From: a virus
Lineage: Duplodnaviria; Heunggongvirae; Uroviricota; Caudoviricetes
IMG/VR virus record: IMGVR_UViG_3300029305_004380
Coordinates: 2,042-66,041 of that record
Direction: 5' to 3' (one strand)
DNA: 64,000 nt
The position numbers were made by a program, and so were the translations under genes. This document shows positions 1-64,000 of the stretch, piece by piece (positions within the stretch are counted from its first letter, which is position 1; each line of letters starts with the position of its first letter). The notes under the pieces were generated by a model. It saw only the letters and a list, made by a program, of their open reading frames with translations. It ran no database searches and had not been told where the DNA came from.

Positions 1-530
1 ATTTTAACATAAACTGTATCTTCAAATTCTTCACCAAATTGTTTTATATAATACAAATCATGTTGTTTATTAGTGAGTACTTCGTGAAAAATACAGTCAC
101 TGTTTATATCTTGCCCACAATAATGAATTAAATCATTGACCGTTTTACATTGGAGTTTGGCTCTTACTGTTATTGAACAATCAGAGCCATAATGTACAGA
201 CTCAATAATATAGTCTTTCCATTTCTCTGATTCTTTAAGCACCTGTGTAATAGTTATATCTGCAAAACAATCTTTATCTAGACCTTTTTTCATACCTCGG
301 TACATATATGGACGCCTAATAAGGAGTGTATGAAAATTATCGCATGTATTTTGGTCATATTCGTAAGCTCTTTTACAAAAGTCTACAAGAGATTCACCGG
401 CATGTTCAAGAGGTTTAAACTTTATTTTCTCTTTATTTTCTGTTTCAATATAATTAATAAGTATTCTTTCTACATCAGAAGATGTAAATTTTCTACCTTT
501 AACTATAAAGTCATTATCTCTAATAATCAT
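1..530 (-). CDS. hypothetical protein, 5'-partial in window (runs off left edge)
   Basis: Open minus-strand frame of at least 176 codons with no stop from the ATG at 530 down to position 1. Its ATG overlaps the stop of the upstream gene in an ATGA arrangement at 527-530. It falls below the ORF-track length cutoff only because it is truncated by the window edge. Confidence 0.5.
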   Translation of the reverse strand, partial: MIIRDNDFIVKGRKFTSSDVERILINYIETENKEKIKFKPLEHAGESLVDFCKRAYEYDQNTCDNFHTLLIRRPYMYRGMKKGLDKDCFADITITQVLKESEKWKDYIIESVHYGSDCSITVRAKLQCKTVNDLIHYCGQDINSDCIFHEVLTNKQHDLYYIKQFGEEFEDTVYVK

Positions 531-871
531 TCTGCCACCGTCCCATATCTTTTTCCAAGGTCATTTAATGTATCTACCAATTTAGGAGGTACTCCTACCA
601 ATCTTACCGGACCGAAATATCCTTCATAAAATCTATGTCTTCCCCAAGTACAATATAACTTATGCTCTTTATCATATCGAGCAATAAGAGGTTTAGTTAC
701 ATAATGTCCATCATCTGTTATACAATGAATTTGTAAAGTCATCGCTGGTCTTTCACCGTATTTACCAGGAATATCACATCTTGTAACATGTACAATGTGT
801 AATGGATATAACTGAGAAGATGACTCATTATAACAATTGGACACCTGATAAATAGGTATATCATTACACAT
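527..871 (-). CDS. hypothetical protein (114 aa)
   Basis: ORF track. An AAGGAGG ribosome-binding site lies 8 nt upstream of the ATG at 871. Confidence 0.55.
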   Translation of the reverse strand: MCNDIPIYQVSNCYNESSSQLYPLHIVHVTRCDIPGKYGERPAMTLQIHCITDDGHYVTKPLIARYDKEHKLYCTWGRHRFYEGYFGPVRLVGVPPKLVDTLNDLGKRYGTVAE

Positions 872-955
872 TAAACATCATGCCTCCTTTTTTATATCTA
901 CTCTTTAACAATATGTTCGATTATCTCTACACTAAGATTTTCATATTATTTAAAT

Positions 956-1186
956 TTATCTCTTCTTCCAATTATGTTCTGTTTTTACTATTCTTTTCTT
1001 ACAATATCTACAATTGCTTACGTGACCTATAGACTCGTTTTGCCATTCTTCAGGCACGCATTGATGTAACATATCATGAAAAAATATTTTAAACCAACCC
1101 AATTGTACATATCCAATATATAGTACATTTATAAATGGAATACCAAGCATTATAGCAATTAACAAACCTACAAATAATCTAATCAC
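956..1186 (-). CDS. small membrane protein with C-terminal Cys/His cluster (76 aa)
   Basis: ORF track. Hydrophobic N-terminal 40 aa followed by a CxxC...C motif. Confidence 0.45.
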   Translation of the reverse strand: MIRLFVGLLIAIMLGIPFINVLYIGYVQLGWFKIFFHDMLHQCVPEEWQNESIGHVSNCRYCKKRIVKTEHNWKKR

Positions 1187-1250
1187 CTATTATCACTTCT
1201 TTCCACGCTCAATATTAATATATAACTTTATTCTTTTGTCCGTAGGTTAA

Positions 1251-1502
1251 TTATACCTCTTTATCGTTATATATTTCTCCAACCACACCTATTATTCTAC
1301 CAATGAGTTGCCAATCTAATACTTTAGCTACATCGTTTAATTCAAGCAATTGAGCTATACTAAGTTTATTGAGATATTCTGCAATGATATCTATATTAGG
1401 TACATCATCTAAATTCATGCTATAGAATATCTTATCTCTCAGTTCATTCTTCAATCGTCTATTAATTTCGTCATTCATTCCTGTATATACCAAATTGGTC
1501 AT
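1251..1502 (-). CDS. hypothetical protein (83 aa)
   Basis: ORF track; compact minus-strand gene array. Confidence 0.5.
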   Translation of the reverse strand: MTNLVYTGMNDEINRRLKNELRDKIFYSMNLDDVPNIDIIAEYLNKLSIAQLLELNDVAKVLDWQLIGRIIGVVGEIYNDKEV

Positions 1503-1540
1503 AAAATCACCTTCTAATCACTTTACATTAAAAATTATAT

Positions 1541-1774
1541 TTATTTTCTTTTTGGAATAAATGTGCATCTATCTTTCATTACATCTAATAATATTCCTGC
1601 AGTAACTGTTTCGGAAACATATTCCCATTTACCATACACTTTTTTATATAAAGCAAAACTATATATATCATCTAATTCAAATTTATATGTTTTACTTGTA
1701 ATATCATCGCCATATTTTATAACAAATTCATCACCATATTTTATACAAAATGAATTTAAAATATTATTCAGCAT
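1541..1774 (-). CDS. hypothetical protein (77 aa)
   Basis: ORF track. Confidence 0.5.
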   Translation of the reverse strand: MLNNILNSFCIKYGDEFVIKYGDDITSKTYKFELDDIYSFALYKKVYGKWEYVSETVTAGILLDVMKDRCTFIPKRK

Positions 1775-1787
1775 ATTAATATCTCCT

Positions 1788-2087
1788 TCACATAATTTTT
1801 ATATTAAGTAATAATTCTTCTAAAAAATCTTTCAATAAACTGTCTCTCATATCATCTAAAGTATCACAACTTAAACCCCATGAAGTATGTTTATTATTCA
1901 TTTCATATAAATCATAATTATTATCATAACATTTACAACGAAATATAAAATTATCGCCGTCTGAATTAGTAACTTTTACAATAGTTCCAGGTGTAATATC
2001 ATAAATAGTATTTACTATTCTTAATATTTTATTCTTATGAGACTCCATATAATTTCCTCTTTTCAATTTAATATAATAAATTAGCAC
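1788..2087 (-). CDS. hypothetical protein (99 aa)
   Basis: ORF track. Confidence 0.5.
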   Translation of the reverse strand: MLIYYIKLKRGNYMESHKNKILRIVNTIYDITPGTIVKVTNSDGDNFIFRCKCYDNNYDLYEMNNKHTSWGLSCDTLDDMRDSLLKDFLEELLLNIKIM

Positions 2088-2099
2088 GACTATTATTAT

Positions 2100-2699
2100 T
2101 TATTGTTTATCTATGAACATTTTATTTTCCAAAGAAACACCTTCAGATACTTTAATACTATTAGGAACATAATGATAAAATTCATGAATCATAGATTCTG
2201 CATCAGCTTGAGTATAAGCTATAACATTGGTTGTTTTAGTTAAAGGAAATCCATCAACTTTACTTTTTTCATATTTAGAATCCCAGGTCACTGTAAACAA
2301 TTTTAACTCAGGTTGTACAACTTTAGAATATATAGTTTCTGTATCACATACATTTGCATTAGGGTGGGTTGTATCACAATGATAACAAGTGATATCATCT
2401 CCTTCATCCCAAATAGTTAACACTCCGAGTAATAATCCGCATTTAGGACATCTATATACTCTTTCTGTTTTCTTTAATATATTAATATCAACTAAACTAT
2501 CTAATATAGGTGTAGCATTTTCAGGTGATAAATCCATATATTTTGCAAATTGACTTATTCTGATTTTATCATTTTCACCACATTCACTTATAAATCTTAT
2601 AACTCTAGATAAACGTTTTAATGAATGTACATTATCCTGCATAGATGCTGTTATTGATGATAAATTTCCAAGTAATTGTATCATTTGTTCTTTTTGCAT
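2100..2699 (-). CDS. hypothetical protein, possible DNA-binding regulator with CPKC...CYHC zinc ribbon (199 aa)
   Basis: ORF track; internal CxxC-x20-CxxC motif. Confidence 0.5.
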   Translation of the reverse strand: MQKEQMIQLLGNLSSITASMQDNVHSLKRLSRVIRFISECGENDKIRISQFAKYMDLSPENATPILDSLVDINILKKTERVYRCPKCGLLLGVLTIWDEGDDITCYHCDTTHPNANVCDTETIYSKVVQPELKLFTVTWDSKYEKSKVDGFPLTKTTNVIAYTQADAESMIHEFYHYVPNSIKVSEGVSLENKMFIDKQ

Positions 2700-2920
2700 A
2701 ACGTCAACAACCTTTCCTTATCCTGAATATATGAATTTAATTCCATATCTAATAATTTTACTTCACTCATTAAATAACTTAAAATTCTAAAACTATCATA
2801 ATTTGAATCATTAATTGAAGTTTTCTTTATTTGAGTTATTTTGGTTTTAATGTTTATAAGTTTTTTATTTATTGATTTTATTCTTATACTAACATAGAAA
2901 AGCTTTATTCGATTTATCAT
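2681..2920 (-). CDS. hypothetical protein (79 aa)
   Basis: ORF track. Confidence 0.4.
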   Translation of the reverse strand: MINRIKLFYVSIRIKSINKKLINIKTKITQIKKTSINDSNYDSFRILSYLMSEVKLLDMELNSYIQDKERLLTLCKKNK

Positions 2921-2936
2921 ATATGTACTCCTTTAA

Positions 2937-3230
2937 TTATTCTAATTTATCTATATGAATTTCATGAGCATGTTGCAATGATTCATATATCATTGTTAAT
3001 ATAGACTCCCATCCTAATATATTAGCATCATCTATATAAGAATGTAATAATTCATAATGACATCCATTTATGTAATCTTTTACATCAGTCATTGAATACA
3101 TTCCTGAATGTATTATATCTACACTTACAAGTTTACCAATTACATATGATCTTAAATCAGATATAACTAAATCTCTCATATGACATTTTACACTTCTTCT
3201 GTGATTTAATTTATTTAAATCCAATTTCAT
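2937..3230 (-). CDS. hypothetical protein (97 aa)
   Basis: ORF track. Confidence 0.5.
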   Translation of the reverse strand: MKLDLNKLNHRRSVKCHMRDLVISDLRSYVIGKLVSVDIIHSGMYSMTDVKDYINGCHYELLHSYIDDANILGWESILTMIYESLQHAHEIHIDKLE

Positions 3231-3307
3231 ATAATAACCTCCAATATAAATCTATTTGTAAATTTATTTAAAGTCATCTGTGTTAGTTTTTTAATTCAGA
3301 AAACCAT

Positions 3308-3478
3308 TTAAATGTTAATAGATATTCTATTTAATTCTGATTCTAAATATTTTACTTTATTCAACATAAATCTATATTCGTATGGCAAATACAATTTACC
3401 AGAATTTAAACAACCTTTTAATTTTTGTATTTTCTTTTTTATAACAAATGATTTAAATAAATAATAAATTTTTTTCAT
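3308..3478 (-). CDS. small basic protein (56 aa), not in ORF track
   Basis: Manual translation gives MKKIYYLFKSFVIKKKIQKLKGC... A GGAG ribosome-binding site lies 8 nt upstream. It fills an otherwise empty 250 nt gap. Confidence 0.35.
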   Translation of the reverse strand: MKKIYYLFKSFVIKKKIQKLKGCLNSGKLYLPYEYRFMLNKVKYLESELNRISINI

Positions 3479-3482
3479 GATA

Positions 3483-3668
3483 TTACTCCTTTGTATTTTC
3501 TACTTCTTGAATATCTATATCATACAGCTTTCCTACAAAAGTTCTATTATTACTTATAAATTCTCTTACTTTCTTTTTATTATTTTCTACTATAACTTCT
3601 GTCACTTCTTTGTGCTTGTTATTATCGTCTAATATTGTGTATTTACATTTAAACGTCTTCATAATCAT
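3483..3668 (-). CDS. hypothetical protein (61 aa)
   Basis: ORF track. Confidence 0.45.
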   Translation of the reverse strand: MIMKTFKCKYTILDDNNKHKEVTEVIVENNKKKVREFISNNRTFVGKLYDIDIQEVENTKE

Positions 3669-3680
3669 TTCCTCCTTTAG

Positions 3681-3878
3681 TTAGTTAATATCATTTAAAT
3701 CACTTACTATCTTTCTTATCTTTTTTGATGTAATAGTTAATCTATAATACAGTTTATTTATCATGTTATAATTAACAGCTGTTACTGATGTATATTCTAA
3801 TTTATGTAAGGTGAATTCATATTTTTTTCTTAATCTGTTATATCTATGTTGCAGCCATATTCGTTTTACTTTATTCAT
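3681..3878 (-). CDS. hypothetical protein (65 aa)
   Basis: ORF track. Confidence 0.45.
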   Translation of the reverse strand: MNKVKRIWLQHRYNRLRKKYEFTLHKLEYTSVTAVNYNMINKLYYRLTITSKKIRKIVSDLNDIN

Positions 3879-3942
3879 TGTTTACTCCAATCATTATAAT
3901 ATCTAGACTATCTTCTTCTATATATTATAATTAAATATCGCT

Positions 3943-4380
3943 TTAAATATTATTTATTTCTTTTGCGACTAATTTGTATTTAAAATTATCATTTTTATAT
4001 AATAACTGAATTGTTTGTAAAGCTTCATCATAACTCATCAGTTTTGCCTTTTCTTTATCTCTGGTCCAAATAACTTCATTGCAATCATTTAAATTAACAT
4101 TTTGAAATATAGATTGTATATTAAACAAATATAAAATTTCATCTGTATTAGCAGTATTCACTACGCAATATGATTTACCTTCTTTTTCTTCTATTGGTTC
4201 ATCATTTATATTATTTTTCAATATTAGTTGTTTTATGTTATTCAATATATTTAATGTTTTATTGAGTGACTCTAATTCAGTTTGAGCAACATTAGGTTTA
4301 ACCATTGCTCTTTCAATAGATATGTTTATCTTTTTTAATTGTTTATTTATATAATTAAGTTCTTCATTAAAATTTATCAT
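3943..4380 (-). CDS. hypothetical protein (145 aa)
   Basis: ORF track. Confidence 0.5.
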   Translation of the reverse strand: MINFNEELNYINKQLKKINISIERAMVKPNVAQTELESLNKTLNILNNIKQLILKNNINDEPIEEKEGKSYCVVNTANTDEILYLFNIQSIFQNVNLNDCNEVIWTRDKEKAKLMSYDEALQTIQLLYKNDNFKYKLVAKEINNI

Positions 4381-4406
4381 TTTTTATTCCTCCACATAAT
4401 AATTAT

Positions 4407-4607
4407 TTATATTCTTTCCCACCAATTTTCAGGAATTTTATAGTGCCATTTACAATTAGAACAATTTTCTTTATTTTTACAATTAAGACAAATGATGTTT
4501 GAAGCTTCCTGTAATAAACTTGCTATATCTAATAGAATACCTGAATCAGGAGGACTAACATCATCAAAATCTTTTTCTAAATAATTTATTGCTTCTTCAA
4601 CTTTCAT
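4407..4607 (-). CDS. small Cys-rich protein (66 aa)
   Basis: ORF track; CLNCKNKENCSNCKWH cluster. Confidence 0.45.
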   Translation of the reverse strand: MKVEEAINYLEKDFDDVSPPDSGILLDIASLLQEASNIICLNCKNKENCSNCKWHYKIPENWWERI

Positions 4608-4818
4608 GTTTTTCTCTATATTCCTTTATATCATTTTCTGATATGCCCAAAACAGCACTTATTCCATCCAGCATAGAGTCAGTTAATATTTTACTTACCT
4701 CTGCTACGGTAATTCTTCTAACAAGATATTCTGTTCCATCTTTTATTGTTATTACATCAAAATAAATTCCGTCAATCATTGTTTCTTTCTCCTTAATAAA
4801 TATAATTAATTTTAGCAT
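4597..4818 (-). CDS. hypothetical protein (73 aa)
   Basis: ORF track. Confidence 0.45.
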   Translation of the reverse strand: MLKLIIFIKEKETMIDGIYFDVITIKDGTEYLVRRITVAEVSKILTDSMLDGISAVLGISENDIKEYREKHES

Positions 4819-5341
4819 CTATTTTTATTTTTCTAATAGATACTTTCATCTTACTATATATTTTGGCTTGTCTTGCTTGTTCTTCAGCTTCAACCTCTCT
4901 ATTATACAATATAGCATCTTTAATATCGGTAGATAAAAACGTATCAAAACTTTTTACATCTTTTTGACTAAAATATTTTAACATTCCATGTTCCACCGTT
5001 GTAAGAATATATCTTGTCATCTCTGTATTAATATTACCTGAAGATACTTCTCTTGGAATTAATTCTACTTTATCCATAAGATATTGTCTATTTGTTTCTG
5101 AAAGCCAAAGATTAATAAGCCCATAAGTTTTAGAATCTTCAACCACTAATTTTTCAATAGGCTTAATAAATCTTTGTATGCCATTTAAAAATTTAGAATT
5201 AATGGTTTCTATTTCGTATTCTTGAATAGTATGTTTAGCATCATCAATTGTCTTACACCATACTACTTCATCAAGATTATTTTGAAGATTAGGTACTTCA
5301 TTTGATATCCAAATTGTTTGTGTATGTTCTATAGTATTCAT
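4793..5341 (-). CDS. hypothetical protein (182 aa)
   Basis: ORF track. Confidence 0.5.
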   Translation of the reverse strand: MNTIEHTQTIWISNEVPNLQNNLDEVVWCKTIDDAKHTIQEYEIETINSKFLNGIQRFIKPIEKLVVEDSKTYGLINLWLSETNRQYLMDKVELIPREVSSGNINTEMTRYILTTVEHGMLKYFSQKDVKSFDTFLSTDIKDAILYNREVEAEEQARQAKIYSKMKVSIRKIKIDAKINYIY

Positions 5342-5608
5342 TTAATTAAGTCCCCATTTCTTATAAAATTTATTTAAATCATCGTCTGTAATTTTAATTT
5401 TATGTCTAATAAAGTCGCTAGTTACATCATTCATTGCTTCTTTTATTTCATTTATAGTTTTAAACACTTTTCTTAAACGTCCGTTACTATCAAATGCATA
5501 CCGCTCATTGAGAGTAACAATATACAATGGATTTGTTTTATAAATAACAACTTCTATCTTTTTAACTCGTTTATCATCTTTATATAAATCACGCATTAAC
5601 ATTAACAA
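5342..5608 (-). CDS. hypothetical protein (88 aa)
   Basis: ORF track. Confidence 0.5.
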   Translation of the reverse strand: MLMLMRDLYKDDKRVKKIEVVIYKTNPLYIVTLNERYAFDSNGRLRKVFKTINEIKEAMNDVTSDFIRHKIKITDDDLNKFYKKWGLN

Positions 5609-5614
5609 ACACCT

Positions 5615-5968
5615 CTAATTTATTTCCATCCAACCATTCCGTTGAATAATCATCCTCATGTTTTGAACTCCTACTGGATTCATGCTATGAATTCTAATAG
5701 GATAGTTACGTTTAGTTCCTTCAAGCCATTTGAGAAGTTCAATATAATTACCTCCTTGTGATACATACTCTCCAGCATCATGGTCTATATCTATAACTTC
5801 TAATTCAGTTAGTGGGAATTTTAACCCCCATGATTCTTCTTTTATATATCTATTTTCATTTTCCATCTTCATAATGATAGACTTTGCTTTGTTCACGGTC
5901 TTTACCCAAACATACCCTTTTGGTGCAGGCCTTATATCATCAACCCAAATCTTCATAATTTTCCTCAC
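5615..5968 (-). CDS. hypothetical protein (117 aa)
   Basis: ORF track. Confidence 0.5.
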   Translation of the reverse strand: MRKIMKIWVDDIRPAPKGYVWVKTVNKAKSIIMKMENENRYIKEESWGLKFPLTELEVIDIDHDAGEYVSQGGNYIELLKWLEGTKRNYPIRIHSMNPVGVQNMRMIIQRNGWMEIN

Positions 5969-6146
5969 ATACTTTTAATCTATCACATTTATCTACACTT
6001 TTACATATGCATTTAGGTTTACTGTCTACTTCATTAATATATGCTCTCAATGTGCATGCATATACTCCTACAGCATGCGGTATTAATTCTGAAAATAAAC
6101 AATCTCTTGGAGTTTCAGGTAATTTATCTACAACTATTTTCATCAT
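5940..6146 (-). CDS. small Cys-rich protein (68 aa)
   Basis: ORF track. Confidence 0.4.
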   Translation of the reverse strand: MMKIVVDKLPETPRDCLFSELIPHAVGVYACTLRAYINEVDSKPKCICKSVDKCDRLKVCEENYEDLG

Positions 6147-6148
6147 AC

Positions 6149-6853
6149 TTATCCTCCAACGTTATTTTCAGCCATATCTTCTAAAATCATTTTAGCAAAT
6201 TCTTCATGCTGTTTTATAGTTAACATTTTGTTACATGTGTTTGTTCGTCCACAATGTTTATACCAATTAATCATGGTACCTGATAGTTTATGAAGAATAT
6301 ACCACTCATCATTATTATACCAACCTTTAAAGTCATCTGTTTCATACCAAGATTCATTCATAAGAACTTCTGAAACATCTCCATATATTCTTACAAACTC
6401 ATCTCTATCTAAACCATATTGAGGAAGTGTTTCGAATGGACTTTCAGAATTAGCTGTTCTAAGAAGCACATTATATCGTTTTTTAAAATCTTCAAAAGTT
6501 TTCAATTTATCTTTATATTGATGTTCAATAGCTGTTACTACAGACATTTCTAAATCATTAGCAATACTTGTTAACGTTATTGCAGCAATGTACATATTAT
6601 CTACAAATTTCCAAAGGTCTGAATCTTTACACGATGTCCAACCATACATACCGATATATTTCTTTTTACATATAATCTGCTTTAAAACATTTTCGGCTTC
6701 ATTAAAACTTTCATATATTGTAGCATCTCCCAAATTCACAGGAAATTTAATATGTTGAACTTTAAATTCTTTTTCAGATTTAGCTCCACTTCTTATTTCA
6801 TATCCGTATACATTTACGAACTCAGTGTCATTTATTGCAATCACATATGACAT
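6149..6853 (-). CDS. hypothetical protein (234 aa)
   Basis: ORF track. Confidence 0.55.
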   Translation of the reverse strand: MSYVIAINDTEFVNVYGYEIRSGAKSEKEFKVQHIKFPVNLGDATIYESFNEAENVLKQIICKKKYIGMYGWTSCKDSDLWKFVDNMYIAAITLTSIANDLEMSVVTAIEHQYKDKLKTFEDFKKRYNVLLRTANSESPFETLPQYGLDRDEFVRIYGDVSEVLMNESWYETDDFKGWYNNDEWYILHKLSGTMINWYKHCGRTNTCNKMLTIKQHEEFAKMILEDMAENNVGG

Positions 6854-7070
6854 CGTATTCTTTACCTCCTATAATTTTTTTAATAAACCATCTTTCAGGA
6901 CCAGGATTAAATCCAATAATGTATTCTTCATCATTCATATAAACTCTCTTTTTATATTCAAAAGTTAAAGCATTGCTATTATGAAAAATATCTCCAACAT
7001 TTCTAAATACCCAAGGAAGTGGTTGATGATAATTATTAGTCAATTCATTTGCAAATATAATGTATCTCAT
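6828..7070 (-). CDS. hypothetical protein (80 aa)
   Basis: ORF track. Confidence 0.45.
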   Translation of the reverse strand: MRYIIFANELTNNYHQPLPWVFRNVGDIFHNSNALTFEYKKRVYMNDEEYIIGFNPGPERWFIKKIIGGKEYDVICDCNK

Positions 7071-7084
7071 TTTTTGACCTCCAA

Positions 7085-7267
7085 TTATTTCTTAGACACC
7101 CATGTTTCAGAGTCTAATAAGATTACATTTTGTACTATTAACTCATCATTTTCAGAAATAATTACTAGATTTCCATCTGTATAATACCAATGGGTAACGT
7201 TGTCAAAAATATCTTTATGAATTTCACATTCAGAATAATAAGTAATTTTTAAAGTCATTTTTACCAC
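7085..7267 (-). CDS. hypothetical protein (60 aa)
   Basis: ORF track. Confidence 0.4.
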   Translation of the reverse strand: MVKMTLKITYYSECEIHKDIFDNVTHWYYTDGNLVIISENDELIVQNVILLDSETWVSKK

Positions 7268-7695
7268 TCCATATCTAAAAGTTTGAAAATATATTTATTG
7301 AGATGTAAATCGTCATCGGTGATTTTATCATATACCACCATTCCAATTAAAGCTGATGCTAAACTATGAAATGCTCTCGAAATTGATTTATATTTAATAT
7401 GTGGATAATATAAACCATCTTCACCTTTAATAATCTGGTATCTATTACTAATAGCAATATATTCATCAACTTTATGAAAACGTCTAAATTCCGAAACAGC
7501 ATATTCTTTACCGTTAGCTGAACCAGCAATTTTTACTTCATCTTCCGGATTTTCAACAGTTGCTAATTCTTCTTCATAATAAGAGCCATAACCTGCAGGA
7601 TAAAACTTATAAATCGTATTTCCATTATGTTTCTTTTCAATAAGTTTTCCAACTTTATCTTTATATACTACTATATCTTTATAAATATTATCCAT
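7261..7695 (-). CDS. hypothetical protein (144 aa)
   Basis: ORF track. Confidence 0.5.
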   Translation of the reverse strand: MDNIYKDIVVYKDKVGKLIEKKHNGNTIYKFYPAGYGSYYEEELATVENPEDEVKIAGSANGKEYAVSEFRRFHKVDEYIAISNRYQIIKGEDGLYYPHIKYKSISRAFHSLASALIGMVVYDKITDDDLHLNKYIFKLLDMEW

Positions 7696-8221
7696 TCAAT
7701 GCACTCTCCATTTCATCTAATTCATGCACTATCTGTTCATATAACTCATTATTTATAATCTGTTTAATATCTAAATTATTATCAAAGAATTTATTTTTTA
7801 CATTGATAAATAAATCTATAATAGCTCCGTCAAAATTAAATCCAAATGCTCTTTCAGCCTCTATAGGTGATACTAATCTCGATAAACAAAGTAAATAATT
7901 CAATATTGCAGTAATTATAATTCTTTCATCATTATTTATTTCTTTTTCTTCAGAAATAACATTATCCGGATGAGTAAAGTAAGCATATATCTTATCATCA
8001 AGTTTAATACCACCAGGTGCAATATCAGGTTTTGTTCTTAATTCATATCTATAACCCATATTTTGAAATTTTAAAATATATTTAGCAAATGACCCACAAC
8101 CGGTTTCTGTAAATTCAACATTAAATCTATGTTTATTAGCATATTCAAAATCATCTTCATCTAAAAAACAAGAGTTTACAAATAGTGTTTCATTATCTTC
8201 TAACAATTTATAATTATGCAT
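7688..8221 (-). CDS. hypothetical protein (177 aa)
   Basis: ORF track. Confidence 0.5.
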   Translation of the reverse strand: MHNYKLLEDNETLFVNSCFLDEDDFEYANKHRFNVEFTETGCGSFAKYILKFQNMGYRYELRTKPDIAPGGIKLDDKIYAYFTHPDNVISEEKEINNDERIIITAILNYLLCLSRLVSPIEAERAFGFNFDGAIIDLFINVKNKFFDNNLDIKQIINNELYEQIVHELDEMESALNG

Positions 8222-8223
8222 AC

Positions 8224-8565
8224 TTAAACCTCCTTAGCTTCTTCATTACATACTCTTATATAAGCATTTAATTTATCTACTAGCTCTTTTGCTCTTTTAA
8301 GATTTTCCATAACCTTATTTTCTTCTTCCAAATTAAGAGTACCATAACCTGAAAAACAAACCGCAAATCTATCTATAATATACTCATTCATGTTATATTC
8401 ATCATTTAATAATTTACTATATATTTCAGGTTTCCACCAATTTTCTTTATTTTTATCTTCATCATCGGTAAATATTTTATTAACGTATAATTGATATCCA
8501 CTGTTACGAGCATTATATCCGTATGGTTCGCACATGCTCTTAATTGTTTCTATATTATATTTCAT
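8224..8565 (-). CDS. hypothetical protein (113 aa)
   Basis: ORF track. Confidence 0.5.
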   Translation of the reverse strand: MKYNIETIKSMCEPYGYNARNSGYQLYVNKIFTDDEDKNKENWWKPEIYSKLLNDEYNMNEYIIDRFAVCFSGYGTLNLEEENKVMENLKRAKELVDKLNAYIRVCNEEAKEV

Positions 8566-8861
8566 TGTTTGTTCCTCCTATGCACAACTAATATTTCACC
8601 ATTAATTAAATCTGTAAGATTTTTAAGTTCTTCATCAGTTTTAGCTACACGAGTATAAAATCTTACATCTGTTAATGAACCATCTTCAGCATATTCTCTG
8701 GTTGCATAAACTACATGTTCTGCTCCTGAAATTTTAAGATATTCTTCAGCTTCTTTTCTAAAATGATTTAATTCATCCGGTAAATTACGAATAGGCATTT
8801 GACCTGTAATAATTCCTCGATTTAAACCATCGCTTTGTGTCCATCTAATCCAATTATTCAT
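8562..8861 (-). CDS. hypothetical protein (99 aa), first gene behind promoter P4
   Basis: ORF track. A GAGGAG ribosome-binding site precedes the ATG at 8861. Confidence 0.5.
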   Translation of the reverse strand: MNNWIRWTQSDGLNRGIITGQMPIRNLPDELNHFRKEAEEYLKISGAEHVVYATREYAEDGSLTDVRFYTRVAKTDEELKNLTDLINGEILVVHRRNKQ

Positions 8862-8910
8862 AATTGCTCCTCATTTAATGAATTATTTATAATAGTTATT
8901 TACAGTTATA

Positions 8911-8939
8911 ATTATAACATAAATTTTTATAAATGTAAA
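8911..8939 (-). promoter_or_regulatory. sigma-A-type promoter P4 (-35 TTTACA, 17 bp spacer, extended -10 TGTTATAAT)
   Basis: Read on the minus strand: TTTACA at 8939-8934, a 17 bp spacer ending TGT, and TATAAT at 8916-8911. It lies inside a 140 bp AT-rich intergenic region about 45 nt upstream of the start of gene 8861. Confidence 0.6.
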
Positions 8940-9020
8940 TAGATTTTTTATAATTAAATAAAAAATTGTTATAATTATATAAAAATACAAATTATATTTA
9001 TATAATTATAACAATAATAT

Positions 9021-9251
9021 TTAAATATGTTCTATAGAAGAATTATCTTTAAAAAAATCAACCAATATATTTCTTACATATAAATCTTTTTTGTAATATG
9101 AATCATATCCTTTTTCTTTAGCCTTTTTATTTTTATGTACATAATATTCATTCCATACTTTATCTAACGCTTCTTTTTTAGAATTTGCTTTTACTATATA
9201 TTTATCATTATCACCACAAGGAACTATACATTCTACCAAATAAATACTCAC
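9021..9251 (-). CDS. hypothetical protein (76 aa)
   Basis: ORF track. Confidence 0.45.
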   Translation of the reverse strand: MSIYLVECIVPCGDNDKYIVKANSKKEALDKVWNEYYVHKNKKAKEKGYDSYYKKDLYVRNILVDFFKDNSSIEHI

Positions 9252-9266
9252 TCATATTCACTCCTA

Positions 9267-9488
9267 ACTAATCTATAAAATAAACAGTTTTACCTTTTTC
9301 ATATGCTAATGCTATATTTTTAACTAGTGTTTCAGCTTCTTTAGATGAATTAAATGAACCTATAATGGCTCTATTTGAATTATAGTCACTAAATGCTCTA
9401 ACATCTACATGATTTTCATTTTCCTCAATTGTAATAGAAAATTATCATAATTTATGTCTTTTCCATATTTTAAACTTATTACTCTCAT
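9267..9488 (-). pseudogene. small gene interrupted by an apparent -1 frameshift (27-codon start frame, then about 50 codons in the -1 frame)
   Basis: The ATG at 9488 overlaps the stop of gene 9488..9976 (TAATG). That frame stops after MRVISLKYGKDINYDNFLLQLRKMKIM. The -1 frame then continues with no start codon as ...ENENHVDVRAFSDYNSNRAIIGSFNSSKEAETLVKNIALAYEKGKTVYFID to a stop at 9267. Protein-like sequence persists across the break. Confidence 0.3.
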
Positions 9489-9976
9489 TATAAATCTCCT
9501 TTATCACTTATGTAATTGTCCCATATCATTTGTAGATAATCATAATAATCATATTGCATTGCCCATTCTACATCAGATTCTTTATTCCATGAAAATGCTT
9601 TTTTATTTGCAAATAACGCAAGAAATTTATTAAAATACTCTTTTTGACTTAAATTACCATTTATAGGTTCTCCATTAGGAAATAACGTTTTACATACAGG
9701 AACTATAGTTGCAAAATATGTATGAATATCTTTTATATCCATTTCTCTCTGAAACATTAACATCCAAGCAGCTTGATTTAAGTCTTGAATATTCTTACTT
9801 GTAATCTTAATAATATTAGATACTATATCATTAATATAAAGTGATAAATTTTGAGCATTTTCAAGTGAATTAGCAGAATATTTACTGATCATCGTTTTCA
9901 TTATAAATTCTGCATTTTTATCATTAAGTAAATCATTAATTTTTTGTTCATTTTCATCAGATATATATTTATTCAT
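9488..9976 (-). CDS. hypothetical protein (162 aa)
   Basis: ORF track. Confidence 0.5.
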   Translation of the reverse strand: MNKYISDENEQKINDLLNDKNAEFIMKTMISKYSANSLENAQNLSLYINDIVSNIIKITSKNIQDLNQAAWMLMFQREMDIKDIHTYFATIVPVCKTLFPNGEPINGNLSQKEYFNKFLALFANKKAFSWNKESDVEWAMQYDYYDYLQMIWDNYISDKGDL

Positions 9977-9977
9977 A

Positions 9978-10289
9978 TTAATATCCTCCTAATAAATCTC
10001 TTGTTACTTTTCCAGTTAATAAGTCACAAACTGTATTCATATTATGAGTTTTACTTACTAATTCTTTTATATCTTCAGAAGATAAATTAGTTAACTTATT
10101 TAATTCTTCTATAGCTTTATTAGCATGTTCCAATTTAGTTTTAAGTATTTCATTTTCTTTAATAAGTGAATATTTTTCATCCAACAATTCATCTCTACTT
10201 TTTGTTAATGTTTTGATAGTTTTATTTTTAGAATCTATAATTCCTTGAAAATGTTTTTCAGCGGCTGAAAATTTCTTTCCTTTTGACAT
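9978..10289 (-). CDS. coiled-coil protein (103 aa)
   Basis: ORF track; heptad-like K/E/L-rich sequence. Confidence 0.5.
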   Translation of the reverse strand: MSKGKKFSAAEKHFQGIIDSKNKTIKTLTKSRDELLDEKYSLIKENEILKTKLEHANKAIEELNKLTNLSSEDIKELVSKTHNMNTVCDLLTGKVTRDLLGGY

Positions 10290-10294
10290 TTTAC

Positions 10295-10552
10295 TTACAC
10301 CTCTTCCAACACTAAACGTTTAAAATTATTATTTAAAAAACTAACAACTACATTATCCTCGTGAAAATCTGTATATATTTCATCTCTTGTCACGTGTTCA
10401 AGTATTGCGTCGGTAACTATAATACGTCCATACTCTTCTTTTGTTATAAACCTTTTTATTCTAAAAAGTCTTAGATAACTAAATCTATTTTCAGGATTTA
10501 TCCCAATTATAATATCATCACGTTTAAAATTACAATTATAAAATTCATTCAT
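10295..10552 (-). CDS. hypothetical protein (85 aa)
   Basis: ORF track. Confidence 0.5.
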   Translation of the reverse strand: MNEFYNCNFKRDDIIIGINPENRFSYLRLFRIKRFITKEEYGRIIVTDAILEHVTRDEIYTDFHEDNVVVSFLNNNFKRLVLEEV

Positions 10553-10563
10553 TTAAATTCACC

Positions 10564-10938
10564 TCAAAATTGATATTCAGATGCACACTTGTTACAAACC
10601 TTTACTACTTCATTTTCTGAATCTACCGGTTCACCGCAACATTCACATATATTTCCATTAAATCTTTTAGATGGTCTTGTAATAGTTTTCTGTGAAAAAG
10701 TTGCTACTGGTTCTTCAATAGGAACTTCATGATAATCAATTCCTAATATTGTTTCTTCTTCATTTAGCTCTAATTCTCTATCAATAGGAGCTAAACGAAG
10801 TGAATATTTTAACTGATTTTTAGGGTGTCCATTAGTATGTGTAGCAATAGACGTAATATTAGCATCTCCGTGCATATACAAATAATTTCCAATAATTTGA
10901 TGTAATTCTGATAATTTTACTACTCTTTTAGTTTTCAT
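10564..10938 (-). CDS. protein with C-terminal zinc ribbon (124 aa)
   Basis: ORF track; CECCGEP...CNKC motif. Confidence 0.5.
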   Translation of the reverse strand: MKTKRVVKLSELHQIIGNYLYMHGDANITSIATHTNGHPKNQLKYSLRLAPIDRELELNEEETILGIDYHEVPIEEPVATFSQKTITRPSKRFNGNICECCGEPVDSENEVVKVCNKCASEYQF

Positions 10939-11161
10939 TGTATCATCTCCTTTTAATCAATATTGTCAAGTGCATCGATTAATCTTTCATACGACAATGA
11001 TCTTTCAACTCCAAAAACTTCTACGTCATCATCACTTCTTTTTCCACTACTTAATTTTTCAATTGATTCATTTAGCATCGATATTATATTTTTTGCATCT
11101 TCTATTGATAGTGTTATATTTTTCATATTTAGTATCTCCTTTACAACTATAATCTATTACA

Positions 11162-11190
11162 ATTATAACACATTCTTTTATAATTGTAAA
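11162..11190 (-). promoter_or_regulatory. sigma-A-type promoter P1 inside a conserved approximately 70 bp cassette
   Basis: Read on the minus strand: TTTACA at 11190-11185, a 17 bp spacer ending TGT, and TATAAT at 11167-11162. The cassette (about 11150-11225) also carries the upstream direct repeat TTACAATTATAA. Confidence 0.6.
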
Positions 11191-11271
11191 CCGTTTTTTT
11201 ATAATTGTAATTAAACTGTAATATTATTTATCTATTAGCTTTTCAATATTTTTATTATTTGACATAATTAC

Positions 11272-12525
11272 TCACTCCGATGACTTAAAATTATATACAG
11301 GCTTAATAAGCTTTATAATCTCTACTGTATCTTCAATATTATTTACAATATCATTAATATTCTTATATGCTTGAGGAGATTCATCGAGAGTACCTTCATT
11401 AATACATGTAGAATAAATACCTGTCATAGATTCTGCAAAATCAGAAAGACTAATAGTTTCTTTAGCTTTACCTCTACTCATTAATCTACCAGCACCATGA
11501 GGAGCTGAATTATTGTAATCCTCGTTTCCTTTACCTTTACAAATAAGAACTCCATCTCTCATATTAATAGGAATAACTAACATTTGTCCTTCATAAGCAG
11601 CGACCGCACCTTTTCTAATTATGTTATCATCTCCAATATAATTATGAATCGTATCAAACCATTCGGTCTTAATATTATATTTCCCTTTTTGTTTAATTCT
11701 TAACTTTCCACTAGTAGATAATTGAACTTGACAATCATTGAAATAATTCTTTATAAGTTCTTCAGCGATTGTAAATCTATTCAGTGCAGCGTATTTCTGA
11801 CAAATTCTCATATCATGTAAATATTTATCTTTATCTTCACCAATAAGATAAAGTAAATTTTTAGGAATCTTATCTAACTTTGACTTATAATTATTTATGG
11901 CTTCTTGAATATCAGATTCCCTTCCAGATGCTTTCATTTCTGCTATTAAGGAATTTATATTATTCTTATCTTCTTCCTTTCCAGCTTTATTTTGATAATA
12001 CTTACATACGTCTAATCCTAAATGTCTAGAACCAGTATGAATCATAAGATATTTGTTTCCTTCAAAATCTTCATCAATTTCACAAAAATGATTCCCCGAA
12101 CCAAGCGAGCCGATAGCTCTTAATACTTTATCATATTGATGTTTTACCACATCTTTATAACAATACATATTTTCAAGTTCGTCAAATTTCTTTTTCTGTT
12201 TTGAATTAACTTCAAATCCGAAAGCAACATTTTCACGAAGTATTTTATCAAATCTCTTATAATCTATATCAACATTTCCTAATGGAATTGTTAGTACACC
12301 ACAACCAATATCGACTCCAACTAAATTAGGAACTACTTTATCTCCTAAATTAGCTGTAAATCCTATAACACATCCTGCTCCAGCGTGACAATCAGGTTGA
12401 ATTCTTATTTTACAACCTTCAACAAAAGGCTGATTTAATAATTGTATTATCTGACATATACACTCATCTTCTATAACATCTGTAAATACTTTAGCAGTAC
12501 CATATTTTCCTTTAAGTTCTAACAT
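11272..12525 (-). CDS. rtcB: RtcB-family RNA 3'-phosphate/5'-OH ligase (417 aa after start trimming)
   Basis: RtcB signatures QPDCHAGAGCVIG, VGVDIGCGV and GSGNHFCEID. The start is reassigned to the ATG at 12525 (MLELKGK...), which has a GGAGG ribosome-binding site and overlaps the stop of the upstream gene. The ORF-track N-terminus at 12570 is a read-through artefact. Confidence 0.85.
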   Translation of the reverse strand: MLELKGKYGTAKVFTDVIEDECICQIIQLLNQPFVEGCKIRIQPDCHAGAGCVIGFTANLGDKVVPNLVGVDIGCGVLTIPLGNVDIDYKRFDKILRENVAFGFEVNSKQKKKFDELENMYCYKDVVKHQYDKVLRAIGSLGSGNHFCEIDEDFEGNKYLMIHTGSRHLGLDVCKYYQNKAGKEEDKNNINSLIAEMKASGRESDIQEAINNYKSKLDKIPKNLLYLIGEDKDKYLHDMRICQKYAALNRFTIAEELIKNYFNDCQVQLSTSGKLRIKQKGKYNIKTEWFDTIHNYIGDDNIIRKGAVAAYEGQMLVIPINMRDGVLICKGKGNEDYNNSAPHGAGRLMSRGKAKETISLSDFAESMTGIYSTCINEGTLDESPQAYKNINDIVNNIEDTVEIIKLIKPVYNFKSSE

Positions 12526-12526
12526 T

Positions 12527-12838
12527 TTATTCCTCCACTTTTGTAGGTTTATAAAGAGTAGCATCTTCAAGTTCTTCTAAATCGTAAATAATGCTATTAA
12601 GTTTATCTATTACAAGTTCATTAACTTTAAATCCATTTTTATCAATAATACGTTTATCATAACTTATATGATGAATAGCTTCATCTATTCGGCTATATGC
12701 TTCTTTTATTAACCCTTTATATTTTTTATTTTCATTTTCATCTCTTGGAGTTATTTCATAAGCTTTCATAATGTTAATCCTCTCTATAATAAATTCTATA
12801 ATTTTTAAATATAACTCTATTAATAAGTTTAGTCCCAA
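12527..12838 (-). CDS. hypothetical protein (103 aa)
   Basis: ORF track; its stop abuts the rtcB start. Confidence 0.5.
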   Translation of the reverse strand: MGLNLLIELYLKIIEFIIERINIMKAYEITPRDENENKKYKGLIKEAYSRIDEAIHHISYDKRIIDKNGFKVNELVIDKLNSIIYDLEELEDATLYKPTKVEE

Positions 12839-13530
12839 TATGCGTTAATATTTTCATAATCAGGATAATTTTCTTTCATATAAGCGTCTAACTTTACTCT
12901 TAAAGCATCTTTTATCTTATTATCACTGTCATAATCACCTACAGGTGGTATACACTCTGTACTAAAAATAACTATTTCACCATCTTTTACAATTCCTTGA
13001 TAATCTGAATTTTTCCACACTTCATAATCAGAACTTTCATCTGCAACACGAGTCACAATAGTTTGATATCTTGTATTAAAGTTGATAAATGCATCTCTAT
13101 CATAAAATGCAGCTTTATAAAAGAAATCTGCTCTCTTTTTTCCCTTATTGTCAAATAAATTATTCCACATTGAATGGTCCGTTGCTTCAATTTTCCAACC
13201 TTCAGGAAGTACTACATTATAAAATAAATCGTCGCACTCATCAACAATAACAATTCCCATTTTCTCATATTGTTGTCTTGTGTATTTAATGTTATTTTGC
13301 ATAATAATCTTGTGTCTTTCTTCCCATTCCATTGAATCCTCTACACCGTTCCATCTTACCTCATTTGGCAGACAAACGTCATTTAACTTCTTTGGTAGTC
13401 TTTGATTTCTTACAACTGATTGTTGACCTCTTCTTTCCTGATTTTCAATAGCTTTAGAAGGATTTTCACCTTCCATTGCATATAGTATTGCATCCATAAA
13501 AGTAATCATATTATCATTATTCATTTTCAT
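12829..13530 (-). CDS. hypothetical protein (233 aa)
   Basis: ORF track. Confidence 0.5.
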   Translation of the reverse strand: MKMNNDNMITFMDAILYAMEGENPSKAIENQERRGQQSVVRNQRLPKKLNDVCLPNEVRWNGVEDSMEWEERHKIIMQNNIKYTRQQYEKMGIVIVDECDDLFYNVVLPEGWKIEATDHSMWNNLFDNKGKKRADFFYKAAFYDRDAFINFNTRYQTIVTRVADESSDYEVWKNSDYQGIVKDGEIVIFSTECIPPVGDYDSDNKIKDALRVKLDAYMKENYPDYENINAYWD

Positions 13531-13536
13531 TCTCCT

Positions 13537-13821
13537 TTAATTAAAATTAGGTTCGTATTTGACAGCTTTTTGTTCTTTAGTATATTCTACTTTACCACAT
13601 TTCTTACAAGTTCTACTCCATCTATCCACTTTCTTTTCAGTATGACCAACTAATTCAGGATAATAATCTGATCCTTGGAATCTTGTCTCATATCTTGGTT
13701 CTTTTACTATTTCCGGGTCAAACTTTACTTTATCCCATTCATGACAACAATTAGATTGTTCTCTATGTAGTTCTCTTAATTCTCTTTCATATCTAGCTCT
13801 TATTTCTTCTTCTCTTGTCAT
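13537..13821 (-). CDS. zinc-ribbon protein (about 94 aa, start trimmed to the second ATG)
   Basis: CCHEW...CKKCGK motif. A GGAGG ribosome-binding site lies 8 nt upstream of the ATG at 13821. The upstream 18 nt of the ORF-track call is the ribosome-binding region. Confidence 0.5.
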   Translation of the reverse strand: MTREEEIRARYERELRELHREQSNCCHEWDKVKFDPEIVKEPRYETRFQGSDYYPELVGHTEKKVDRWSRTCKKCGKVEYTKEQKAVKYEPNFN

Positions 13822-13835
13822 AATTAAACCTCCAA

Positions 13836-13955
13836 TCATATATATTTACATTTTCTAAAGTTTTGACATTTTCGACATCTAACCCAGTATAAATATTCTT
13901 TACCTTTGGTTATTTTACTTAATTCTTTACAAGATTTATTCATCATATCTTTCAT
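13836..13955 (-). CDS. 39 aa Cys-rich miniprotein (MKDMMNKSCKELSKITKGKEYLYWVRCRKCQNFRKCKYI)
   Basis: Manual translation; the start follows a tandem TAA TAA stop of the upstream small gene. The stop TGA lies in the ribosome-binding-site region of the next gene. Confidence 0.3.
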   Translation of the reverse strand: MKDMMNKSCKELSKITKGKEYLYWVRCRKCQNFRKCKYI

Positions 13956-13959
13956 ATTA

Positions 13960-14127
13960 TTATTCATCAAATTCATCAAATTCATTCACTTCTTCTTTTA
14001 ATTCTTCTAAACAATTTCTACATAATGGAATTCTAATACCATTTACTATCAAAACACCTTTAGTGGTGTTTCCACATATATCGTAGTTTTCATCAAAGTA
14101 ATCTTTTACTTCTAATTTAATAGACAT
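13960..14127 (-). CDS. 55 aa zinc-ribbon miniprotein with acidic FDEFDE tail
   Basis: Manual translation gives MSIKLEVKDYFDENYDICGNTTKGVLIVNGIRIPLCRNCLEEL... A GGAGG ribosome-binding site lies 8 nt upstream. The ATG follows the stop of gene 14131..14349. Confidence 0.35.
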   Translation of the reverse strand: MSIKLEVKDYFDENYDICGNTTKGVLIVNGIRIPLCRNCLEELKEEVNEFDEFDE

Positions 14128-14130
14128 GAT

Positions 14131-14349
14131 TTATTCCTCCAATTCATAATTATGTACTCTACTATAATCTATATTTTCACCCAACCATGACAACATTGTA
14201 GAAGTTAATTCTCCATCAATATATAGATTTACTATCCCGCTATGAATACTTCCATCACTAGCAATTGCAACTTTTTCAAAATTAAATATTTCAAACGTTC
14301 GTCCATCTTTTAAATAACCTTTTGAATTTACGTTTATAATTACCGTCAT
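14131..14349 (-). CDS. hypothetical protein (72 aa)
   Basis: ORF track. Confidence 0.45.
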   Translation of the reverse strand: MTVIINVNSKGYLKDGRTFEIFNFEKVAIASDGSIHSGIVNLYIDGELTSTMLSWLGENIDYSRVHNYELEE

Positions 14350-14412
14350 ATGATACTCCTTATTTGAATAACTGCTTTCTAAGATTTTTATTATTTAAAT
14401 ATTTTTCTTATA

Positions 14413-14688
14413 TTAATAAAATTCTTTTTCAAGACGAATATTATTTTCTTTTACTAATAAACTGAGTTTTTCTTTTTCACAAACCAATTTATTATATTTA
14501 TCTTCAAACATCTTATATTTTTCACAAGTTTTATCGTACGAATTAAAACATTTTATTGCATCGCCTGCCCATTCAATATCTTCATTAATCTTTTTAATCT
14601 GATTTAAAAGTCTCTCTTGACTTCTAATTAATTTTTCAAATTCTTCAAATGAACCATTCTTCCATTTTAACATTTGTTCTAAAGTCAT
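14413..14688 (-). CDS. hypothetical protein (91 aa after trimming; first gene behind P2)
   Basis: Start moved to MTLEQMLKWKNG at 14688, which has an AAGGAGG ribosome-binding site. The upstream 50 codons of the ORF-track call run through promoter P2 and a terminator hairpin. Confidence 0.5.
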   Translation of the reverse strand: MTLEQMLKWKNGSFEEFEKLIRSQERLLNQIKKINEDIEWAGDAIKCFNSYDKTCEKYKMFEDKYNKLVCEKEKLSLLVKENNIRLEKEFY

Positions 14689-14719
14689 TTTATTAACCTC
14701 CTTTATATTTTCTAATATA

Positions 14720-14748
14720 ATTATAACATAAAAATTTATAATTGTAAA
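14720..14748 (-). promoter_or_regulatory. sigma-A-type promoter P2 inside the conserved cassette
   Basis: Read on the minus strand: TTTACA at 14748-14743, a 17 bp spacer ending TGT, and TATAAT at 14725-14720. The start of gene 14688 lies about 30 nt downstream. Confidence 0.65.
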
Positions 14749-14784
14749 CCCTTTTCTTATAATTGTAATAAAACTGTAAAAATA

Positions 14785-14815
14785 AAAGGAGTCTCTTATG
14801 AGACTCCTTTTTATA
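14785..14815 (-). terminator. intrinsic terminator hairpin (GGAGTCTC / GAGACTCC) with flanking A and T runs
   Basis: An 8-10 bp GC-containing stem and a 6 nt loop. A-run on one side and T-run on the other, so it is bidirectional. It is immediately upstream (in transcription order) of the P2 cassette. Confidence 0.6.
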
Positions 14816-15137
14816 TTAATAATATTTAAACTATACACTATATTTTTAATAACTTATCATATAAACAAAACAAACAAATAACTAAAAATCTAATTTATAC
14901 TCATTTTTACTCGGCACAATACATTTACATTCACTTCATAATAAACTTTAAAGAGGTAATCTATATCAAATAGTTTAAATATTATGATTATATTTTATTA
15001 TTAATTTTATCTATTAATAACTGTTTACAAATATTTAATGCAATCACCCATTCAGAATTTATATATTCATCCGATTCAATATAATCATTTATTAATCTTA
15101 TAATTTCTTGATAAGTCATTTCATATCACATCTTTCA

Positions 15138-15659
15138 TCATAATTGAGGTAACATTTCCAATAATTCTTCAATCTTATTTTTAGTATTATCAGATAATAT
15201 CATTTTATCTTTATTATTATCATACCAATGCTTTGCAGTACTTTTAGGATTATTATATTTAAATGATGACCAATCACATAACATTTCTATAATACAATTT
15301 AAAGGCATATCTAATATTTTTTGTTCACCTGAATCTTTTTGTAAAATCCAATATTGCCAATGATGATCATTACATTTTTGATGATGGTTCCAAGCTTCAT
15401 CATATAATGCTTCATTATCGGCACCTGCTTTAGATGGATAAAAATGATGCAAATATGGATAAAATTCTACATCATCATACTTAGATGCATCATGATTATT
15501 TATTTTATGTTCTAATTCATGCTCATTAAAATCAAACATTGTTAAAAGATCATCTTTTATAGATTCATAAGATTTCTTAACGCCATCTATATGATTTTCT
15601 AAATATTTATAATATTCTTCAGATCTATCAGATACTCTTTCAGTTAATATTTTCAACAT
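15138..15659 (-). CDS. HD-like metal-dependent hydrolase family protein, paralogue A (173 aa)
   Basis: Shares the motifs HD-x-SK, LHH, HHW(Q/E)YW and (L/I)CDW with 18677..19219. Confidence 0.5.
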   Translation of the reverse strand: MLKILTERVSDRSEEYYKYLENHIDGVKKSYESIKDDLLTMFDFNEHELEHKINNHDASKYDDVEFYPYLHHFYPSKAGADNEALYDEAWNHHQKCNDHHWQYWILQKDSGEQKILDMPLNCIIEMLCDWSSFKYNNPKSTAKHWYDNNKDKMILSDNTKNKIEELLEMLPQL

Positions 15660-15674
15660 TTATTTTCTCCTTTA

Positions 15675-15716
15675 AAAAATAAACATGAGACATTTTAATC
15701 ATGTCTCATGTTTAAT
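15675..15716 (-). terminator. intrinsic terminator, 13 bp stem (AAACATGAGACAT / ATGTCTCATGTTT)
   Basis: Perfect inverted repeat flanked by A and T runs. It sits between the HU gene and the next gene. Confidence 0.6.
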
Positions 15717-15720
15717 AAAA

Positions 15721-15996
15721 TTATTCATTTATAAGTTTTCTTACAGTAGGTGAAAATCTAAATTTAGGATTTTTCTTAGCAGGACTTACTTTTTCTTCAC
15801 CTGTTTTTGGGTTTCTTACTACTCTTTCAGGTTGATCTATTGCTTCAAATTTTCCAAAACTATAAATTTCTACCTTTTCACCATTCTTTAAATTTTCATT
15901 TACTAATTGTACAAATGTATCAATAACCCCTGTAACAGTGTTAATTGATTCTCCTGTAGATATTGCAATCTTTTCGATTAATTCTTGTTTTTTCAT
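15721..15996 (-). CDS. HU/IHF-family histone-like DNA-binding protein (91 aa after start trimming)
   Basis: MKKQELIEKIA...FGKFE...RNPKTGEE is a classic HU signature. A GGAG ribosome-binding site precedes the ATG at 15996. Confidence 0.8.
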   Translation of the reverse strand: MKKQELIEKIAISTGESINTVTGVIDTFVQLVNENLKNGEKVEIYSFGKFEAIDQPERVVRNPKTGEEKVSPAKKNPKFRFSPTVRKLINE

Positions 15997-16022
15997 AATA
16001 TTTCTCCTTTTATTTAATAATA

Positions 16023-16325
16023 TCACTGCTTATTATATTCATCTAATGCTTTATAAATAGCAGTTTCAAACTTAACACGTGTATCAGCTGTAATAGGATG
16101 ATATATATCAAAAAATCCAGAAACCGGATTATTTTTTTCATCCAATGCAGTGATTTTTTGTGATGGAAATGCAATAAACTTTTTCTTATTTCCATTTTCT
16201 ATTTTTTCAATAACCCTAATATTATGCAAAACCATTTCATTGTCTATTAATACTGAAACTAATGCTTTAACAGGTTTAGTAGGATCATTATAAACTTTTT
16301 TTACTTGAACGCTTGTAATTATCAT
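16023..16325 (-). CDS. spoVG: SpoVG-like protein (100 aa)
   Basis: The pattern VxVL(I)DNEMVLHNIRVIE...FIAFPS...DIYHPIT(A)DTR matches the SpoVG family consensus. Confidence 0.7.
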   Translation of the reverse strand: MIITSVQVKKVYNDPTKPVKALVSVLIDNEMVLHNIRVIEKIENGNKKKFIAFPSQKITALDEKNNPVSGFFDIYHPITADTRVKFETAIYKALDEYNKQ

Positions 16326-16388
16326 GTCTTTTTATCTCCTTAATTATTTTTATATTTATATTTTATTATTTTAAATGTAAAAACGTAT

Positions 16389-17045
16389 TTAATAAATTAA
16401 TTCATTAATAGGAGTGTTATATTTACATATTTTCCAATTTGAACAAAATTTAGAATTATAATTACGTTTTAAACATAATATAGCTGCTTCATTTTCAGTG
16501 CAATTAACATTATATACTTCATTATAAAAGTCTATATTATTAATATTACTAATACTTATTTTATATGAATTATTTGAATTTTTAGTCTTATTAGCAAATC
16601 CTATATGAGTTCTATTAGTAGATATATAATAAAAAGTCCAATAATCTTTATATTTAGTAGTCGGATATAATAGTTCCCATATATATGAACTAAATTTATT
16701 TATTTTATTAGAAATTTTAGCATTATATTCATTAAGTTTAGTATCTATTTCATTATTATTTACGATATTTTGCTGCATAAAATAATTATCATTAATATTT
16801 AAACTAATAAATCTCATATCTTTACTTATTTTTAAAATATAATACAATTTACCATTTCTAAAATTACAATTAAAATATTTGTTTATTTTTCTTAAATCCG
16901 ATATATTCATTAATCTATAAAATAATATGTTAATACAATCTTCTTTCTCTTCTATAATCATATTTCGTACATTATCTATTTTTGTATTTAAACTTATACC
17001 AATTAATATTTTTAAATATTTTAAATTGTTTGCACTTATATTCAT
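16389..17045 (-). CDS. Asn/Ile-rich low-complexity protein (218 aa), unknown
   Basis: ORF track. Extremely AT-rich codons. Lies directly downstream of the MTase-like gene. Confidence 0.4.
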   Translation of the reverse strand: MNISANNLKYLKILIGISLNTKIDNVRNMIIEEKEDCINILFYRLMNISDLRKINKYFNCNFRNGKLYYILKISKDMRFISLNINDNYFMQQNIVNNNEIDTKLNEYNAKISNKINKFSSYIWELLYPTTKYKDYWTFYYISTNRTHIGFANKTKNSNNSYKISISNINNIDFYNEVYNVNCTENEAAILCLKRNYNSKFCSNWKICKYNTPINELIY

Positions 17046-17097
17046 AATAATTCTCCTCTAATGCTTATTTAATGTAATTTGGAATTATATAGTATAT

Positions 17098-18258
17098 TTA
17101 AATTAATTTATCTACATGTTGAAATTCATCTAATGTAAATTCATAAACTTTATTTTGAGTATGATTTTGAAATACAACATCTTTATCACTTATTATATTA
17201 TAATCGTTTGTAAATGTGTTCATTATTTCTTTAGAAATCCATTCTATAAATTTAACCGGAACACCTTGAGCTAAACATTGAATTGTAGGAATTTTACATT
17301 CATTAGGATAAAATATAAAATCATCCGGATAGCCCATTATTCTAGCATATTCTCTTATATATAAATCTCTATTTTCTACAGGATGAATAAATTGAGCTAA
17401 ACTAGTCATTGAAGGAGCCACTCCGTCAAAATCAAGTCTATATGAAGATTTATCCCATAATCTTTCTCCATTATTTTTCTTTTCAATAAAAGATTTTACT
17501 TGTTTTTTATGTTCATTCGGAATTTTTTCAATGTCTAGATTATTTAAATTGTTGTATAATCCACACATTAAAGATTCATTATGTTTTACATATCTATAAA
17601 ATTCTTCCATATTTTTAATAGCTCTGTTATTATCAAATTCCATATTGGGTGTGTCAGGAGTTAAACCTTCAAATATTTCTTTTATTGTTGTTTTATTTTG
17701 TTTAACAAATTTTATTTCAGGTATTTTTTCATATTTATTTTTATTCCAACCTACAATCATAGTTCTTAATCTTCTCATACTTACACCATGATTTCCAGCC
17801 ATATCTCGTATGATTGTAAATTTATACTTTTCACCTAATATATTCACCATATCTTTTAAAATAGGTAATCCTAAAGTCACGACTGTTGGTGCATTTTCTA
17901 TTAAAAATGTATCAGGATTTAAATGATTTATAATATCAAATACTTCATAAAATCTATTATTTACTTTATTATCTACTTTTGCATTTTTATTTATAGAACT
18001 TAATCCAGAGCATGGATTATTTGAATATAATAAGTTATAATGTTTTTCTTTTAAAGTGTCTAAGAATGCATTTTGAGACCACTCTGATGGTCTCTTAATA
18101 TTTATATTAGGATAATTCTTACAAAAATGATACGCATTAGTATCTGTCATATCTTCAGTCATTTCTAAAACAGTATCTATTTTCCATCCTGTATTTAAAT
18201 GTCCTATGGTCTGACTCCCAGAAAATATATATGCACCTATAGCTGATAATTCATTCAT
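17098..18258 (-). CDS. divergent C5-cytosine methyltransferase-fold protein (386 aa)
   Basis: C5-MTase motif order is recognisable: motif I-like IFSGSQTIG (glycines replaced), motif II LEMTED, motif IV NPCSGLS (PCQ becomes PCS), motif VI FLIENAPTV (ENV), motif VIII RRLRTMIVGW and C-terminal motif X-like QGVPVKFI. Confidence 0.7.
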   Translation of the reverse strand: MNELSAIGAYIFSGSQTIGHLNTGWKIDTVLEMTEDMTDTNAYHFCKNYPNINIKRPSEWSQNAFLDTLKEKHYNLLYSNNPCSGLSSINKNAKVDNKVNNRFYEVFDIINHLNPDTFLIENAPTVVTLGLPILKDMVNILGEKYKFTIIRDMAGNHGVSMRRLRTMIVGWNKNKYEKIPEIKFVKQNKTTIKEIFEGLTPDTPNMEFDNNRAIKNMEEFYRYVKHNESLMCGLYNNLNNLDIEKIPNEHKKQVKSFIEKKNNGERLWDKSSYRLDFDGVAPSMTSLAQFIHPVENRDLYIREYARIMGYPDDFIFYPNECKIPTIQCLAQGVPVKFIEWISKEIMNTFTNDYNIISDKDVVFQNHTQNKVYEFTLDEFQHVDKLI

Positions 18259-18282
18259 ATTTTATATTACTCCTTTTTAATT

Positions 18283-18657
18283 TCAATCTAACTCTATTCT
18301 ACCTATAAGATTTGGATGAATAATCATTTCCTTCATATAAGGAGTTAGATCGTAAAAATCATCTTCTCTTAATTTTTTAAATGGACTACACTCCATGCCT
18401 GCAAATAAAAATACACAAATTTCACTGTTATTATCACCTATAGGTTTTAATTTAATATCAGGCTTATTAGATCTACATGTAAAAATTAATCTATATTTTC
18501 TAAACCATTTGGTCATAAATTTAGGACCTTTAATAGTCATAAGATGTTTAATATTATTCTCTTTAGCAGTCCAATCACAAGTATGTATTATGTAATCTTC
18601 ATATATTTTTATTTCGTGTCCATTTGCACCCATGTGAGTATTTATTATTTTATCCAT
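18283..18657 (-). CDS. hypothetical protein (124 aa)
   Basis: ORF track. Confidence 0.5.
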   Translation of the reverse strand: MDKIINTHMGANGHEIKIYEDYIIHTCDWTAKENNIKHLMTIKGPKFMTKWFRKYRLIFTCRSNKPDIKLKPIGDNNSEICVFLFAGMECSPFKKLREDDFYDLTPYMKEMIIHPNLIGRIELD

Positions 18658-18676
18658 GTTTTCTCCTTAGTTAATT

Positions 18677-19219
18677 TCATTTTTCATATGTTTTTTCATA
18701 TTTTTTAATAATATCTTTTAACTTAAATCTACCAGAGCTATAATCATGTAATACATTAAATAAAAATGTATAAGTATCTAAATGTATTTTTATTTTACCA
18801 CTATTGTATAATCTATTAAAAGTTTTAAAAGGAATATCACAGGTCCAATTATCTTTATTATATGCTTTTCCAGCTCCTATCCAATCACATATCATTTCTT
18901 TAACATATTTAATTGGCATTTTTAATGCTTCTCCACCTGAAGAAAGATTATCAATCCAATATTCCCAATGATGTGGATTTCTTCCTCTATGATGTAACCA
19001 TGCGTATGAATATCCTTTTTCATCTTTTTCATTATCAATTGGACTTCTATCACCTGTATAATATTTAGCAGAATTAAAAAATTCAGAAAAACTAAATTTA
19101 GACCAATCATGCATAAATCCTCTAAAAGGAATTCCAGCTTCAACAGATGCTAAAAACACATAATATTTATGTCTGTTTATTATAGCAAAATGTTTTAATA
19201 ATTTTTTATAATATTTCAT
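18677..19219 (-). CDS. HD-like metal-dependent hydrolase family protein, paralogue B (180 aa)
   Basis: H-x25-HD-x-SK, WLHH, HHWEYW and ICDW motifs shared with 15138..15659. Confidence 0.5.
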   Translation of the reverse strand: MKYYKKLLKHFAIINRHKYYVFLASVEAGIPFRGFMHDWSKFSFSEFFNSAKYYTGDRSPIDNEKDEKGYSYAWLHHRGRNPHHWEYWIDNLSSGGEALKMPIKYVKEMICDWIGAGKAYNKDNWTCDIPFKTFNRLYNSGKIKIHLDTYTFLFNVLHDYSSGRFKLKDIIKKYEKTYEK

Positions 19220-19731
19220 TTAGTTCTCCCATTTAACTCATTCATCTTATTTTTAGCATTGTCTATATCAAAAAATATTCTTAATCCCATTGATCTTGAT
19301 AATCTATATGCAGTTTTAATATATGAATTTTTTGTCTGCAACATAACTTTCCAACCTAAACTCGATCTATAGTAAATTTTATCTATGTAAGCTTCTTCAA
19401 TTGTGTATTTACCATTTTTAATTTTCTTAATAACGAATACTGTAAGTCTTTTATTTTGAATATCTATCAAATGTGGAATCGTTAAATAAGCAATTGTATT
19501 GTCATAATTATTTATTCTATCAAGTTTTCTTAAATAATCTAAAGGACCCATACAATTATCCCATAGTAGATCCGAGTAATAATGTTTCTTTTTTAATGAT
19601 TTTTTAAAAGTATTAACTTCTAATTCATTCTTACATTTTTCTATGTACACTTCTGCAGATATTCCATTCACCATGTCTAATGCATACATCTTTGCTTCTT
19701 TTTTAATTTTCTTTAAATTTGTTAAGTTCAT
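19216..19731 (-). CDS. hypothetical protein (171 aa)
   Basis: ORF track. Confidence 0.5.
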   Translation of the reverse strand: MNLTNLKKIKKEAKMYALDMVNGISAEVYIEKCKNELEVNTFKKSLKKKHYYSDLLWDNCMGPLDYLRKLDRINNYDNTIAYLTIPHLIDIQNKRLTVFVIKKIKNGKYTIEEAYIDKIYYRSSLGWKVMLQTKNSYIKTAYRLSRSMGLRIFFDIDNAKNKMNELNGRTK

Positions 19732-19814
19732 AATTTATTTCTCCTTTATATTAAATTTTTATAAATAAACTTCCTATTATTTATAATAGTACACGTATTA
19801 AAATATTATTTTTA

Positions 19815-19848
19815 TTAAAAAAACTCCAAATTTTATTTGGAGTTTTTT
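19815..19848 (-). terminator. intrinsic terminator (AACTCCAAA / TTTGGAGTT) overlapping the stop of the SpoIIID-like gene
   Basis: A 9 bp stem and 5 nt loop, followed by a T7 run in the minus-strand reading. Confidence 0.6.
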
Positions 19849-20093
19849 AGTATTAAATATTTGTGTTTAGTTGCCATGCCACCACGAATATGTTTATCTT
19901 TAAAATTTGATGCAACTAATTTTCTAACTTTTTGATATAATCTTTTATCAATGTATGGTAATTTATAAAGAAAATCGTATGACAATGTAGATTTACCAAT
20001 TCCAAACACTTTAGCAGTTTTTCGTATTGTAGATTTATTATCTACGTAATAAATTGCACAAGCTTTTATTCTATTCTCAAGTTGTTCGTTCAT
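19833..20093 (-). CDS. spoIIID: SpoIIID-like HTH transcriptional regulator (about 86 aa, start trimmed)
   Basis: AKVFGIGKSTLSYD...LP...KHIRGGMATKHKY matches the SpoIIID family (AKEFGVSKSTVHKD...IRHxRGGxATKxKY). A GGAG ribosome-binding site lies 9 nt upstream of the ATG at 20093. Confidence 0.7.
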   Translation of the reverse strand: MNEQLENRIKACAIYYVDNKSTIRKTAKVFGIGKSTLSYDFLYKLPYIDKRLYQKVRKLVASNFKDKHIRGGMATKHKYLILKNSK

Positions 20094-20142
20094 ATAAATC
20101 AACTCCTTTAATTATATTTTATTAAAGGAATCAATAAATATA

Positions 20143-21183
20143 TTATTCTTCATCGTCTTCAAATTTTGGATTTTCTAATAATAAATTATCCACTTTTAAT
20201 TTTATACTATTAAACAATTCAATATCATTATTTAAAGCATCTAACACCTTAGCTTGTCCTTGCCATTTATATTCTTTTTCATTTACTTTTGCATCAAACC
20301 ACGCTCCACCTTTATGAATCACTCCGAATTTAAGAGCTAAATCTAATAAATCTATATCTGTTCTTATTCCATTTCTGTAAAATAAAGAGCATTTAGATAT
20401 TCTTCTATCTGAAGGACATGTTTTTGATTTTACCAATTTTACTTCTATTAAATGACCTTGAGGATTTTCAGATGAACTTGAAATTTCATTGCCTTTTTCA
20501 TCAAGAAATTTTCCTTTACGAGTCATATAACGTTGAGAACATGCAAACTTCCAAGCTCTACCTCCAGGAGTAGTGATAGGATTGTACATATTACCTATAT
20601 TTTCTCTAACTTGATTTATTCCTATAAAACAAATATTATTCCTCTTTATAATAGGTGTGCACTGGTTTACAAATTGTGTTAATGGTAATGCTATTCCACC
20701 ATATGTTTTATCTTCAAATGATTTTTCAGAAGCTTGTTTAGAAAACATTGCTCCTATAGAATCTAAAATCATTAATCCGAAAGCTTCAGTTTCCATAGCT
20801 GCTTTTACTTGATCGAATATTTCTTCAGCGTATTGTCCTATACAATTTAATATAATAACTTTACTAGAATCAACGCCCATATGAGAAGCCCATTTTGCAT
20901 CATAAGTGCCTTCAACATCTATATATAAAATATATTCGTCCGGCCACAATTTTTGAAAATTAGCCATAATATCTAAACACAAGGTTGATTTTCCAGATGA
21001 TTCTTCACCATAAAATTCTATAATTCTTCCTCTTGGAACACCACCATAACTCATATAGTTTAATCTTAAACTGGAAAACGGAATTAAATCTAATTCTTTT
21101 TCTTCCATACCTAATTGTACAATTTCAGAACCATATTGTTTATTTACTTTTTTCATCCAATCCATTAAATTTGTATTAGTCAT
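20143..21183 (-). CDS. recA: RecA recombinase (bacterial type, 346 aa)
   Basis: Walker A GEESSGKST and Walker B ILDSIGA motifs. The L2-region FIGINQVRENIG...TPGGRAWKF and C-terminal HKGGAWF motifs align along the whole length with bacterial RecA. Confidence 0.9.
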   Translation of the reverse strand: MTNTNLMDWMKKVNKQYGSEIVQLGMEEKELDLIPFSSLRLNYMSYGGVPRGRIIEFYGEESSGKSTLCLDIMANFQKLWPDEYILYIDVEGTYDAKWASHMGVDSSKVIILNCIGQYAEEIFDQVKAAMETEAFGLMILDSIGAMFSKQASEKSFEDKTYGGIALPLTQFVNQCTPIIKRNNICFIGINQVRENIGNMYNPITTPGGRAWKFACSQRYMTRKGKFLDEKGNEISSSSENPQGHLIEVKLVKSKTCPSDRRISKCSLFYRNGIRTDIDLLDLALKFGVIHKGGAWFDAKVNEKEYKWQGQAKVLDALNNDIELFNSIKLKVDNLLLENPKFEDDEE

Positions 21184-21258
21184 GTATTTGTAACTCCTTT
21201 ATAAGATAATTTTAAATAAAATCTTTATAATATTTATAATCATTTATTTTAAAATTGT

Positions 21259-21882
21259 TTATTTAAACCTCTTATCTTTTTGTTTACGCGATTTTAATAT
21301 ATATTTTTTATAATCATTATAATCTTTAAATTTGATATATTCACCAGAATAAACATCAAAACATGAATTATCTGCACATAATTCATATGAATTTGTTGAA
21401 CACACAATGAACACATCTTTATCCTTATTATGTTCATCTTCCATAATTGTTTTAAATAAATATTCTTTTATTTCAATAGCATTATCTATGCTTAAACCTG
21501 AATCTATAGCATCAAATAAAATCCATAATTCTTTACTATTTTTATGTTGCTGTACAAACCTTGCAATTTTGCCTGCTATAATACCAAGATTAATATATAT
21601 TTGTTCACCTTCAGATGATTGCATCAGTGTAGCTGCAGTAGTTATATCATCCTCATAAACTCTTTCAGATATTGATGTTGCTCCACCTTCATATTCATTA
21701 CTATAATATATTACTGGGATTTTAGATGATTGCAAAGACTCTTTAATTGATTGTAATAAAGTAGTTTTTCCAGATCCATTGCATCCTATTAAAATAGTAA
21801 CACCTGGATTTATTTCGATTTCTGATTTTTTATAAATGATATCATCGTATGGTTTTCTTGTAATTTTAAAAAATCTACTCAT
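21259..21882 (-). CDS. small ABC-type/SMC-like P-loop ATPase (207 aa)
   Basis: Walker A GCNGSGKTT, ABC-signature-like SEGEQ and Walker B ILFDAID motifs. Confidence 0.55.
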   Translation of the reverse strand: MSRFFKITRKPYDDIIYKKSEIEINPGVTILIGCNGSGKTTLLQSIKESLQSSKIPVIYYSNEYEGGATSISERVYEDDITTAATLMQSSEGEQIYINLGIIAGKIARFVQQHKNSKELWILFDAIDSGLSIDNAIEIKEYLFKTIMEDEHNKDKDVFIVCSTNSYELCADNSCFDVYSGEYIKFKDYNDYKKYILKSRKQKDKRFK

Positions 21883-21894
21883 TTTATGGACTCC

Positions 21895-22221
21895 TTATTC
21901 AATTCTTATAGCTCTATCATCCCAATATTCATTAGCAAAAATTTTAGGACTATTCATTGGAACTTCTGGATTTTCATTATAATATTTAGGAATAATAGTT
22001 ATAGGCATATTCATTATGCACCATTCTTTAGCAGCATTTAATGTTTCACCACTTCTACAAGTCCATAAAATAATTACTAATTCTTGTCCTCGTTTATTTA
22101 CTTCAACATTTTTATCTAACAAATGTTTAATAGTATTTTCTTTTATATTTCCTATTGCAGGATAGTTATGTTCTACTAATGTTCCATCAAAATCAAGAGC
22201 TATATAATATTTATCATACAT
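21895..22221 (-). CDS. small HAD-superfamily phosphatase-like protein (108 aa)
   Basis: N-terminal ALDFDGTL matches the DxDGT HAD motif I; a C-terminal DDR is also present. Confidence 0.4.
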   Translation of the reverse strand: MYDKYYIALDFDGTLVEHNYPAIGNIKENTIKHLLDKNVEVNKRGQELVIILWTCRSGETLNAAKEWCIMNMPITIIPKYYNENPEVPMNSPKIFANEYWDDRAIRIE

Positions 22222-22828
22222 TTTTTACAATCTCTCCTATCATTTCAATCCACCTATTATAGGTTTTTAAATATTCTTCATTAGATATTTCAGTGTATAA
22301 ATCTATTTCTCTTTTACGTTGTCCAGAGTTATCCATTAAATTACAAAACCAACCTATGCTTTCAGTATGAAGTGAAAAAATTTCTTCATACATGTTTTTA
22401 CTCTTAAATGATTTTATAGGAAGATTAAAAACCAAAGTATTCATTTTATATGGATTATTTTCTTCAACATTTAAAATCTTATAATATGCAATAGTTTCTT
22501 CATTTATAAGTCTTTTAAATGTTTTTCCAATATATTCTATATTATTAGCTATATCTTTTTTAGTTTGTTCACAATAATATTTATTAATTTGTTCATTTAA
22601 TTCATCTCTCTGTTTTTCTAAAATTTTAATATCTACTTCATCTTCATCTATCAAATTAATATCTTCTATAAGTTTTGTATTTCCATTTTCTAAAATAATT
22701 AGTTCCGATTTTGATACCCATTTAATCCAGCGATTACATTTTTGACAGTATAATCCAGTGTGAAAATCACCATAACTTAAACGTCCAAGTGTGGGTCCAC
22801 ACTTTTTACATATAGTTTCAATATTCAT
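22214..22828 (-). CDS. zinc-finger protein (204 aa)
   Basis: N-terminal CKKCGP...CQKCNRW motif. Confidence 0.5.
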   Translation of the reverse strand: MNIETICKKCGPTLGRLSYGDFHTGLYCQKCNRWIKWVSKSELIILENGNTKLIEDINLIDEDEVDIKILEKQRDELNEQINKYYCEQTKKDIANNIEYIGKTFKRLINEETIAYYKILNVEENNPYKMNTLVFNLPIKSFKSKNMYEEIFSLHTESIGWFCNLMDNSGQRKREIDLYTEISNEEYLKTYNRWIEMIGEIVKNV

Positions 22829-22842
22829 AATTACTCATTCCT

Positions 22843-23163
22843 TTAATACTTTATTTCATCAGGTGTTAATTTAACAGCTTTTTCTTTTAATTTTTTCACA
22901 TATCGTATTCCTTTATCGTTTACTTTTATTTTAAGTAAACTATCATCTTCTGAAAGTTTCCGCATTTGTTCAGTAATTGGAATTCTATAAGCCATATATA
23001 AATTTTTATAAAATACACTTTCCGAACATTCATCTGCTTTATCACCAGTATAATTTTCAAAAGATTCTGCAGTGCAATCGAATGTTTCTACTTCATAATC
23101 ACCTGAAGGAATACCGATTAATACTTTAGTATTTCTTTTAAATAAAATATCAATAATCTTCAT
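22843..23163 (-). CDS. hypothetical protein (106 aa)
   Basis: ORF track. Confidence 0.5.
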   Translation of the reverse strand: MKIIDILFKRNTKVLIGIPSGDYEVETFDCTAESFENYTGDKADECSESVFYKNLYMAYRIPITEQMRKLSEDDSLLKIKVNDKGIRYVKKLKEKAVKLTPDEIKY

Positions 23164-23179
23164 AATATATATTCCTCAT

Positions 23180-24181
23180 TTACTTATTGAATTTAATAGC
23201 ATTTTCATTAAATAAAGTATTATCACATTCCACAAAATAGTCAAATAGTGGTAACGCTAACTCTCTCATTTGAGGATGAGCAGCTTTGTCACATCTTAAT
23301 TCAAAGAAATGTCCCCATTCATAATTATGAGCAGTCATTATAATTTCAGTTTTTAAACTGTTACCAAGTACACTTCTAGCTTCTTGAGGAGTAGCTCCTA
23401 ATTCTAATAACTCAAAGTATGCTTTTTCTGAAGCTTTTATTGCATCTCTCCAAACATGATACTTGTTTCTTTCAACACTTTGAAGTTCTGCTTCACCATC
23501 AAACATTAATGGGTCAATCACCGTGATATTATTATCAAATTTATCTTTAGAATAATTACAATATCTTGTAGATTCTTGAGCATATGAAGAATCCCTATGT
23601 CTAACGATTTCATGTGATACACCTCTATCACAAATAAATTTAATAGATTTCCATCCGTGCATCCATTGTTCTTCTGGAATTAATGTATTAATATCATCGA
23701 TTTTAGTCCAATTATTTCTATGTACTTTTTTAAATTTATTACCAAATAATTCATCACAATCATAATCTAAGACTATTTGCTCACATAATTCAATTAAATG
23801 TTCTTTCATATAACTATTAGTCTTATAAGCTTCTAATAAATCTAAAAGAGACCTTGCGCTAAACGACAATATATATCTTAATTTTGTTTCAAAATTACCT
23901 TCATCATTACATGAAATAATTTCTGTCGTACTAGATGTTATATATTTTTCATTACTTAATATTTTAAAAAATAAATTATTAGGAGTATTACATTGATATA
24001 CAAATATAAAATGTTCTAACATCGCCCAATGTTTTTTATCATATAAATTTTTAATCATTTTTTTATGACTTTCATCAGTTATTAAATCTTCTGATTTATA
24101 ACAAATTCTTGCAATTTTTTCAATATGTTTTTGAGGATTGTCATCATACATTTCTTTAAATGACGGCTTTATAATTTTCAT
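23180..24181 (-). CDS. thyX: flavin-dependent thymidylate synthase ThyX (333 aa)
   Basis: ThyX signature RHRDSSYAQESTRY (RHR-x6-QESTRY). A GGAG ribosome-binding site is present. Confidence 0.85.
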   Translation of the reverse strand: MKIIKPSFKEMYDDNPQKHIEKIARICYKSEDLITDESHKKMIKNLYDKKHWAMLEHFIFVYQCNTPNNLFFKILSNEKYITSSTTEIISCNDEGNFETKLRYILSFSARSLLDLLEAYKTNSYMKEHLIELCEQIVLDYDCDELFGNKFKKVHRNNWTKIDDINTLIPEEQWMHGWKSIKFICDRGVSHEIVRHRDSSYAQESTRYCNYSKDKFDNNITVIDPLMFDGEAELQSVERNKYHVWRDAIKASEKAYFELLELGATPQEARSVLGNSLKTEIIMTAHNYEWGHFFELRCDKAAHPQMRELALPLFDYFVECDNTLFNENAIKFNK

Positions 24182-24195
24182 AATTTATCTCTCCT

Positions 24196-24900
24196 TTATA
24201 TTAATTCTGTTATATTTCCATTATCTAAATTTACATGTATCTTACATTCATTTATTAACTCGTTATGAACAACTTGTAATTGTGAAGTATTTAGTAAAAT
24301 ACTTTTATAAATACTTAATACATTATCTACAAAAATCACAATATCTACTTTATTCCAAACTTTCTTATGTGACATTAACATATAATTCATAAAAGTTGTT
24401 AAAGTTATACATAATAAATATGGAAAATTATCTGTTGTTGATTTTATAATTACATCATCCATATTATTTGTTCTAACCTCATTAGAATTTAATTGAGGTA
24501 AATCTTTACATTTATCTAATATAGATACTCCATAATCACGATTAAAATCATCCAGTAACATATTTAAGTCTCTGTTACTATTTCCAATAGTGATAATAAA
24601 TCTTTTTAATTTTTCTGCAAACTCTATTATTTGATGTGTATTTAAATTAAATTTTTTATTAATAACTTTTATACTACATAATAATGCTATTACTGAACAT
24701 TTAGTTAAAATTTTATTATCTATACTTTTTCTTATTCTATATACTTCTAACATTTTCTTAGATGATTTTGTTAATTCATTATATCCAGAATCTCTAGCAT
24801 ACTTATTTATATCATCCCAAGTTTTATTTATTTTTTGTTTTTTAATTTCTTCTTTTATTTGCTTTCTTTTTTTCTTTAATTGCAATGCAGTTTTATCCAT
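24196..24900 (-). CDS. hypothetical protein (234 aa)
   Basis: ORF track. Confidence 0.5.
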   Translation of the reverse strand: MDKTALQLKKKRKQIKEEIKKQKINKTWDDINKYARDSGYNELTKSSKKMLEVYRIRKSIDNKILTKCSVIALLCSIKVINKKFNLNTHQIIEFAEKLKRFIITIGNSNRDLNMLLDDFNRDYGVSILDKCKDLPQLNSNEVRTNNMDDVIIKSTTDNFPYLLCITLTTFMNYMLMSHKKVWNKVDIVIFVDNVLSIYKSILLNTSQLQVVHNELINECKIHVNLDNGNITELI

Positions 24901-24963
24901 TTCTTTTTATCCTTTTTATTTCTTTTCTTATATAATATAATAGACTAAATTATAAAAAATTAT

Positions 24964-25332
24964 TTAATGATAACCATATTCACTATCTATTTTTAAATCA
25001 GAAGATATACATTCATTATCATATAATTTATTTAAAGAGTTTATTTGTTCCTTAGTTATTTTTTTAGGATTAATATATGTGTTATACCAAACTGAAATAC
25101 ATCCTGTCATATTGACGAGTTCTAACATTACATCACACCAAATATCTAAAATATCAAATAATACTTCTCTTTCATAACATGTAAGATTAATTAATTTTTC
25201 TTGATGACTTGGAATTGCATATGATATATCTCCATCAGGATGAATTAATACTTCACAATAGTTTATATAATTTTCATTGTGATACTTTATAAATTCATCT
25301 ATTTTCATTTTATCAGTTCTCATAATAATCAT
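24964..25332 (-). CDS. hypothetical protein (122 aa)
   Basis: ORF track. Confidence 0.5.
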   Translation of the reverse strand: MIIMRTDKMKIDEFIKYHNENYINYCEVLIHPDGDISYAIPSHQEKLINLTCYEREVLFDILDIWCDVMLELVNMTGCISVWYNTYINPKKITKEQINSLNKLYDNECISSDLKIDSEYGYH

Positions 25333-25997
25333 CCTTCTTTTATAGCGGTTGTTCCAAATCTCTTACCTTCTGTATAACCATTTAATTCTGCATGTACACT
25401 AGTTGATTTATTTTTTATTACTCTTTCTTTTTGTGCAAAATCTTTAGTAAAATTAGAAAAATTAGTTTGTACTTCTTTATCAACCTGAACCATTAATGCA
25501 TATTTTTCTTGTTTGTTTTGTTCTTCATATTTTGCTTGAATGCCTGCAACAAATCCATTAAACCAAGAATATTTAATTCCTTTAGCGGTCCCAAATATAT
25601 CTCTATATTCTCTTGCATATTTTTCTGCTTTTTCTTCTGCAATTTCATATGCACAGTTTATAATTTCTGTAACACATTCAACATCTGTTTTAAAACCAAA
25701 TAATGTAACTCTATGAATTTTGCCATGAGTTGTAATATATTTAAGTACTCCGAAATTTTTAGTAAATACATCTATTAACATGTATATCCAAGGAATAGTT
25801 GCATTGTAATTATTTAATTCCATTTTGACGATTTCTTTATCATCTTCTTTTAAAATATCTTTTTCTTCAAGTTTATGTTTTAACATTAATTTTCTCGCAG
25901 TTGTTAAAGCACTTAATGCTTCAGCTTCAGTACAACCATTTTCAACAGTTTTATTCAATAAATGTTTTATTTTGTTTAATATAGAATTATCACACAT
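25329..25997 (-). CDS. DUF2786-like phage protein (222 aa)
   Basis: The N-terminal pattern IKHLLNKTVENGCTEAEALSALTTARKLMLKHKL is typical of the DUF2786 N-terminal helix. Confidence 0.5.
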   Translation of the reverse strand: MCDNSILNKIKHLLNKTVENGCTEAEALSALTTARKLMLKHKLEEKDILKEDDKEIVKMELNNYNATIPWIYMLIDVFTKNFGVLKYITTHGKIHRVTLFGFKTDVECVTEIINCAYEIAEEKAEKYAREYRDIFGTAKGIKYSWFNGFVAGIQAKYEEQNKQEKYALMVQVDKEVQTNFSNFTKDFAQKERVIKNKSTSVHAELNGYTEGKRFGTTAIKEG

Positions 25998-26015
25998 ACT
26001 TTTTTCTCCTTATAA

Positions 26016-26189
26016 TTATTTTGCAGGCCAATTAACTATCATATAATGAAGCCAATTCCAATCACTATAATGAGGATCGATACTTCCACTTTTTACTGAC
26101 ATTTCCAAAAAACATAAGATAAATGATATCAAAAATATCATTGATACAATATAGAGCATGTTTTCTAAAAATTTAAATAATTTCTTCAT
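26016..26189 (-). CDS. 57 aa hydrophobic membrane miniprotein, not in ORF track
   Basis: Manual translation gives MKKLFKFLENMLYIVSMIFLISFILCFLEMSVKSGSIDPHYSDWNWLHYMIVNWPAK. An AAGGAG ribosome-binding site is present. It is the first gene behind P3. Confidence 0.35.
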   Translation of the reverse strand: MKKLFKFLENMLYIVSMIFLISFILCFLEMSVKSGSIDPHYSDWNWLHYMIVNWPAK

Positions 26190-26238
26190 AGTTATTTCTC
26201 CTTTTAAATAATTTTAGCTTTTGTTTTATTATGTTTTA

Positions 26239-26267
26239 ATTATAACATATTTTCTTACATTTGTAAA
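26239..26267 (-). promoter_or_regulatory. sigma-A-type promoter P3 inside the conserved cassette
   Basis: Read on the minus strand: TTTACA at 26267-26262, a 17 bp spacer ending TGT, and TATAAT at 26244-26239. Confidence 0.65.
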
Positions 26268-26295
26268 CCCTTTTCTTATAATTGTAATAAAACTG

Positions 26296-26332
26296 TAAAA
26301 AAGGATTAGACGTTTAATCTAATCCTTTTAAA
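26296..26332 (-). terminator. intrinsic terminator (AGGATTAGA / TCTAATCCT)
   Basis: A 9 bp stem and 7 nt loop with A and T runs. It lies at the stop of gene 26333..26971 and directly upstream of P3. Confidence 0.6.
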
Positions 26333-26971
26333 TTATCTCGGTTCTAAATACAATGAACTCCAATAATCACTATATTGTAATATCGTTAATAATTTATTCT
26401 GTTTAAAATTAACTTTTTCAACCTTATCATATGGTGAATTATGATATAATATTGCAACCCATTCGTCTTCATCTAAATCTATAAATTTTTGTAAAATATA
26501 TAATGATTCGGATTCATGTGGGTTATATTCTGCTTCATCAAACAAATACGGTGGAGTAGCTTTATAACCCGCAGCTTTTTGCTTTTCAGTTGGCTCATTT
26601 TCAATATAATCATCGTGTTTTCCTAAATCATGAAATAATGCATCTGTAATTACTTTATATATAGGAATATCACAATTGAGTGATTTATTTAAATTTAAAG
26701 CTGTTTTTGTAACTAAATTCGAATGTAAAAGCAAACCATGTCTTATACATAGATGATACTTTGTAGATGCAGGTGCTTGTATGAAATGACTTTCATTAAT
26801 AATAAATGTTATTAATTTTTCAAAATCGTTAAATCTTTTTTGTAATTTTTCTCTTAATGAAATATCTTCACAACCATTTATGTAAAGTTGTAAATTTGTT
26901 TGAGCTTTATTACAAAAATTTTCAAACGTTTTTATTTCTCTTTCAATTTCTTCTTGATTTAATTCTCTCAT
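26333..26971 (-). CDS. HD-domain phosphohydrolase (212 aa)
   Basis: H-x28-LFHDLGKH classic HD motif, with downstream conserved His and Asp residues. Confidence 0.65.
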   Translation of the reverse strand: MRELNQEEIEREIKTFENFCNKAQTNLQLYINGCEDISLREKLQKRFNDFEKLITFIINESHFIQAPASTKYHLCIRHGLLLHSNLVTKTALNLNKSLNCDIPIYKVITDALFHDLGKHDDYIENEPTEKQKAAGYKATPPYLFDEAEYNPHESESLYILQKFIDLDEDEWVAILYHNSPYDKVEKVNFKQNKLLTILQYSDYWSSLYLEPR

Positions 26972-27026
26972 AATTTATTTCTCCTTTTCTTTATTAACTA
27001 TAATTGCAAACTTAAACATTTATTAT

Positions 27027-27224
27027 TTATAAATTATCAATTTTATTTAAATTAAATGTTTTACCTCTTGGTCCTTTTTTGTATACAATGCATTTATCAT
27101 CTGCATCACAAGGTCTCATATGTCCTGTGAACAATATATATTCACATGTCCATGGAAACATAGATGATGCTCTATATATACAAGTATTGCATTTACATTT
27201 TTTATACTTATTCATATGCATCAA
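27027..27224 (-). CDS. small Cys-rich protein (65 aa)
   Basis: ORF track; CKCNTC...C...C...C pattern. Confidence 0.4.
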   Translation of the reverse strand: MMHMNKYKKCKCNTCIYRASSMFPWTCEYILFTGHMRPCDADDKCIVYKKGPRGKTFNLNKIDNL

Positions 27225-27232
27225 ATTCCTTT

Positions 27233-29830
27233 TTAATTTATTTTATCGATTTTGTATATATAATTATGTTTAATTTCTTTATAAATATATTTCTCTATAA
27301 TCGGATATATATATGTTTGAATATATAATAAATACAATAATTTGTAAAGTTTTTCATCACATGCATGTTCACTATAATATCTAAATTTTGAATTTCTCAT
27401 TTCATCAATAAATATATCTTTAATTTCATCATATCTTGTATGAGCAGTCTCAAAATTATTTATTACAAAACATGTAGTTTCAATAAATGTTAAAAACCAA
27501 TTTTCATTTTTAAAATCTTTATCATCAATATAAAATTCACCGTTATTCCACACATTGTGTTTTTTAGCATATGTCTTTATTTCATCTACAATATATCCTA
27601 ATTTTTTAATATCTAAAGCTTCTCGTTCATTTATTTCTTCAATTGATGTATCACTATCAAATGATTCTTCATAAAAAGATTTATCAACTTCATCATATGT
27701 TAATTCAGGATGAGTTACTAAATCACTTAATTTTGCAAATGTTCTTTTTGTAGATGGTCCACATACACATCTGATATGAGTGGCATAATATAAGTCAATG
27801 TTTAATTTATTAGGCTTTATTTTATCATAATTGTCATTAAATAAATTAGATAGTTTTAAATACTCACCGGCCATTAAATATTTAGCGAACTGTTTAGCTC
27901 GTCTGTCAGTAAAATTTCTAACATTATTAATTATTTTCCAATGTGAAATAAGTTCTTTCCAATTATATTTAGAAATATCATCTACATACTGTGTAATTAA
28001 TTGTTCTTCATAAAATTCTCTATCTGTTAAAAACTTATAAGCAATTTTAAAATATTTAATTAAATAACTATAATCTAATGATGAATAATATCCAGTTGTG
28101 CTATCTCTTGAAGAACCAAATTGACCAATCTTTTTAGTATCTATAAAATACTTCATCCATATAGAATTCATATATTCAAGATTAATAAATTCAGAAGTCT
28201 CTACTTCAAAATTAGCCTTATTTTTTCTTTCATTCCACCAATCGTCTTTTTTAACAGCTATAAAAATTCTATCATTTTCAATAAGATTAATTTTATAAAG
28301 TCCAGAAGATACTTTACAATCTCTTGTAGTATTCAATTCTCCTCGAGCTCTATTGGCACTATATGTCTTACCATTACTTTCTCGAATAGATTGAATAACT
28401 AAAATAGTATCTCCAACATGATTATATTCATTTATATTTTCTACAAAGTCGGCAAAATTTCCATATCTATTATCATCTAACCAAGCATTTGCATAATTAT
28501 GAATAATATATTTAGATGTAAATCTAATATCTACTTTTTCAGGTACAGTAAGTATTTCTCTATGTTCAATTAGTCCTTGAACTACACTTAAAGCAAAATA
28601 TCTCGAAACGGCTTCACCAATAGGAGTGTTAGGAGTTTTATCATTTTCATCTATTTGTTTTACTTCAGGTTTATATATTACATCTTCTATGAAAGATAAT
28701 TTATGCTCATCCATATCAGTTTTGTCATTATCCCATTCTTCTTCAAGCCAACCCACATATAAATTTTCACCATTTCTAACAACAAATCCAATTTTATTTC
28801 CATGCAACATATCGTATGACTCTAAAATATCATCATCACTGTTGTAAAAATAATTTTTATTTGTTTTAGAACATCTAAAAAATGATATACATTTTAGTTG
28901 AGGACAAAACATTTCCATAACGGAATCCGAATATTTAAGTACTTCTTCTAAAAGTTTATAATTGCCTTCAATATCATCAGTATATATACTCATGGTTTTA
29001 GCTAAATCTTCATTAAGATATAACATTTTTTGATTAAGCACTATAGGTGTTTCTTCTGATTCTTTTTTACCTTCTCTTAATTGAATTAATTCTACAGTTT
29101 CACCTGCAAAACATCTAATAGAATAAATGTTTGTTTTCAACATAAAGATTTGCTGTTTTAATGCTTTTAATTTTTCATTAAATTCAGCCATCTTTTCATC
29201 AAGTTCAGCTATCATTGCTTGTTTCTTAGCCTCAAGTAAATTCATCTTTTCATCTATTTCTTTTTGAATTTTGGCTAATTCATCAGTTTTAGCATTTTTT
29301 ACATTTTCTATTTGTGATTTTAAATTATCCATTAATGTTGTTACTTTCTTTTGCTCACTTTTAACATCATTAATAGATAAATTTGTAATTTCAGCCGGTA
29401 GTTTACTTTCGGTTGCAGGAGTATTTCCATTTATTAACATTCTCTTTACTTCATTTAATGAATACTGAGAATAATCTGTTTCAGGTATAAATTCAACAAA
29501 ATCTTCAAGAATAAATATAGATACTTTACCATAAGATACTACTACATATTTATCAATATGCATATCTACGTTCCATGTAAAATTATTTAATTTAATATAT
29601 GCATCTACAGTTTTAGCATTATCATATCTTAATATATTAACTCCATCTGGTTTAGAATTACAATACTGTTTATTTAATATATTATCAATTGCTTTTGAAA
29701 TAACTTGAGTATCTTTTTCATTCCATTTACCATAAAAATATTGCATATATTCATCGTTAAATTTTACAACATCAAAATTTTCAGATTGAATATACTCCAA
29801 ATATTCATTAAGTTTGATATTAGATTTCAT
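27233..29830 (-). CDS. large protein of unknown function with central coiled-coil (865 aa)
   Basis: ORF track. K/E/L heptad region around residues 150-230. No catalytic motif recognised. Confidence 0.6.
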   Translation of the reverse strand: MKSNIKLNEYLEYIQSENFDVVKFNDEYMQYFYGKWNEKDTQVISKAIDNILNKQYCNSKPDGVNILRYDNAKTVDAYIKLNNFTWNVDMHIDKYVVVSYGKVSIFILEDFVEFIPETDYSQYSLNEVKRMLINGNTPATESKLPAEITNLSINDVKSEQKKVTTLMDNLKSQIENVKNAKTDELAKIQKEIDEKMNLLEAKKQAMIAELDEKMAEFNEKLKALKQQIFMLKTNIYSIRCFAGETVELIQLREGKKESEETPIVLNQKMLYLNEDLAKTMSIYTDDIEGNYKLLEEVLKYSDSVMEMFCPQLKCISFFRCSKTNKNYFYNSDDDILESYDMLHGNKIGFVVRNGENLYVGWLEEEWDNDKTDMDEHKLSFIEDVIYKPEVKQIDENDKTPNTPIGEAVSRYFALSVVQGLIEHREILTVPEKVDIRFTSKYIIHNYANAWLDDNRYGNFADFVENINEYNHVGDTILVIQSIRESNGKTYSANRARGELNTTRDCKVSSGLYKINLIENDRIFIAVKKDDWWNERKNKANFEVETSEFINLEYMNSIWMKYFIDTKKIGQFGSSRDSTTGYYSSLDYSYLIKYFKIAYKFLTDREFYEEQLITQYVDDISKYNWKELISHWKIINNVRNFTDRRAKQFAKYLMAGEYLKLSNLFNDNYDKIKPNKLNIDLYYATHIRCVCGPSTKRTFAKLSDLVTHPELTYDEVDKSFYEESFDSDTSIEEINEREALDIKKLGYIVDEIKTYAKKHNVWNNGEFYIDDKDFKNENWFLTFIETTCFVINNFETAHTRYDEIKDIFIDEMRNSKFRYYSEHACDEKLYKLLYLLYIQTYIYPIIEKYIYKEIKHNYIYKIDKIN

Positions 29831-29867
29831 TAGTAAATCCTCCTTTGTATAAGTATAATAGTATCAT

Positions 29868-30032
29868 TTAATGAGTATTATCTACTATTATTTCACATAC
29901 ATTTGAAGGATAACTACTTCCAGCACAATACCAGCAATCATATTCTGGTTTATATAACCAAACACCATCAACTACATTTGCTCCTACTTTCATAGAACCT
30001 CTAAACATTTTATAACCTTCACACGTTAACAT
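29868..30032 (-). CDS. 54 aa Cys-rich miniprotein, first gene behind P7
   Basis: Manual translation gives MLTCEGYKMFRGSMKVGANVVDGVWLYKPEYDCWYCAGSSYPSNVCEIIVDNTH. An AGAAGGA ribosome-binding site is present. Confidence 0.3.
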   Translation of the reverse strand: MLTCEGYKMFRGSMKVGANVVDGVWLYKPEYDCWYCAGSSYPSNVCEIIVDNTH

Positions 30033-30064
30033 TTATTATTCCTTCTTTCAATTTTTGTATTATA

Positions 30065-30093
30065 ATTATATCAAATATAAATATAAATGTAAA
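30065..30093 (-). promoter_or_regulatory. sigma-A-type promoter P7 (TTTACA, 17 bp spacer, TGATATAAT)
   Basis: Read on the minus strand: TTTACA at 30093-30088, a 17 bp spacer, TGA then TATAAT at 30070-30065. It lies directly downstream of terminator 30130-30178. Confidence 0.55.
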
Positions 30094-30129
30094 CAAAAAA
30101 TTTATAATTATTTGCAAACTTATACATTT

Positions 30130-30178
30130 TTAACAAAAATCAAGAGTTGAATTGTAAAATGTATTCAACTCTTGATAT
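30130..30178 (-). terminator. intrinsic terminator, 14 bp stem (ATCAAGAGTTGAAT / ATTCAACTCTTGAT)
   Basis: Perfect 14 bp inverted repeat and 10 nt loop, with a T-run in the minus-strand sense. Confidence 0.6.
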
Positions 30179-30314
30179 ATTATGATTAATATTTTTTTAA
30201 TTCTCTTTTAAGTTTATTCACTATGTTATGATTTTCTTTCTTAGGTTGTCTACTTTCTAATAATGAAATTCTATTCATAATCATTAATTTTGTTTTCATA
30301 CTTATACTCTCCTT

Positions 30315-30668
30315 TTATTCTTTATAAAAAATTAATTTATACACACAAGTATGTGTAGTTAATTTATCAATATTTATGTCTTCTATTATTAATTCTATTC
30401 CCATATCTGCATATTGTGATATGAGTATTTTACCTATCTCCAACATGATATTTTGTATATCATCTATTTTTAATCTATAATTATCCAAATTAATAGTAAA
30501 AACATATGTGATTTGTCTTGATGATTTTAGGTTTACTTCTTTTTCATAATCTATAACATATTTATTATCAACTATAAGTTGAAAATTCATAGGTATTTTT
30601 AATTTCTTAGGATTATAAAAATTTATTTGCATATTAATCATTTCTCCATTCTTCACATTTGAATCCAT
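30315..30668 (-). CDS. hypothetical protein (117 aa)
   Basis: ORF track. Confidence 0.5.
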   Translation of the reverse strand: MDSNVKNGEMINMQINFYNPKKLKIPMNFQLIVDNKYVIDYEKEVNLKSSRQITYVFTINLDNYRLKIDDIQNIMLEIGKILISQYADMGIELIIEDINIDKLTTHTCVYKLIFYKE

Positions 30669-31005
30669 TTAATCTTAACCAATTAGATACAAGATGTCTA
30701 TGACAAAAATCTTCCGATTTTTCATAACAAATTAATGCAATATCATTTGATTGTTTGTCACATAATTGTTCTAATTCCATTACCACTTCTGAGGCATCCA
30801 GATTATCCAGAATTTCTTTTTTAAATTGTTCTATATAATAACCATTATCTTTATTTTTCTTCCATTCTATAAAAAATTGATATTTAGGAGCCAATCTTTT
30901 ATATTGTAATCCATCCCACCAATCTGGAGCTTTTCCACAAATAGATATTGGAATTATATTTTTAGGTAACTTTTTTAAATTTCCAAAATAACTAGTATAT
31001 ATCAC
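30634..31005 (-). CDS. hypothetical protein (123 aa)
   Basis: ORF track; GGAG ribosome-binding site. Confidence 0.5.
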   Translation of the reverse strand: MIYTSYFGNLKKLPKNIIPISICGKAPDWWDGLQYKRLAPKYQFFIEWKKNKDNGYYIEQFKKEILDNLDASEVVMELEQLCDKQSNDIALICYEKSEDFCHRHLVSNWLRLNGFKCEEWRND

Positions 31006-31019
31006 TCATATCATCTCCT

Positions 31020-31190
31020 TTAACATATATTTAAGATAATATAACTAATTATAAATATCAATCCAGTTAGTATATATGCTCCAATTGGTAAAAATACTAA
31101 ACGTCCAAAATATGAATAATCATTTTTAAATACAAATATAAAACTTATTCCTATAATTAATAATATAACACCAAAAATTAAAATATCCAT
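31020..31190 (-). CDS. 56 aa two-TM membrane miniprotein immediately downstream of the flotillin gene
   Basis: Manual translation gives MDILIFGVILLIIGISFIFVFKNDYSYFGRLVFLPIGAYILTGLIFIISYIILNIC. Not in ORF track (under 60 aa). Confidence 0.35.
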   Translation of the reverse strand: MDILIFGVILLIIGISFIFVFKNDYSYFGRLVFLPIGAYILTGLIFIISYIILNIC

Positions 31191-31208
31191 TTCAACCCAA
31201 CTTATTTA

Positions 31209-32786
31209 TTATTCATCAATATTATCTTCAAGATATGGATTTACTACTTCAGGAAGAGATTCCTTTTCATCATTATTAATAACTGTATTATTTTCAGATG
31301 TACTTAATACACCTAAACCTTTAAGAGGTTCTGCAACTGCTTTAACGGCCTCTGAAACTGAATCATTAAATGATTTACCATTAAGAGCATTATTAGAAAC
31401 ATCTAAATGTTTCATAAGAGTAGGAATTTGTGCAAGAGTATCAAATAATACATTGTTGCCCATACCTGTTCCTGAACCACCAATGTTTACAAATTCTGCA
31501 TTCTTTCCAACTTCAGCCATTACAGTAGCCATATTTGTTGCAATCTGTACTCTTGCTTCATTTTCAATCTTAATTTTTTCAATTTCAAAATTAACCTTAC
31601 CATTTCCTGCTCTTGCTTCAGCTAATGCTTTTTCACCTTCAGCTTCGGCAAGTTTTTTCGCTTTAATTGCTTCAGCTTCTGCAATACCTTGTTTAGTAGT
31701 AATTTCAGCTTGAGTTTCACCTTCAAGTTTTATTTTATTTGCATTAGCTTGAGCTTCTCTTTCAATTGCATTTGCTTTACCAATAGCTTCTTGCTCTAAT
31801 ACTTTAGCTCTTGCTTCTGCATTAATAGTGGAAACGTTTGCTGTTTCTTGAGCTTTAATTTCCGCTTGAACTTTTTCAGCTTCAGCTCTAGTTTTAATAA
31901 CTTCCTTTTCTTTAATTGCGGCTAGATTAGCTTGTTCTTGTCTGACAACTTCAACTTTACCTTCTTGTGCAGCAACTTCTTGCATACGAATAGTTTTCTG
32001 AAGTTCACCTGCAATTGCAGCGTCTGCATTGGCTTTATCTGTTTCCGCTTTGAATTCGGCAATTTTTAAATTATTATTTTTAGTTTTTTCAGCAATTTCA
32101 AGTTCTGTATCAAGTTCACTTTGTTTAGCTATTTTTTCTGATTCTGCATTTTGTTGTCTGATTTGCTGATCAGCCATAGCTCTTACTTGTTCAGCTTCTT
32201 TTCTCTTTTCTTCTCTATCTTTAGCAGCAATATCTTCATAATAACCATTGTTATCTGTAACTTCACCTATATTAAGTGAGATTAATTTAAGACCCATATC
32301 TTTAAGTTCATCTGCAACAGCTTCTTGCACCGTTTGTTTAAACTGTTCTTTTTTAGTAGCTACTTCTTCTGGAGTCATAGTTGCAACAGTGCCAAGTACA
32401 CATCCAGCCAATGTTCTTTTAACATCTTCTTTAATACCATCACTTTTACGTTCTTTAAAAGATACTATTGCTTTAGCAAGAACTTCAGTATCAGATGAAT
32501 CAGGTCTAATTTGAGCAGTCCAATTAATAACGATAGGTACACCTGTCTTTGTCATAATTTCATCTTTATCAGCTGTAACAGTTAACATACATAAATCGAA
32601 TGTATCTGCTCTTCTAAAAATAGGAATTACAAGTCCACCTCCAGAAACTTTATAGATAGGCTCTTTTCCGCCTGTTATTATTAATACTTTATCTACAGGC
32701 ACTGTTTTATATATTTTACAAAGTAAAATAATAAAAGCCACAATAAATAAAATTATTACCCCACCGATTATTAAATATTTTTCCAT
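31209..32786 (-). CDS. flotillin-like SPFH/band-7 protein, FloT-like (525 aa)
   Basis: N-terminal TM helix, an SPFH domain (VPVDKVLIITGG...IPIFRRADTFDL...) and a long Ala/Glu-rich coiled-coil flotillin domain. An AAGGAG ribosome-binding site is present. Local GC is visibly higher than the surrounding sequence. Confidence 0.8.
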   Translation of the reverse strand: MEKYLIIGGVIILFIVAFIILLCKIYKTVPVDKVLIITGGKEPIYKVSGGGLVIPIFRRADTFDLCMLTVTADKDEIMTKTGVPIVINWTAQIRPDSSDTEVLAKAIVSFKERKSDGIKEDVKRTLAGCVLGTVATMTPEEVATKKEQFKQTVQEAVADELKDMGLKLISLNIGEVTDNNGYYEDIAAKDREEKRKEAEQVRAMADQQIRQQNAESEKIAKQSELDTELEIAEKTKNNNLKIAEFKAETDKANADAAIAGELQKTIRMQEVAAQEGKVEVVRQEQANLAAIKEKEVIKTRAEAEKVQAEIKAQETANVSTINAEARAKVLEQEAIGKANAIEREAQANANKIKLEGETQAEITTKQGIAEAEAIKAKKLAEAEGEKALAEARAGNGKVNFEIEKIKIENEARVQIATNMATVMAEVGKNAEFVNIGGSGTGMGNNVLFDTLAQIPTLMKHLDVSNNALNGKSFNDSVSEAVKAVAEPLKGLGVLSTSENNTVINNDEKESLPEVVNPYLEDNIDE

Positions 32787-32986
32787 AATTTATTAATCTC
32801 CTTTTTATGTAACATATTTTTTAGTAACATCAACACCATTATCAAAAATGATATAATCTTTACTTTTGACAATTGTTTTAAATAAATTTATATCTTCGTA
32901 GTTTTGTTTGCATTTTAAATTAGTTAACTCATATTCTTTATAATAAATTTCAAATCTAAATTTTTCCACAACTAATATCTCCTAAT

Positions 32987-33262
32987 TTAATCTATAAAAT
33001 CATGTATCATCTCAATATAAGGTAATGTGCAATTACAAACATTTATGGAATGTTTATTATATTGTTCACACCCTATACAACACTTAGGAGTTTCGCCTGT
33101 ATGCAAATATGAATTATTATTTAAAGGAATAAAATTGTCATTTATTGTTTTGATAATTTTAACTGAATAATCTATTAACAATTGCTTTTCATTTTCCGTT
33201 TTATTGACTAATTCTTCATTTAAAGTTATTAAAATTTTATCTTTTACTTCATTAATATTCAT
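32987..33262 (-). CDS. small Cys-rich protein (91 aa)
   Basis: ORF track; CCIGCEQ...CNC motif. Confidence 0.45.
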   Translation of the reverse strand: MNINEVKDKILITLNEELVNKTENEKQLLIDYSVKIIKTINDNFIPLNNNSYLHTGETPKCCIGCEQYNKHSINVCNCTLPYIEMIHDFID

Positions 33263-33265
33263 AAA

Positions 33266-33535
33266 TTAAATTCCTTTTACTTTTATATATTTATTAAAAT
33301 TTTCATCTACATCAAAATGAGATTTTGCATCAAATTTAATATGATTCAATAACATACTTATTAATTCTCTTGCAATTACTTCACCATTAGGTATAGCTTT
33401 ATAACTATATATTGTCTCATCATCGACATTAATATAATATTCACATTCGCCAATTGTCAAATAAATTCTTTTTATTTTAAAAATATTTATAGCGCTGAGT
33501 CCATTATTATAAATCAAATATGAATTTTCAAACAA
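33266..33535 (-). CDS. hypothetical protein (89 aa)
   Basis: ORF track. Confidence 0.45.
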   Translation of the reverse strand: MFENSYLIYNNGLSAINIFKIKRIYLTIGECEYYINVDDETIYSYKAIPNGEVIARELISMLLNHIKFDAKSHFDVDENFNKYIKVKGI

Positions 33536-33538
33536 TTA

Positions 33539-34039
33539 TTATTCCTCCTTAGATATAAAAAATTTTTCTGCAAGTTGTTTATATATTGCAGTTTTTCTAT
33601 TTTTGTCGTATTTACAATACATTATTGCATCTACTAATGCTTCTTTATATATACTTTCTACATATAATAATTTTTCAAATAACAACATTTTATCATTTTC
33701 TTCTAAATCAGTATTGTTTATAATTTGCAAATATTGTTCTTTATACTTACGTGTCTTAAAAGCATTTATATCGCATGATTCATATTTATGAGGAACTATA
33801 GTTTTGCAATAATTATCTAATGAAATAATAAATTTTTTATAAGGTATGATTTCATATTTATTAATACTTTTAAGAGTATCATAAAATTCTTTAACTTCTA
33901 AATATGATTCATTATTACATTGGTTTAAATAACATACATTTAAGCCATTCAATATTTCATATAATTTATTTATACCATGTAATAATAATTCATTATTATG
34001 TTCTAAAATTCTTAATTTTAATTTACGTTTATTAAACAT
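33539..34039 (-). CDS. hypothetical protein (166 aa)
   Basis: ORF track. Confidence 0.5.
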   Translation of the reverse strand: MFNKRKLKLRILEHNNELLLHGINKLYEILNGLNVCYLNQCNNESYLEVKEFYDTLKSINKYEIIPYKKFIISLDNYCKTIVPHKYESCDINAFKTRKYKEQYLQIINNTDLEENDKMLLFEKLLYVESIYKEALVDAIMYCKYDKNRKTAIYKQLAEKFFISKEE

Positions 34040-34056
34040 TTAATTCACCTCCTTTT

Positions 34057-34512
34057 TTATAAACTTATGTTATTTGAAATAGCATTGCCTATGATAGTTA
34101 ATGATTCAGGTGTCTTAACAAATGAATCAGTCATTAAATAATAATTAGAATTAAAATCTTGTAACACAAGCCCGTCCATATATACTGTAAATCCATCAAA
34201 TTCAATTGGTCCTTTATAATATTTTACTATAAATTCACTCACTGAATCATCAAAATTCACACTTAATATATCATTACTGAATATAGGAGATTTATTTTTA
34301 TCAACTAATGATGTAATTTTACAAATATCATTTTCACTAACTGATATTTTATCATTTTCGGTTGTTAAATAATATAATATACTTTCATCGTCTATTATTT
34401 TTTCATAATCTCCATATACCCATTCATTGTTAATATATGCTTTACAAGTAATATTCATATTTTTTACTCCTCCATTAAACTTTATATATAATATAATTGT
34501 TTTTAAACGCAT
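34057..34512 (-). CDS. hypothetical protein (151 aa)
   Basis: ORF track. Confidence 0.5.
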   Translation of the reverse strand: MRLKTIILYIKFNGGVKNMNITCKAYINNEWVYGDYEKIIDDESILYYLTTENDKISVSENDICKITSLVDKNKSPIFSNDILSVNFDDSVSEFIVKYYKGPIEFDGFTVYMDGLVLQDFNSNYYLMTDSFVKTPESLTIIGNAISNNISL

Positions 34513-34527
34513 ATATTATTTAAAAAC

Positions 34528-34567
34528 AAAAAATAAACCTCATTTTATATGAGGTTTATTTTTTTGG
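34528..34567 (-). terminator. intrinsic terminator (AAACCTCAT / ATGAGGTTT) with A7 and T7 flanks
   Basis: A 9 bp stem and 5 nt loop. It is bidirectional and sits between the tRNA region and gene 34512. Confidence 0.6.
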
Positions 34568-34803
34568 ATAAATTGTAAGTGGATAACAGTTAGAGTCTTC
34601 AAGGTTTTAAGCCTTGAGCTATTGAGCATTAGCCGTATTTTTAACAAAGACTCATGTATAATGAATATTATGTGAAAGAATAAGTATAGCAAAGTAAAAA
34701 CCATAACTTATTTTAATACAAAAAATGGTTGTATGTTAAAACCACACAATGTTTATTTAGAAAGGAATGCAAAATAATGTATTTAAATCACATAATATTC
34801 ATT

Positions 34804-34930
34804 TGGTCGGAATTAAGAGATTCGAACTCTTCTTAATAAATTAATTGTCAAATACAAAATTTTTAAAGGGGAAGTTTCATTTAGTATATTTTAATTTATT
34901 AAGTGTATAACCACTTTATACCTAATTCCG
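34804..34930 (-). ncRNA. aberrant tRNA-like element: intact acceptor stem, D-arm and T-arm with CCA, but a 13 bp helix plus 46 nt loop where the anticodon arm should be
   Basis: Minus-strand read: CGGAATT-AG-GTAT-AAAGTGGTT-ATAC-A-[CTTAATAAATTAA ...46 nt... TTAATTTATTAAG]-AAGAG-TTCGAAT-CTCTT-AATTCCG-A-CCA. The 7 bp acceptor is perfectly paired and the T-loop is canonical. No 5+7+5 anticodon arm can be drawn. Confidence 0.4.
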
Positions 34931-35097
34931 AAATACCGTGTTTTATAAATGTTAAGTACTATGCATTCATATTTTTATTTAAAGTATAAAAACATACACG
35001 GTGATGAAAAACTCCATTTTTTAAAGTAAAAAATATGTAAAACTCAGTTTATTCTATACTTGTAAAAGATTTTCTTTGCGCAACCCGAAAACAGGTT

Positions 35098-35186
35098 TGG
35101 TGCAAGAGAAGGGATTCGAACCCTCAATTCCTCACGGACGACGGATTTTAAGTCCGTTGCATATACCAAAATTCTGCCACTCTTGC
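35098..35186 (-). tRNA. tRNA-Leu (anticodon UAA), type II with long variable arm, CCA encoded
   Basis: Manual cloverleaf. Acceptor GCAAGAG/CTCTTGC, 3 bp D-stem, anticodon stem ACGGA/TCCGT, loop CT-TAA-AA, 15 nt variable arm, T-arm GAGGG-TTCGAAT-CCCTT, discriminator A, CCA. Length 89 nt. Confidence 0.85.
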
Positions 35187-35359
35187 ATGTAAATCATAAG
35201 AATCACCCACTAATTATTAAATAATAACCACTACATTTATATTTAATAATTGCCCACTATCTTACATTAAATCTCTAAAGATTCTACCCGTATGCTTTAT
35301 TAATTAAAAAAGTTGAACAGAAAAAATGAAACAAAGCTATTCATATTACTATGAATATT

Positions 35360-35433
35360 TGGCTGGGGTAAATGGAATCGAACCAATACTCTAAGAATCA
35401 AAATCTTATGTACTACCGTTATACTATACCCCA
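35360..35433 (-). tRNA. tRNA-Gln (anticodon UUG), CCA encoded
   Basis: Manual cloverleaf. Acceptor TGGGGTA/TACCCCA, D-stem GTAT/GTAC, anticodon stem TAAGA/TCTTA, loop TT-TTG-AT, T-loop TTCGATT, discriminator G, CCA. Length 74 nt. Confidence 0.8.
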
Positions 35434-35662
35434 ATATATTAAATATTAAAGGTTGAAAATATATTAAATAATTAAGAAAAGAGGATTTACCAGGAACTCA
35501 ATTCTGGTAAAAAGGTAAATGTTATACTTTCGGAAAATTATTCGAAATGAATATTTTCAACCTTTAATAATTTAAACTAAGTTTAATTTATTCCATCTTA
35601 TATTTATTATAATAGTTTAACTCTAAAGTTATTATTTATTTTTATGATTTTTTTACGATTTT

Positions 35663-36181
35663 TTATGATCTTTTATATAAACCTAATTCTTCCATTCTTT
35701 TTGATATTAATTTTTTACAAGAACTTAATAATTCCTGAGCAATATCCATTTTTTGAGAAATAATTTTAACTGATCGTTTCCATGTAGTTTCCAATAACAT
35801 TTCTTCTTTTATTGCTAATTCAGCACCTGATTTTTTATCAGCGATAGTACCTTCTTGTATAATAAATGCTTCGTTATAATTAGTTTGCTTTATTATTTTA
35901 GATAAATCTTCTTTAATACCAACTTTCATCAATACATTATTAAGTTCGTATATTAATATAGGCAATCTAATAATTAATTTCTCTAATTCTTTGTCAGATA
36001 TTTCATAATTTTCTTTATTTATCTTCTTATGCATTATATTCATAAGTTCATCTAATTCTAAAGTAAGCTCATTTATACGATCTATTATGGTTTTACCTAT
36101 TATAGATTCTGCATGTTCTAATAACTCATCGCAATTTTGTAATTTAATTTCACTAATAATGTCTTTTAAAAAATCGGCCAT
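35663..36181 (-). CDS. hypothetical protein (172 aa)
   Basis: ORF track. Confidence 0.5.
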   Translation of the reverse strand: MADFLKDIISEIKLQNCDELLEHAESIIGKTIIDRINELTLELDELMNIMHKKINKENYEISDKELEKLIIRLPILIYELNNVLMKVGIKEDLSKIIKQTNYNEAFIIQEGTIADKKSGAELAIKEEMLLETTWKRSVKIISQKMDIAQELLSSCKKLISKRMEELGLYKRS

Positions 36182-36192
36182 AATTATTTCCT

Positions 36193-36735
36193 TTATTTAC
36201 CTGAATTTCCAAATCCAGTATCTCCTCGATTGGTATTCATAATTTCTTCTTTTGTCAAACCAGTTTCTTTCATATAATCTTCTAGAGATACCCATTCAAT
36301 GCTGTAAGTTTTATAAATATCTAAACTGCACGGTCTTTCTCCTTTTTCAATGGTAATATCTTTGTCTGTCACATTGTACAAAAGAGCATTGATACAACCA
36401 CGATAATTCAAATCTACATGCGCAGGTCCCACTAATAAACCTTCAAGCCATCTACCACCTCTTGTTCTACATGCAATACCAAAACCTTCAGGAATAATAG
36501 TTCCAATACCAAGTGATACTTTAGCTGAACCATGAGCTGGAATCGTTACTGTTTCATGAGCATATGCATCATATCCAATATCACCTTCTTTATTTCTCTT
36601 AGGAAGCATTAATTCACCATCTCCTGAAAAATCAAGATATGGTACCTGTATTGTATTTTCAGTACAATTCATTGTTTCCATCATATGTTCCAATGTTGTT
36701 ATCCTATTTTCTAATTGTGCTAATACTTTATTCAT
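36193..36735 (-). CDS. dUTPase-family (trimeric dUTPase/dCTP-deaminase fold) enzyme with N-terminal coiled-coil extension (180 aa)
   Basis: dUTPase motifs: IGYDAYA (motif 1), RTRGG (motif 2-like) and GPAHVDLNYRG (motif 3, D...YRG). Confidence 0.65.
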   Translation of the reverse strand: MNKVLAQLENRITTLEHMMETMNCTENTIQVPYLDFSGDGELMLPKRNKEGDIGYDAYAHETVTIPAHGSAKVSLGIGTIIPEGFGIACRTRGGRWLEGLLVGPAHVDLNYRGCINALLYNVTDKDITIEKGERPCSLDIYKTYSIEWVSLEDYMKETGLTKEEIMNTNRGDTGFGNSGK

Positions 36736-36854
36736 ATTATGTACTCTCCTTTGTTTTTTCTTATTTATTATAATATGTTATCAGATTAAATATTATTTAA
36801 AAGATAATAATTTATATTATGTTTTAATTTAAATGTCTTAGAATGCATTCTGAA

Positions 36855-38135
36855 TTACACGTTTATATAATTATTTTTAGCATCTTCTAATAATTGACCA
36901 TCTCTCCAAATATTAAAACAATGATTTTCAGTGAGATCAATAATATTCTTATTTTTAAATTGTTCTCTTACTTTTCTCCAATTTATACCTACATTATCTA
37001 AACCTCTTTGATGAATCCATTTAATATATTCTATATGACCAAAATTATTTTTCATTTCCTGTTGTTGCTGAGTAAATCTTTCTTGAATACTATCAAAATT
37101 CATAGTACCCATTGCAACTGAACTGTATGTCATCCATCTAAATTCACAATTTATAAGACCTGCTTCTAATCCTCTAATAAGTAAATCTAAATCATCATGT
37201 CCATTGCCTATAAGAGTTCTATAATTTAAACCAGACTCTTTAAGTCTCTTTAAATTTAAACAAACAGTTCCTGTAGGAAGTCCTGATAATAATCTCATTG
37301 ATTTTTCTACATTTATAAAATCAGGAACCCAACTAAATCCTTGCATCATACCTGTGGTAAACATCACATTATATTTTTTAGCAACATATTCCATACCAAT
37401 CTGCCACATTGCCATAGTTTTTCCAAAGTTTTGTGTAGTAACTCCTTGAGCTTTTGGTTCACCATTTGCTCTAAACCAAGGAACCGTATGACAAAAATTA
37501 GTAATATCATCGTCACACATAAATATAAAATCATATTTCTTAGAAAAAGCATTTACAATTTGTTCTCTAGTTTTTCCAATGTCATCTATTAATTCATCAG
37601 GAAATGCTTTTATATGTATATAATCATTATATTTTATATACTCTGATGCTTCATACAGTTCTTTTTGAGATTGTCTCACAATAATATAAATTGGATATTC
37701 ATAACCAGGAACAACTATGTCTTTAATCCATTTTACAAAACCACAATTAGGTCTATTATATGATGGAATTACTATAGGGAATAATCTATCCTTTACAATA
37801 TCATACGCTGCTTCATAAAGTTTGTTACTCCAACAATCAACTGCTAATAGCTCTTCAGTTGTAACTTTCGGAGCTTTAACTCTTGGAGTTTTTTCATATT
37901 TCATTTTTTTACCTTCAATATATTGCTCTAAAGATATATTTTTTTTATTTAATTCATCTTTTAATTTTATTACCTCCTCCCAACATTTTTTACACTTTTC
38001 ATCGACACAATCATTACATTCTTTATCACAATTTATAACCGCTTCAACATATGAACTCATGTTTGAAATATTTTTAGGACATTTAAATTCATTTGCTAAA
38101 ACATTTAATATTGTGTCAGTTTTTAATTTTGCCAT
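36855..38135 (-). CDS. putative glycosyltransferase (GT-A-like) with N-terminal Cys-rich zinc-binding region (426 aa)
   Basis: PIVIPSYNRP resembles the GT2 N-terminal strand motif. An acidic DDD (FMCDDDITNF) lies about 85 residues downstream, as a DxD motif would. N-terminal CxxC-x-CxxC cluster. This is a tentative fold assignment. Confidence 0.35.
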   Translation of the reverse strand: MAKLKTDTILNVLANEFKCPKNISNMSSYVEAVINCDKECNDCVDEKCKKCWEEVIKLKDELNKKNISLEQYIEGKKMKYEKTPRVKAPKVTTEELLAVDCWSNKLYEAAYDIVKDRLFPIVIPSYNRPNCGFVKWIKDIVVPGYEYPIYIIVRQSQKELYEASEYIKYNDYIHIKAFPDELIDDIGKTREQIVNAFSKKYDFIFMCDDDITNFCHTVPWFRANGEPKAQGVTTQNFGKTMAMWQIGMEYVAKKYNVMFTTGMMQGFSWVPDFINVEKSMRLLSGLPTGTVCLNLKRLKESGLNYRTLIGNGHDDLDLLIRGLEAGLINCEFRWMTYSSVAMGTMNFDSIQERFTQQQQEMKNNFGHIEYIKWIHQRGLDNVGINWRKVREQFKNKNIIDLTENHCFNIWRDGQLLEDAKNNYINV

Positions 38136-38151
38136 TTTTATTCCTCCTTTT

Positions 38152-38874
38152 TTAATATCCCATTTTGTCTGTTAATGTTTCATCATTTATTATCCAATCA
38201 TTAACTTCTTTTATAATAAAATTATCATTAGGCCTTGCAAACACCACATATTTAATACCTGCATTAATGATTATTTTTTTACACATTTGACACGATTCTA
38301 AATTCTCTATAATATTTCCATCAATATCACTTCCATATAAATATAAAGTAGAATCAATCATTTTTTCTCTTTCAGCATTTATAATTGCATTCATTTCACT
38401 ATGAACACTTCTACATAATTCATATCTTTCTCCTCTTGGAATATTCATTTGTTCTCTTCTACAATATCCTAAATCGATACAATTCATAGTTAATCTGGGA
38501 GAGCCATTATATCCTGTAGAAATTATAGTGTCATTTTTAACAATAACAGAACCATATTTTTTCCTTAAACAGGTAGATCTAGTAGATACTTCTTTTGCAA
38601 TATTTAAATAATATACATGCTTAGAAGGTCTTTCACATGTTTTATCATTTAATTTGTTGTATTGTTCACTGCATTTATTGCAATAATGATGTTTTTCATA
38701 TACATTCCATCCAGATTCATTATATGCACCAACTAAAAGTTTAAAATTATTTATACCTTTAAAAATCATCTTTTTATCACATATATAACATTTAAAATTT
38801 ATGCAATTTTCATTTTTATATTTACTATCTAAATATTTTTTATTCAAACTATTTATTAAATCTATATTTTTCAT
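38152..38874 (-). CDS. dCMP deaminase with N-terminal zinc-finger extension (240 aa)
   Basis: Cytidine/dCMP deaminase zinc motifs HSEMNAI (H-x-E) and SCQMCKK (PCxxC-type) with correct spacing. Confidence 0.8.
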   Translation of the reverse strand: MKNIDLINSLNKKYLDSKYKNENCINFKCYICDKKMIFKGINNFKLLVGAYNESGWNVYEKHHYCNKCSEQYNKLNDKTCERPSKHVYYLNIAKEVSTRSTCLRKKYGSVIVKNDTIISTGYNGSPRLTMNCIDLGYCRREQMNIPRGERYELCRSVHSEMNAIINAEREKMIDSTLYLYGSDIDGNIIENLESCQMCKKIIINAGIKYVVFARPNDNFIIKEVNDWIINDETLTDKMGY

Positions 38875-38954
38875 TAAACACTCATTCCTTCATTAATTAT
38901 AAACTATAATACACAATAAATATAATTGTATTTACGTAATGTTATTATTTCTAT

Positions 38955-40721
38955 TTATGAAATTTCTATAGAAGATATTTGATTTTTATCTTTAGTAACC
39001 GTAATCATATGATCCATTGCTATTTCTTTAATATCTCTATGAGAAATTATAAATGTTGTTTCAACGTCTTGCATTTCATTACAAATTAAATCTAATATGA
39101 TATTAAATGATATTTCATCACATCCATCAAATATTTCATCTAATATTAATATATTTGATGAAATAGAATTCATTAATTGTGCTAAAAATCTCTGAGCAAT
39201 TATAATAGCTATATCTACTTTTTTTCTTTCACCACCTGATAATTGTTCGTATGTTTTTTCGTTAAGATAAATATCTAATTTGTTATCTCCTTCAATAACT
39301 ATTGTTTCATTTTCAAACAACAAACTTGATAATTCTTTTAATTTTGTATTAAGTCCAATAATGACATTATTTAACAAATATGATTTAAAATGTGTTGTAG
39401 ATAATCTCACACAATGCTGAATTAATGATAATTCTCTATTTAAATCTTTTAATTTATCATTATTTTTATTTATATTTTCTGCGTATGAACATACTTCATC
39501 ACTTAGTTCATAAATTTTATTTTGAAATTCAAAAACGTTATTTCTTAAACTTGCAATTTTTGTATCTTTTTGCAACTCTTGTTCATATTCAGCATGCAAT
39601 AAATTTAAATTATTTTTTAATTCATTCAATGAACTTGACATACTATTTAATTTAGTATACATGTTATTAGATATAATGTTTTGTGTTTCATAATCTTTTT
39701 GTTTACATTCTATTTCATTTGTTAATCTTGTGATTTCGTCATTTAATTCAGTGATATGATTTTTTATATGTTCATTTGATGAATAATCTTCTAATACAGT
39801 TCCGCACGTAGGACAAATCTTATTGTTCGAATACTTATTTACTTCTATTTTTAAATTTTTAATTTTATTATTATTTTCATCAATTGCATGTTTTAATGTA
39901 AATAATAATTGTTGTTGTTTATTAAATTTATCATTCACTGCTTCTTTTTGTGTTTCTAATGTCTTTATTTTTTTATTAATCTCATCAATATCATTTTGGC
40001 TAATATTAGATTTTTGATTAATCAACTCTCTTATTTGTTGTTGTGCATTCACCATCGATTGTTGAGTATCATCTGCTAATTTAAGTTGCATATCCATTTT
40101 AGCTCTTAATTCAGTCGTAGATAATTCATTATTCTTAATATTATAAATAACTTTACCTTCTTTAGTTTTAAGATTATTTACGAAATCTTCTAATCTATCA
40201 TTTATATGATACAATGACTCCAAAAGTTCTTTTCTTTCTTTAGGAGAATAAGTTGCAAATTTATTATTAAATCCTTGTGATAAAAATATAATTTGTGAAA
40301 ATATTTCATTGTCTATTTTTATAATATCTTTTATGATTTTATCTGAATCAGTTTTATTTCTTCCTGAAATATCTTCATTGTTTTTTAAAATAGTTAAATT
40401 AGTTTTATATTCTTTATGTTTCTGTGAACGCCGTATGATATAATTAGTATTGTCTACATCAACATTTAATTCCACAAAACAGCCATTTTTATAAAATTTA
40501 TTAACTACATCATTTGTAACTCCTGCTGGAGTTTTACCAAATAAGCACCAACATATACTTGATAATAATGAAGATTTACCAGCTCCATTAGATTTAGTTT
40601 TAGAATCATATTTATTAATACCTTTGATAAAACATGTTCCTAAATTATTAAAAGCAATTTCAGCTTTACCTAATGATTGAAAGCCTTCTAATCTCATAGA
40701 ATTGAATTTTAAATTAATCAT
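38955..40721 (-). CDS. sbcC: SbcC/Rad50-like ATPase, T4 gp46-like (588 aa)
   Basis: N-terminal Walker A GAGKSSLL, a long central coiled-coil with CPTCG zinc hook, and C-terminal LSGGERKK signature plus D-loop ILDEIFDG. Confidence 0.8.
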   Translation of the reverse strand: MINLKFNSMRLEGFQSLGKAEIAFNNLGTCFIKGINKYDSKTKSNGAGKSSLLSSICWCLFGKTPAGVTNDVVNKFYKNGCFVELNVDVDNTNYIIRRSQKHKEYKTNLTILKNNEDISGRNKTDSDKIIKDIIKIDNEIFSQIIFLSQGFNNKFATYSPKERKELLESLYHINDRLEDFVNNLKTKEGKVIYNIKNNELSTTELRAKMDMQLKLADDTQQSMVNAQQQIRELINQKSNISQNDIDEINKKIKTLETQKEAVNDKFNKQQQLLFTLKHAIDENNNKIKNLKIEVNKYSNNKICPTCGTVLEDYSSNEHIKNHITELNDEITRLTNEIECKQKDYETQNIISNNMYTKLNSMSSSLNELKNNLNLLHAEYEQELQKDTKIASLRNNVFEFQNKIYELSDEVCSYAENINKNNDKLKDLNRELSLIQHCVRLSTTHFKSYLLNNVIIGLNTKLKELSSLLFENETIVIEGDNKLDIYLNEKTYEQLSGGERKKVDIAIIIAQRFLAQLMNSISSNILILDEIFDGCDEISFNIILDLICNEMQDVETTFIISHRDIKEIAMDHMITVTKDKNQISSIEIS

Positions 40722-41839
40722 TTGTTTCCTCCCAACAGTGTAATATACTCATCTATGTTTCCTTTTAAATCATCTCTATTTGAAAGAAATTTAATAAACT
40801 CAGATTCAATATCTACATCCTTATTTATGTGCATATAATTATCATTCTGGACTTCTTTATTATATGTAAATATAAATCTATATTTTATAATATTTGGAAT
40901 ATCTGAAAGGGCTTTTTCAATATCTTCTTTTAAACTAAAATCACATTTAATTTTAACTATTATTTGATTATTTGTAGACTTTAAATCTTTACAAACAGAT
41001 TGTATATCTTCAAGACCATTTATATTATAACTCTTAAATAAAATTGAATGTGGATTTACAAACTGTTCAATATCCCCATTATCTGTATCAAATATATAAC
41101 ATGCAGGAACATGATTATTGCTGTCTGCAAAACTATGACTGGTCAATGATCCAACATTATATATCTTTTTATCATTTTTATTATATATTAATTCGTGACA
41201 ATGTATGTGACCATTTATTATTACATCAAAATGTTCAGCTAAATAATCTGTTGGAATATGATTTTCTATTTTTTTACTACCAAATAAAGTAGATCCATTT
41301 ATATCTCCATGCATAAATAATATTGCTTTAGAATTTAATCTCGGATATTCTATTAACATTTCATCTACAACTTTTATAAAATCTTTAGCTTCTTGAAAAT
41401 TAACAGCATAACAATCCCAAGCACCGCATGTATCAGATGGATTAGTATTAAAATACATATATTTATCAACCAATTGAGTATATCCACATAATTTTAAAAA
41501 TTCTAAAGAATTAAAAGTGTCATTTAATTTATCATGATTTCCAACAATACTAACATCTAATGAAGGATACCATGATAAAATTTCATATGGCTTATATATA
41601 TCATTTATAGTATGAACCAAAGTATGCATTTCATCAGAACTTATAACATGTGAGTCATATAAATCTCCACAATTTACTACTGTGTCTACTTTATTTTTTG
41701 CAAATATATCATAAGCCCATTTAATTGATTTTTTACACATATCTAATCTAGTTGTATATATTTCATTTTCTAAATAAGTAGGCATATTCCCGCTGTTATG
41801 TGAAATATGTACATCTGAATAAATTCCTATTTTTGCCAT
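40718..41839 (-). CDS. sbcD: SbcD/Mre11-like nuclease, T4 gp47-like (373 aa)
   Basis: Calcineurin-like phosphoesterase motifs DVH, GDLYD, GNHD, HGD and GHIH in canonical order. Overlaps sbcC by 4 nt. Confidence 0.8.
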   Translation of the reverse strand: MAKIGIYSDVHISHNSGNMPTYLENEIYTTRLDMCKKSIKWAYDIFAKNKVDTVVNCGDLYDSHVISSDEMHTLVHTINDIYKPYEILSWYPSLDVSIVGNHDKLNDTFNSLEFLKLCGYTQLVDKYMYFNTNPSDTCGAWDCYAVNFQEAKDFIKVVDEMLIEYPRLNSKAILFMHGDINGSTLFGSKKIENHIPTDYLAEHFDVIINGHIHCHELIYNKNDKKIYNVGSLTSHSFADSNNHVPACYIFDTDNGDIEQFVNPHSILFKSYNINGLEDIQSVCKDLKSTNNQIIVKIKCDFSLKEDIEKALSDIPNIIKYRFIFTYNKEVQNDNYMHINKDVDIESEFIKFLSNRDDLKGNIDEYITLLGGNK

Positions 41840-41857
41840 TTATAAACTTCCTTTCAT

Positions 41858-43159
41858 TTAAAAATCAATATTTCTATCTTTAAGTGATTTTTTTATTAAA
41901 TATTTTCTATTAGATAATTGTTTAGGTGTTATATTTAATGTTCCACATATAGTATCAACATCATACGTATTACAATCGTTTAGAAATTGTTTTAATCCTT
42001 CTATGTCATCATATTTAATAGTTGGCTGCCAGTTCTTTGGTCTTTTACCTTTTTTCTTATTTTTATCAGAGACTAATAGTTTATCATTATTCATTTCATT
42101 TTTAGTGTCTACCTCTGGTTTATTTTTTTCGTTATCTATTAAATCTTTATAATTAATACCTTTTCTTTTTAAAAATGATTGTATTGCACTTTTTTTATCA
42201 TAAAGTTTTTGAATATTTTCTAAGTTGTATTTTTTCATACAAGATGCTTTACTCATACTATAATAATCTTTTATAAATTGTGTTGAAAATTCAATTGTAT
42301 ATCTTACCGTGTTTGCTTTTCTATTATCTTTTTTCTCAATATCTTCTTCTTTGATTGCTTCATTTGAAGATTTAATTGATTGTTCAAATATATTTTTCGC
42401 AGGAGTTAATGTATTTCCAATAGATTTGTATAAATATATTAAAGAATTTAAAATATCATCTAATTTTTTAGAATTAGCAACATATAAATCTTTTACTATT
42501 TTTAAATCCTCATGAAATGAAACGGTTGACTTATTTGTTTCATCTATCATTGATTTTAAGTTGGTTATATTATCATTTGTGGTTATAAACTTATTTTGTA
42601 TGTCTGTAAAAGAATTAATATAATTAACAGTGTCTCTACTATTCACATTGTTAACGTGTTCTTCATATTTAGTAAATTTATCTTCAATATATTTATCAAA
42701 CTTAGCAGTTTTTTGTTTGATAATTAAATTTAAAGTAGATTCCAGTTTATTTAAAAAATCAAGAGAAGATAATTCCCGTTCTGATATATTTAAATCAAAT
42801 TCTACAGCAAGGGCTATATCTATTTTTTTCATAACTAATTCAGATAATCTACCTATATATTCACCTAAATCATGTTTATTAATACACCTACATTGTTCTA
42901 ATAAAATTACTTGCGGTCTACCTTCAAATTCATAATAAACTTGATATGGTCCTACTGAAGATTTAGGTCTGGTGGTTATAGGAGCTATAGTTACTACATC
43001 ACCTTTTTTATTTCCTATATCATTTGATATAATAACTACTGGTCTTTTTTTACCTTCAATTCTATTAGGTTGTATATCTCCTAAATCATAATAATAAACA
43101 TTTCCTCTACTAAATACGTCCAACATTAATCTTTCTCCTTTGTATAACAATTTATCCAT
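41858..43159 (-). CDS. MazF/PemK/EndoA-family endoribonuclease domain fused to about 300 aa C-terminal extension (433 aa)
   Basis: Residues about 15-125 match the EndoA/MazF family closely: RGNVYYYDLG...GKKRPVVIISNDIGN...VAPIT...VILLEQCRCINK...KIDIALAVEF. The rest is coiled-coil, Lys-rich, with a possible C-terminal HTH. Confidence 0.7.
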   Translation of the reverse strand: MDKLLYKGERLMLDVFSRGNVYYYDLGDIQPNRIEGKKRPVVIISNDIGNKKGDVVTIAPITTRPKSSVGPYQVYYEFEGRPQVILLEQCRCINKHDLGEYIGRLSELVMKKIDIALAVEFDLNISERELSSLDFLNKLESTLNLIIKQKTAKFDKYIEDKFTKYEEHVNNVNSRDTVNYINSFTDIQNKFITTNDNITNLKSMIDETNKSTVSFHEDLKIVKDLYVANSKKLDDILNSLIYLYKSIGNTLTPAKNIFEQSIKSSNEAIKEEDIEKKDNRKANTVRYTIEFSTQFIKDYYSMSKASCMKKYNLENIQKLYDKKSAIQSFLKRKGINYKDLIDNEKNKPEVDTKNEMNNDKLLVSDKNKKKGKRPKNWQPTIKYDDIEGLKQFLNDCNTYDVDTICGTLNITPKQLSNRKYLIKKSLKDRNIDF

Positions 43160-43262
43160 TTTATTAACTTCCTATATAATATAATAGCAGTAATATAAGT
43201 TTATTATTTAATAATTCATAAATTTATAATTATACTTATATTTCTTATAATTCTATTTATAC

Positions 43263-43296
43263 AAAAAATAAAGCGATGAAAAACATCGCTTTATAA
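43263..43296 (-). terminator. intrinsic terminator (AAAGCGATG / CATCGCTTT)
   Basis: A 9 bp stem and 5 nt A loop, with A and T runs both sides. Confidence 0.55.
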
Positions 43297-43483
43297 TAAA
43301 TATGTGTTATATAATTTATTTTCAAGAAATTTAGGAATTTTTATTTTCTTAATTGTTATATAATTCCTATAATTTTCATCTTTAATTCTATATTTTACGT
43401 TTTTGTGTAACACTGTTTTTGTGTTTATATCAAAATATCTTCGATTAAATACCAAACATTTTATCATATTTGCAAACTCCCAA

Positions 43484-44221
43484 TTATATCAATTTATTAT
43501 GTAATTGTTTCATATGTTTCTTTACCATTCCTGCCCAATCAGAACCATCGGGACAGTATTTTGATTCAATAGAGTCAATTGAAGTTCTAGAGCCATAGCT
43601 ATTATGTATTAATTTTCCAAAATACATTATACATTCATGTTGGCTACTAAATTTCATCCACCCTGACTTTCCTCTAAAACCAAAATAATTATGAGTATTA
43701 GCTTTCTTAGTACCGTAAGCTGATTCATGCATTGCAACCGCCATAGCAAATAATGCATTCACTTCATGTTCATTTTCCATTTGAAAAAATGATTCACCAG
43801 TATTTGCTAATCCTGTACCTTCAAGCATTTTATTTAATTGTTTTATTGAATATCCACTTTTAGAATGAGGATTATAGTTAATCGTATTAGGAATGTTATC
43901 AACATTGTTAATATCATCTAACTGTAATTTTAATTGTTCTATTTCAGCTTTTAATTGTTGTATTTGAGTTTCATATTCTGCATTTTGTGTTTTTAAGTCG
44001 TTTATAATATCGTTTTGTTCATTATAAACAAGTCTTGTATTAAAAAAATATGAATTACGTAAAGGTAATTGTAAATCATCAATCAATCTATATCTAAACG
44101 GCATAATATCTACCGATTGAGATTGTGAAGCGCTGCATACCATAGATGAATTTATAGTCCAAATTAAAATAATCATAACACACATTAATATTTTTATAAT
44201 TTTACTTCTTAATAATTTCAT
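43484..44221 (-). CDS. secreted GH73-type glucosaminidase (peptidoglycan hydrolase) with signal peptide and coiled-coil linker (245 aa)
   Basis: N-terminal signal/TM. C-terminal AMAVAMHESAYG...NYFGFRG resembles the FlgJ/LytD glucosaminidase core. Confidence 0.6.
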   Translation of the reverse strand: MKLLRSKIIKILMCVMIILIWTINSSMVCSASQSQSVDIMPFRYRLIDDLQLPLRNSYFFNTRLVYNEQNDIINDLKTQNAEYETQIQQLKAEIEQLKLQLDDINNVDNIPNTINYNPHSKSGYSIKQLNKMLEGTGLANTGESFFQMENEHEVNALFAMAVAMHESAYGTKKANTHNYFGFRGKSGWMKFSSQHECIMYFGKLIHNSYGSRTSIDSIESKYCPDGSDWAGMVKKHMKQLHNKLI

Positions 44222-44293
44222 TTACTTTAACTCCTTACTTAGTTAATTATGTTGATTGCTAACATAAGGATAATTTCAATTAATTTTAATTAA

Positions 44294-44584
44294 TTATTCA
44301 ATTATTGCCAATATCTCAGATTGTTTAACTATCCTATAATTTTCGTTTTCAATGTTTATTTCACTGCCTATCCATTCAGGCACTATAACCTTATCTCCAG
44401 GTTTTACTACAATTTTAACATCAACATCATTTATTATTCCACCAGGTCCAACTTCTATAACCTCGTGTATATATTTATTAATATCATTTTTTGCGTTGTT
44501 TGTTAATATGATAGATGTTTTTTGTATTTCTTCGAATTTACATTTCTTAATAATTACTCTATCTAATGTAGGATTAATATTCAT
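44294..44584 (-). CDS. groES: GroES-family co-chaperonin (96 aa after start trimming)
   Basis: INPTLDRVIIKK...SIILT...EVIEVGPG...VKPGDKVIV...YRIVKQSEILAIIE aligns along the full length with bacterial GroES. Confidence 0.75.
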   Translation of the reverse strand: MNINPTLDRVIIKKCKFEEIQKTSIILTNNAKNDINKYIHEVIEVGPGGIINDVDVKIVVKPGDKVIVPEWIGSEINIENENYRIVKQSEILAIIE

Positions 44585-44704
44585 AAGTGTTACACTCTCC
44601 AAATCATGTTATTTATTTCAGTATAAATAAATTACCTAATAATCATGTAAAAATTTCATTATATCACCTCCAAATTAAATACTATTTATATTTTATAGGT
44701 TTAA

Positions 44705-44757
44705 TAAAAAATTTGAATTCATTATTTAAAATTTAATTATAATGAATTCAAATTTTT
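44705..44757 (-). terminator. intrinsic terminator, 13 bp stem (TTTGAATTCATTA / TAATGAATTCAAA)
   Basis: Perfect inverted repeat with A and T runs. It follows the SSB gene. Confidence 0.55.
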
Positions 44758-44778
44758 AACATTATTTTAAATATTAGA

Positions 44779-45828
44779 TTATACGCATTCTGAATCCCAC
44801 GGACATGCTGCGCACTCTTCATTATATTTATTATCACCATAACATGGTGGTCTTTCACCTAAAGGTTTAGATGTACTAACTGCATCAATATTACTTAAAT
44901 CTTCAGTCACACTTAAATTTATCTGCTCAGGTGTTACAGTAGACGCTAATAAATCAACTGAAGATGAAGTATTCACCGTTTGTTGAGGTTGATTTTGTAC
45001 TGGATTAGGTACACTCATAGGAGCAGCTTGCATATGTGCTTTTGTTACATCAACATTTCCAAAATATTGATTATTTATTGCTTCTACTATAGTTTTTTGA
45101 ATTTTTACATATTCATCTGTAGGTTTTGATGCAAACTTTACTTCTCTTAAATCTGGCATTTTAGACATAAATTCATTAAATGCACTTTCATCCGGTTCTC
45201 CTGATTCAGTTACACATAATGTAGAACTTGTACCTTTTGGATAAAAAGTATATTCTGGAAAACCATTAGCTTGTGTACCAACTTTAAGAGTAATATTTCT
45301 TGTTGTATTATTAACAAATAAGGTTTCAATTTCATCTTGAAATTCAACAATGAGTTTACTTAATTCATTTATAACTGATTTTGGAAACATGAATAATACT
45401 ATATCTCCTGATTTAGGAGTATTATTTCCATCTCCAAAATAATTATCAGGAGAATAACCAATCAATTTAGCAAACATTATTCCTCTTTTCTTAAAGCCAT
45501 ATGTTCTAAATACGTTTTTGTCATCTAATGTATTTTGAACATTTTCTATTGCATTACATATAGGACAATCCATACCATACATATGACGAAAACAAGGAAC
45601 TGATATTTTTTTATTATCAGCTTTATAATCATGAAATGTTAATTCTCGGTATAATAAACCTGATGGTTCATTACCAATAAATTTAAGTTCCAATCTACCA
45701 TTTGCATATGGATATAATGTTTTATATCCTAATCCTCCGCCGCTAGATGTATTAGATGCATCTGCTTGTTTTTGCATTTCTTTTGCTACAAGGTCTGTAA
45801 AATTAAATGCCATTTTAAATTCCTCCAT
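44779..45828 (-). CDS. T4 gp32-like single-stranded DNA-binding protein (349 aa)
   Basis: The LKFIGNEPS...FHDYK...PCFRH...DCPICN His/Cys zinc-site arrangement and an acidic Asp/Glu-rich C-terminus are typical of gp32-family SSBs. Confidence 0.55.
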   Translation of the reverse strand: MEEFKMAFNFTDLVAKEMQKQADASNTSSGGGLGYKTLYPYANGRLELKFIGNEPSGLLYRELTFHDYKADNKKISVPCFRHMYGMDCPICNAIENVQNTLDDKNVFRTYGFKKRGIMFAKLIGYSPDNYFGDGNNTPKSGDIVLFMFPKSVINELSKLIVEFQDEIETLFVNNTTRNITLKVGTQANGFPEYTFYPKGTSSTLCVTESGEPDESAFNEFMSKMPDLREVKFASKPTDEYVKIQKTIVEAINNQYFGNVDVTKAHMQAAPMSVPNPVQNQPQQTVNTSSSVDLLASTVTPEQINLSVTEDLSNIDAVSTSKPLGERPPCYGDNKYNEECAACPWDSECV

Positions 45829-45872
45829 TTGTTTTATAATTTTTATATTAATTAAAATTAATACCTATATTA

Positions 45873-46823
45873 TTAATAATCAAAATACGATAAAATATTA
45901 TTTAGTGTACTATTTATAAATGGTAATTTCTTATATTCACAATATTCTTTAAATTCTTTTTCACCCATATCTGCAGGATCTCTATCTTCAGGAAGTTTTA
46001 TATTATATATGTTACTTTGAGTATATTTATTTAATGCATTCATTAATTTCATATTTCCTAATTGTCCTGTTTCGTCTCCATCTAAACAACAATATATTTC
46101 TTCAAATTCATAATCACTTATTAATTTTATTTGTCTATCAGATATACTTGAACCAAAAATACTTATTACATCTTTTCCAGCTAAAATTGCACTAAATACA
46201 CCTTCTACAATATAAATTCTTTTTTGTTTTTTATTTTGATTATGCAAATTAAATACTATATTACTTTTATCTACATCTTCAGGATTTAAATATTTAGGTT
46301 CCATATTTAAATAGCTACGTCCTTGATAAAAATCAGTCCATTTTGAAATTATCATGTTAGGAACAACTATTCTACCAAAATATTCATTTATTCCATTCAT
46401 TATATTATAATACATTATATGTTCGTCTGTTATTTTTCTATTTTGTAAATATTCATATCCTACGCTATCTTTTTTTAATTCCATCACATTATTAAGTTCT
46501 AATAATTTATTACTATCTAAATGTTCTTCATTATTTTCTTCTATAAAATAATCGGTAATTAAAGGAATTATTTTTTCTGAATTACTAAGTTTATGTTTTA
46601 CAATTATTCCACTTGTATTACATTTAAAACAATGATATATAGTAGTTTTAACATCTACTACAAACTTATGAGATTTATCAGATTTTCCTCTAACTGATTC
46701 ACAAAATGGACAATTATAATCTAAATTCCCTTTTGCGTTAATTCTGTAATCATTTCCAAATTTATTTATAATTTTATCTATATTTATTTTTTCAATTTCA
46801 CTGTAATTAAAATATGACTTCAT
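45873..46823 (-). CDS. DnaG-type DNA primase with zinc ribbon and TOPRIM domain (316 aa)
   Basis: CPFC...CFKC zinc ribbon. TOPRIM motifs EG (IVEGVFSAI) and DGDETG. Confidence 0.75.
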   Translation of the reverse strand: MKSYFNYSEIEKINIDKIINKFGNDYRINAKGNLDYNCPFCESVRGKSDKSHKFVVDVKTTIYHCFKCNTSGIIVKHKLSNSEKIIPLITDYFIEENNEEHLDSNKLLELNNVMELKKDSVGYEYLQNRKITDEHIMYYNIMNGINEYFGRIVVPNMIISKWTDFYQGRSYLNMEPKYLNPEDVDKSNIVFNLHNQNKKQKRIYIVEGVFSAILAGKDVISIFGSSISDRQIKLISDYEFEEIYCCLDGDETGQLGNMKLMNALNKYTQSNIYNIKLPEDRDPADMGEKEFKEYCEYKKLPFINSTLNNILSYFDY

Positions 46824-46883
46824 AACTATTCTCTTTATCTTATATTATTTCTTTATTATTATAATAGTGTTTTTATTTGTTTT

Positions 46884-48473
46884 TTATTTTATATCTTCCC
46901 ATTCTTTAAATTTTTCTTCTAATTGTACTATAGTACAATTTTTTATCATGTCATCTGAATTATTAATTCCTAATACTTTTTTATATTTTACCATTCTTTC
47001 TCTGAATTGTTTATTTAACATATTATCTTCTAAATCATTAAAATCTACAATATATGCATATTTACCAGTTTTTGATCTTCTAAGAGCTCTACCTACAGAT
47101 TGAAGAGTAGTACGATCGCTTTTACCTCCTTGAGCTAATATACATACGTCTACTTTACTCAAGTCCAATCCTTCTTGTATACAACTACTACCTATGATTA
47201 TTTTAACTTTATCTTTATCAAATAATTTTAATGCACTATTAAAGTCTTTTTCAATTTTACCATTTCTTTTATTTACTTTTTCATATGTTTGTCCACCAAA
47301 ACAAGTTCTAGCTATATCTCCATATCCTAAATTATATATTTCTTGTAAAATATTTCTGCCCCAATCAAGTATATTCATTAAAATTATAACTTTACGATTA
47401 TATTTTGCAAATGTAACAGCAGCCTCTGCTATTAATTTTGTTCTTTTTTCAGATTGTAATCTAATCTTTCGAACATTATGCCATGTATAATCTATTTTTT
47501 CTTCATCAATAATTTCATTTGCATCATTGTGAATAACACATAATTTAGGATATGCAAGCTGATTATTTTCTATTAATTCATCGCCGTCTACTTTCATTAT
47601 TATAGGTCCGCAATTACCTATTCTTTTTAATTCTTCATAATTAAAGTCATCTATGCACTTACCATCTACGTGATAATGCGAAATGAATGTAGCAGACAGT
47701 CCTATAGAATATATTAAATTACCCATATGATAAGTAGGTAATGACCAAGTAGTACTACCGCCATGATGAGATTCATCTATAAATTGAACTTCAACTTTAT
47801 CTAATACATGTTTACTATTTTTTAAATCATTACATAAACTCATAGGATGAGCTAAATTTACTTTATTGGACATTATCATTCTTGTCTCTCTATAATCATT
47901 AACAGGAATTTTATATTTTTTAAATCTACGTTTTATACCATTTAATAACTCTATAGTAGGTTCTAAAACTAAAGTAGTTGGATATTTTTCATTCTTTGAT
48001 TTCATTATTTGCAAAGTTGCACACATTATCTCTGTTTTACCGAATCCAGTAGCGGCTTGTATAATTCCTCGTTTGTATTGAAAAATTCTCTTAATTGCTT
48101 CTATTTGATTATCATACAATGATATTCCTGGTAAAATGTTTCTATAATTTTCAATATTATCTATTATGTCTACAACATCATATAATGCATGTTGTTTATT
48201 TGTGCAATTTTCAACATCACTATTTATAAATAAATATTTCACATATTTTAATAAACCGAATGGAACATACATCCAATTATCTTTTACTTCATATAATTGT
48301 TTACTAACTGTAATACTTGAATGTTTTTGTGTTAATCTCTTTAAATCTCTGTCATATACTTTCTTAACTTGTAATTCTTTTTCAACAATTGTCAATAAAT
48401 CTTTCATATCATAATAACTTGGATCATCTTCACTTATCATGATCCAATTATTTTTATTTATTTTTACACTCAT
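46884..48473 (-). CDS. SF2 DNA helicase, DEAD/DEAH-like, UvsW-like (529 aa)
   Basis: Walker A AATGFGKTE, motif II DESHH, motif III SAT, and motif VI QSVGRALR. Confidence 0.75.
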   Translation of the reverse strand: MSVKINKNNWIMISEDDPSYYDMKDLLTIVEKELQVKKVYDRDLKRLTQKHSSITVSKQLYEVKDNWMYVPFGLLKYVKYLFINSDVENCTNKQHALYDVVDIIDNIENYRNILPGISLYDNQIEAIKRIFQYKRGIIQAATGFGKTEIMCATLQIMKSKNEKYPTTLVLEPTIELLNGIKRRFKKYKIPVNDYRETRMIMSNKVNLAHPMSLCNDLKNSKHVLDKVEVQFIDESHHGGSTTWSLPTYHMGNLIYSIGLSATFISHYHVDGKCIDDFNYEELKRIGNCGPIIMKVDGDELIENNQLAYPKLCVIHNDANEIIDEEKIDYTWHNVRKIRLQSEKRTKLIAEAAVTFAKYNRKVIILMNILDWGRNILQEIYNLGYGDIARTCFGGQTYEKVNKRNGKIEKDFNSALKLFDKDKVKIIIGSSCIQEGLDLSKVDVCILAQGGKSDRTTLQSVGRALRRSKTGKYAYIVDFNDLEDNMLNKQFRERMVKYKKVLGINNSDDMIKNCTIVQLEEKFKEWEDIK

Positions 48474-48500
48474 TATATATCACATCATTTCAATTACAAA

Positions 48501-49511
48501 TTATACTGCATCTTTTATATTATGTCTTGTTAACGCCAATGCTTCAAATATTATATTTGTATTAATTGTTTTTATTTCATATCTGTTTAATAACGCTAAT
48601 ACATCATTTACATTTTTATTTTTGTATACTTTTCTTATAGCCTCATATATTGCATTTTCATTTATTTCAAAATCTTGTATTCTATTTAAATCTATCAATT
48701 CCATATTGATTAGAAACTGATTTTCATTAAAATTCATATATGCTTTCTTAAATTTAAGATTATTGTTTTTACAAAATTCTTTTAACTTATTTTCATCACT
48801 TATTATATTTACACAATCATGTTTTTTCAATAAATCATATAATTCAAAAAATTCTTTTGCTGTTTTTTCTCCCACCCTAAAACATGCTCCAGGTATATTA
48901 TCAGAATCATCTCCACATAAAGCTTTAGTTCTAATAAAATCATGAATAGTACTAAAATTATGTTCATGTAAAAAACTATGTAATTCAACGCTTGTATTTT
49001 TCATAGGTTGCCTTACTTTACAATTTTCACTCAATAACTGAAGCAAATCTCTATCATCGGTAATGACTTTTGATTTTTCACAATGTTTAGATAACCAATA
49101 CATTAAATCATCACCTTCAGTTTTTTTAAACAATAATGAAGGTATACCGAACAAATTTAATATTTCAATTAATTTTTTTCTTTGTAATTTATAATTATAT
49201 ACATAATCTTCATCTAATTCATCATCTGTCATTTGATAAAATGGTTTTATTGAAGGATCGTTTAATTTATCTTTATGTTGTTTATAATTATCATAAGCAC
49301 TTAATCTTCTATCGGATAATCCATCATCCCAACACACTATAGGAAAGTAATTCTCATTTAATCTAATCTCTTTTTGAAACATATTAAGAAAAGAATAAAT
49401 ACCACCTGTTCTTTCTAATTTTGAATTTCTAAGATCAAATAAATGTTGTTGTTTTAATCCTCTATGAAGCATGTATGAACCATCAAAAATCAATAATCTT
49501 TTTAATTGCAT
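48501..49511 (-). CDS. 5'-3' exonuclease / flap endonuclease (T4 RNase H-like, 336 aa)
   Basis: N-terminal LLIFDGSYMLHRG PIN-like 5'-nuclease signature, conserved acidic clusters, and a C-terminal helix-hairpin-helix region. Confidence 0.8.
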   Translation of the reverse strand: MQLKRLLIFDGSYMLHRGLKQQHLFDLRNSKLERTGGIYSFLNMFQKEIRLNENYFPIVCWDDGLSDRRLSAYDNYKQHKDKLNDPSIKPFYQMTDDELDEDYVYNYKLQRKKLIEILNLFGIPSLLFKKTEGDDLMYWLSKHCEKSKVITDDRDLLQLLSENCKVRQPMKNTSVELHSFLHEHNFSTIHDFIRTKALCGDDSDNIPGACFRVGEKTAKEFFELYDLLKKHDCVNIISDENKLKEFCKNNNLKFKKAYMNFNENQFLINMELIDLNRIQDFEINENAIYEAIRKVYKNKNVNDVLALLNRYEIKTINTNIIFEALALTRHNIKDAV

Positions 49512-49524
49512 TAATTACTCTCCT

Positions 49525-50451
49525 TTAATGAATAAATTTACTAACATTCATGTTATTTAACATATATATTAGTTCTTCATTTTTTAATAGTTTATTATCC
49601 AAAATTTCATTTTTAGATTTATTACTTAAAATATCAAAATCATGCATTATTTCACTTAATATGTCTCTATAATTTCTATCATCATAATATTCAAAATAAT
49701 ATATATCTTCTTTTCCTTTTTTATATATTTCATTCATAGTTGTAATATATTTTTCATTATCTGTTATAAAATTTTCTTTATAACAATGCAAACTACCGAA
49801 TAGATGCGTATAAGTTCCCATTTCAACATTCAATTCTTTTGCCATCATCATTTGCCAAATAATAAATTGTGTCATATCATTAGGTAATCCGAACCAAATA
49901 TCACAACTTCTCATATACACAATACAATTTAATTTATTATCTCTAAGTAAAAATTGTATTGATGATGTACAAGGAGTATCATCATCTTGTCTATGCTTCA
50001 TTATAGGTATTTGCCAAATAGCTTGTCTAGAATATGGGTCTCTTTTTAATAATTCAACTGTTGCATCAAAAACTGTTAATTCTGGATTTTTATTATCTTT
50101 TTGAACAAATATATAATGTCCATAATTAGAATTAACAAGACCTTTTTCATCACCATCTTTATTAACTAAATCGTTCCAAATATTTGCAGGTGCATCTTTC
50201 ACATCTCTACTTCCATTTAAATACCACATGCATTCTTTTGCAAGATAAATAGGACTTAACTTTCTAATAGGTGACCACATTAAACAATTTTGTGGTTCCA
50301 ATATTCTAAACCCAATACCTACACTTTCATTAGTAACTCTACCACGAGCACATGAATTATAGAAATTATCAATAGAATGATCAACGTCGGTGTGTCCTAA
50401 TTCATCATATAATACACTCCAAGCTTCTACTGCAGTTTTAAAATTATACAT
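49525..50451 (-). CDS. ThyA-family pyrimidine C5-hydroxymethylase/methylase with dCMP-hydroxymethylase-type active site (308 aa)
   Basis: Whole-length ThyA-fold match (NSNYG, YMRSCDIWFG). The catalytic Cys is in PCT rather than PCH. The ThyA Asn177 position is Asp (LPNDMTQF versus ThyA LPFNIASY). That is the substitution that distinguishes dCMP hydroxymethylase from thymidylate synthase. Confidence 0.7.
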   Translation of the reverse strand: MYNFKTAVEAWSVLYDELGHTDVDHSIDNFYNSCARGRVTNESVGIGFRILEPQNCLMWSPIRKLSPIYLAKECMWYLNGSRDVKDAPANIWNDLVNKDGDEKGLVNSNYGHYIFVQKDNKNPELTVFDATVELLKRDPYSRQAIWQIPIMKHRQDDDTPCTSSIQFLLRDNKLNCIVYMRSCDIWFGLPNDMTQFIIWQMMMAKELNVEMGTYTHLFGSLHCYKENFITDNEKYITTMNEIYKKGKEDIYYFEYYDDRNYRDILSEIMHDFDILSNKSKNEILDNKLLKNEELIYMLNNMNVSKFIH

Positions 50452-50493
50452 AATTTTTATTTCTCCTTTATATCATATATAAATATATAATAA

Positions 50494-51072
50494 TTATTTG
50501 TAATTCATTTTATTTTTATCCTGTAAAACGCTTTTATCAAATCTTAATACTTCTGATATGCAAATTGCATCTGCTAAATCTGCATTCAATTCATATATTA
50601 TTTCTTTTTTTCTTGTTTTTATAATTTTATCAATAAGATCTACATGTTTATATTTATGTCTAACATATCTTAATGCATCATTTTTGTCACATTTAGCAGA
50701 ACCTAAAACTTTTGCTTTCCAACTTCTTACATCTACTTGATAAATATCAAATAAATCACTAAATTCATTAATAATAGTTGTTTGCACTTTATTTAATGAT
50801 AATATGGTGGGCAATTGAATTTTTCCATAACTAAATAATCTTATAGATTCAAATATTAAAATGTCCACACCATATTTATCATTAAAACAAGTAATAATCT
50901 CAAGCATCTTTTTTCTATGTTCCAAATTGTTTTTTACATTACTTGGATGAATACTTTTATAATCAATAAGTGTTTTAGCTTCATTATCATATAATGCAAA
51001 TCCCATACGAGTACTACCACCTATGTCAACAGCTAAAACTTTATTATATTCTTTTTCTTTTTTTCGTCTCAT
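50494..51072 (-). CDS. RuvC-like Holliday junction resolvase (192 aa)
   Basis: N-terminal VLAVDIGGSTRMGFA (RuvC/YqgF-type first acidic motif), plus downstream acidic residues. Confidence 0.6.
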   Translation of the reverse strand: MRRKKEKEYNKVLAVDIGGSTRMGFALYDNEAKTLIDYKSIHPSNVKNNLEHRKKMLEIITCFNDKYGVDILIFESIRLFSYGKIQLPTILSLNKVQTTIINEFSDLFDIYQVDVRSWKAKVLGSAKCDKNDALRYVRHKYKHVDLIDKIIKTRKKEIIYELNADLADAICISEVLRFDKSVLQDKNKMNYK

Positions 51073-51075
51073 TAC

Positions 51076-51372
51076 TTATTTATTCAATAACTCCCTATTT
51101 ATTTTTTTCTTAAAATTATCTGACGGAATAAATTTCAATTTAACATTCTTAATAACTTCACCTGACTTAGTGCCTTGATGCTTTATTTCTGAAGTTATAT
51201 AACCAATATCTCCAATCCATAATTCTTTTCTATTGAGTAATGCATCTTCTACTTCTCTAGCAAATTCTTTTTTATACTTGTCATATAATGCATTATCAAT
51301 AAACTTTTCATCATTAATAACGTCTTTTAATTTTTCATATAAAATTCCTTGAATAATTGTTGTATCTTGCAT
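51076..51372 (-). CDS. hypothetical protein (98 aa)
   Basis: ORF track. Confidence 0.45.
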   Translation of the reverse strand: MQDTTIIQGILYEKLKDVINDEKFIDNALYDKYKKEFAREVEDALLNRKELWIGDIGYITSEIKHQGTKSGEVIKNVKLKFIPSDNFKKKINRELLNK

Positions 51373-51434
51373 AATCTATTAATCTCCTTTTTAATATTAT
51401 AATTATATTTTAATTGTATCACACATACAAATAA

Positions 51435-53450
51435 TTATAGTATGTGTTTAGTAGAATAGTGAGAATTTTTATCATCGATAATATTTCTAATATCTTGTTC
51501 TGTTATTTTTTCAATACCCAATTCATCTGCTTTTACATTTTTACTTGATCCACTATTAGGATTATCAGTTACTAGATATTTAATATCTTTAGTAATTGAT
51601 GATTTAATTTCATATCCATTATCATTCAAATATTTCTCAAATTCTTTTCTTGGAACAGATAATTTTCCAGTTATAACGACAGGAATCATTATTTCTTTTT
51701 CTTCAACTTTAAAATCAACTCTATGTTCTACATAAAATGCATTTTTAAATTTAGATAAACCATCTGGAGTATTGAACATTATATTGGTCAATGCAGGACC
51801 TACTAAATTTTCAGTCAACTTTAATCCTTCACATCTAAATAAATCAATATCTTTAATTTCCATAAATTCTTCAAACAAACCTATAAATTCTTCATTAGAT
51901 GCTAATTTTTCTGCATTCTTAATGCCTAAAGACTTAATATTTAAAGCTACTAATAAATCTTTAAATGATATTTTTTGATTAAATAACTTATCTAACACTA
52001 GATTAAATTTACCTTTATGAGTATTTGAAGCCATTCCAGAATACTCTAAATCCATATAAGTTTTATCATACAATTCATTTAATGAATTTATATTAAGTTC
52101 TTTAAAAAATGAATCTGTAAGGGTTTCTGAAATTCCTTCAATAGGTGCTATTGTTCTAACCCATACTTTAAGATTTTGTTCATCTCTATTTGAACACTCT
52201 TTATTTTTACATACTAAATCTACACCATCCCATTCTAACTTAGAATTACAGAATGGACATAACATTTCATCTAATTTTTTTCTACCATTTCCATTAGAAC
52301 CAGAAATAACTTTAATGATATATGGAATAACTTCTCCGCTTCTAGTAAGTACTATTTTAGCTCCAACATCTAAATCATTTTCATATACATATTTAGCATT
52401 AAAAGCGGTTGCATTACTTACTGTCGCTCCTGATAATTCAACTGGGGCTACATTTATAACAGGAATCGCTTTATTACCTTTTGACATTTTCCATCTAATA
52501 TTTTCTATTACTGTTTCAGCTGTTTCAGTTATAAATTTATAAGCAATTTCATTATTATTTATAACAATATTAATATAATTTTTATTTTTATCAAATTCAA
52601 TATTTCTATTTCTTTTACTAATTACAATACCATCACATAAATACTTAGTATTAAACTTTTTATATATGTCTTCTAATGATTCTTGTGAAATTAAAGAACC
52701 ATTATCTTCTATATAATCAACAATAAACTCCGGCTTTATAAACTTTCTTAAAAATTTAATATCATATTTATTTGCATTCATGACATTGTCTATATAAATT
52801 TTATTGTATATAAGTGAAGAATTATCAGCACAACCAACTACTTTGTAAAACACCAAATCAATATACTCTAAATCAGTAGTTAATTCATCTCTTCCTATTA
52901 TTCCTGCTGCAACATTTCTTTGATTTTGATCTTCAGTTACAATTCCTTTAGATAACATTTTATTCCAATTTTCATTTGAAATACAAAGTTCACCTCTAAT
53001 TGCACCTGTAAAATCAAATTCATTCGGAATGTTAAATTCTTTTTCAACAATTTTTAACACTTTATCTGTTCTATTTATACCAATTTCTCCATTACCTCTT
53101 GTAAGAGCTTTTACAAGTTTTCCATCAACAAAGTAACAAACCATTGACAAGCCATCTAACTTCGCACTTAATAAAATATCTTCATTTATAAATTCTTTAG
53201 GAATATCTTGTATGCTTCTTGGCTTTTTATCAATTCCAGATACTTTTCCGTATATATGATTTTCTTTTTCTCCAACATTTTTGAGTGGATCATAACCCCA
53301 CCCTACAGATTTTAAAATTCTAGAATTAGGATTAGCACCCTTTAAATATTCTATCAATGCGTCAAATTCATTATCACTCATTATAGGAGTTCCTGAATAA
53401 TAATTTTGAGATGCTTCTATGATTTTAGCTTCAAGTTGTTCTATAGTCAT
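51435..53450 (-). CDS. ligA: NAD-dependent DNA ligase LigA (671 aa)
   Basis: Adenylation motif KLDG (SAKLDGLSM), OB-fold, a Zn finger CPFC...C...C, HhH and C-terminal BRCT-like region. GGAGG ribosome-binding site. Confidence 0.9.
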   Translation of the reverse strand: MTIEQLEAKIIEASQNYYSGTPIMSDNEFDALIEYLKGANPNSRILKSVGWGYDPLKNVGEKENHIYGKVSGIDKKPRSIQDIPKEFINEDILLSAKLDGLSMVCYFVDGKLVKALTRGNGEIGINRTDKVLKIVEKEFNIPNEFDFTGAIRGELCISNENWNKMLSKGIVTEDQNQRNVAAGIIGRDELTTDLEYIDLVFYKVVGCADNSSLIYNKIYIDNVMNANKYDIKFLRKFIKPEFIVDYIEDNGSLISQESLEDIYKKFNTKYLCDGIVISKRNRNIEFDKNKNYINIVINNNEIAYKFITETAETVIENIRWKMSKGNKAIPVINVAPVELSGATVSNATAFNAKYVYENDLDVGAKIVLTRSGEVIPYIIKVISGSNGNGRKKLDEMLCPFCNSKLEWDGVDLVCKNKECSNRDEQNLKVWVRTIAPIEGISETLTDSFFKELNINSLNELYDKTYMDLEYSGMASNTHKGKFNLVLDKLFNQKISFKDLLVALNIKSLGIKNAEKLASNEEFIGLFEEFMEIKDIDLFRCEGLKLTENLVGPALTNIMFNTPDGLSKFKNAFYVEHRVDFKVEEKEIMIPVVITGKLSVPRKEFEKYLNDNGYEIKSSITKDIKYLVTDNPNSGSSKNVKADELGIEKITEQDIRNIIDDKNSHYSTKHIL

Positions 53451-53462
53451 AATTTTCCTCCT

Positions 53463-54164
53463 TTATTTTTCATTATCTGCATTAGTACAACTCTGTTCAA
53501 TTGCATAAGGTATATTGTTTTTTATTTCTCCTGCTCTTACTATTGCTTCTGCCAATTCATTAATTCTTGCTTCTCTTGCTTCTTTTTCTTTTTTAGCAAT
53601 ATATTTCATCAATCTTTCATGATTCTTTTTACGCTTTGCTTCAATTCTAGCTTCCTCTTCTTTAGCTTTTTCTTCAGCTTTAATCTTATTATTGTATAAC
53701 TTTAAAGCTTTTGAAATTAGATTATTAAACTTAGCACCACCTAAAAGATGTTTCGCAATGCAAACCATAATTGCTGTTTCCAAATTAAATTCATCGTCTT
53801 CATGACAAATAGATTTTTCAATAGTGTCATCATCAAATGTGACTTGCACCACTTTATTAGGTATTATGATTTCAACATCTTTAATTTTCATATTGCGATT
53901 CACCGCTGTTATACAATCTTTTGTCATTTCTACATTTAAATACTGAGGTCTACAAATAACACTATTTGAGCAAATATGCTCTATATCATTAATATTGGTA
54001 TATAAATTATTTATAACAGCAGTACCAGTGCTAATATTTTCATCATAACTCAATCCACGTTGATTATAAAATGCATTATTTGTAGTGGTTGATAAAGATG
54101 ACATGACAGCTTCACCATATCGTTTATTAATTTCTGTTTTATTAGGATTACTCATAAATTTCAT
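53463..54164 (-). CDS. hypothetical protein with C-terminal K/E/A coiled-coil (233 aa)
   Basis: ORF track. Confidence 0.5.
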   Translation of the reverse strand: MKFMSNPNKTEINKRYGEAVMSSLSTTTNNAFYNQRGLSYDENISTGTAVINNLYTNINDIEHICSNSVICRPQYLNVEMTKDCITAVNRNMKIKDVEIIIPNKVVQVTFDDDTIEKSICHEDDEFNLETAIMVCIAKHLLGGAKFNNLISKALKLYNNKIKAEEKAKEEEARIEAKRKKNHERLMKYIAKKEKEAREARINELAEAIVRAGEIKNNIPYAIEQSCTNADNEK

Positions 54165-54170
54165 TCTCCT

Positions 54171-54554
54171 TTATTTATCAAAATTTCTTATTTCATTTAT
54201 ACTAAATCCACTAACATCGCAATTAGGATTATCAGTAGGAGTATATTTAGCACCCTCAATGGACGGATTCATAAACTCTAACATTGCAAAATTTGCTACA
54301 TCAGCTAAATATTCAGTGTTTCCAGTTTCTAAATATTTATCTAATCTTATTTTTAAATTTTCAATAGCATTCATACACTTATAAGTTCCATAATTATCTT
54401 TTAAAGGACCATATTTATAGTATGACATAATCATCATATCTTTACGAATTTTATCAAACTGTTCAGAATATTCAGTTTTTAATATTTTTTCTCTATATTG
54501 TGCAAGTGCTAAACTTGCTTCAAATCCCTCATGTTTTCCGTATGCATTACTCAT
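54171..54554 (-). CDS. hypothetical protein (127 aa)
   Basis: ORF track. Confidence 0.45.
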   Translation of the reverse strand: MSNAYGKHEGFEASLALAQYREKILKTEYSEQFDKIRKDMMIMSYYKYGPLKDNYGTYKCMNAIENLKIRLDKYLETGNTEYLADVANFAMLEFMNPSIEGAKYTPTDNPNCDVSGFSINEIRNFDK

Positions 54555-54909
54555 TTACATCAACTCCGTTTTTATCGCAATAATTTACACATTGCATCAT
54601 ATATTTAAAAGTATTACTATCAATAACGAAATAATCTTTTCCTTCTGGAGAAAAACGAAAAGCTAAAGTACCATAATCTTTCATCTGTTCGAATGTTTGT
54701 TCTTTTAATTTTTCAAGTATTGATTTTTTTACACTATAACTATCCTTTTCAGTGGTTACAGTCTTACATTCAAAAAACCAATTATCGGTTAATACATCTC
54801 CGCCGCCAGTGGGAGTTCCCCCACTGGCGACTTGCACTTGACCATTTACTAAATTTGCTACTTGTTTTTCTTGTAATAAACTAGCTTCTTTTTTTGTATA
54901 CTCTTTCAT
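54547..54909 (-). CDS. small protein with possible PD-(D/E)xK nuclease motif (120 aa)
   Basis: GGDVLTDNWFFECK contains D...ExK-like spacing. Weak. Confidence 0.35.
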   Translation of the reverse strand: MKEYTKKEASLLQEKQVANLVNGQVQVASGGTPTGGGDVLTDNWFFECKTVTTEKDSYSVKKSILEKLKEQTFEQMKDYGTLAFRFSPEGKDYFVIDSNTFKYMMQCVNYCDKNGVDVNE

Positions 54910-54912
54910 ATA

Positions 54913-55299
54913 TTACTCCTCATCTTCTGAGTCTATTTTGACATCTAATGTAATCGTACTATTCAGAGGATATAATTCTCCTGTATATTCTTTTGCATCA
55001 ATTACTTCAAACAATTTTAAATCATCAATAATGTCTAAAGATACATCTTTTGGATTTTCTGGGTTTATTTCTGTTTCATAATCACTCCATACATGATTAC
55101 ATTCTTTATTACGCTTTATTTCATAAAGAGTTGTAATAGCATCATGAATTTGAGAAAAACAAGTTACATTATATCTTATTAAATCTGTTATTATTGTATA
55201 AGTCTTATTAATTCCAAGTCCCATAAACACTGAACCAGGCATTACATCTGTTTCTATTATATGAACAGGCTGATTTTTATCTATTCCAATAAACCACAT
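54913..55299 (-). CDS. hypothetical protein (128 aa)
   Basis: ORF track. Confidence 0.45.
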   Translation of the reverse strand: MWFIGIDKNQPVHIIETDVMPGSVFMGLGINKTYTIITDLIRYNVTCFSQIHDAITTLYEIKRNKECNHVWSDYETEINPENPKDVSLDIIDDLKLFEVIDAKEYTGELYPLNSTITLDVKIDSEDEE

Positions 55300-55302
55300 T
55301 CT

Positions 55303-56328
55303 TTAAAACTCCTTCTTATAATTAATTCTCTTGAGTTCATACATTTTTCCAAGACCAGGAACCATTGTGGTTTGACAATATTTTTCTTTTGTTCTTGGAA
55401 TTTTTACCATTTCTGACCAATCATAATTTCCTTTTGTTTTAGAACTTTCAATTGCAAATACTACACATCTGTTGATGAATCTTAAATTTCTAAGTTTTTT
55501 ATTGATTTCTTTTTTAACTTTAGAAGCCTCAATTATATTTACACATTTATTAATATATTCGCTAATAACTTCATCTTCATTTTTAATCTCATATACCACA
55601 CATTCGCAAAGAATTTTATCACCTTTTCTTTCTTCACCAAGATAAGGTTCATTATAGTATATACTATCTTCAGAAAATTCTGGAATAATTTGTCCTTCTT
55701 CTTTAAATTTCTTAATAATCTTATTTACTTCTTTAAGTGTATTAGAAAGCTTATTTTCCATATCCATATTTTCATAAAGTCCAATCTGTAATGGTTGAGC
55801 CCACGCATAAGATATAATAGGTAACTCATTTAATTTAACTTTATAAAGAAAATCAGGTACGTAAGAATGATTATTTGCAACTTCTATTCCATTATAATAA
55901 AGTACTCCCGCATTTCTTAAATCATTAAATGTTTCTTCCGATAATTTAGCGATAATATAATCTATTGTCAACTGTCCATCTCTTATTATTGTATATGTTC
56001 TAAATATCTTTTTAGGTTCTAATCTTATTGAACCATCTTCATTCTCAAATTCTACATATACATCTACTTCTCCGGTCACCGAAATATTAAATCTTTCCTG
56101 ATTAGATTGAATTGCAGTAATTGCAATTGTTTTACCTGCTTCAATAGGATTAAAGTGAATTCTTGAATCAGTTGTTGTTTTCTTTTCAGCTGAATAACTT
56201 AAAGGAATATAACAAATACAATTTTCATCTTCAATAAGACTTCTTAAAATATTAATTACATTTGCATTAGGTGAACCTTTAACTAATCCTCTAATACCTT
56301 TACCAATAAATTGTTTTTCATTTTTCAT
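55303..56328 (-). CDS. hypothetical protein (341 aa), first gene behind P5
   Basis: ORF track; AAAGGAGAATG ribosome-binding site. Confidence 0.5.
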   Translation of the reverse strand: MKNEKQFIGKGIRGLVKGSPNANVINILRSLIEDENCICYIPLSYSAEKKTTTDSRIHFNPIEAGKTIAITAIQSNQERFNISVTGEVDVYVEFENEDGSIRLEPKKIFRTYTIIRDGQLTIDYIIAKLSEETFNDLRNAGVLYYNGIEVANNHSYVPDFLYKVKLNELPIISYAWAQPLQIGLYENMDMENKLSNTLKEVNKIIKKFKEEGQIIPEFSEDSIYYNEPYLGEERKGDKILCECVVYEIKNEDEVISEYINKCVNIIEASKVKKEINKKLRNLRFINRCVVFAIESSKTKGNYDWSEMVKIPRTKEKYCQTTMVPGLGKMYELKRINYKKEF

Positions 56329-56359
56329 ATTTCATTCTCCTTTGTGATTTGATATTATA

Positions 56360-56388
56360 ATTATAACATAATTTTTTATATTTGTAAA
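56360..56388 (-). promoter_or_regulatory. sigma-A-type promoter P5
   Basis: Read on the minus strand: TTTACA at 56388-56383, a 17 bp spacer ending TGT, and TATAAT at 56365-56360. Confidence 0.6.
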
Positions 56389-56461
56389 TAGTTATTTTTA
56401 CAATTAATTTAATTTTGTAACAATTTAACAATATGCTATTATATTTATTAGTCATTTTTTT

Positions 56462-56510
56462 ACAATTAAAAAGTCCTTCAATATAATTATTAAAGGACTT
56501 GTATATTTTT
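56462..56510 (-). terminator. hairpin (AAGTCCTT / AAGGACTT, 14 nt loop) following the sigma-factor gene
   Basis: An 8 bp stem and a T-rich tract. It lies immediately after the stop of the sigma gene. Confidence 0.45.
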
Positions 56511-56513
56511 TAA

Positions 56514-57230
56514 TTAATATGCATATAATTCATACAGAAGATCTTTTATATCTTGTCGAATCAACGTGGTGCAATTATCTGTTGCTCTCATGCCTAAACA
56601 TTTATAAACAGCATTATATGTGAATTTTGTCATGCTATCCAGAATGCCTCTTTTTTCATCATCGAGTGAATTATAAAATTCATTATAAATGCTTCTTATC
56701 TTTGTAGATGGACCATCAAACTCTTTAATGTACCGCGTTGCGATAAGATATTTAACTTTATTATCAAAAATATCATCTAATAATTCTTCTAATGATATTC
56801 TTAATATAATACTGTCTGTTTCATTTAATTTATGAGAAGATGCTTTATATTCTATTTTTTGTTTTTCAGTGTTTAATGCTGAAGTATATCCTCTATCATG
56901 ACCGTTAAATATTTCAGTACTAAAATCATCAATATTTTCCATTTGTTTAGATACGTACATGCATTTTGCAAGTATTGCATTTTGTGCAACTCTTATTAAA
57001 TAAGAAAGTTCTAATTCATTTCCTCTTAGTTTATATTTATCAATCGCTTCATATATTTTAAGCCAAGCTTCTTGTTTTAAATCATCGACTTGAAAATACG
57101 GATTTGTTGCTACATATTTTAATGCTATATTATTTATAACTTGATTAAGCTTTCTATGCACCTCCTTATTATATACTCCATCTAATGTAATTAATACATT
57201 ATTTTTGTTTACTTTTGTAGTGGTTTCCAT
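56514..57230 (-). CDS. phage-encoded sigma-70-family sigma factor (238 aa)
   Basis: The region-2-like segment DDLKQEAWLKIYEAIDKYK...YLIRVAQNAI resembles sigma-70 region 2.1-2.4. Its position between the structural and replication modules is typical of a late or middle sigma factor. Confidence 0.55.
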   Translation of the reverse strand: METTTKVNKNNVLITLDGVYNKEVHRKLNQVINNIALKYVATNPYFQVDDLKQEAWLKIYEAIDKYKLRGNELELSYLIRVAQNAILAKCMYVSKQMENIDDFSTEIFNGHDRGYTSALNTEKQKIEYKASSHKLNETDSIILRISLEELLDDIFDNKVKYLIATRYIKEFDGPSTKIRSIYNEFYNSLDDEKRGILDSMTKFTYNAVYKCLGMRATDNCTTLIRQDIKDLLYELYAY

Positions 57231-57281
57231 TTTTTCTTTTTCCTTTCATCATATTTTTTAAGGTGTGTTAATCACAGTTTG

Positions 57282-57310
57282 AATTATAACATATATTTTT
57301 TTAGTTGTAA
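57282..57310 (-). promoter_or_regulatory. sigma-A-type promoter P6 upstream of the sigma-factor gene
   Basis: Read on the minus strand: TTTACA at 57310-57305, a 17 bp spacer ending TGT, and TATAAT at 57287-57282. Confidence 0.6.
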
Positions 57311-57384
57311 ATAAAAATTTTGTAATTTTTTGGAATATTGTATAAGTTGTATCAATGATGGTTATAATATTAGGTTAAATTTAA

Positions 57385-57420
57385 TAAAAAATAAAGACGC
57401 TTAATCATAAAGCGTCTTCA
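57385..57420 (-). terminator. intrinsic terminator (AAGACGCTT / AAGCGTCTT) after the tail-fibre gene
   Basis: A 9 bp stem and 7 nt loop, followed by TTTATTTTTTATT in the minus-strand sense. Confidence 0.6.
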
Positions 57421-57444
57421 TATATTTAAAATTATATATTTATT

Positions 57445-60400
57445 TTATTGTGTCATAATCAATGCTAATACTTTATATTGATTATCTTCTTCAAAATATT
57501 TAGGTTCACATAATGCTTTTCCTATCATAGTACCCATTGTATTATAAACTGATTTAGTAGCTTTACCTTTTTCTATAGAAGATGTCAACATGTCTCCAGG
57601 TCTTATATTAGAATTTTCAACAACATTTACCCATACTTTTCCCACCACAGCAACTGTAAAATATTCATTTTGTAAATCAATAATATCTTGACTCTTATTA
57701 ATTCTATTACCACCTGCAAGAAATGCATATGAATTAGATTGAACACCTACTACTAATTTATTTTCAAATCCATCACAAATAGTATATTTACCTGTTTCAG
57801 GATTTAAAGCAATTAAAGTTCCAGGAGTAGCGATTTCTTCTATATTATCTTTTTCAAATGTTTCAGCAAAATCATTATATACTGCATTATAAACTCTACC
57901 ATGACAAATAGTAACACCTAAATGATTATTTGCATTTAATCCATCTCCTACTAGTGACGGATTATTTATATCTCCTGATATAGATAAACCTGCATTCTCT
58001 AATAAAAGAAAGTCTCTAATTTTATTTGTAGGATTATAATGAGTATATCCATTGTGGTCCATATATGTTTCAAATACTCCATTGTTATCTACATTTGAAT
58101 ATTTAGTAGCAAGTCCTTGATCCGAATTCATATTATCATGTACATATGATAAAACCACAGGTGGAGTATTTTCTAATGTTTCTGAATTTGTTTTTCCAAC
58201 AGAACCATTATATCTCCATATAATTTGATTAGCACGTTGATTTGCAACAGTAGTATTAAATTCTATATTATAAGTACTACCTAATTTTCTACCATCATTT
58301 TTATCATGTTCTTCATCATAAGAGCCACCATTTGTGACATCTTTATCATTATCATATCTAAATTTTGTAAATCTTACCCATTCTTTGTCATCAGTATATG
58401 CATTATATGAATCACTTATATCATCATTTGTAGATAATAAATCCGAACATCCAATATTACCGGCTGAAACGATACCTGCTATTTCTTTATAAGTAGGAAA
58501 TTCATGTCCACTTATAGGAGTAGACATTTTGTTAAATACCGAAATATTATCTACTGTTTGTTCCAAATAAGTATATATATCTTTAGACTTTAATAAAAGT
58601 TTATGATTAGTATTTAATTCAGCATTATTATTTATAAAATCATTCTCTTTTTCAGTACCAATTTGAATACTTTTTTCTACTATAGATTTACTAGTATAAA
58701 TTCCAGGCTGAACATTTATATAAGAAATTTTATTGTTATTATCTCCTTCATTTAAGATTTCAATAGTATTTAATTTAACATTTGATTCATTTCCTAATGA
58801 AGTAGATTTAATTCTTAAATTTCCTAAAGTCAAATATGGATCGGTATACCCACCAATTAAATTGTTATGATAGTTATGCCATGCATTTTTACCAATACCT
58901 AATGTAAAATGCAATGTATCATTTGTATTACCCAATTGTTGAGTACCTCTAGTTCCTGTTCTATGAGCTTCATATGCGTGATCAGCCATACTAATTACAT
59001 TATTATCTACTCTAAAATCTATGTTACGTCCATTTTTAGACGCTGAAAATAATTGTATACCTGAGCCATAATGAAATCCTTCAAATTCATCTTCATTGTC
59101 TATAAACTTAGTATTATCAGATACTTTATCATTATATGAATCTATAAATATTTCACCATTTTTAAAGTTAATAGATGATTTTCTATTACTATTATCAGAA
59201 TTTTCAATAATAAATTTAGAACTATTTACATTGTCTGTTTTCTCTTTATCATAAATCAATCCAGAATCATTTTCATTATAGTGCACCATACGAGTATAAT
59301 TTGATATATTATTATCTGTAACAGAATCACCACTATGAATTCTTAAGCCTGTATCTCCATATTTTTGTGATATAAGAGCTGCATGAATACCTGTATAACC
59401 GTAATTAAAATCTGTAGTATGTTTATATGTTCCAGGAACTATTGTCATTATAGTTCCACCAACATTATAATCAAAATTGTTATTTTTTACACTCGCATTA
59501 TTATCTCTTACTAAATCACCATATGTTCTTGGACTAATAAGAACACTATCTTGAAAATTATCATGTGTTCCATCTTTTATATAATCATATTCATCAAAAT
59601 ATTCTCTAAGTGCATCAATAGATAAATTATTAAATCTTAAAGCTCCAGTCATATAATCTCCATATTTAGAAACTAACCAATCAGGAATATGGCTTATATA
59701 ATCTTGTAAATCAGTTGTATGACTAGCAGGTTTTGTTCTTTGTCCTCTATTTAACTCAATCGGATTATGCGCAGTATCATAACTATACAAAGATGTATGA
59801 ATTTGACTCATATTATCTCTCAATGTATCATATTTTGTAGTTTTATGACCATAAACATCAATTTCAACTGAATCTCCAGAGTACTTATGATTTTTCAATG
59901 GATCTTGTTCAAACCCGTGATATATAATTCTATCTCCAAACTGCGTACCATCTCTAACAATAGAACCATTTTGAACCCAAGCTCTACCTAAAATCAATAT
60001 ATTATCATAATTGCATTCTAACTGACAATCATCAAACCATTTTAAATAAATACCTGATAATATTTCTGATTCACCTACATGAGCTTCTTTATTTACTACA
60101 TCACCTAATATATGATTACTAGCATCATATGAAATTGAAATTCCTAATGTATATTGTGATATAATACCAGAACTATAAGTACCATCATCATTCATTATTC
60201 TATTATCAGGAACTTTAATTTCAATGCTGTTTTTAGTTACAAATCTATACCCATTGATAACTGCTTCACCTGGTGAAATTGTAACAGCTGTTCTGTTTGC
60301 ATTAACTGCTAATGCAAAATGATTATATTTTAAAACAAAATTTTTATCAAATATATCTCTATAGATATTTCTTAGATTTTCTTCTGTGGTAAGTTTTCCT

Positions 60401-60555
60401 TCATCTAAAGCATTACTAGATGGGAATACTTGGGCATCTTTAGCAAAATAATAATATGAATCATCTCTTAATTCCCAATTTCCAAATTCCATTATTTCAC
60501 CCACTTTAAATAAATTTATTTTATATTTGTATTTTAAAAATAATAGGTAACTCAA
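57445..60555 (-). CDS. tail fibre / receptor-binding protein (up to 1036 aa; true start may be the internal MEFGNWE at about 60492)
   Basis: A very long Asn/Gly/Ser/Thr/Tyr-rich beta-structure-like sequence. The C-terminal approximately 150 aa (NDFAETFEK...LIALNPETGKY...) resembles intramolecular chaperone domains of phage fibres. It sits in a structural cluster. Confidence 0.6.
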   Translation of the reverse strand: MSYLLFLKYKYKINLFKVGEIMEFGNWELRDDSYYYFAKDAQVFPSSNALDEGKLTTEENLRNIYRDIFDKNFVLKYNHFALAVNANRTAVTISPGEAVINGYRFVTKNSIEIKVPDNRIMNDDGTYSSGIISQYTLGISISYDASNHILGDVVNKEAHVGESEILSGIYLKWFDDCQLECNYDNILILGRAWVQNGSIVRDGTQFGDRIIYHGFEQDPLKNHKYSGDSVEIDVYGHKTTKYDTLRDNMSQIHTSLYSYDTAHNPIELNRGQRTKPASHTTDLQDYISHIPDWLVSKYGDYMTGALRFNNLSIDALREYFDEYDYIKDGTHDNFQDSVLISPRTYGDLVRDNNASVKNNNFDYNVGGTIMTIVPGTYKHTTDFNYGYTGIHAALISQKYGDTGLRIHSGDSVTDNNISNYTRMVHYNENDSGLIYDKEKTDNVNSSKFIIENSDNSNRKSSINFKNGEIFIDSYNDKVSDNTKFIDNEDEFEGFHYGSGIQLFSASKNGRNIDFRVDNNVISMADHAYEAHRTGTRGTQQLGNTNDTLHFTLGIGKNAWHNYHNNLIGGYTDPYLTLGNLRIKSTSLGNESNVKLNTIEILNEGDNNNKISYINVQPGIYTSKSIVEKSIQIGTEKENDFINNNAELNTNHKLLLKSKDIYTYLEQTVDNISVFNKMSTPISGHEFPTYKEIAGIVSAGNIGCSDLLSTNDDISDSYNAYTDDKEWVRFTKFRYDNDKDVTNGGSYDEEHDKNDGRKLGSTYNIEFNTTVANQRANQIIWRYNGSVGKTNSETLENTPPVVLSYVHDNMNSDQGLATKYSNVDNNGVFETYMDHNGYTHYNPTNKIRDFLLLENAGLSISGDINNPSLVGDGLNANNHLGVTICHGRVYNAVYNDFAETFEKDNIEEIATPGTLIALNPETGKYTICDGFENKLVVGVQSNSYAFLAGGNRINKSQDIIDLQNEYFTVAVVGKVWVNVVENSNIRPGDMLTSSIEKGKATKSVYNTMGTMIGKALCEPKYFEEDNQYKVLALIMTQ

Positions 60556-60576
60556 TTATTGTCAAGTTACCTATTA
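60530..60576 (-). terminator. hairpin (ATAGGTAACT / AGTTACCTAT) with downstream T-run
   Basis: A 10 bp stem and 12 nt loop, lying between the structural genes. Confidence 0.45.
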
Positions 60577-60599
60577 GTGAATATAAAGTTAATAAGCAA

Positions 60600-61496
60600 T
60601 TATATTTTTCTCAACTTAAATGGAGTGTCAGAAACAAAATCCATAGTTAATTCTTGCGGTCCGCTTTCGCCGTCTCCATCATCGATATAAGTTACTTCAA
60701 AATAAGATATATATTTATTTAACTTTTCATCATAAGTTAAAAACTTTATAGCCATTTTACCATCTTCTTCTACTTCTTCACCTTCGCCAATGATATAATA
60801 TTTTTTATTGTTATATATTATTCTATTTATTGCTTCAGACGGATCAATTGCAAGATTATAGTTATTTTCATCTTCATCTTTATAATTAGCTATTTTTTGT
60901 TTAATATCTTCATCAGATAAATTTTCCATTTTTATAGTTTTAGGAATTAAATCTATTGATTTAGTAGTATAAGCGCCACCTATACCCGAAGTAGCCTCAT
61001 TCATTGAACTTGTATATTCATAAATAGAATCAATAATGTGATATATTTCACATAATGATTCTCCGATATTTGCAGGAATTGCACCATTTTTATTAACATA
61101 TAATTCTAATGAATCTAAACCATCTCTAATATATTCTATTTTTTGAATAACGTCTTTTCCATCCATAGATTCTACTTTTATATTTTTACGTTCATGTAAT
61201 CCAAAACAGGTTGCATTAATTTCTTCAGAAATATCATTTAAAATATTAACGTTTTCAATGTTTTTAGGTTCTACATCCCAACTACCTAAATAATTATCTT
61301 TAATATAAAATGTTAAAGTATAAATTTCTCCATCATATTCACTAACACCTGTTATTTCATTGTCTAAATCATCAAGAATAATATCTAGTGCTTTATCTCC
61401 TAATTCATCCATTTCTTGTACAAATTGTCTACGTTCATCAATACTAGTTTCAACAATTTTTTTCTTACAATTATCTTTTAATATCATGATATTCAC
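60600..61496 (-). CDS. acidic structural/assembly protein (298 aa)
   Basis: ORF track; located in the virion gene cluster. Confidence 0.45.
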   Translation of the reverse strand: MNIMILKDNCKKKIVETSIDERRQFVQEMDELGDKALDIILDDLDNEITGVSEYDGEIYTLTFYIKDNYLGSWDVEPKNIENVNILNDISEEINATCFGLHERKNIKVESMDGKDVIQKIEYIRDGLDSLELYVNKNGAIPANIGESLCEIYHIIDSIYEYTSSMNEATSGIGGAYTTKSIDLIPKTIKMENLSDEDIKQKIANYKDEDENNYNLAIDPSEAINRIIYNNKKYYIIGEGEEVEEDGKMAIKFLTYDEKLNKYISYFEVTYIDDGDGESGPQELTMDFVSDTPFKLRKI

Positions 61497-61500
61497 TCCT

Positions 61501-61743
61501 TTAATTTATTATTTCATAATTAGTATCAAAACATTTATTTCTTTTCCATACTATAGAACCGTCTTTATATTTAACAGCCCACCAACCTATTCTTGTATGC
61601 AAAGTGTTCATATTTATTTGATTAGAACCTGCTAATAAACTTTGTAAGTCTTTTATGCTATTTGCGGTTCCGTCAAAATGCACAGCTTTAACATTTTCAT
61701 TGAACATTATATCTTTACAATTTTTAAATGCCATTTTACTCAC
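61501..61743 (-). CDS. small structural-cluster protein (80 aa)
   Basis: ORF track. Confidence 0.4.
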   Translation of the reverse strand: MSKMAFKNCKDIMFNENVKAVHFDGTANSIKDLQSLLAGSNQINMNTLHTRIGWWAVKYKDGSIVWKRNKCFDTNYEIIN

Positions 61744-61745
61744 CT

Positions 61746-63971
61746 TTATTTTCTATTATCATTTCTTATAAATTCAGGTCTTACAAAAAATTCATCGTTG
61801 TTAAAGTTAGCATAACGTGAATAAGTAAGCTTGTTGACTTTAAACATTATTTTTATTGATGTAGGAATTTTATTTAATTTAAATTGAACATGTCCTGTGC
61901 TATAATCTATACTTCCTTGTCCATTTAAAAGACCAGGTGTACCATTTATATTGCCTGAACCTGTATCTGCTAATATTTCTTCATCTCCATTAATGTATAT
62001 AAATAAACTATACGGTTTAATAGGATAAGCTTTAATAATATTACCTATTGAATCTTTAATAGGATTTCCATTAAAATCTTGTCCTAAGAAAAAATTAAAT
62101 TCAGTTTGATCATCATGAATATCATATAATTGTATATATTCACCTGTTATATCTTCTCTACATGCAGGTTCAAATATAAAACTATCATTTTCAACAATGG
62201 GTTCACCGTACATGTCTGATATAACTCCTGTATTTTCATCATATGATCTTCCTTTACTATACCAATATTCTCCTCTTTTTATGAATATTTCACCTGTTAA
62301 TCTATCAATTATTTCTCCTGTAGATTCATTATATATATTATCCACAATATCCCATACTTCTCTTATAACATTTAAATCTACATATTGTTTAATAACGTCA
62401 TCTGATAACTTTAATATATCATCATAAGATAGTTTTGGATCTAATTTACATAAATCGTCTATTTGTCTATATGATAATTTTAATTTTCTATGAGCATCAG
62501 AACCATCAGGCATATACATTCTTGAATCATATTCTATAGTATAATTAGTATCTTCTAATTCTCCTAATAAATTATATTTTTGTATTTTGAATTGTGCATC
62601 ATCTGTGTTTATAACATAACCAGTAAATACAGGTGTTAAACCCGTCCAATTATAAATTCTTTTATTGTATATTTCATATTCTCTTGGCTCATACACACCG
62701 AATAATCCAATAGTGTAATCCAATCCATCTTCTCTTATTATTCTATTACCTGCATTTTTTCCATATCCATCTCCACCAGGAGTTATATTATTATCATTTT
62801 CATTGTCATTTTCAACTTCAACTTTTATATTAGTAGTACTATTAGGCTTAAAAATAGGTTCTGATGAATTATCATATACATCTTTATATACATCTTCATA
62901 TTCAGATAATTTTTCTAATTCTACTGAAGTACATCCAAGAGATGTCATATAATATCCAGTATATTCATGATTTTCATTATAAATCATATATTTATTCTTA
63001 ATAACAAATCCTGTAGGATTTCCAAATATTGATCTTTTAATCCTTCTATATTGAACCGCAGATGTATTTAAATCTACATGCCAAATATTTTTATCTGTTT
63101 TCATTATGCATTCAATAACATCCATATAATTTACGGGTTCATTAAAATCTAATGTCTCACAATTAAATCGTTTTATCAGATTATCATTTATTCTATTCAT
63201 TAATGAATTATTATCTTCTATATTAATAGGCTTCCTTAAAAATATCTGTCCATTTATAGACCAATCTATCCAATCAACATAATTTTCTAAATATACATTA
63301 ATATTAGTAGGAATAGTCTTATATGATTGTAATTCACCTATGATATTTTCTTTAAATAATTCATCTTTATTTATTATGCCTACATCACTGAATGCATAAA
63401 TGTAATCACTGCCGTAATCATTATAATCATTTTTTCTAACAATATATAAATTAACCTGATTTTCAGTCATTTCATTTGCATAAGGATCAGTTTGTATATC
63501 TGTAGCTATAACATTAGCAACTGATTCAATTCTATTAACCGCTTTTTCAAAATCTCTCAATATGACTAAAGTGTCTATGGTATTTATGTAATTTTCTGCA
63601 TTTTTTCTAGCTTCTATACATGTTTCAGGATTACATCCATATGTAGAAGCTGTATTAAATAATGTTACATTTTCTAAAGCAGTAGATATATTTACATTTT
63701 CATCCATTACATAACATGATGATGAATCCATTTGAGTTAATACGTTTTCTTCAATTTCTCCATTTTTACCATCTGAAACTACAGCAAATATTTTAAATTT
63801 AGTAATAACGTACTTTGTATTCCAATATGTAGGTAATATAATAAAAGGTATTCCTGAAACATCTACATCTAACTCAAATACTTTATCCATAGTAGTTGAT
63901 AAATTTATATTTTCAACCAAAGTCCATTCATTATTAGCAAAAGGTGTTTCATCATTATCTACTAACATCAC
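61746..63971 (-). CDS. large tail/baseplate protein (741 aa)
   Basis: ORF track; Asn/Tyr/Gly-rich, adjacent to the fibre gene. Confidence 0.5.
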   Translation of the reverse strand: MMLVDNDETPFANNEWTLVENINLSTTMDKVFELDVDVSGIPFIILPTYWNTKYVITKFKIFAVVSDGKNGEIEENVLTQMDSSSCYVMDENVNISTALENVTLFNTASTYGCNPETCIEARKNAENYINTIDTLVILRDFEKAVNRIESVANVIATDIQTDPYANEMTENQVNLYIVRKNDYNDYGSDYIYAFSDVGIINKDELFKENIIGELQSYKTIPTNINVYLENYVDWIDWSINGQIFLRKPINIEDNNSLMNRINDNLIKRFNCETLDFNEPVNYMDVIECIMKTDKNIWHVDLNTSAVQYRRIKRSIFGNPTGFVIKNKYMIYNENHEYTGYYMTSLGCTSVELEKLSEYEDVYKDVYDNSSEPIFKPNSTTNIKVEVENDNENDNNITPGGDGYGKNAGNRIIREDGLDYTIGLFGVYEPREYEIYNKRIYNWTGLTPVFTGYVINTDDAQFKIQKYNLLGELEDTNYTIEYDSRMYMPDGSDAHRKLKLSYRQIDDLCKLDPKLSYDDILKLSDDVIKQYVDLNVIREVWDIVDNIYNESTGEIIDRLTGEIFIKRGEYWYSKGRSYDENTGVISDMYGEPIVENDSFIFEPACREDITGEYIQLYDIHDDQTEFNFFLGQDFNGNPIKDSIGNIIKAYPIKPYSLFIYINGDEEILADTGSGNINGTPGLLNGQGSIDYSTGHVQFKLNKIPTSIKIMFKVNKLTYSRYANFNNDEFFVRPEFIRNDNRK

Positions 63972-64000
63972 ACTTGTCTCATCTATATTATATTGATTAA

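What the first reader, a model, noticed from the sequence alone, without database searches (positions are those of the whole stretch)
17098..18258. C5-cytosine methyltransferase fold with a degenerate SAM-loop and PCS instead of PCQ
All ordered C5-MTase motifs are recognisable: FSG..., ED, PC, ENV, RRxR..IVG and a motif X-like C-terminus. The glycine-rich motif I (FxGxGG) reads FSGSQTIG, and the catalytic-loop PCQ is PCS. An enzyme that keeps the nucleophilic Cys but alters the cofactor loop could use a different one-carbon donor or act as a non-methylating C5 modifier. In a phage that may already make modified dCMP at the nucleotide level, its role is unclear (anti-restriction methylase, or a hypermodification step). 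It is flanked by two paralogous HD-like hydrolase genes (15138..15659 and 18677..19219) and an Asn/Ile-rich gene of unknown function (16389..17045). Together these could form a modification cassette or an RM-like pair.
Basis: partly seen in the sequence, partly recalled or inferred. Interest (0 to 1): 0.65.

Follow-up and report, generated by a model that had tools for sequence, protein, structure and literature searches.

The report
Phage-only cytosine methylase variant, hmC-linked
The gene encodes a real but strongly remodelled cytosine-C5 DNA methyltransferase-type enzyme from a small phage-only clade that sits beside the genes that put hydroxymethylcytosine and sugars into phage DNA, so its reaction may not be plain methylation and has never been tested.

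The parts
17098..18258 (-). 386-aa enzyme with a C5-cytosine DNA methyltransferase fold; member of a divergent, phage-restricted clade
   Evidence: An AAAGGAG RBS lies upstream of the ATG at 18258.
18214..18231 (-). Motif I variant Y-I-F-S-G-S, equivalent to HhaI F18-x-G20-x-G22-G23. The first Gly is Phe and the third is Ser.
   Evidence: Register taken and from the helix start. Coordinates checked.
18160..18165 (-). Motif II E32-M33, the ribose-binding Glu, equivalent to HhaI E40-W41 (mapped to E40 by me, not by the aligner). I recall E-M in DNMT1; this was not checked.
   Evidence: E32 is conserved in 97% of 120 homologues. Coordinates checked.
18103..18108 (-). Motif III-like N51-I52. The family has N or D here, at the position I take to be the adenine-N6 contact (HhaI D60-I61).
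   Evidence: coordinates checked. The position assignment is an inference from the alignment.
18007..18015 (-). Motif IV P82-C83-S84: the catalytic Cys, with Ser in place of the canonical Gln
   Evidence: N80, P82, C83, S84, G85, L86 and S87 are invariant in 120 of 120 homologues. Q82 is present in 91% of 117 control MTases.
17887..17898 (-). Motif VI E121-N-A-P: Glu kept, Val replaced by Ala
   Evidence: Invariant in the family. V121 is present in 98% of controls.
17764..17778 (-). Motif VIII M161-R-R163-L-R165: both Arg kept, Gln replaced by Met
17254..17271 (-). Motif X variant A330-Q331-G-V-P-V. Q331 is at the HhaI N304 / CmoX R350 position that lines the pocket for the transferred group.
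   Evidence: the role of this position in CmoX is.
49525..50451 (-). Thymidylate-synthase homologue with the dCMP-hydroxymethylase signature: Cys in 'DDDTPC', L143 to D, D169 kept, N177 to D
   Evidence: signature criteria from PMC13326640. It scores far below the NCBIfam ThyA cut-offs.
36855..38135 (-). DNA glycosyltransferase (PF20691 TAGT; also PHROG beta-glucosyl-HMC-alpha-glucosyltransferase). It is 47% identical to the TAGT about 2 kb upstream of the MTase gene in L006.
36193..36735 (-). dUTPase-family protein in the pyrimidine module
38152..38874 (-). dCMP deaminase
23180..24181 (-). ThyX, a bona fide flavin-dependent thymidylate synthase, so the TS homologue above is not needed for dTMP synthesis
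   Evidence: 109 bits against a cut-off of 87.9.
15138..15659 (-). DUF5662 paralogue 1: local context only, not a conserved partner
18677..19219 (-). DUF5662 paralogue 2: local context only, not a conserved partner
16389..17045 (-). 218-aa Asn/Ile-rich ORF of unknown function, directly downstream. Next to the MTase gene only in the window and in L003; in L005 its homologue lies about 3 kb downstream.

Best explanation
The gene encodes a member of a small clade of C5-cytosine DNA methyltransferase-fold enzymes that is restricted to phages. The clade forms part of the 5-hydroxymethylcytosine / glycosyl-hmC DNA-modification module of large, low-GC phages.

**Proposed mechanism**
- The enzyme flips a cytosine out of duplex DNA.
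- Glu121 and Arg163/Arg165 hold the base, and Cys83 attacks C6. This step is inferred from invariant catalytic residues and the fold.
- An adenosyl-containing cofactor is bound through Tyr10, Glu32-Met33 and Asn51-Ile52. This is inferred.
- The enzyme most likely transfers the methyl group of SAM to C5 of cytosines that entered the DNA as plain dC. These are sites the nucleotide-level hydroxymethylation pathway missed.
- It would therefore complement hmC and glycosylation in shielding the genome.

The remodelled residues (G20F, G23S, Q82S, V121A, Q161M, G303A, N304Q, S305G in HhaI numbering) would then be a co-adapted variant of the SAM and base pocket, not a change of chemistry.
For: **Fold and catalytic machinery**
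- Pfam E=3e-26.
- C83, E121, N122, R163 and R165 are invariant in 120 homologues.

**Cofactor side**
- The adenosine-side residues are conserved: Y/F10, E32, I52 and G14. Residue 51 is N or D in the sequences inspected.
- Q82S together with N304Q looks like a relocated amide. It recurs even in the 25%-identity outlier L027, which still has a canonical first Gly and PQxRxR.
- Active SAM methylases with deviant motifs I and IV exist, such as DNMT3A (my own knowledge).

**Genomic context**
- In 19 of 25 family loci the gene lies on the same strand as, and 0.2-8.8 kb from, a dCMP-hydroxymethylase-type TS homologue. The figure is 4 of 36 for canonical viral C5-MT loci.
- It lies 0-21 bp from alpha-GT-, beta-GT- or TAGT-type DNA glycosyltransferases in several lineages.
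- GATC and CTAG avoidance in the window suggests the DNA is not fully shielded from restriction.
Against: - If C is fully replaced by hmC, as in T4, no C5-H substrate is left in phage DNA.
- Eight positions that are 89-98% conserved in 117 control C5-MTases are all changed. They include the first glycine of the SAM loop and the two residues (Q82, N304) that line the pocket for the transferred group.
- The clade is never seen in cellular R-M systems.
- The protein scores below the NCBIfam dcm cut-off (62.8 against 100.65).
- TET-associated phage C5-MTs with disrupted motifs VIII-X gave no methylation in E. coli (PMC8256090).
- Nanopore 5mC calling on phage G found only 31 sites. The tool used is not suited to this question.
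Confidence: 0.45

Rival explanations
1. The enzyme uses the same covalent C6-attack chemistry but a different donor. The remodelled methionine and methyl side of the pocket (F12, S15, S84, Q331, G332) would bind a SAM derivative, or would present another group of SAM. A non-methyl substituent would then be installed at C5, as CmoX does with carboxy-SAM.
For: - CmoX shows that changing the HhaI-N304 position switches the cofactor. The same position is invariantly Gln here.
- Q82 is Ser and the first Gly of the SAM loop is Phe.
- The adenosine contacts are kept, so an adenosyl cofactor is still expected.
Against: - There is no Arg or Lys at position 331, and the SPPC motif is absent (N-N-P-C), so it is not CmoX.
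- No CmoA-like or other cofactor-synthesis gene recurs next to the gene.
- The problem of having no C5-H substrate in hmC DNA remains.
Confidence: 0.17
2. The chemistry is conditioned by hmC. One option is that the enzyme acts on 5hmC in phage DNA, activating C6 with Cys to exchange or process the 5-substituent. The other is that it is aimed at unmodified (host or competitor) DNA, with the phage's own hmC acting as immunity. In that case it would methylate, deaminate or crosslink host cytosines. This would be analogous to the T4 functions that target cytosine-containing DNA (Alc, EndoII, EndoIV).
For: - The gene co-occurs tightly with the dCMP-hydroxymethylase homologue across lineages that share little else.
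- Base-side residues are changed to smaller ones (Q82S, V121A, S305G).
- The clade is phage-only.
- In vitro, C5-MTases can act on 5hmC and can deaminate C without SAM (Liutkeviciute et al. 2009/2011 and Bhagwat lab work; my own knowledge, not checked here).
Against: - There is no natural precedent.
- The adenosine-binding residues are conserved, which argues for a SAM-type cofactor.
- No direct evidence was obtained here.
Confidence: 0.15
3. It is an ordinary orphan anti-restriction 5mC methylase with no functional tie to hmC. It merely sits in the nucleotide-metabolism and replication gene block of these phages.
For: - Replication genes are also nearby: primase, PolA or PolB, clamp, RecA.
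- In the window the gene is 19-31 kb from the GT and the TS homologue.
Against: - Adjacency to three different GT families and to the TS homologue recurs in architectures that otherwise differ.
- Canonical phage C5-MT loci rarely have a TS homologue nearby (4 of 36).
- The motifs are systematically remodelled.
Confidence: 0.15
4. This is the first reader's cassette: the methylase forms an RM-like or toxin-antidote pair with the 218-aa gene. Alternatively, it forms a modification cassette with the two DUF5662 genes.
For: The genes are contiguous and co-oriented with short gaps in the window and in L003; in L005 the directly downstream gene is a different 225-aa ORF.
Against: - These neighbours are missing next to the gene in L006-L027, L064 and phage G.
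- In L005 the 218-aa homologue lies about 3 kb away, not adjacent.
- There are no nuclease, PADLOC, Pfam or PDB matches.
Confidence: 0.03
5. It is a catalytically inert DNA-binding relic.
For: The SAM loop is non-canonical, and the score is below the NCBIfam cut-off.
Against: About 50 invariant residues, including every catalytic one, are kept across a clade that diverges to 25-40% identity.
Confidence: 0.05

Closest known systems
Prokaryotic and phage C5-cytosine DNA methyltransferases (PF00145; M.HhaI, M.HaeIII, the prophage CP-933R protein 3g7u)
   Same: - Same fold and the same motif order (I, II, IV, VI, VIII, TRD, IX, X).
- Catalytic Cys, ENx Glu and RxR arginines.
- RE-A-R-MG(Y/F)PD motif IX.
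   Different: - Eight near-universal positions are changed together: G20F, G23S, Q82S, V121A, Q161M, G303A, N304Q, S305G.
- There is a conserved extension of about 40 aa at the C-terminus.
- Never found in cellular R-M contexts.
- Scores below the NCBIfam dcm cut-off.
CmoX, the phage DNA cytosine C5-carboxymethyltransferase (PDB 8YF3; Nat Commun 2025, PMC12783734)
   Same: - A phage C5-MTase homologue whose motif X residue at the HhaI-N304 position is changed.
- It feeds a hypermodification pathway.
   Different: - CmoX has Arg at that position, an SPPC motif and a neighbouring CmoA.
- Here the residue is Gln and the motif is N-(N/P)-P-C-S.
- No CmoA was seen.
- The partners here are a dCMP hydroxymethylase homologue and glycosyltransferases.
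TET-associated phage C5-MTs with TAGT or other GTs (Burke et al. 2021, PMC8256090; bioRxiv 10.1101/2023.12.21.572611)
   Same: - A C5-MT gene is clustered with a DNA glycosyltransferase, including the PF20691 TAGT family.
- The end product is glycosylated hmC.
   Different: - No TET/JBP gene is present.
- hmC is predicted to come from a nucleotide-level TS homologue, so the methyl group is not needed as a precursor.
T4-type hmC system (gp42 dCMP hydroxymethylase, gp1 kinase, alpha- and beta-glucosyltransferases)
   Same: - A TS homologue with the N177D and L143D signature.
- A dNMP-kinase fusion in some relatives.
- alpha-GT and beta-GT homologues.
   Different: - T4 has no C5-MTase-fold enzyme.
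- The presence of one here is the unexplained element.
Bacillus phage G gp301 (annotated 'DNA cytosine methyltransferase')
   Same: - 41% identical over 98% of the length, with the same variant motifs.
- It lies near alpha-glucosyltransferase genes and a glucose-1-phosphate nucleotidyltransferase gene.
- It is the only cultured carrier of the clade.
   Different: - It has not been characterised.
- Phage G DNA shows an unexplained PFGE mobility anomaly that has been attributed to base derivatisation.

Membership tests
C5-cytosine DNA methyltransferase superfamily (PF00145 / Dcm) | Overall fold (Rossmann-like catalytic domain plus TRD) | tested here: met
C5-cytosine DNA methyltransferase superfamily (PF00145 / Dcm) | Score above the curated family thresholds | tested here: inconclusive
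   Pfam: 93.1 bits against 22, passed. NCBIfam TIGR00675 dcm: 62.8 bits against 100.65, not passed.
C5-cytosine DNA methyltransferase superfamily (PF00145 / Dcm) | Motif IV Pro-Cys nucleophile, motif VI Glu, motif VIII Arg-x-Arg | tested here: met
   P82-C83, E121-N122, R163 and R165 are invariant in 120 homologues.
C5-cytosine DNA methyltransferase superfamily (PF00145 / Dcm) | Canonical SAM-side motifs: motif I F-x-G-x-G-G, motif IV PCQ, motif X G-N-(S/A)-V | tested here: not met
   The motifs here are Y-I-F-S-G-S, P-C-S and A-Q-G-V. The canonical residues are present in 89-98% of 117 controls.
C5-cytosine DNA methyltransferase superfamily (PF00145 / Dcm) | SAM-dependent formation of 5-methylcytosine in DNA | not testable with these tools
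   This needs biochemistry or methylome data.
CmoX (Cx-SAM-dependent DNA C5-carboxymethyltransferase) | Arg at the HhaI-N304 position (R350), together with the SPPC motif | tested here: not met
   Q331 is invariant, and the motif is N-N/P-P-C-S.
CmoX (Cx-SAM-dependent DNA C5-carboxymethyltransferase) | Phage-encoded CmoA (Cx-SAM synthase) and CmoY ligase in the same genome | tested here: inconclusive
   None appears among the Pfam-annotated neighbours of five family loci. None appears among the roughly 45 window ORFs scanned. Not every window ORF was scanned.
TET/JBP-coupled C5-MT hypermodification cassette | A TET/JBP (5mYOX) dioxygenase gene adjacent to the C5-MT gene | tested here: not met
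   There is no Tet_JBP hit in the neighbour lists of L003-L008 or among the scanned window ORFs. The recurrent neighbour clusters are a TS homologue, GTs, dUTPase and dCMP deaminase.
Type II restriction-modification pair | A conserved adjacent restriction endonuclease, and occurrence in cellular genomes | tested here: not met
   The adjacent 218-aa gene is not conserved outside close relatives and has no nuclease match. There is one family member in 185,579 species genomes, on a phage-like contig.
T4-type nucleotide-level hmC pathway (context of the gene) | A TS homologue with N177D (dCMP), L143D/E (hydroxymethyl) and D169 retained | tested here: met
   Window protein 49525..50451 has 'DDDTPC' and 'RSCDIWFGLPND'. 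All TS homologues aligned from family loci have Asp at the N177 position, apart from one second, ThyA-type copy in L025.
T4-type nucleotide-level hmC pathway (context of the gene) | hmC actually present in virion DNA, and the extent to which it replaces dC | not testable with these tools
   Only indirect evidence exists: the PFGE anomaly of phage G DNA.

The most novel reading that the evidence does not exclude
The clade would be a natural C5-MTase-fold enzyme whose remodelled cofactor and base pocket carries out chemistry other than plain cytosine methylation, tied to hydroxymethylcytosine DNA.

There are two versions:
- It installs a non-methyl group from an unusual adenosyl donor.
- It is an hmC-conditioned enzyme that processes 5hmC, or that attacks only unmodified (host or competitor) cytosines while the phage's own hmC confers immunity.

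Either version would add a new enzyme to phage DNA hypermodification or host-takeover biology.
Probability: 0.3. Interest if true: 0.85.

Novelty: new variant of a known kind. Interest (0 to 1): 0.62.

Why it matters
- **The paradox.** Phages that replace cytosine with hydroxymethylcytosine should have no use for a cytosine-C5 methyltransferase. Yet a dedicated, strongly conserved and remodelled one travels with the hmC and glycosylation genes. It does so in very different large phages: the phage G group, a 532-kb megaphage contig, TGA-recoded phages and this window's lineage.
- **What solving it would show.** It could reveal partial or site-specific hmC replacement with a methylation back-up. 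That would be a new layer of anti-restriction logic. Alternatively, it could reveal a new reaction on a scaffold that has already produced one surprise, CmoX and carboxy-SAM.
- **Testability.** Phage G is cultured, so the question can be tested directly.
- **Possible applications.** Enzymes of this scaffold are tools for epigenome mapping, so a new specificity or donor could be useful.

Tried and rejected
- **Near-identical phage DNA.** Searching the phage collection for close DNA matches found nothing.
- **SAM pocket geometry.** I could not inspect it, because model coordinates are not exposed. Arguments about the pocket therefore rest on alignment to HhaI, 3g7u and CmoX.
- **CmoX membership.** Rejected, because the defining Arg is absent.
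- **TET-coupled cassette.** Rejected, because no TET gene is present.
- **R-M pair or DUF5662 cassette.** Rejected on synteny and the lack of any family match.
- **5-hydroxycytosine synthase reading of the TS homologue.** Rejected, because D169 is retained.
- **Literature.**
  - Searches for a described clade with these motifs, or for DUF5662, found nothing.
  - The MetaGPA paper does not mention methyltransferases.
  - The jumbo-phage survey lists DCMs without singling out this clade.
- **Phage G nanopore 'methylome'** (31 sites by a 5mC caller). I judged it uninformative for this question.
- **ORF 50494..51072.** I tested it as a possible dNMP kinase. It looks RuvC/YqgF-like instead.
- **CpG depletion** (0.53). 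This is common in low-GC genomes, so I did not take it as evidence of CpG methylation.
Full report
**1. The observation**

ORF 17098..18258 on the minus strand encodes 386 aa. Its ATG is preceded by AAAGGAG. Several lines of evidence identify it as a C5-cytosine DNA methyltransferase homologue:
- Pfam PF00145, E=3e-26, 93 bits.
- PHROG 'DNA methyltransferase' and PADLOC type II MTase models.
- Sequence matches to 3g7u, M.HaeIII, DNMT1 and M.HhaI in the PDB.
- An AlphaFold2 model built on 43 homologues, with mean pLDDT 93.3 and pTM 0.91.
- Foldseek E=1e-18 to 3g7u.

Two results point to divergence. The protein falls below the NCBIfam dcm cut-off (62.8 against 100.65 bits). The Pfam alignment starts only at residue 34, so motif I did not align.

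**2. The motifs**

The database search returned 329 homologues. The 120 listed are 46-59% identical to the window protein, apart from its own identical entry. In them the unusual residues are invariant or nearly so:

| Motif or region | Residues in this clade |
|---|---|
| N-terminus (motifs I-II) | G8, F12, G14, S15, Q16, E32 |
| Residues 48-49 | N48-Y49 |
| Motif IV | N80-x-P82-C83-S84-G85-L86-S87 |
| Motif VI | E121-N122-A123-P124 |
| Motif VIII | M161-x-R163-x-R165-T166 |
| Motif IX | R-E-Y-A-x-x-M-G-Y-P-D |
| Motif X | A330-Q331-G332-V333-P334-V335 |

Three things place the register two residues earlier: ungapped HMMER alignments to 3g7u, MAFFT alignments to HhaI, and the start of helix A at S15 in the model. 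So Y10=F18, F12=G20, G14=G22 and S15=G23.

This is a biased sample, rich in HhaI-like sequences. The clade differs from them at eight positions simultaneously:

| HhaI position | Canonical residue | Share of controls | Residue in this clade |
|---|---|---|---|
| 20 | G | 94% | F |
| 23 | G | 94% | S |
| 82 | Q | 91% | S |
| 121 | V | 98% | A |
| 161 | Q | 98% | M |
| 303 | G | 97% | A |
| 304 | N | 93% | Q |
| 305 | S | 89% | G |

The clade keeps the aromatic residue at position 18, and also G22, E40, P80, C81, E119, N120, R163 and R165. The D60 equivalent is N or D.

So the catalytic and base-holding residues and the adenosine contacts are intact. The residues around the methionine and methyl side of the cofactor, and next to C5 of the target base, are remodelled. 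The same signature holds in Bacillus phage G gp301 (41% identity) and down to about 30% identity. A 25%-identity outlier, L027, is intermediate: it has PCS and SQGVP, but a canonical first Gly and PQxRxR.

**3. Size and distribution of the clade**

- A profile search of 1.84 billion cluster representatives found only 48 at E<=1e-30. After that there is a sharp step to canonical C5-MTases at about 1e-29.
- Among 50,697 phage records, only phage G carries a member.
- Among one genome for each of 185,579 bacterial and archaeal species, there is one hit. It is a 17-kb contig in a MAG, and its neighbours look phage-like.
- All other hits were canonical enzymes at 27% identity or less.
- Many members lie on contigs of 100-530 kb.
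- Some carriers read TGA as Trp.

The clade is therefore phage-restricted and spans hosts that must be very different.

**4. Surroundings**

Both flanking genes match PF18907 DUF5662 and are paralogues. The 218-aa gene has no family match. However, they accompany the gene only in the closest relatives, L003 and L005. Even there, the 218-aa homologue of L005 is displaced by about 3 kb.

*Recurrent neighbours.* I clustered the neighbours of 24 family loci and ran targeted tblastn searches over 25 family loci. The recurrent partner is a thymidylate-synthase homologue:
- It is on the same strand, 0.2-8.8 kb away, in 19 of 25 family loci.
- The comparison figures are 4 of 36 canonical viral C5-MT loci and 1 of 79 genomic loci. 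The odds ratio is 25 and p=3.5e-7, but the loci are not phylogenetically independent.
- The six exceptions are relatives of the window and the phage G group.
- In the window itself the homologue lies 31 kb away, at 49525..50451.
- In phage G it is gp319, about 13 kb away.

*Signature of the TS homologue.* The criteria are summarised in PMC13326640. The TS homologues have Asp at the E. coli ThyA N177 position, which indicates a dCMP substrate. They have Asp at L143, which indicates a hydroxymethyl product. They retain D169, so they are not 5-hydroxycytosine synthases. The one exception is a second, ThyA-type copy in L025. Several are fused to a P-loop dNMP-kinase-like domain. The window also has a bona fide ThyX, a dCMP deaminase and a dUTPase.

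*Glycosyltransferases.* Next to the methylase-like gene sit DNA glycosyltransferases of three different families:

| GT family | Loci | Distance from the MTase gene |
|---|---|---|
| PF09198, T4 beta-GT-like | L008, L010, L012 | 4 bp |
| PF11440, alpha-GT-like | L011 | 21 bp |
| PF11440, alpha-GT-like | L013 | next gene upstream in the ORF map (seen by clustering only) |
| PF11440, alpha-GT-like | phage G group | 1.4-2.7 kb |
| PF20691, TAGT | L014 | abutting |
| PF20691, TAGT | L006 | about 2 kb |
| PF20691, TAGT | window (36855..38135) | about 19 kb |

The same gene paired with interchangeable GT families in otherwise different architectures argues strongly for functional coupling to an hmC and glycosyl-hmC pathway. 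No TET/JBP gene was seen.

**5. How it most likely works**

*Shown.* The fold is shown, as are the conservation of the Cys, Glu and Arg catalytic set and the adenosine contacts, the remodelling of the cofactor and base side, the restriction to phages, and the linkage to the dCMP-hydroxymethylase and GT genes.

*Inferred.* The enzyme flips cytosine and attacks C6, and it binds an adenosyl cofactor.

*Best guess (0.45).* It is a SAM-dependent 5mC methylase that covers cytosines incorporated as plain dC. It would complement hmC and glycosylation.
- The Q82S and N304Q changes may be a compensatory relocation of an amide.
- DNMT3A (my own knowledge) shows that deviant motifs I and IV can coexist with SAM use.
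- GATC (observed/expected 0.32) and CTAG (0.44) avoidance in the window suggests the DNA is still exposed to restriction.

*Against.* Full C replacement would leave no substrate. The extent of remodelling is unusual. Some divergent TET-associated phage C5-MTs were inactive as methylases.

*Rivals.*
- Another donor, following the CmoX logic. In CmoX the residue at the N304 position contacts the carboxymethyl group of Cx-SAM, and wild-type CmoX accepts only Cx-SAM. Confidence 0.17.
- hmC-conditioned chemistry, acting either on 5hmC or on non-hmC host DNA. Confidence 0.15.
- An unlinked ordinary orphan methylase. Confidence 0.15.
- An inert relic. Confidence 0.05.
Confidence 0.03.

**6. Comparison with known systems**

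- It belongs to the C5-MTase superfamily by fold and catalytic motifs. It fails the canonical SAM-side motif definitions and one curated threshold.
- It is not CmoX: there is no Arg at the N304 position, no SPPC motif, and no CmoA was seen.
- It is not a TET-coupled MT, because there is no TET gene.
- It is not an R-M methylase.
- The closest characterised analogue in system logic is the T4 hmC pathway, which has no such enzyme.
- Phage G gp301 is annotated as a cytosine methyltransferase but has not been studied. The phage G multi-omics preprint attributes the long-known PFGE size anomaly to DNA derivatisation. It reports only 31 sites from a 5mC caller.
- The jumbo-phage survey (PMC7824862) and my other literature searches do not describe this clade.

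**7. Verdict**

Altered cofactor-side chemistry is possible and has a precedent, but is untested. The proposed cassette with the flanking genes is not supported. The true conserved partners are the dCMP-hydroxymethylase homologue and the DNA glycosyltransferases. I class this as a new variant of a known kind and score interest at 0.62. The paradox of a C5 enzyme in hmC phages can be tested directly in phage G.

Noticed in passing
window 1..64000: GATC is strongly under-represented (49 observed against 154 expected, ratio 0.32). CTAG is also low (0.44), and the CpG odds ratio is 0.53 with an excess of TG and CA. GC content is about 25% (22-29% across 2-kb blocks), and GC skew is negative throughout. 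Almost all long ORFs are on the minus strand.
   Followed up: partly
window 41858..43159 (-): A 433-aa protein has an N-terminal PemK/MazF-like toxin domain (E=3e-20) fused to a long region with no annotation. A stand-alone PemK-like gene is also present in the relative L003.
   Followed up: no
window 23180..24181 and 49525..50451: The phage carries both a bona fide ThyX and a divergent ThyA-family homologue with the dCMP-hydroxymethylase signature. The relatives L018, L019 and L021 also have both.
   Followed up: partly
L008:8001-9185, L010 and L012: The MTase ORF contains 3-4 in-frame TGA codons. In L008 they fall where the called product (P0095) has Trp, two of them at conserved Trp positions (the G-W and W-D-K-S motifs). 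These phages therefore read TGA as Trp.
   Followed up: yes
window 15721..16325 (-), also L003, L005, L007, L018, L019, L021: A SpoVG homologue and an HU-like DNA-binding protein form a conserved pair downstream of the MTase gene in several lineages. A SpoIIID-like regulator and RecA lie upstream.
   Followed up: no
L006:3441-4754, and the L008/L010-L014 equivalents: In other carriers the dCMP-hydroxymethylase homologue is fused to an N-terminal P-loop dNMP-kinase-like domain ('GLDAAGKTT'). In L018-L025 the two parts are separate genes.
   Followed up: partly
window 17098..17208 (residues 350-386 of the MTase): The clade has a C-terminal extension of about 40 aa. It contains three short strands and a helix, with Q364 and F379 invariant. 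Its role is unknown.
   Followed up: no
window 38152..38874 (-): The dCMP deaminase is 240 aa, with an N-terminal extension of about 80 aa. It gives a weak match to the NCBIfam 'anti-phage dCTP deaminase' model, far below the cut-off.
   Followed up: no
window 15138..15659 and 18677..19219; L003, L005: DUF5662 occurs as two paralogous copies per genome in this phage lineage. The copies share a conserved H-D-x-S-K ... H-H ... H-H-W-x-Y-W ... C-D-W pattern. I found no literature and no structural match by sequence.
   Followed up: partly
window 11272..12570, 51435..53450, 56514..57230: An RtcB-like RNA ligase is inferred from clustering with the PF01139 gene of L007. An NAD-dependent DNA ligase with a BRCT domain and a sigma-70 region-2 protein are also encoded in the window.
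   Followed up: no

What the first reader, a model, noticed from the sequence alone, without database searches (positions are those of the whole stretch)
19833..20093. Phage-encoded SpoIIID homologue (mother-cell sporulation transcription factor)
The 86 aa protein matches the SpoIIID family closely (AKVFGIGKSTLSYD ... IRGGMATKHKY). SpoIIID switches sigma-E-dependent to sigma-K-dependent gene expression in endospore formers. A lytic phage carrying it, with its own terminator, suggests deliberate interference with or hijacking of host sporulation timing. It also suggests the host is an endospore-forming Firmicute.
Basis: partly seen in the sequence, partly recalled or inferred. Interest (0 to 1): 0.65.

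Follow-up and report, generated by a model that had tools for sequence, protein, structure and literature searches.

The report
Diverged SpoIIID-like regulator in large phage
A large Clostridia-type phage carries an intact but diverged copy of the sporulation regulator SpoIIID; phages with such genes have been reported since 2002, and this copy's altered DNA-reading helix suggests it has new targets instead of copying the host regulator.

Summary
The ORF at 19833-20093 (minus strand, 86 aa) belongs to the SpoIIID family: Pfam PF12116 81 bits against a cut-off of 27, PHROG 11726, PDB 2L0K E=5.6e-11, and a predicted fold with TM 0.77 to 2L0K. It sits in a phage-type replication and recombination module, after a UvsX/RecA-like gene.

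It is not orthologue-grade. TIGR02844 scores 73.6 against a cut-off of 111.5, and no relative exceeds about 53% identity. It replaces two recognition-helix residues, Ser33 to Gly and His38 to Ser, that are invariant in 81 of 81 bacterial SpoIIIDs. The C-terminal basic DNA-binding motif is kept. His38 is lost in 8 of 11 phage or phage-like copies and in 0 of 86 chromosomal ones.

By sequence prediction, the gene is the last cistron of a ~6.4 kb unit. Its ribosome-binding site and start codon are buried in the strongest such hairpin among 100 gene starts.

Phage-borne spoIIID is already in the literature (phi3626 in 2002; Schwartz 2023) and has never been validated. This is a new member of a known kind. 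Hijacking of sporulation is possible but untested, and a retargeted DNA-binding regulator is at least as likely.

The parts
19833..20093 (-). SpoIIID-family gene, 86 aa including the stop codon. Predicted helices are 3-18, 23-30, 34-48 (recognition helix) and 50-84 (C-terminal basic extension).
20091..20142 (-). RNA hairpin that pairs the whole Shine-Dalgarno (20109-20103) and the AUG (20093-20091). It starts 1 nt after the stop codon of the upstream recA/uvsX-like gene. Three G-U wobbles indicate a structure on the minus-strand RNA. Probable translational throttle or coupling device.
   Evidence: -16.5 kcal/mol, z = -5.25, 0 of 200 shuffles; the only one of 100 gene starts with a fully paired SD in a strong hairpin, against a median of -3.0. 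Analogous hairpins occur in L085 and L086.
19817..19848 (-). Intrinsic-terminator-like hairpin (A6-CUCCAAAU / AUUUGGAG-U7) overlapping the stop codon. It marks the end of the transcription unit.
   Evidence: The consensus scanner missed it.
26239..26267 (-). Consensus sigma-A extended -10 promoter TTTACA-N14-TGTTATAAT. It is the nearest upstream promoter, with no terminator between it and the SpoIIID gene.
   Evidence: 7 perfect minus-strand matches against 0.48 expected..
26303..26325 (-). Terminator of the preceding unit, which defines the 5' boundary of the SpoIIID-containing unit.
20143..21183 (-). UvsX/RecA-like recombinase gene, immediately upstream in the same unit.
   Evidence: PHROG 97, 5e-75; best phage relatives are Clostridium phages at 40% identity.
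21259..25997 (-). Remaining genes of the predicted unit: DUF2786/DUF7168 (phrog_421), several unknowns, a ThyA-like gene (23180-24181), a HAD-like gene (21895-22221) and a P-loop ATPase (21259-21882).

Best explanation
The gene encodes a functional small DNA-binding transcription regulator of the SpoIIID family, with a helix-turn-helix and a C-terminal basic helical extension.

Shown here: family membership, the predicted fold, and retention of the C-terminal basic motif.

Inferred from sequence:
- It is made early, by host sigma-A RNA polymerase, as the last cistron of a ~6.4 kb recombination and nucleotide-metabolism unit.
- It is made at a low or coupled rate, because its ribosome-binding site and start codon are locked in a hairpin that begins right after the upstream stop codon.

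Its recognition helix has lost residues that every bacterial SpoIIID keeps: Ser33 to Gly and His38 to Ser, plus Lys39 to Tyr, Thr42 to Leu and Arg44 to Lys. So it most likely reads a different DNA sequence from the host's SpoIIID. It probably acts as a retargeted regulator, repressing or activating by sitting on promoters as SpoIIID does. Its targets could be phage promoters or non-canonical host promoters. A faithful stand-in for the host mother-cell factor is less likely. The targets are unknown.
For: Family and fold.

Conserved core: T22, R24, A27, K28, F30, G31, K34, S35, T36, D40, L45, N63, H68, R70, G71, G72, A74, T75, K78 and Y79 are all kept. The gene is intact, and the protein is identical with one synonymous change in a second sample.

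Altered recognition helix: G33 and S38 replace residues invariant in 81 of 81 genome copies. His38 is also kept in 5 further copies with chromosomal context. It is replaced in 8 of 11 phage or phage-like copies (Fisher p = 1e-9; the lineages are not independent).

Paralogue expansion: three SpoIIID-family genes lie within 5 kb on a 234 kb phage-like contig, each with a different helix. This argues that phages use the fold as a general regulator.

Positions in other phages: in CB452P1 the homologue sits two genes before terS, the usual place of a late-gene activator. In phi3626 and CP51 it closes the replication module.

Expression signals: a sigma-A promoter and no intervening terminator, and no enrichment of sigma-E/K type -10 boxes.

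Translational control.
Against: - No binding site has been identified. The link from the residue changes to changed specificity rests on general helix-turn-helix geometry, not on data for this protein.
- SpoIIID has only moderate sequence specificity (recalled from the abstract of Chen 2014, which could not be read here), so host sites might still be bound.
- The family is otherwise known only from sporulation control, and spoIIID is among the genes enriched in phages of spore formers (PMC10294663).
- B. subtilis-type boxes (WWRGACAR) are not enriched in the window and none lies in a promoter region. That does not help a phage-target model unless specificity has changed.
- The operon structure and promoter are predictions.
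Confidence: 0.45

Rival explanations
1. Sporulation hijack. The phage protein binds host SpoIIID sites. Because it is made early from a sigma-A promoter, it prematurely represses sigma-E regulon genes or switches on sigK. [quoted passage not shown]
For: - The family is dedicated to mother-cell gene control in Bacilli and Clostridia (PMC517825, PMC3789822).
- The C-terminal basic region and K34-S35-T36-D40 of the helix are intact.
- spoIIID is listed among sporulation genes enriched in phages of spore formers (PMC10294663).
- Expression uncoupled from sigma-E is what a hijacker would need.
Against: - Invariant recognition-helix residues are changed.
- It fails the equivalog cut-off.
- No other sporulation-type gene was found among about 58 scanned ORFs. 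The window's sigma factor is ECF-like and not SigE/F/G/K-like.
- No phage spoIIID has been validated (PMC12713726).
- Enrichment in phages of spore formers is also what simple gene availability would give.
Confidence: 0.3
2. Architectural or nucleoid-type DNA binder. The protein coats or bends DNA with low specificity. The DNA may be the phage's own, which could be modified, as with TF1 of SPO1. It would help replication, recombination or packaging and would not regulate particular promoters.
For: - B. subtilis SpoIIID binds many sites without any transcriptional effect, and an architectural role was proposed (PMC517825).
- The gene is co-transcribed with recombination genes.
- The window carries a nucleotide-modification gene set.
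Against: - Strongly throttled translation does not fit an abundant structural DNA-binding protein.
- There is no direct evidence for DNA modification or for low specificity.
Confidence: 0.12
3. Neutral passenger or decaying remnant of a captured host gene, with no role in infection.
For: Long branch (80th percentile of terminal branch lengths in the NJ tree), and loss of residues that are otherwise invariant.
Against: - The ORF is intact, with a good SD and 20 invariant or nearly invariant (at least 90%) family positions kept.
- The model is confident and SpoIIID-like.
- Its nearest relative, P0013 at 52% identity, shares the same helix peculiarities (YYV, L37, DF), an SD hairpin and a stop-overlapping terminator. 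This indicates maintained function.
Confidence: 0.05

Closest known systems
Bacillus subtilis SpoIIID (PDB 2L0K; TIGR02844 / Pfam PF12116)
   Same: Same length class. Same predicted helix-turn-helix plus C-terminal helical basic extension (TM 0.77). It shares the T-R-AK-FG-KST-D core and the H-IRGG-ATK-KY motif, which are the two regions reported as needed for DNA binding (legend of Fig. S3 in PMC3789822, citing Himes 2010).
   Different: - Only 34-37% identical.
- Below the equivalog cut-off.
- G33, S38, Y39, L42, K44 and K67 in place of S, H, K, T, R and R.
- Located in a phage, after a recA-like gene, and not in a chromosome next to spoIIQ-type (M23 peptidase) and sporulation genes.
- Predicted sigma-A transcription, not sigma-E.
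- SD buried in a hairpin.
SpoIIID homologues of temperate Clostridium perfringens phages phi3626 (ORF42) and vB_CpeS-CP51 (gp43); PHROG 11726
   Same: Phage-borne SpoIIID-family proteins at the distal end of the replication and early module. phi3626 also lacks His38 (it has Tyr). A role in sporulation was proposed in 2002.
   Different: - 36-38% identity.
- They sit in 33-39 kb integrase-carrying siphoviruses alongside a sporulation-like sigma factor.
- No SD hairpin.
- The window comes from a phage of at least 114 kb with unidirectional genes and a T4/SPO1-style replication module.
SpoIIID-family 'DNA binding protein' of large Bacillus phages (vB_BceM-HSE3 gp024, 124 kb; YungSlug, Herelleviridae, 150 kb)
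   Same: Large phages of spore formers that carry a single diverged SpoIIID-family gene. HSE3 also lacks His38 (it has Phe).
   Different: 36-41% identity, a different host genus, and different neighbours. In YungSlug the gene sits just upstream of the endolysin and holin genes.
Phage-encoded sporulation-like sigma factors (Schwartz et al. 2022, PMC9429907)
   Same: Phage copies of sporulation transcription machinery whose native role may be either phage transcription or manipulation of dormancy.
   Different: A different protein family. For those sigma factors, heterologous expression and RNA-seq data exist. None exist for phage SpoIIID.

Membership tests
SpoIIID family (Pfam PF12116 / PHROG 11726) | Full-length profile match above the curated threshold | tested here: met
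   PF12116 scores 81.1 bits against a gathering score of 27, covering profile positions 3-79 of 82. PHROG 11726 gives 1.5e-22.
SpoIIID family (Pfam PF12116 / PHROG 11726) | Helix-turn-helix domain followed by a C-terminal helical basic extension, as in 2L0K | tested here: met
   AlphaFold model with pLDDT 83 and helices 23-30, 34-48 and 50-84. The only significant PDB match is 2L0K, TM 0.77/0.72. This is a prediction, not an experimental structure.
SpoIIID family (Pfam PF12116 / PHROG 11726) | Conserved C-terminal basic motif (R/K)H(I/L)RGGxATKxKY | tested here: met
   The window has KHIRGGMATKHKY. H68, R70, G71, G72, A74, T75, K78 and Y79 are all kept, and R67 is replaced by K.
Bona fide SpoIIID orthologue (mother-cell regulator; NCBIfam TIGR02844 equivalog) | Score above the equivalog cut-off | tested here: not met
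   73.6 bits against 111.5. Controls: Clostridium 161.6 and B. subtilis 154. Some divergent chromosomal copies also fall below the cut-off at 86-90 bits, so this shows divergence, not phage origin.
Bona fide SpoIIID orthologue (mother-cell regulator; NCBIfam TIGR02844 equivalog) | Recognition helix SKST(V/I)H with invariant Ser33 and His38 | tested here: not met
   The window has G33 and S38. Both residues are invariant in 81 of 81 genome copies and in 5 further chromosomal-context copies.
Bona fide SpoIIID orthologue (mother-cell regulator; NCBIfam TIGR02844 equivalog) | Chromosomal location among sporulation and cell-shape genes (M23 peptidase/SpoIIQ-type, SpoIIT neighbours seen here) | tested here: not met
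   The neighbours are a UvsX-like recombinase, an ATPase, a ThyA-like gene, DUF5662 and a C5 methyltransferase. Compare the chromosomal loci L088, L090 and L092.
Bona fide SpoIIID orthologue (mother-cell regulator; NCBIfam TIGR02844 equivalog) | Transcription by sigma-E RNA polymerase in the mother cell | tested here: inconclusive
   From sequence only. The nearest upstream promoter is a perfect sigma-A extended -10 type with no terminator in between. CATAWWAT boxes are not enriched, 79 against 76.7 expected. There are no expression data.
Bona fide SpoIIID orthologue (mother-cell regulator; NCBIfam TIGR02844 equivalog) | Binds SpoIIID boxes and regulates the sigma-E and sigma-K regulons | not testable with these tools
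   Needs EMSA, DAP-seq and genetics. In the window itself, the box WWRGACAR (recalled from memory in simplified form) is depleted, 24 against 41.8 +/- 6.5, and absent from promoter regions.

The most novel reading that the evidence does not exclude
Phages of endospore formers have recruited the SpoIIID fold as a general small monomeric transcription factor of their own. Copies that move into phages lose the invariant His38 and acquire new DNA specificities. They multiply into paralogue sets in jumbo-phage-like genomes. In this phage, the early-made and translation-throttled copy would act as a timing switch on phage promoters, for example by shutting off the seven near-identical sigma-A early promoters. 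It would have nothing to do with sporulation.
Probability: 0.3. Interest if true: 0.5.

Novelty: new member of a known kind. Interest (0 to 1): 0.33.

Why it matters
Phage copies of sporulation regulators are often cited as evidence that viruses steer bacterial dormancy, yet none of the spoIIID copies has been tested. This case adds two points that sharpen the question:

- The phage copies, unlike every chromosomal copy examined, have usually lost the invariant recognition-helix histidine. 'Homologue of SpoIIID' should therefore not be read as 'does what SpoIIID does'.
- This copy is wired for early sigma-A expression with tightly restrained translation.

A binding-site experiment would settle whether the protein controls the phage or hijacks the host. 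Otherwise the finding is an ordinary annotation that existing phage databases already name.

Tried and rejected
- Megablast of 10 kb around the gene against GenBank phages found nothing. The phage has no sequenced close relative.
- The largest unknown ORF (1036 aa) has no tblastn match in phages.
- Single-protein scans of viral and metagenome contigs returned no close relative and not the source contig. The look-up by exact protein returned only a 675-bp ENA contig, so the window could not be extended and structural or lysogeny genes outside it could not be checked.
- Test of whether the phage carries targets for a canonical SpoIIID: WWRGACAR is depleted and absent from intergenic regions. Rejected.
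- Test for sigma-E/K-type promoters: CATAWWAT is at chance level. Rejected.
- Test of whether the window's sigma factor (56514-57230) is a sporulation-type sigma, as in phi3626: only weak ECF-like matches. Rejected.
- A candidate middle-promoter motif, CTATTATAWWTAWWA, was only weakly enriched: 11 against 5.5 expected, and 4 of 100 shuffles reached 11. Not pursued.
- Test of whether the 'NF..KH' C-terminal variant marks a phage-only clade: rejected. Several members are chromosomal, next to SpoIIT, an M23 peptidase and ACP.
- The NJ tree uses 76 columns and is too weak to infer the donor lineage.
- The primary papers on SpoIIID-DNA contacts (Himes 2010; Chen 2014) and on phi3626 (Zimmer 2002) are not held in the library. 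Statements about contact residues rest on general helix-turn-helix geometry and on memory of the abstracts.
- The consensus terminator scanner missed the terminator. Folding and a custom scan found it.

Full report
**1. What is there**

On the minus strand, an ORF runs from ATG 20093-20091 to TAA 19835-19833 and encodes 86 aa. An AAAGGAG Shine-Dalgarno lies 9 nt upstream of the start.

The protein matches SpoIIID by several independent measures:
- Pfam SpoIIID (PF12116) at 81.1 bits against a gathering score of 27, over nearly the whole profile.
- PHROG 11726 'sporulation stage III protein D' at 1.5e-22.
- The solved B. subtilis SpoIIID, 2L0K, at 5.6e-11.
- An AlphaFold model built on an 8-sequence alignment (pLDDT 83.4) has helices 3-18, 23-30, 34-48 and 50-84. 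Its only significant PDB match is 2L0K, with TM 0.77/0.72.

The identical protein, with one synonymous nucleotide change, occurs on a contig from an independent ENA sample.

**2. Is the setting a phage?**

The window has 25% GC, and all credible genes are on the minus strand. It carries a T4/SPO1-style replication, recombination and nucleotide module:
- UvsX/RecA-like recombinase (20143-21183)
- SbcC/SbcD-like (38955-41839)
- gp32-like SSB (44779-45828)
- primase (45873-46823), helicase (46884-48473) and 5'-3' exonuclease (48501-49511)
- RuvC-like resolvase (50494-51072)
- NAD ligase (51435-53450)
- two ThyA-like genes, a dCMP deaminase and a dUTPase
- a C5 DNA methyltransferase
- RtcB, YopX, two DUF5662 genes and two tRNAs
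- a very divergent sigma factor (56514-57230)

The closest UvsX-like proteins in GenBank phages belong to Clostridium sporogenes phages, at 40% identity. There is no nucleotide-level relative. About 58 ORFs were scanned, and none is an integrase, a recognisable lysogeny repressor or a structural gene. The exact protein is recorded on a 114.6 kb contig, which could not be fetched.

'Phage' is well supported. 'Lytic' is plausible from the genome style but not shown.

**3. How close is it to SpoIIID?**

It is not close.
- HMMER against 1.84 billion representative proteins finds 1378 relatives, and the best single-domain one is 53% identical.
- A scan of 185,579 species genomes finds 588 relatives. 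The best 80 are all Clostridia or Bacillota, apart from two MAG contigs labelled otherwise, and none exceeds 51% identity.
- NCBI's equivalog model TIGR02844 gives 73.6 bits against a cut-off of 111.5. A chromosomal Clostridium SpoIIID scores 161.6 and B. subtilis scores 154.
- Other phage copies score 65-106 bits. Some divergent chromosomal copies, in SpoIIT / M23-peptidase / ACP synteny, also fall below the cut-off at 86-90 bits. The cut-off therefore measures divergence, not phage residence.

**4. Residue-level comparison**

The protein was compared position by position with 81 bacterial copies.

Kept:
- The family core: R8, Y15, T22, R24, A27, K28, F30, G31, K34, S35, T36, D40, L45 and N63.
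- The whole C-terminal basic motif: H68, I69, R70, G71, G72, A74, T75, K78 and Y79.

This motif and the helix-turn-helix are the two regions reported as essential for DNA binding (Fig. S3 legend of PMC3789822, citing Himes 2010).

Changed:
- Ser33 to Gly and His38 to Ser, at two positions that are invariant in 81 of 81 copies. Both lie at the start of, or within, the predicted recognition helix (34-48).
- The neighbouring Lys39 to Tyr, Thr42 to Leu and Arg44 to Lys.

By general helix-turn-helix geometry, positions 5, 6 and 9 of the recognition helix face the bases, and here those are residues 38, 39 and 42. This is my inference; the primary structural papers were not available.

The loss of His38 follows a pattern:
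- It is kept in all 81 genome copies and in 5 further metagenomic copies with clear chromosomal context.
- It is replaced in 8 of 11 copies from phages or phage-like contigs: window S; P0013 Y; P0015 F; three paralogues on L099 with S, Y and E; phi3626 Y; HSE3 F; CB452P1 F.
- CP51 and YungSlug keep it.

Fisher's exact test gives p = 1e-9, but the lineages are not independent, so this is indicative only.

**5. Regulatory anatomy (all predicted from sequence)**

Promoters. The window contains seven perfect minus-strand matches to TTTACA-N14-TGnTATAAT, against 0.48 expected and none of 100 shuffles reaching the observed total of 9 (which includes two 1-mismatch plus-strand matches). These are near-consensus sigma-A promoters of the Gram-positive extended -10 type.

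Terminators. A custom hairpin-plus-U-tract scan finds eight terminators on the minus strand.

The transcription unit. The SpoIIID gene lies in a unit bounded as follows:
- the terminator at 26303-26325,
- the promoter at 26239-26267,
- the hairpin and U7 at 19817-19848 (-14.6 kcal/mol, z = -4.9).

No terminator lies in between. The gene is therefore the last of about eleven cistrons of a ~6.4 kb early unit. The 'own terminator' is the operon's terminator.

The translation start. Between the recA-like stop codon (20143-20145) and the start codon there is a 15-bp stem, extended by a 5-bp outer stem. It pairs the entire SD and the AUG (-16.5 kcal/mol, z = -5.25). Three G-U wobbles show that the structure belongs to the minus-strand RNA. 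Among 100 predicted gene starts in the window, this is the only one with a fully paired SD in a strong hairpin; the median is -3.0 kcal/mol.

Because the 5' arm starts 1 nt after the upstream stop codon, a terminating ribosome would open it. Translation is probably coupled to, and limited by, translation of the recombinase gene.

Relatives. The closest relative, P0013 (52% identity), shares the odd helix features, an SD-pairing stem and a terminator overlapping its stop codon. P0015 (53% identity) lies between nrdD and nrdG on a phage-like contig that also encodes a 5-hmdU DNA kinase domain. It also has its SD in a hairpin (-12 kcal/mol, z = -2.3). The temperate-phage copies do not have such a hairpin.

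**6. What it probably does**

Three points seem safe:
- It is a maintained DNA-binding protein.
- It is made early by host sigma-A polymerase and not by sigma-E.
- It is made sparingly.

Whether it targets the host sporulation programme or something else is open.

- The family is otherwise dedicated to mother-cell gene control.
- spoIIID is on the list of sporulation genes enriched in phages of spore formers (PMC10294663).

Against a faithful mimic:
- The recognition helix is altered.
- No other sporulation-type gene was found in the window.
- The window's sigma factor is not SigE/F/G/K-like.

For a retargeted, possibly phage-directed regulator:
- The phage-associated loss of His38.
- Three paralogues with different helices within 5 kb on a 234 kb phage-like contig.
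- The position of homologues at the early/late boundary in small phages. In CB452P1 the homologue is two genes before terS. In phi3626 and CP51 it sits at the end of the replication module.

Two negative results bear on this. Canonical boxes (WWRGACAR, recalled from memory in simplified form) are depleted in the window, 24 against 41.8 +/- 6.5, and absent from promoter regions. Sigma-E/K -10 boxes are at chance level.

My estimates are: retargeted regulator about 0.45, sporulation hijack about 0.30, architectural binder about 0.12, and inert passenger about 0.05.

**7. Novelty**

Phage-borne SpoIIID homologues are established in the literature and databases:
- phi3626 ORF42 is annotated 'similar to sporulation specific transcriptional regulator SpoIIID'. 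The paper title says the phage 'possibly affects sporulation' (Zimmer 2002, cited in PMC3442830).
- CP51, HSE3 and PHROG 11726 carry the same annotation.
- The gut-phage survey lists it (PMC10294663).
- A 2025 review lists it as 'not validated' (PMC12713726).
- Large virulent phages carry such genes too, for example YungSlug of the Herelleviridae.

This is a new and unusually diverged member of a known kind. The recognition-helix pattern and the translational hairpin are the only additions, and both are computational.

Noticed in passing
window 8911-8939, 11162-11190, 14720-14748, 26239-26267, 30065-30093, 56360-56388, 57283-57311 (all minus strand): Seven perfect TTTACA-N14-TGnTATAAT promoters, against 0.48 expected. 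The promoters at 11190, 14748 and 26267 also share a nearly identical ~35-bp upstream cassette, ttacagttt(t/a)attacaattataa(g/a)aaaa(g/c)gg. This could be an UP element or an operator. Several of these promoters carry repeated TTACAA-like words.
   Followed up: partly
window 23180-24181, 49525-50451, 38152-38874, 36193-36735, 36855-38135, 17098-18258: Two ThyA-like genes, a dCMP deaminase, a dUTPase, a weak match to a T4-type glucosyltransferase, and a C5 DNA methyltransferase. A related contig (L086) encodes a 5-hmdU DNA kinase domain. The phage DNA may carry hydroxymethylated or otherwise hypermodified pyrimidines.
   Followed up: no
window 56514-57230 (-): 238-aa sigma-70-family protein. 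It has only a Sigma70_r2 match (29.8 bits) and weak ECF-like hits. It is probably the phage's own middle or late sigma factor and is not a sporulation-type sigma.
   Followed up: partly
window 57445-60555, 61746-63971, 27233-29830 (-): Three large ORFs (1036, 741 and 865 aa) with no Pfam, NCBIfam or PHROG family. The 1036-aa ORF has no tblastn match in GenBank phages. No recognisable DNA polymerase was found in the window.
   Followed up: partly
window 15138-15659 and 18677-19219 (-): Two paralogous DUF5662 genes lie 3 kb apart, one of them two genes downstream of the SpoIIID gene.
   Followed up: no
window 34705-35662 and 11272-12570: A ~960-bp stretch without long ORFs holds tRNA-Leu(UAA) and tRNA-Gln(UUG). 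An RtcB RNA ligase gene lies elsewhere in the window. Together these may counter host tRNA-cleaving defences.
   Followed up: no
window 41858-43159 (-) and 31209-32786 (-): A 433-aa protein has a MazF-like N-terminal domain (PHROG 1936, 5.6e-18). A 525-aa protein has an SPFH/Band 7 domain. Both are unusual in a replication module.
   Followed up: no
L099 8001-8450, 11998-12441, 12712-13143 (234 kb contig; also L100): Three SpoIIID-family paralogues of 143-149 aa, each with a C-terminal extension and a different recognition helix, lie within 5 kb of a unidirectional contig made mostly of ORFans. The contig looks like a jumbo phage. One neighbour has only a remote match to Salicola phage SCTP-2.
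   Followed up: partly
proteins P0009 (337 aa), P0011 (383 aa), P0061 (599 aa), P0010, P0012, P0016: These proteins consist of two to six tandem SpoIIID-type helix-turn-helix repeats. I do not recall this architecture being described for the family.
   Followed up: no
whole window: The B. subtilis-type SpoIIID box WWRGACAR is under-represented: 24 against 41.8 +/- 6.5, and 99 of 100 shuffles had at least as many. This could be avoidance of host SpoIIID binding or a composition effect. The motif was recalled from memory in simplified form.
   Followed up: partly
L141-L146, L149, L150 (GenBank 'UNVERIFIED: Bacteriophage sp.' gut contigs): All carry fully canonical SpoIIID sequences (SKSTVHKD and NKSERHIRGG). 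They may be bacterial chromosomal fragments filed as phage, which would inflate counts of phage-borne spoIIID.
   Followed up: no

What the first reader, a model, noticed from the sequence alone, without database searches (positions are those of the whole stretch)
31020..32786. Flotillin (FloT-like SPFH) gene with a companion two-TM miniprotein in a phage, with a locally elevated GC content
The 525 aa protein has the full bacterial flotillin architecture: an N-terminal TM helix, an SPFH domain and a long A/E-rich coiled-coil. It is followed by a 56 aa double-TM miniprotein that could be NfeD-like. Flotillins organise functional membrane microdomains in Firmicutes. A phage copy could remodel membrane domains for assembly, lysis timing or superinfection exclusion. 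The visibly higher GC of this gene relative to its neighbours suggests recent capture from a host.
Basis: partly seen in the sequence, partly recalled or inferred. Interest (0 to 1): 0.6.

Follow-up and report, generated by a model that had tools for sequence, protein, structure and literature searches.

The report
Old flotillin gene in gut phage
A large uncultured gut phage carries an intact bacterial-type flotillin (membrane-scaffold) gene that its lineage has kept under selection for a long time; it is not a recent theft from the host, and the small membrane protein next to it is not the usual flotillin partner.

Summary
Two minus-strand ORFs sit exactly at 31209-32786 (525 aa) and 31020-31190 (56 aa). 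The large one is a true flotillin-type SPFH protein: Pfam Band_7 8e-23, end-to-end match to the FloT profile, and human flotillin-1/2 as best solved-structure matches. The window is the replication region of a large uncultured phage.

- Recent capture: the raised GC (0.327 vs 0.256) lies wholly in codon position 1, from an Ala/Glu/Lys-rich protein. GC3 is 0.108 vs 0.134. GC expected from the amino-acid sequence is 0.323, and synonymous codon use is typical (z -0.6). The gene is shared by a monophyletic phage clade (bootstrap 96), with dS 0.65-0.9 and dN/dS about 0.2. The nearest chromosomal copies (Lachnospiraceae MAGs) are only 68% identical.
- NfeD-like companion: the miniprotein gives no NfeD hit even at E<=10 and is too short for NfeD's soluble domain. 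Its family has five members among 5.8 billion proteins, all in the closest phages. Relatives with 75% identical flotillins lack it. In L055 a scan-confirmed terminator separates it from the flotillin.

Flotillins also occur in other large gut-phage lineages, so exchange is recurrent. Phage SPFH genes are already annotated elsewhere, with no known function. Verdict: new member of a known kind, moderate interest.

The parts
31209..32786 (-). Flotillin (FloT-type SPFH) gene, 525 aa
   Evidence: ORF. Pfam Band_7 8.4e-23. FloT profile 190 bits over aa 7-445. Family profile vs PDB: flotillin-1 1.6e-41, flotillin-2 3.9e-30. Foldseek top hits are flotillin-1/2. 818 homologues at E<=1e-10. Keeps 145 of 156 family-conserved positions.
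32712..32783 (-). N-terminal membrane anchor (aa 2-25, YLIIGGVIILFIVAFIILLCKIY)
   Evidence: Hydrophobic segment scored as one TM. Helix 2-25 in the model, pLDDT 76-80. It is the least conserved region against the nearest cellular copy, 40% identity.
32169..32705 (-). SPFH / Band 7 domain (aa 28-206)
   Evidence: Pfam PF01145 covers profile positions 2-175 of 176. Superposes on the mouse flotillin-2 Band 7 domain 1win at 1.9 A over 122 columns.
31503..32243 (-). Ala/Glu/Lys-rich coiled-coil region (aa 182-428), two long helices
   Evidence: Helices 182-294 and 305-428. Aligns with the coiled-coil wall of flotillin-1. This composition produces the high first-position GC.
31212..31502 (-). C-terminal region (aa 429-525): conserved GKNAEFVNIGG and ALNG...P.KG motifs, then a variable acidic tail
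   Evidence: Alignment A1. Low model confidence. By analogy with flotillin-1/2, where the C-terminus stabilises oligomerisation (PMC11260169); this is inferred, not shown.
31191..31208 (-). 18-nt flotillin-miniprotein spacer; in relatives this position carries a hairpin plus T-run
   Evidence: Alignment A3 shows a GC-rich hairpin plus T-run after the flotillin stop in L055, L056, L057 and L015 but not in the window. Only L055 was run through the terminator scan, which reports a 13-bp stem at L055 9603-9634. No terminator-like site on the minus strand of window 30200-33400.
31020..31190 (-). 56-aa two-TM miniprotein, specific to this lineage
   Evidence: ORF with two hydrophobic segments. Homologues of 56-58 aa at 27-53% identity in the same slot in L055, L056, L137 and P0124. 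Only 5 family members among 5.8 billion proteins. No Pfam, PHROG, NCBIfam or PADLOC hit.
30634..31005 (-). DUF488-N3a gene (123 aa), the conserved downstream neighbour; starts 14 nt after the miniprotein stop
   Evidence: Pfam PF22751 5.8e-16 and phrog_2450 3.5e-30. Follows the flotillin (with or without the miniprotein) in L015, L055, L057, L137 and L139-142.

Best explanation
The 525-aa gene encodes an intact flotillin of the family found in gut and rumen Clostridia. It is carried as a long-standing accessory gene by a clade of large, very AT-rich, uncultured phages.

Shown: it has every part of a flotillin, namely an N-terminal membrane anchor, an SPFH domain, about 250 residues of Ala/Glu/Lys-rich coiled coil, and a conserved C-terminal region. 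It keeps 145 of the 156 positions that are at least 95% conserved in 110 other family members. Within the phage clade it evolves under purifying selection. Its codon usage is that of the phage.

Inferred from the flotillin-1/2 and HflK/C structures: after insertion by the N-terminal helix, many copies assemble side by side through the coiled coils and C-termini. They form a dome or cage on the cytoplasmic face of the host membrane and fence off a membrane patch.

Inferred from where the gene sits: it lies among replication and nucleotide-metabolism genes, so it is probably expressed before late structural genes.

Most likely role (inference): to supply or boost the host's flotillin scaffold during infection. 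In Bacillus subtilis the amount of flotillin controls membrane fluidity, cell-wall synthesis and FtsH protease activity. Extra flotillin could therefore keep the membrane working, or retune it, until lysis.

The 56-aa two-TM protein is a separate, fast-evolving small membrane protein inserted between the flotillin and DUF488 genes in only the closest phages. It is not NfeD and is not a general flotillin partner. In this window, loss of the intervening terminator probably makes flotillin, miniprotein and DUF488 one transcript.
For: Identity.

Intactness: 145 of 156 conserved positions kept, changes mostly conservative; conserved along the full length.

Selection and age: dN/dS 0.18-0.29, dS 0.65-0.9 among phage copies; pS 0.73 against the nearest cellular copy; phage clade bootstrap 96.

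Composition: GC1 0.536, GC3 0.108, expected GC 0.323 vs 0.328 observed, codon z -0.59; in L001, L055 and L056 the flotillin's GC3 also matches its neighbours'.

Phage setting: UvsX-like recombinase, primase, gp46/47-like nuclease, SSB, NAD ligase, helicase, thymidylate synthases, RtcB, TAGT; tRNAs; UvsX closest to Clostridium phages, 40%; relatives on 37-226 kb contigs of small co-oriented genes.

Cellular family: (Clostridia MAGs; LepA, Maf, SpoIID and MatE as neighbours).

Recurrence in other phage lineages.

Miniprotein.

Biology of flotillins: PMC11260169 (cage), PMC3892786 (overproduction stabilises FtsH and alters division), PMC7360373 (fluidity and peptidoglycan synthesis).
Against: No experiment exists and the phage is uncultured. 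Expression timing, membrane localisation and oligomeric state are all inferred. The AlphaFold monomer is only moderately confident (mean pLDDT 63, pTM 0.33), and no multimer was modelled. The FloT equivalog cut-off is not reached (190 vs 700 bits), so function cannot be carried over from B. subtilis FloT with confidence. No capsid or terminase gene lies in the window, so 'phage' rests on replication genes and on relatives. The direction of transfer is unresolved: chromosomal Lachnospiraceae copies nest between two phage groups, with only 68% bootstrap. NJ trees on 508 columns are coarse. The 'supports host membrane function' role has no better support than other membrane roles.
Confidence: 0.7

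Rival explanations
1. Recent capture: the flotillin was picked up recently from the current host, and its higher GC is the host's compositional signature.
For: Gene GC 0.327 against a window mean of 0.256, rank 2 of 54. The family is clearly cellular in origin.
Against: The excess GC is all at codon position 1. GC3 is 0.108, below the mean of 0.134. Expected GC from amino-acid content is 0.323 and codon choice is typical. The gene is shared by six related phage contigs whose copies differ by dS 0.65-0.9. The best cellular match is 68% identical with GC3 0.32. Caveat: if the true host is itself about 25% GC, composition alone could not detect a transfer. The phylogeny and divergence would still argue against a recent one.
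Confidence: 0.04
2. Two-gene module: flotillin and the two-TM miniprotein work together as an SPFH-NfeD-like pair, with the miniprotein as a minimal membrane partner held inside or next to the cage.
For: The miniprotein always lies immediately after the flotillin in the five genomes that have it. In the window the two genes are 18 nt apart with no terminator. SPFH-NfeD complexes are a known theme (8z5g QmcA-YbbJ appears).
Against: No NfeD match at E<=10. 56 aa with two TM segments leaves no room for a soluble domain. The miniprotein is missing from L015 and L057, which keep the same flotillin-DUF488 synteny. It is missing from 54 further loci by tblastn. Only 1 of the other 47 loci with a complete flotillin has any two-TM ORF downstream. 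No NfeD among the recurrent families of 148 neighbours. In L055 a scan-confirmed terminator lies between the flotillin and the miniprotein, and the alignment shows a matching hairpin plus T-run in L056; in both, the miniprotein abuts DUF488 instead. It evolves much faster (27-53% identity) than the flotillin (79-83%) across the same genomes.
Confidence: 0.07
3. Phage-specific repurposing: the cage has been co-opted for a viral task. Examples are sequestering a holin or FtsH to set lysis timing, excluding superinfecting phages at the membrane, or anchoring replication or assembly complexes.
For: Flotillins are kept in several unrelated large-phage lineages, which argues for a benefit to the virus. 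The Vi01-like phage PhiSH19 lists an SPFH gene immediately before a 'superinfection exclusion protein' in its gene table (PMC3220722). HflK/C cages enclose FtsH (PMC11260169). The window subclade has its own SPFH-domain substitutions: L124R, R131L, Q174G.
Against: No defence or exclusion model matches. There is no conserved phage partner gene, and the neighbours differ between lineages. The protein is nearly unchanged at family-conserved positions, so nothing in the sequence points to a new activity. The gene is not next to any lysis gene identified here.
Confidence: 0.2
4. Not a phage gene at all: the window is a piece of bacterial chromosome, plasmid or mis-assembled contig, and the flotillin is simply the bacterium's own.
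For: No capsid, tail or terminase gene was identified in the 64 kb. Many homologues are deposited as parts of bacterial MAGs. The window's own lineage was not found in IMG/VR.
Against: All 54 ORFs of at least 120 aa are on one strand. The window has a T4-type replication and recombination set plus TAGT and tRNAs. No cellular housekeeping gene turned up among about 30 proteins scanned. Relatives lie on 37-226 kb contigs with the same architecture. GC of 25% is far below the chromosomal loci that carry the closest cellular flotillins, 40-44%.
Confidence: 0.03

Closest known systems
Bacillus subtilis FloT (YuaG) and the NCBIfam FloT family NF058507
   Same: Same domain order and similar length. 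The profile alignment covers aa 7-445 of the protein and positions 2-443 of 477 in the model. N-terminal membrane anchor, SPFH domain, Glu/Ala-rich coiled coil.
   Different: Scores 190 bits against an equivalog cut-off of 700, so it is a distant relative and not an equivalog. B. subtilis floT lies in an operon with an nfeD gene (own knowledge). This family shows no recurrent NfeD neighbour. This copy is carried by a phage.
Chromosomal flotillins of gut/rumen Clostridia (e.g. Lachnospiraceae MAG SVFC01000003.1, locus L058)
   Same: 68% identical over the full length and the closest cellular sequences found. Stand-alone gene next to housekeeping genes such as LepA.
   Different: Resident genome GC is 40-44% and flotillin GC3 0.32-0.39, against 25% and 0.108 in the window. 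Synonymous sites are saturated between them. The membrane anchor is only 40% identical.
Human flotillin-1/flotillin-2 cage (PDB 9bq2, 9l3g)
   Same: Best solved-structure match by sequence profile (1.6e-41) and by fold (E 1.7e-12 over about 410 columns). Same SPFH, coiled-coil and C-terminal plan.
   Different: 22-24% identity. The human proteins attach by lipidation and hydrophobic loops and form a 22+22 hetero-oligomer (PMC11260169). The phage protein has a true N-terminal hydrophobic helix and no paralogue in the window, so it would have to form a homo-oligomer or mix with the host flotillin.
SPFH/flotillin genes already annotated in cultured phages: Vibrio phage KIT04 'flotillin family protein' (473 aa), PhiSH19 SPFH protein (263 aa), Xanthomonas phage X1, Gibbsiella phage GIB1
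   Same: Large virulent phages that carry an SPFH-family membrane protein of unknown role.
   Different: KIT04's protein is only 23% identical. The others are shorter stomatin- or HflK-like or lipoprotein forms from Proteobacteria phages. None belongs to this Clostridia family. No function has been shown for any of them.
NfeD proteins (partners of SPFH proteins, e.g. YbbJ in the QmcA-YbbJ complex, PDB 8z5g)
   Same: Small membrane protein encoded beside an SPFH gene.
   Different: The miniprotein has no NfeD domain, has no soluble domain, lies downstream and not upstream, and is not conserved with the flotillin.

Membership tests
SPFH / Band 7 superfamily | SPFH domain detected above the curated threshold | tested here: met
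   PF01145 at 81.8 bits against a cut-off of 23.6, E 8.4e-23, profile 2-175 of 176. The SPFH core superposes on 1win at 1.9 A.
Flotillin subfamily (as opposed to stomatin, prohibitin, HflK/C) | Closest solved and profile relatives are flotillins, and a long coiled-coil 'flotillin' region follows the SPFH domain | tested here: met
   The family profile hits only flotillin-1/2 at E<=1e-3. Foldseek ranks flotillins first over more than 400 columns, with prohibitin, stomatin and HflK/C matching only 150-250 columns. Helices 182-294 and 305-428.
Flotillin subfamily | Membrane attachment element at the N-terminus | tested here: met
   Hydrophobic helix aa 2-25. Actual insertion into the membrane was not tested.
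Flotillin subfamily | Assembly into a large membrane-bound oligomer (cage) and localisation to discrete membrane foci | not testable with these tools
   Only a monomer model was made. This needs a multimer prediction, cryo-EM or microscopy.
FloT equivalog (NCBIfam NF058507) | Score at or above the curated equivalog cut-off (700 bits) | tested here: not met
   190 bits. Same architecture, but not an equivalog of B. subtilis FloT.
NfeD family (for the 56-aa miniprotein) | NfeD domain (soluble beta-barrel C-terminal to the membrane segments) | tested here: not met
   No NfeD hit for the window, L055 or L056 miniproteins even at E<=10.
NfeD family (for the 56-aa miniprotein) | Conserved operon partnership with the SPFH gene | tested here: not met
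   Present in 5 closely related genomes only. Absent from L015 and L057 and from 54 other loci. NfeD is not among the recurrent families of 148 flotillin neighbours. A scan-confirmed terminator lies between the genes in L055, with a matching hairpin plus T-run visible in the L056 alignment.
Class II holin (considered for the miniprotein) | Two TM segments plus a charged hydrophilic C-terminal tail, encoded next to an endolysin | tested here: not met
   Two TM segments are present, but the protein ends ...YIILNIC with no charged tail. Its neighbours are the flotillin and DUF488, not a lysin.
Recently transferred (compositionally foreign) gene | Third-position GC or synonymous codon usage deviating from the resident genome | tested here: not met
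   GC3 z -0.97. Residual GC +0.004, rank 17 of 54. Codon likelihood z -0.59, rank 18 of 54.
Known anti-phage defence or exclusion proteins | Match to a PADLOC model | tested here: not met
   No hit for the flotillin or the miniprotein at E<=0.01.

The most novel reading that the evidence does not exclude
Flotillin cages are a recurrent, selected tool of large phages of gut Clostridia. Several unrelated jumbo-phage lineages have each acquired and kept one. The cage may do something specific for the virus at the host membrane, such as corralling FtsH or a lysis or exclusion factor, and not merely top up a host function. In the window's subclade, the fast-evolving two-TM miniprotein, now fused into the same transcript by loss of a terminator, could be a client of that cage.
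Probability: 0.15. Interest if true: 0.65.

Novelty: new member of a known kind. Interest (0 to 1): 0.36.

Why it matters
Bacterial flotillins are established organisers of membrane fluidity and of membrane protein complexes. SPFH genes have been noted in several phage genomes without any explanation. This case adds a well-defined example: a full-length flotillin conserved under purifying selection across a clade of large gut phages, with further flotillin-carrying phage lineages in the same ecosystem. That makes 'what does a virus gain from a membrane-cage protein?' a concrete question with many natural sequence variants to compare. It is also a useful caution: a GC bump in an AT-rich genome can come purely from an Ala/Glu/Gly-rich protein and says nothing about recent transfer.

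Tried and rejected
1. Megablast of the region against 50,697 phage records found nothing, so there is no cultured relative.

2. The viral-contig scan with patterns from the single protein gave 14 pattern matches, none confirmed. It was repeated successfully with alignment A1.

3. Looking up the window's own flotillin in the contig index returned 'not on record', so the full 114.6-kb contig could not be fetched.

4. The first NJ tree placed L015, L058, L060, L078 and L089 outside the outgroup. My ORF picker had taken LepA or the 864-aa gene instead of the flotillin. That tree is discarded; selection was redone by BLASTP and the tree rebuilt.

5. The sigma-70 promoter scan was uninformative in this AT-rich DNA: 26 sites against 22.2 +/- 5.5 expected.

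6. I tried to use the four extra contigs holding the identical 56-aa protein to look for synonymous-only variation. Their DNA is identical or nearly so (0-3 mismatches in about 900 nt), so they say nothing about selection.

7. Phage Perkons looked like a precedent for a phage flotillin but is not. It integrates into the host floA gene.

8. PADLOC: no defence model matched the flotillin or the miniprotein.

9. A holin reading of the miniprotein was rejected: no charged tail and no lysin neighbour.

10. dN/dS for the miniprotein was not attempted, because 27-53% identity over 56 codons is saturated.
Full report
**1. What is in the sequence**

The window is 25.4% GC, and all 54 ORFs of at least 120 aa lie on the minus strand. 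The finding's coordinates hold exactly two minus-strand ORFs: 31209-32786 (525 aa) and 31020-31190 (56 aa), separated by 18 nt. A 123-aa ORF (30634-31005) starts 14 nt further on.

The 525-aa protein matches Pfam Band_7/SPFH at 8.4e-23, far above the gathering score, across nearly the whole profile. It aligns end to end with NCBI's FloT model (aa 7-445) at 190 bits, well below the 700-bit equivalog cut-off. A profile of 32 family members finds only flotillin-1 (1.6e-41) and flotillin-2 (3.9e-30) among solved structures. It does not find HflK/C, stomatin or prohibitin at E<=1e-3.

An AlphaFold model has modest confidence (mean pLDDT 63), as expected for a subunit of a large assembly. It shows an N-terminal helix (2-25), an alpha/beta SPFH core (68-177), two very long helices (182-294, 305-428) and C-terminal helices. 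Foldseek ranks the flotillin-1/2 cage chains first over more than 400 columns. The SPFH core fits the mouse flotillin-2 Band 7 domain at 1.9 A. The protein is 12.6% Ala, 12.2% Glu and 10.1% Lys.

**2. Is it in a phage?**

The window encodes these functions:
- a UvsX-like recombinase, a primase, and a gp46/gp47-type SbcCD nuclease pair;
- a gp32-like SSB, a UvsW-type helicase, an exonuclease and an NAD-dependent ligase;
- two thymidylate-synthase-like proteins, RtcB and a DNA methyltransferase;
- a TET-associated glycosyltransferase, a MazF-domain protein and two tRNAs.

None of the roughly 30 proteins scanned was a cellular housekeeping protein. The nearest cultured relatives of the recombinase are Clostridium phages at 40% identity. 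There is no nucleotide match in 50,697 phage records. Relatives lie on 37-226 kb contigs with the same architecture of small, co-oriented genes. No virion gene lies inside this window, so 'large uncultured phage' is a strong inference and not a demonstration.

**3. The GC claim**

The gene's GC is high: 0.327 against 0.256 +/- 0.031, rank 2 of 54. The excess sits at codon position 1 (0.536, z 3.4), with a little at position 2. GC3 is 0.108, below the mean of 0.134.

Using the other 53 genes' synonymous codon frequencies, the GC expected from the flotillin's amino-acid sequence is 0.323, against 0.328 observed. That residual ranks 17 of 54. The likelihood of its synonymous codon choices is typical, at z -0.59 against simulation, rank 18 of 54. 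Across all genes, amino-acid content predicts GC with r = 0.95.

The 'visible' GC bump is therefore the footprint of GCN, GAR, GGN and GTN codons in an Ala/Glu/Gly/Val-rich protein. It is not a foreign signature. The real codon outliers in the window are RtcB (z -4.0) and two unknown ORFs.

**4. Age and origin**

The protein database holds 818 homologues at E<=1e-10. The best 120 are 55-83% identical, and nearly all come from metagenomes. I collected about 130 loci from viral, metagenome and genome collections.

All 77 genome hits are gut or rumen Clostridia MAGs. Several are clearly chromosomal. L058 (Lachnospiraceae, 68% identical) is flanked by LepA and a Crp-type regulator. L083 has Maf and SpoIID, and others have MatE transporters. 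Resident GC in the family ranges from 25% to 62%.

An NJ tree (508 columns, 118 sequences, 200 bootstraps, rooted with Vibrio phage KIT04) shows the following:
- The window groups with L055 and L056 (bootstrap 100).
- That group joins L057/L015 (72) and then L001 (96), forming a low-GC phage clade.
- The sister group is the chromosomal Lachnospiraceae/Lachnobacterium trio, but with only 68% support.
- A second phage-like contig (L003/4) sits below them (84).

Within the phage clade dN/dS is 0.18-0.29 with dS 0.65-0.9. Against L058, synonymous sites are saturated at pS 0.73. NG86 on such AT-biased genes tends to understate dS, so the verdict of purifying selection is conservative. In L001, L055 and L056 the flotillin's GC3 again equals that of its neighbours. 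The window's protein keeps 145 of 156 positions that are at least 95% conserved in 110 other members.

Together these results show an old, functional, fully ameliorated phage gene. The direction of the phage-Lachnospiraceae exchange cannot be decided from this tree.

**5. Other phage lineages**

Flotillins also occur on IMG/VR contigs of 54-320 kb and similar metagenome contigs. These fall elsewhere in the tree, among chromosomal sequences. L034, for example, joins a Ruminococcus clade at 95%.

Their flanks are phage-like. L005, L007 and L013 have NadV immediately upstream. L007 and L020 share phrog_33734. L034 has a phage NAD ligase and a ParB-HNH protein. The neighbouring genes differ between lineages. 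Exchange of this gene between Clostridia and their large phages has therefore happened more than once.

**6. The miniprotein**

The miniprotein has two hydrophobic segments and a KNDYSYFGR loop. It gives no hit in Pfam, NCBIfam, PHROGs or PADLOC. At E<=10 it gives only generic TM noise and no NfeD.

A profile search of 5.8 billion proteins finds five members, all 56-58 aa and 27-53% identical. Wherever context is available, the gene sits in the slot between the flotillin and DUF488.

The next-closest syntenic phages, L015 and L057 (flotillin 75% identical), go straight from flotillin to DUF488. tblastn finds the miniprotein in none of 54 loci. Only 1 of the other 47 loci with a complete flotillin has any two-TM ORF downstream. 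Among 148 nearest neighbours of the flotillin across about 90 loci, no family recurs more than four times, and NfeD is not among the recurrent ones.

In the alignment, relatives L055, L056, L057 and L015 carry a GC-rich hairpin plus T-run right after the flotillin stop. The terminator scan, run on L055 only, reports a 13-bp stem there. In L055 and L056 the miniprotein is therefore transcriptionally tied to DUF488. The window has lost this hairpin, so here the three genes probably form one transcript.

The miniprotein is thus a real gene, judged by intact, diverged homologues with conserved topology. It is young, fast-evolving and lineage-specific. It is not NfeD-like and not a general companion of the flotillin.

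**7. How it most likely works**

Shown: an intact flotillin under purifying selection in a phage.

Inferred from structures of flotillin-1/2 (a 44-subunit cone on the membrane, PMC11260169) and HflK/C (a 24-mer cage around FtsH, summarised in the same paper): the protein inserts by its N-terminal helix. It then oligomerises through its coiled coils and C-terminus into a dome on the cytoplasmic face of the membrane, fencing off a membrane patch.

Inferred from B. subtilis: flotillin dosage affects membrane fluidity and peptidoglycan synthesis (PMC7360373). Overproduction stabilises FtsH and alters division (PMC3892786).

My preferred reading is that the phage supplies extra or replacement flotillin, from a gene block otherwise devoted to DNA metabolism, to keep or retune host membrane organisation during infection. 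A virus-specific use of the cage, such as lysis timing, exclusion or anchoring, is not excluded. Nothing found here supports it either: there is no defence-model match, no conserved partner gene and no remodelling of conserved residues.

**8. Comparison and novelty**

SPFH or flotillin genes are already annotated in cultured phages:
- Vibrio phage KIT04, a 473-aa 'flotillin family protein', 23% identical;
- the Vi01-like phage PhiSH19;
- Xanthomonas phage X1;
- Gibbsiella phage GIB1, whose authors write that the reason for its presence 'remains unclear'.

None has a demonstrated role. The present gene is a new member of this known kind, from a Clostridia-specific flotillin family. The added observations are clade-wide conservation and recurrence across gut-phage lineages. 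Interest is moderate. The two eye-catching parts of the original interpretation, recent capture and an NfeD-like partner, do not survive testing.

Noticed in passing
window 11272-12570 (-); also 56514-57230 and 12829-13530: RtcB tRNA-splicing ligase (phrog_1075, 3e-123) has the most atypical synonymous codon usage in the window (z -4.0). Two ORFs with no family hit follow at z -3.3 and -3.0. These, not the flotillin, are the candidates for more recent acquisition.
   Followed up: partly
window 41858-43159 (-): A 433-aa protein with an N-terminal PemK/MazF toxin domain (Pfam 3e-20) and a long unknown C-terminal extension, sitting beside the gp46/gp47-like nuclease genes. A toxin-domain fusion is unusual in a virulent-type phage.
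   Followed up: no
window 36855-38135 (-), 23180-24181 (-), 49525-50451 (-): A TET-associated glycosyltransferase (PF20691) plus two thymidylate-synthase-like ORFs. This hints at hypermodified, glycosylated DNA bases in this phage.
   Followed up: no
window 30634-31005 (-): A DUF488-N3a protein is the conserved downstream neighbour of the flotillin slot in this phage clade. It has weak hits to the PADLOC candidate-defence models PDC-M19A and PDC-M45C (4.5e-07, 1e-05).
   Followed up: partly
window 27233-29830 (-): An 865-aa protein with a central coiled coil and no family match. It is 87% identical in L015, far better conserved than the flotillin (75%) between the same two phages.
   Followed up: partly
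window 35098-35186 and 35360-35433 (-): Two phage tRNA genes, Leu(TAA) and Gln(TTG). Both read A-ending codons, which are favoured in this 25% GC genome.
   Followed up: no
L005 2463-4037, L007 3527-5032, L013 5593-7110: A second lineage of large gut phages (IMG/VR contigs, 36-41% GC) carries its flotillin just downstream of a NadV nicotinamide phosphoribosyltransferase. L007 and L020 also share a 739-749-aa phrog_33734 protein downstream.
   Followed up: partly
L037-L049 and L093-L131 (flotillins 47-53% identical to the window's): In a clade of low-GC (27-33%) Clostridia loci the flotillin has GC3 of 0.26-0.42, while neighbouring genes have 0.12-0.19. This is a genuine third-position anomaly, unlike the window's. 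It might reflect high expression or real transfer. Unexplained.
   Followed up: no
L003 9600-14000: About 4.4 kb downstream of the flotillin on a 215-kb phage-like contig has no called gene and only short ORFs. It may be a tRNA or structured-RNA array. Not scanned.
   Followed up: no
L015 7123-7653: The closest flotillin-carrying relative that lacks the miniprotein has a 176-aa three-TM protein two genes upstream of its flotillin. The window has no counterpart. Small membrane proteins seem to come and go around this slot.
   Followed up: no
L139-L142 (JGI samples 3300032167, 3300024270, 3300018475; ENA ERZ27302307): DNA identical or nearly identical to the window (0-3 mismatches in about 900 nt) recurs in at least four independent metagenome samples. 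This exact phage strain is therefore widespread.
   Followed up: partly
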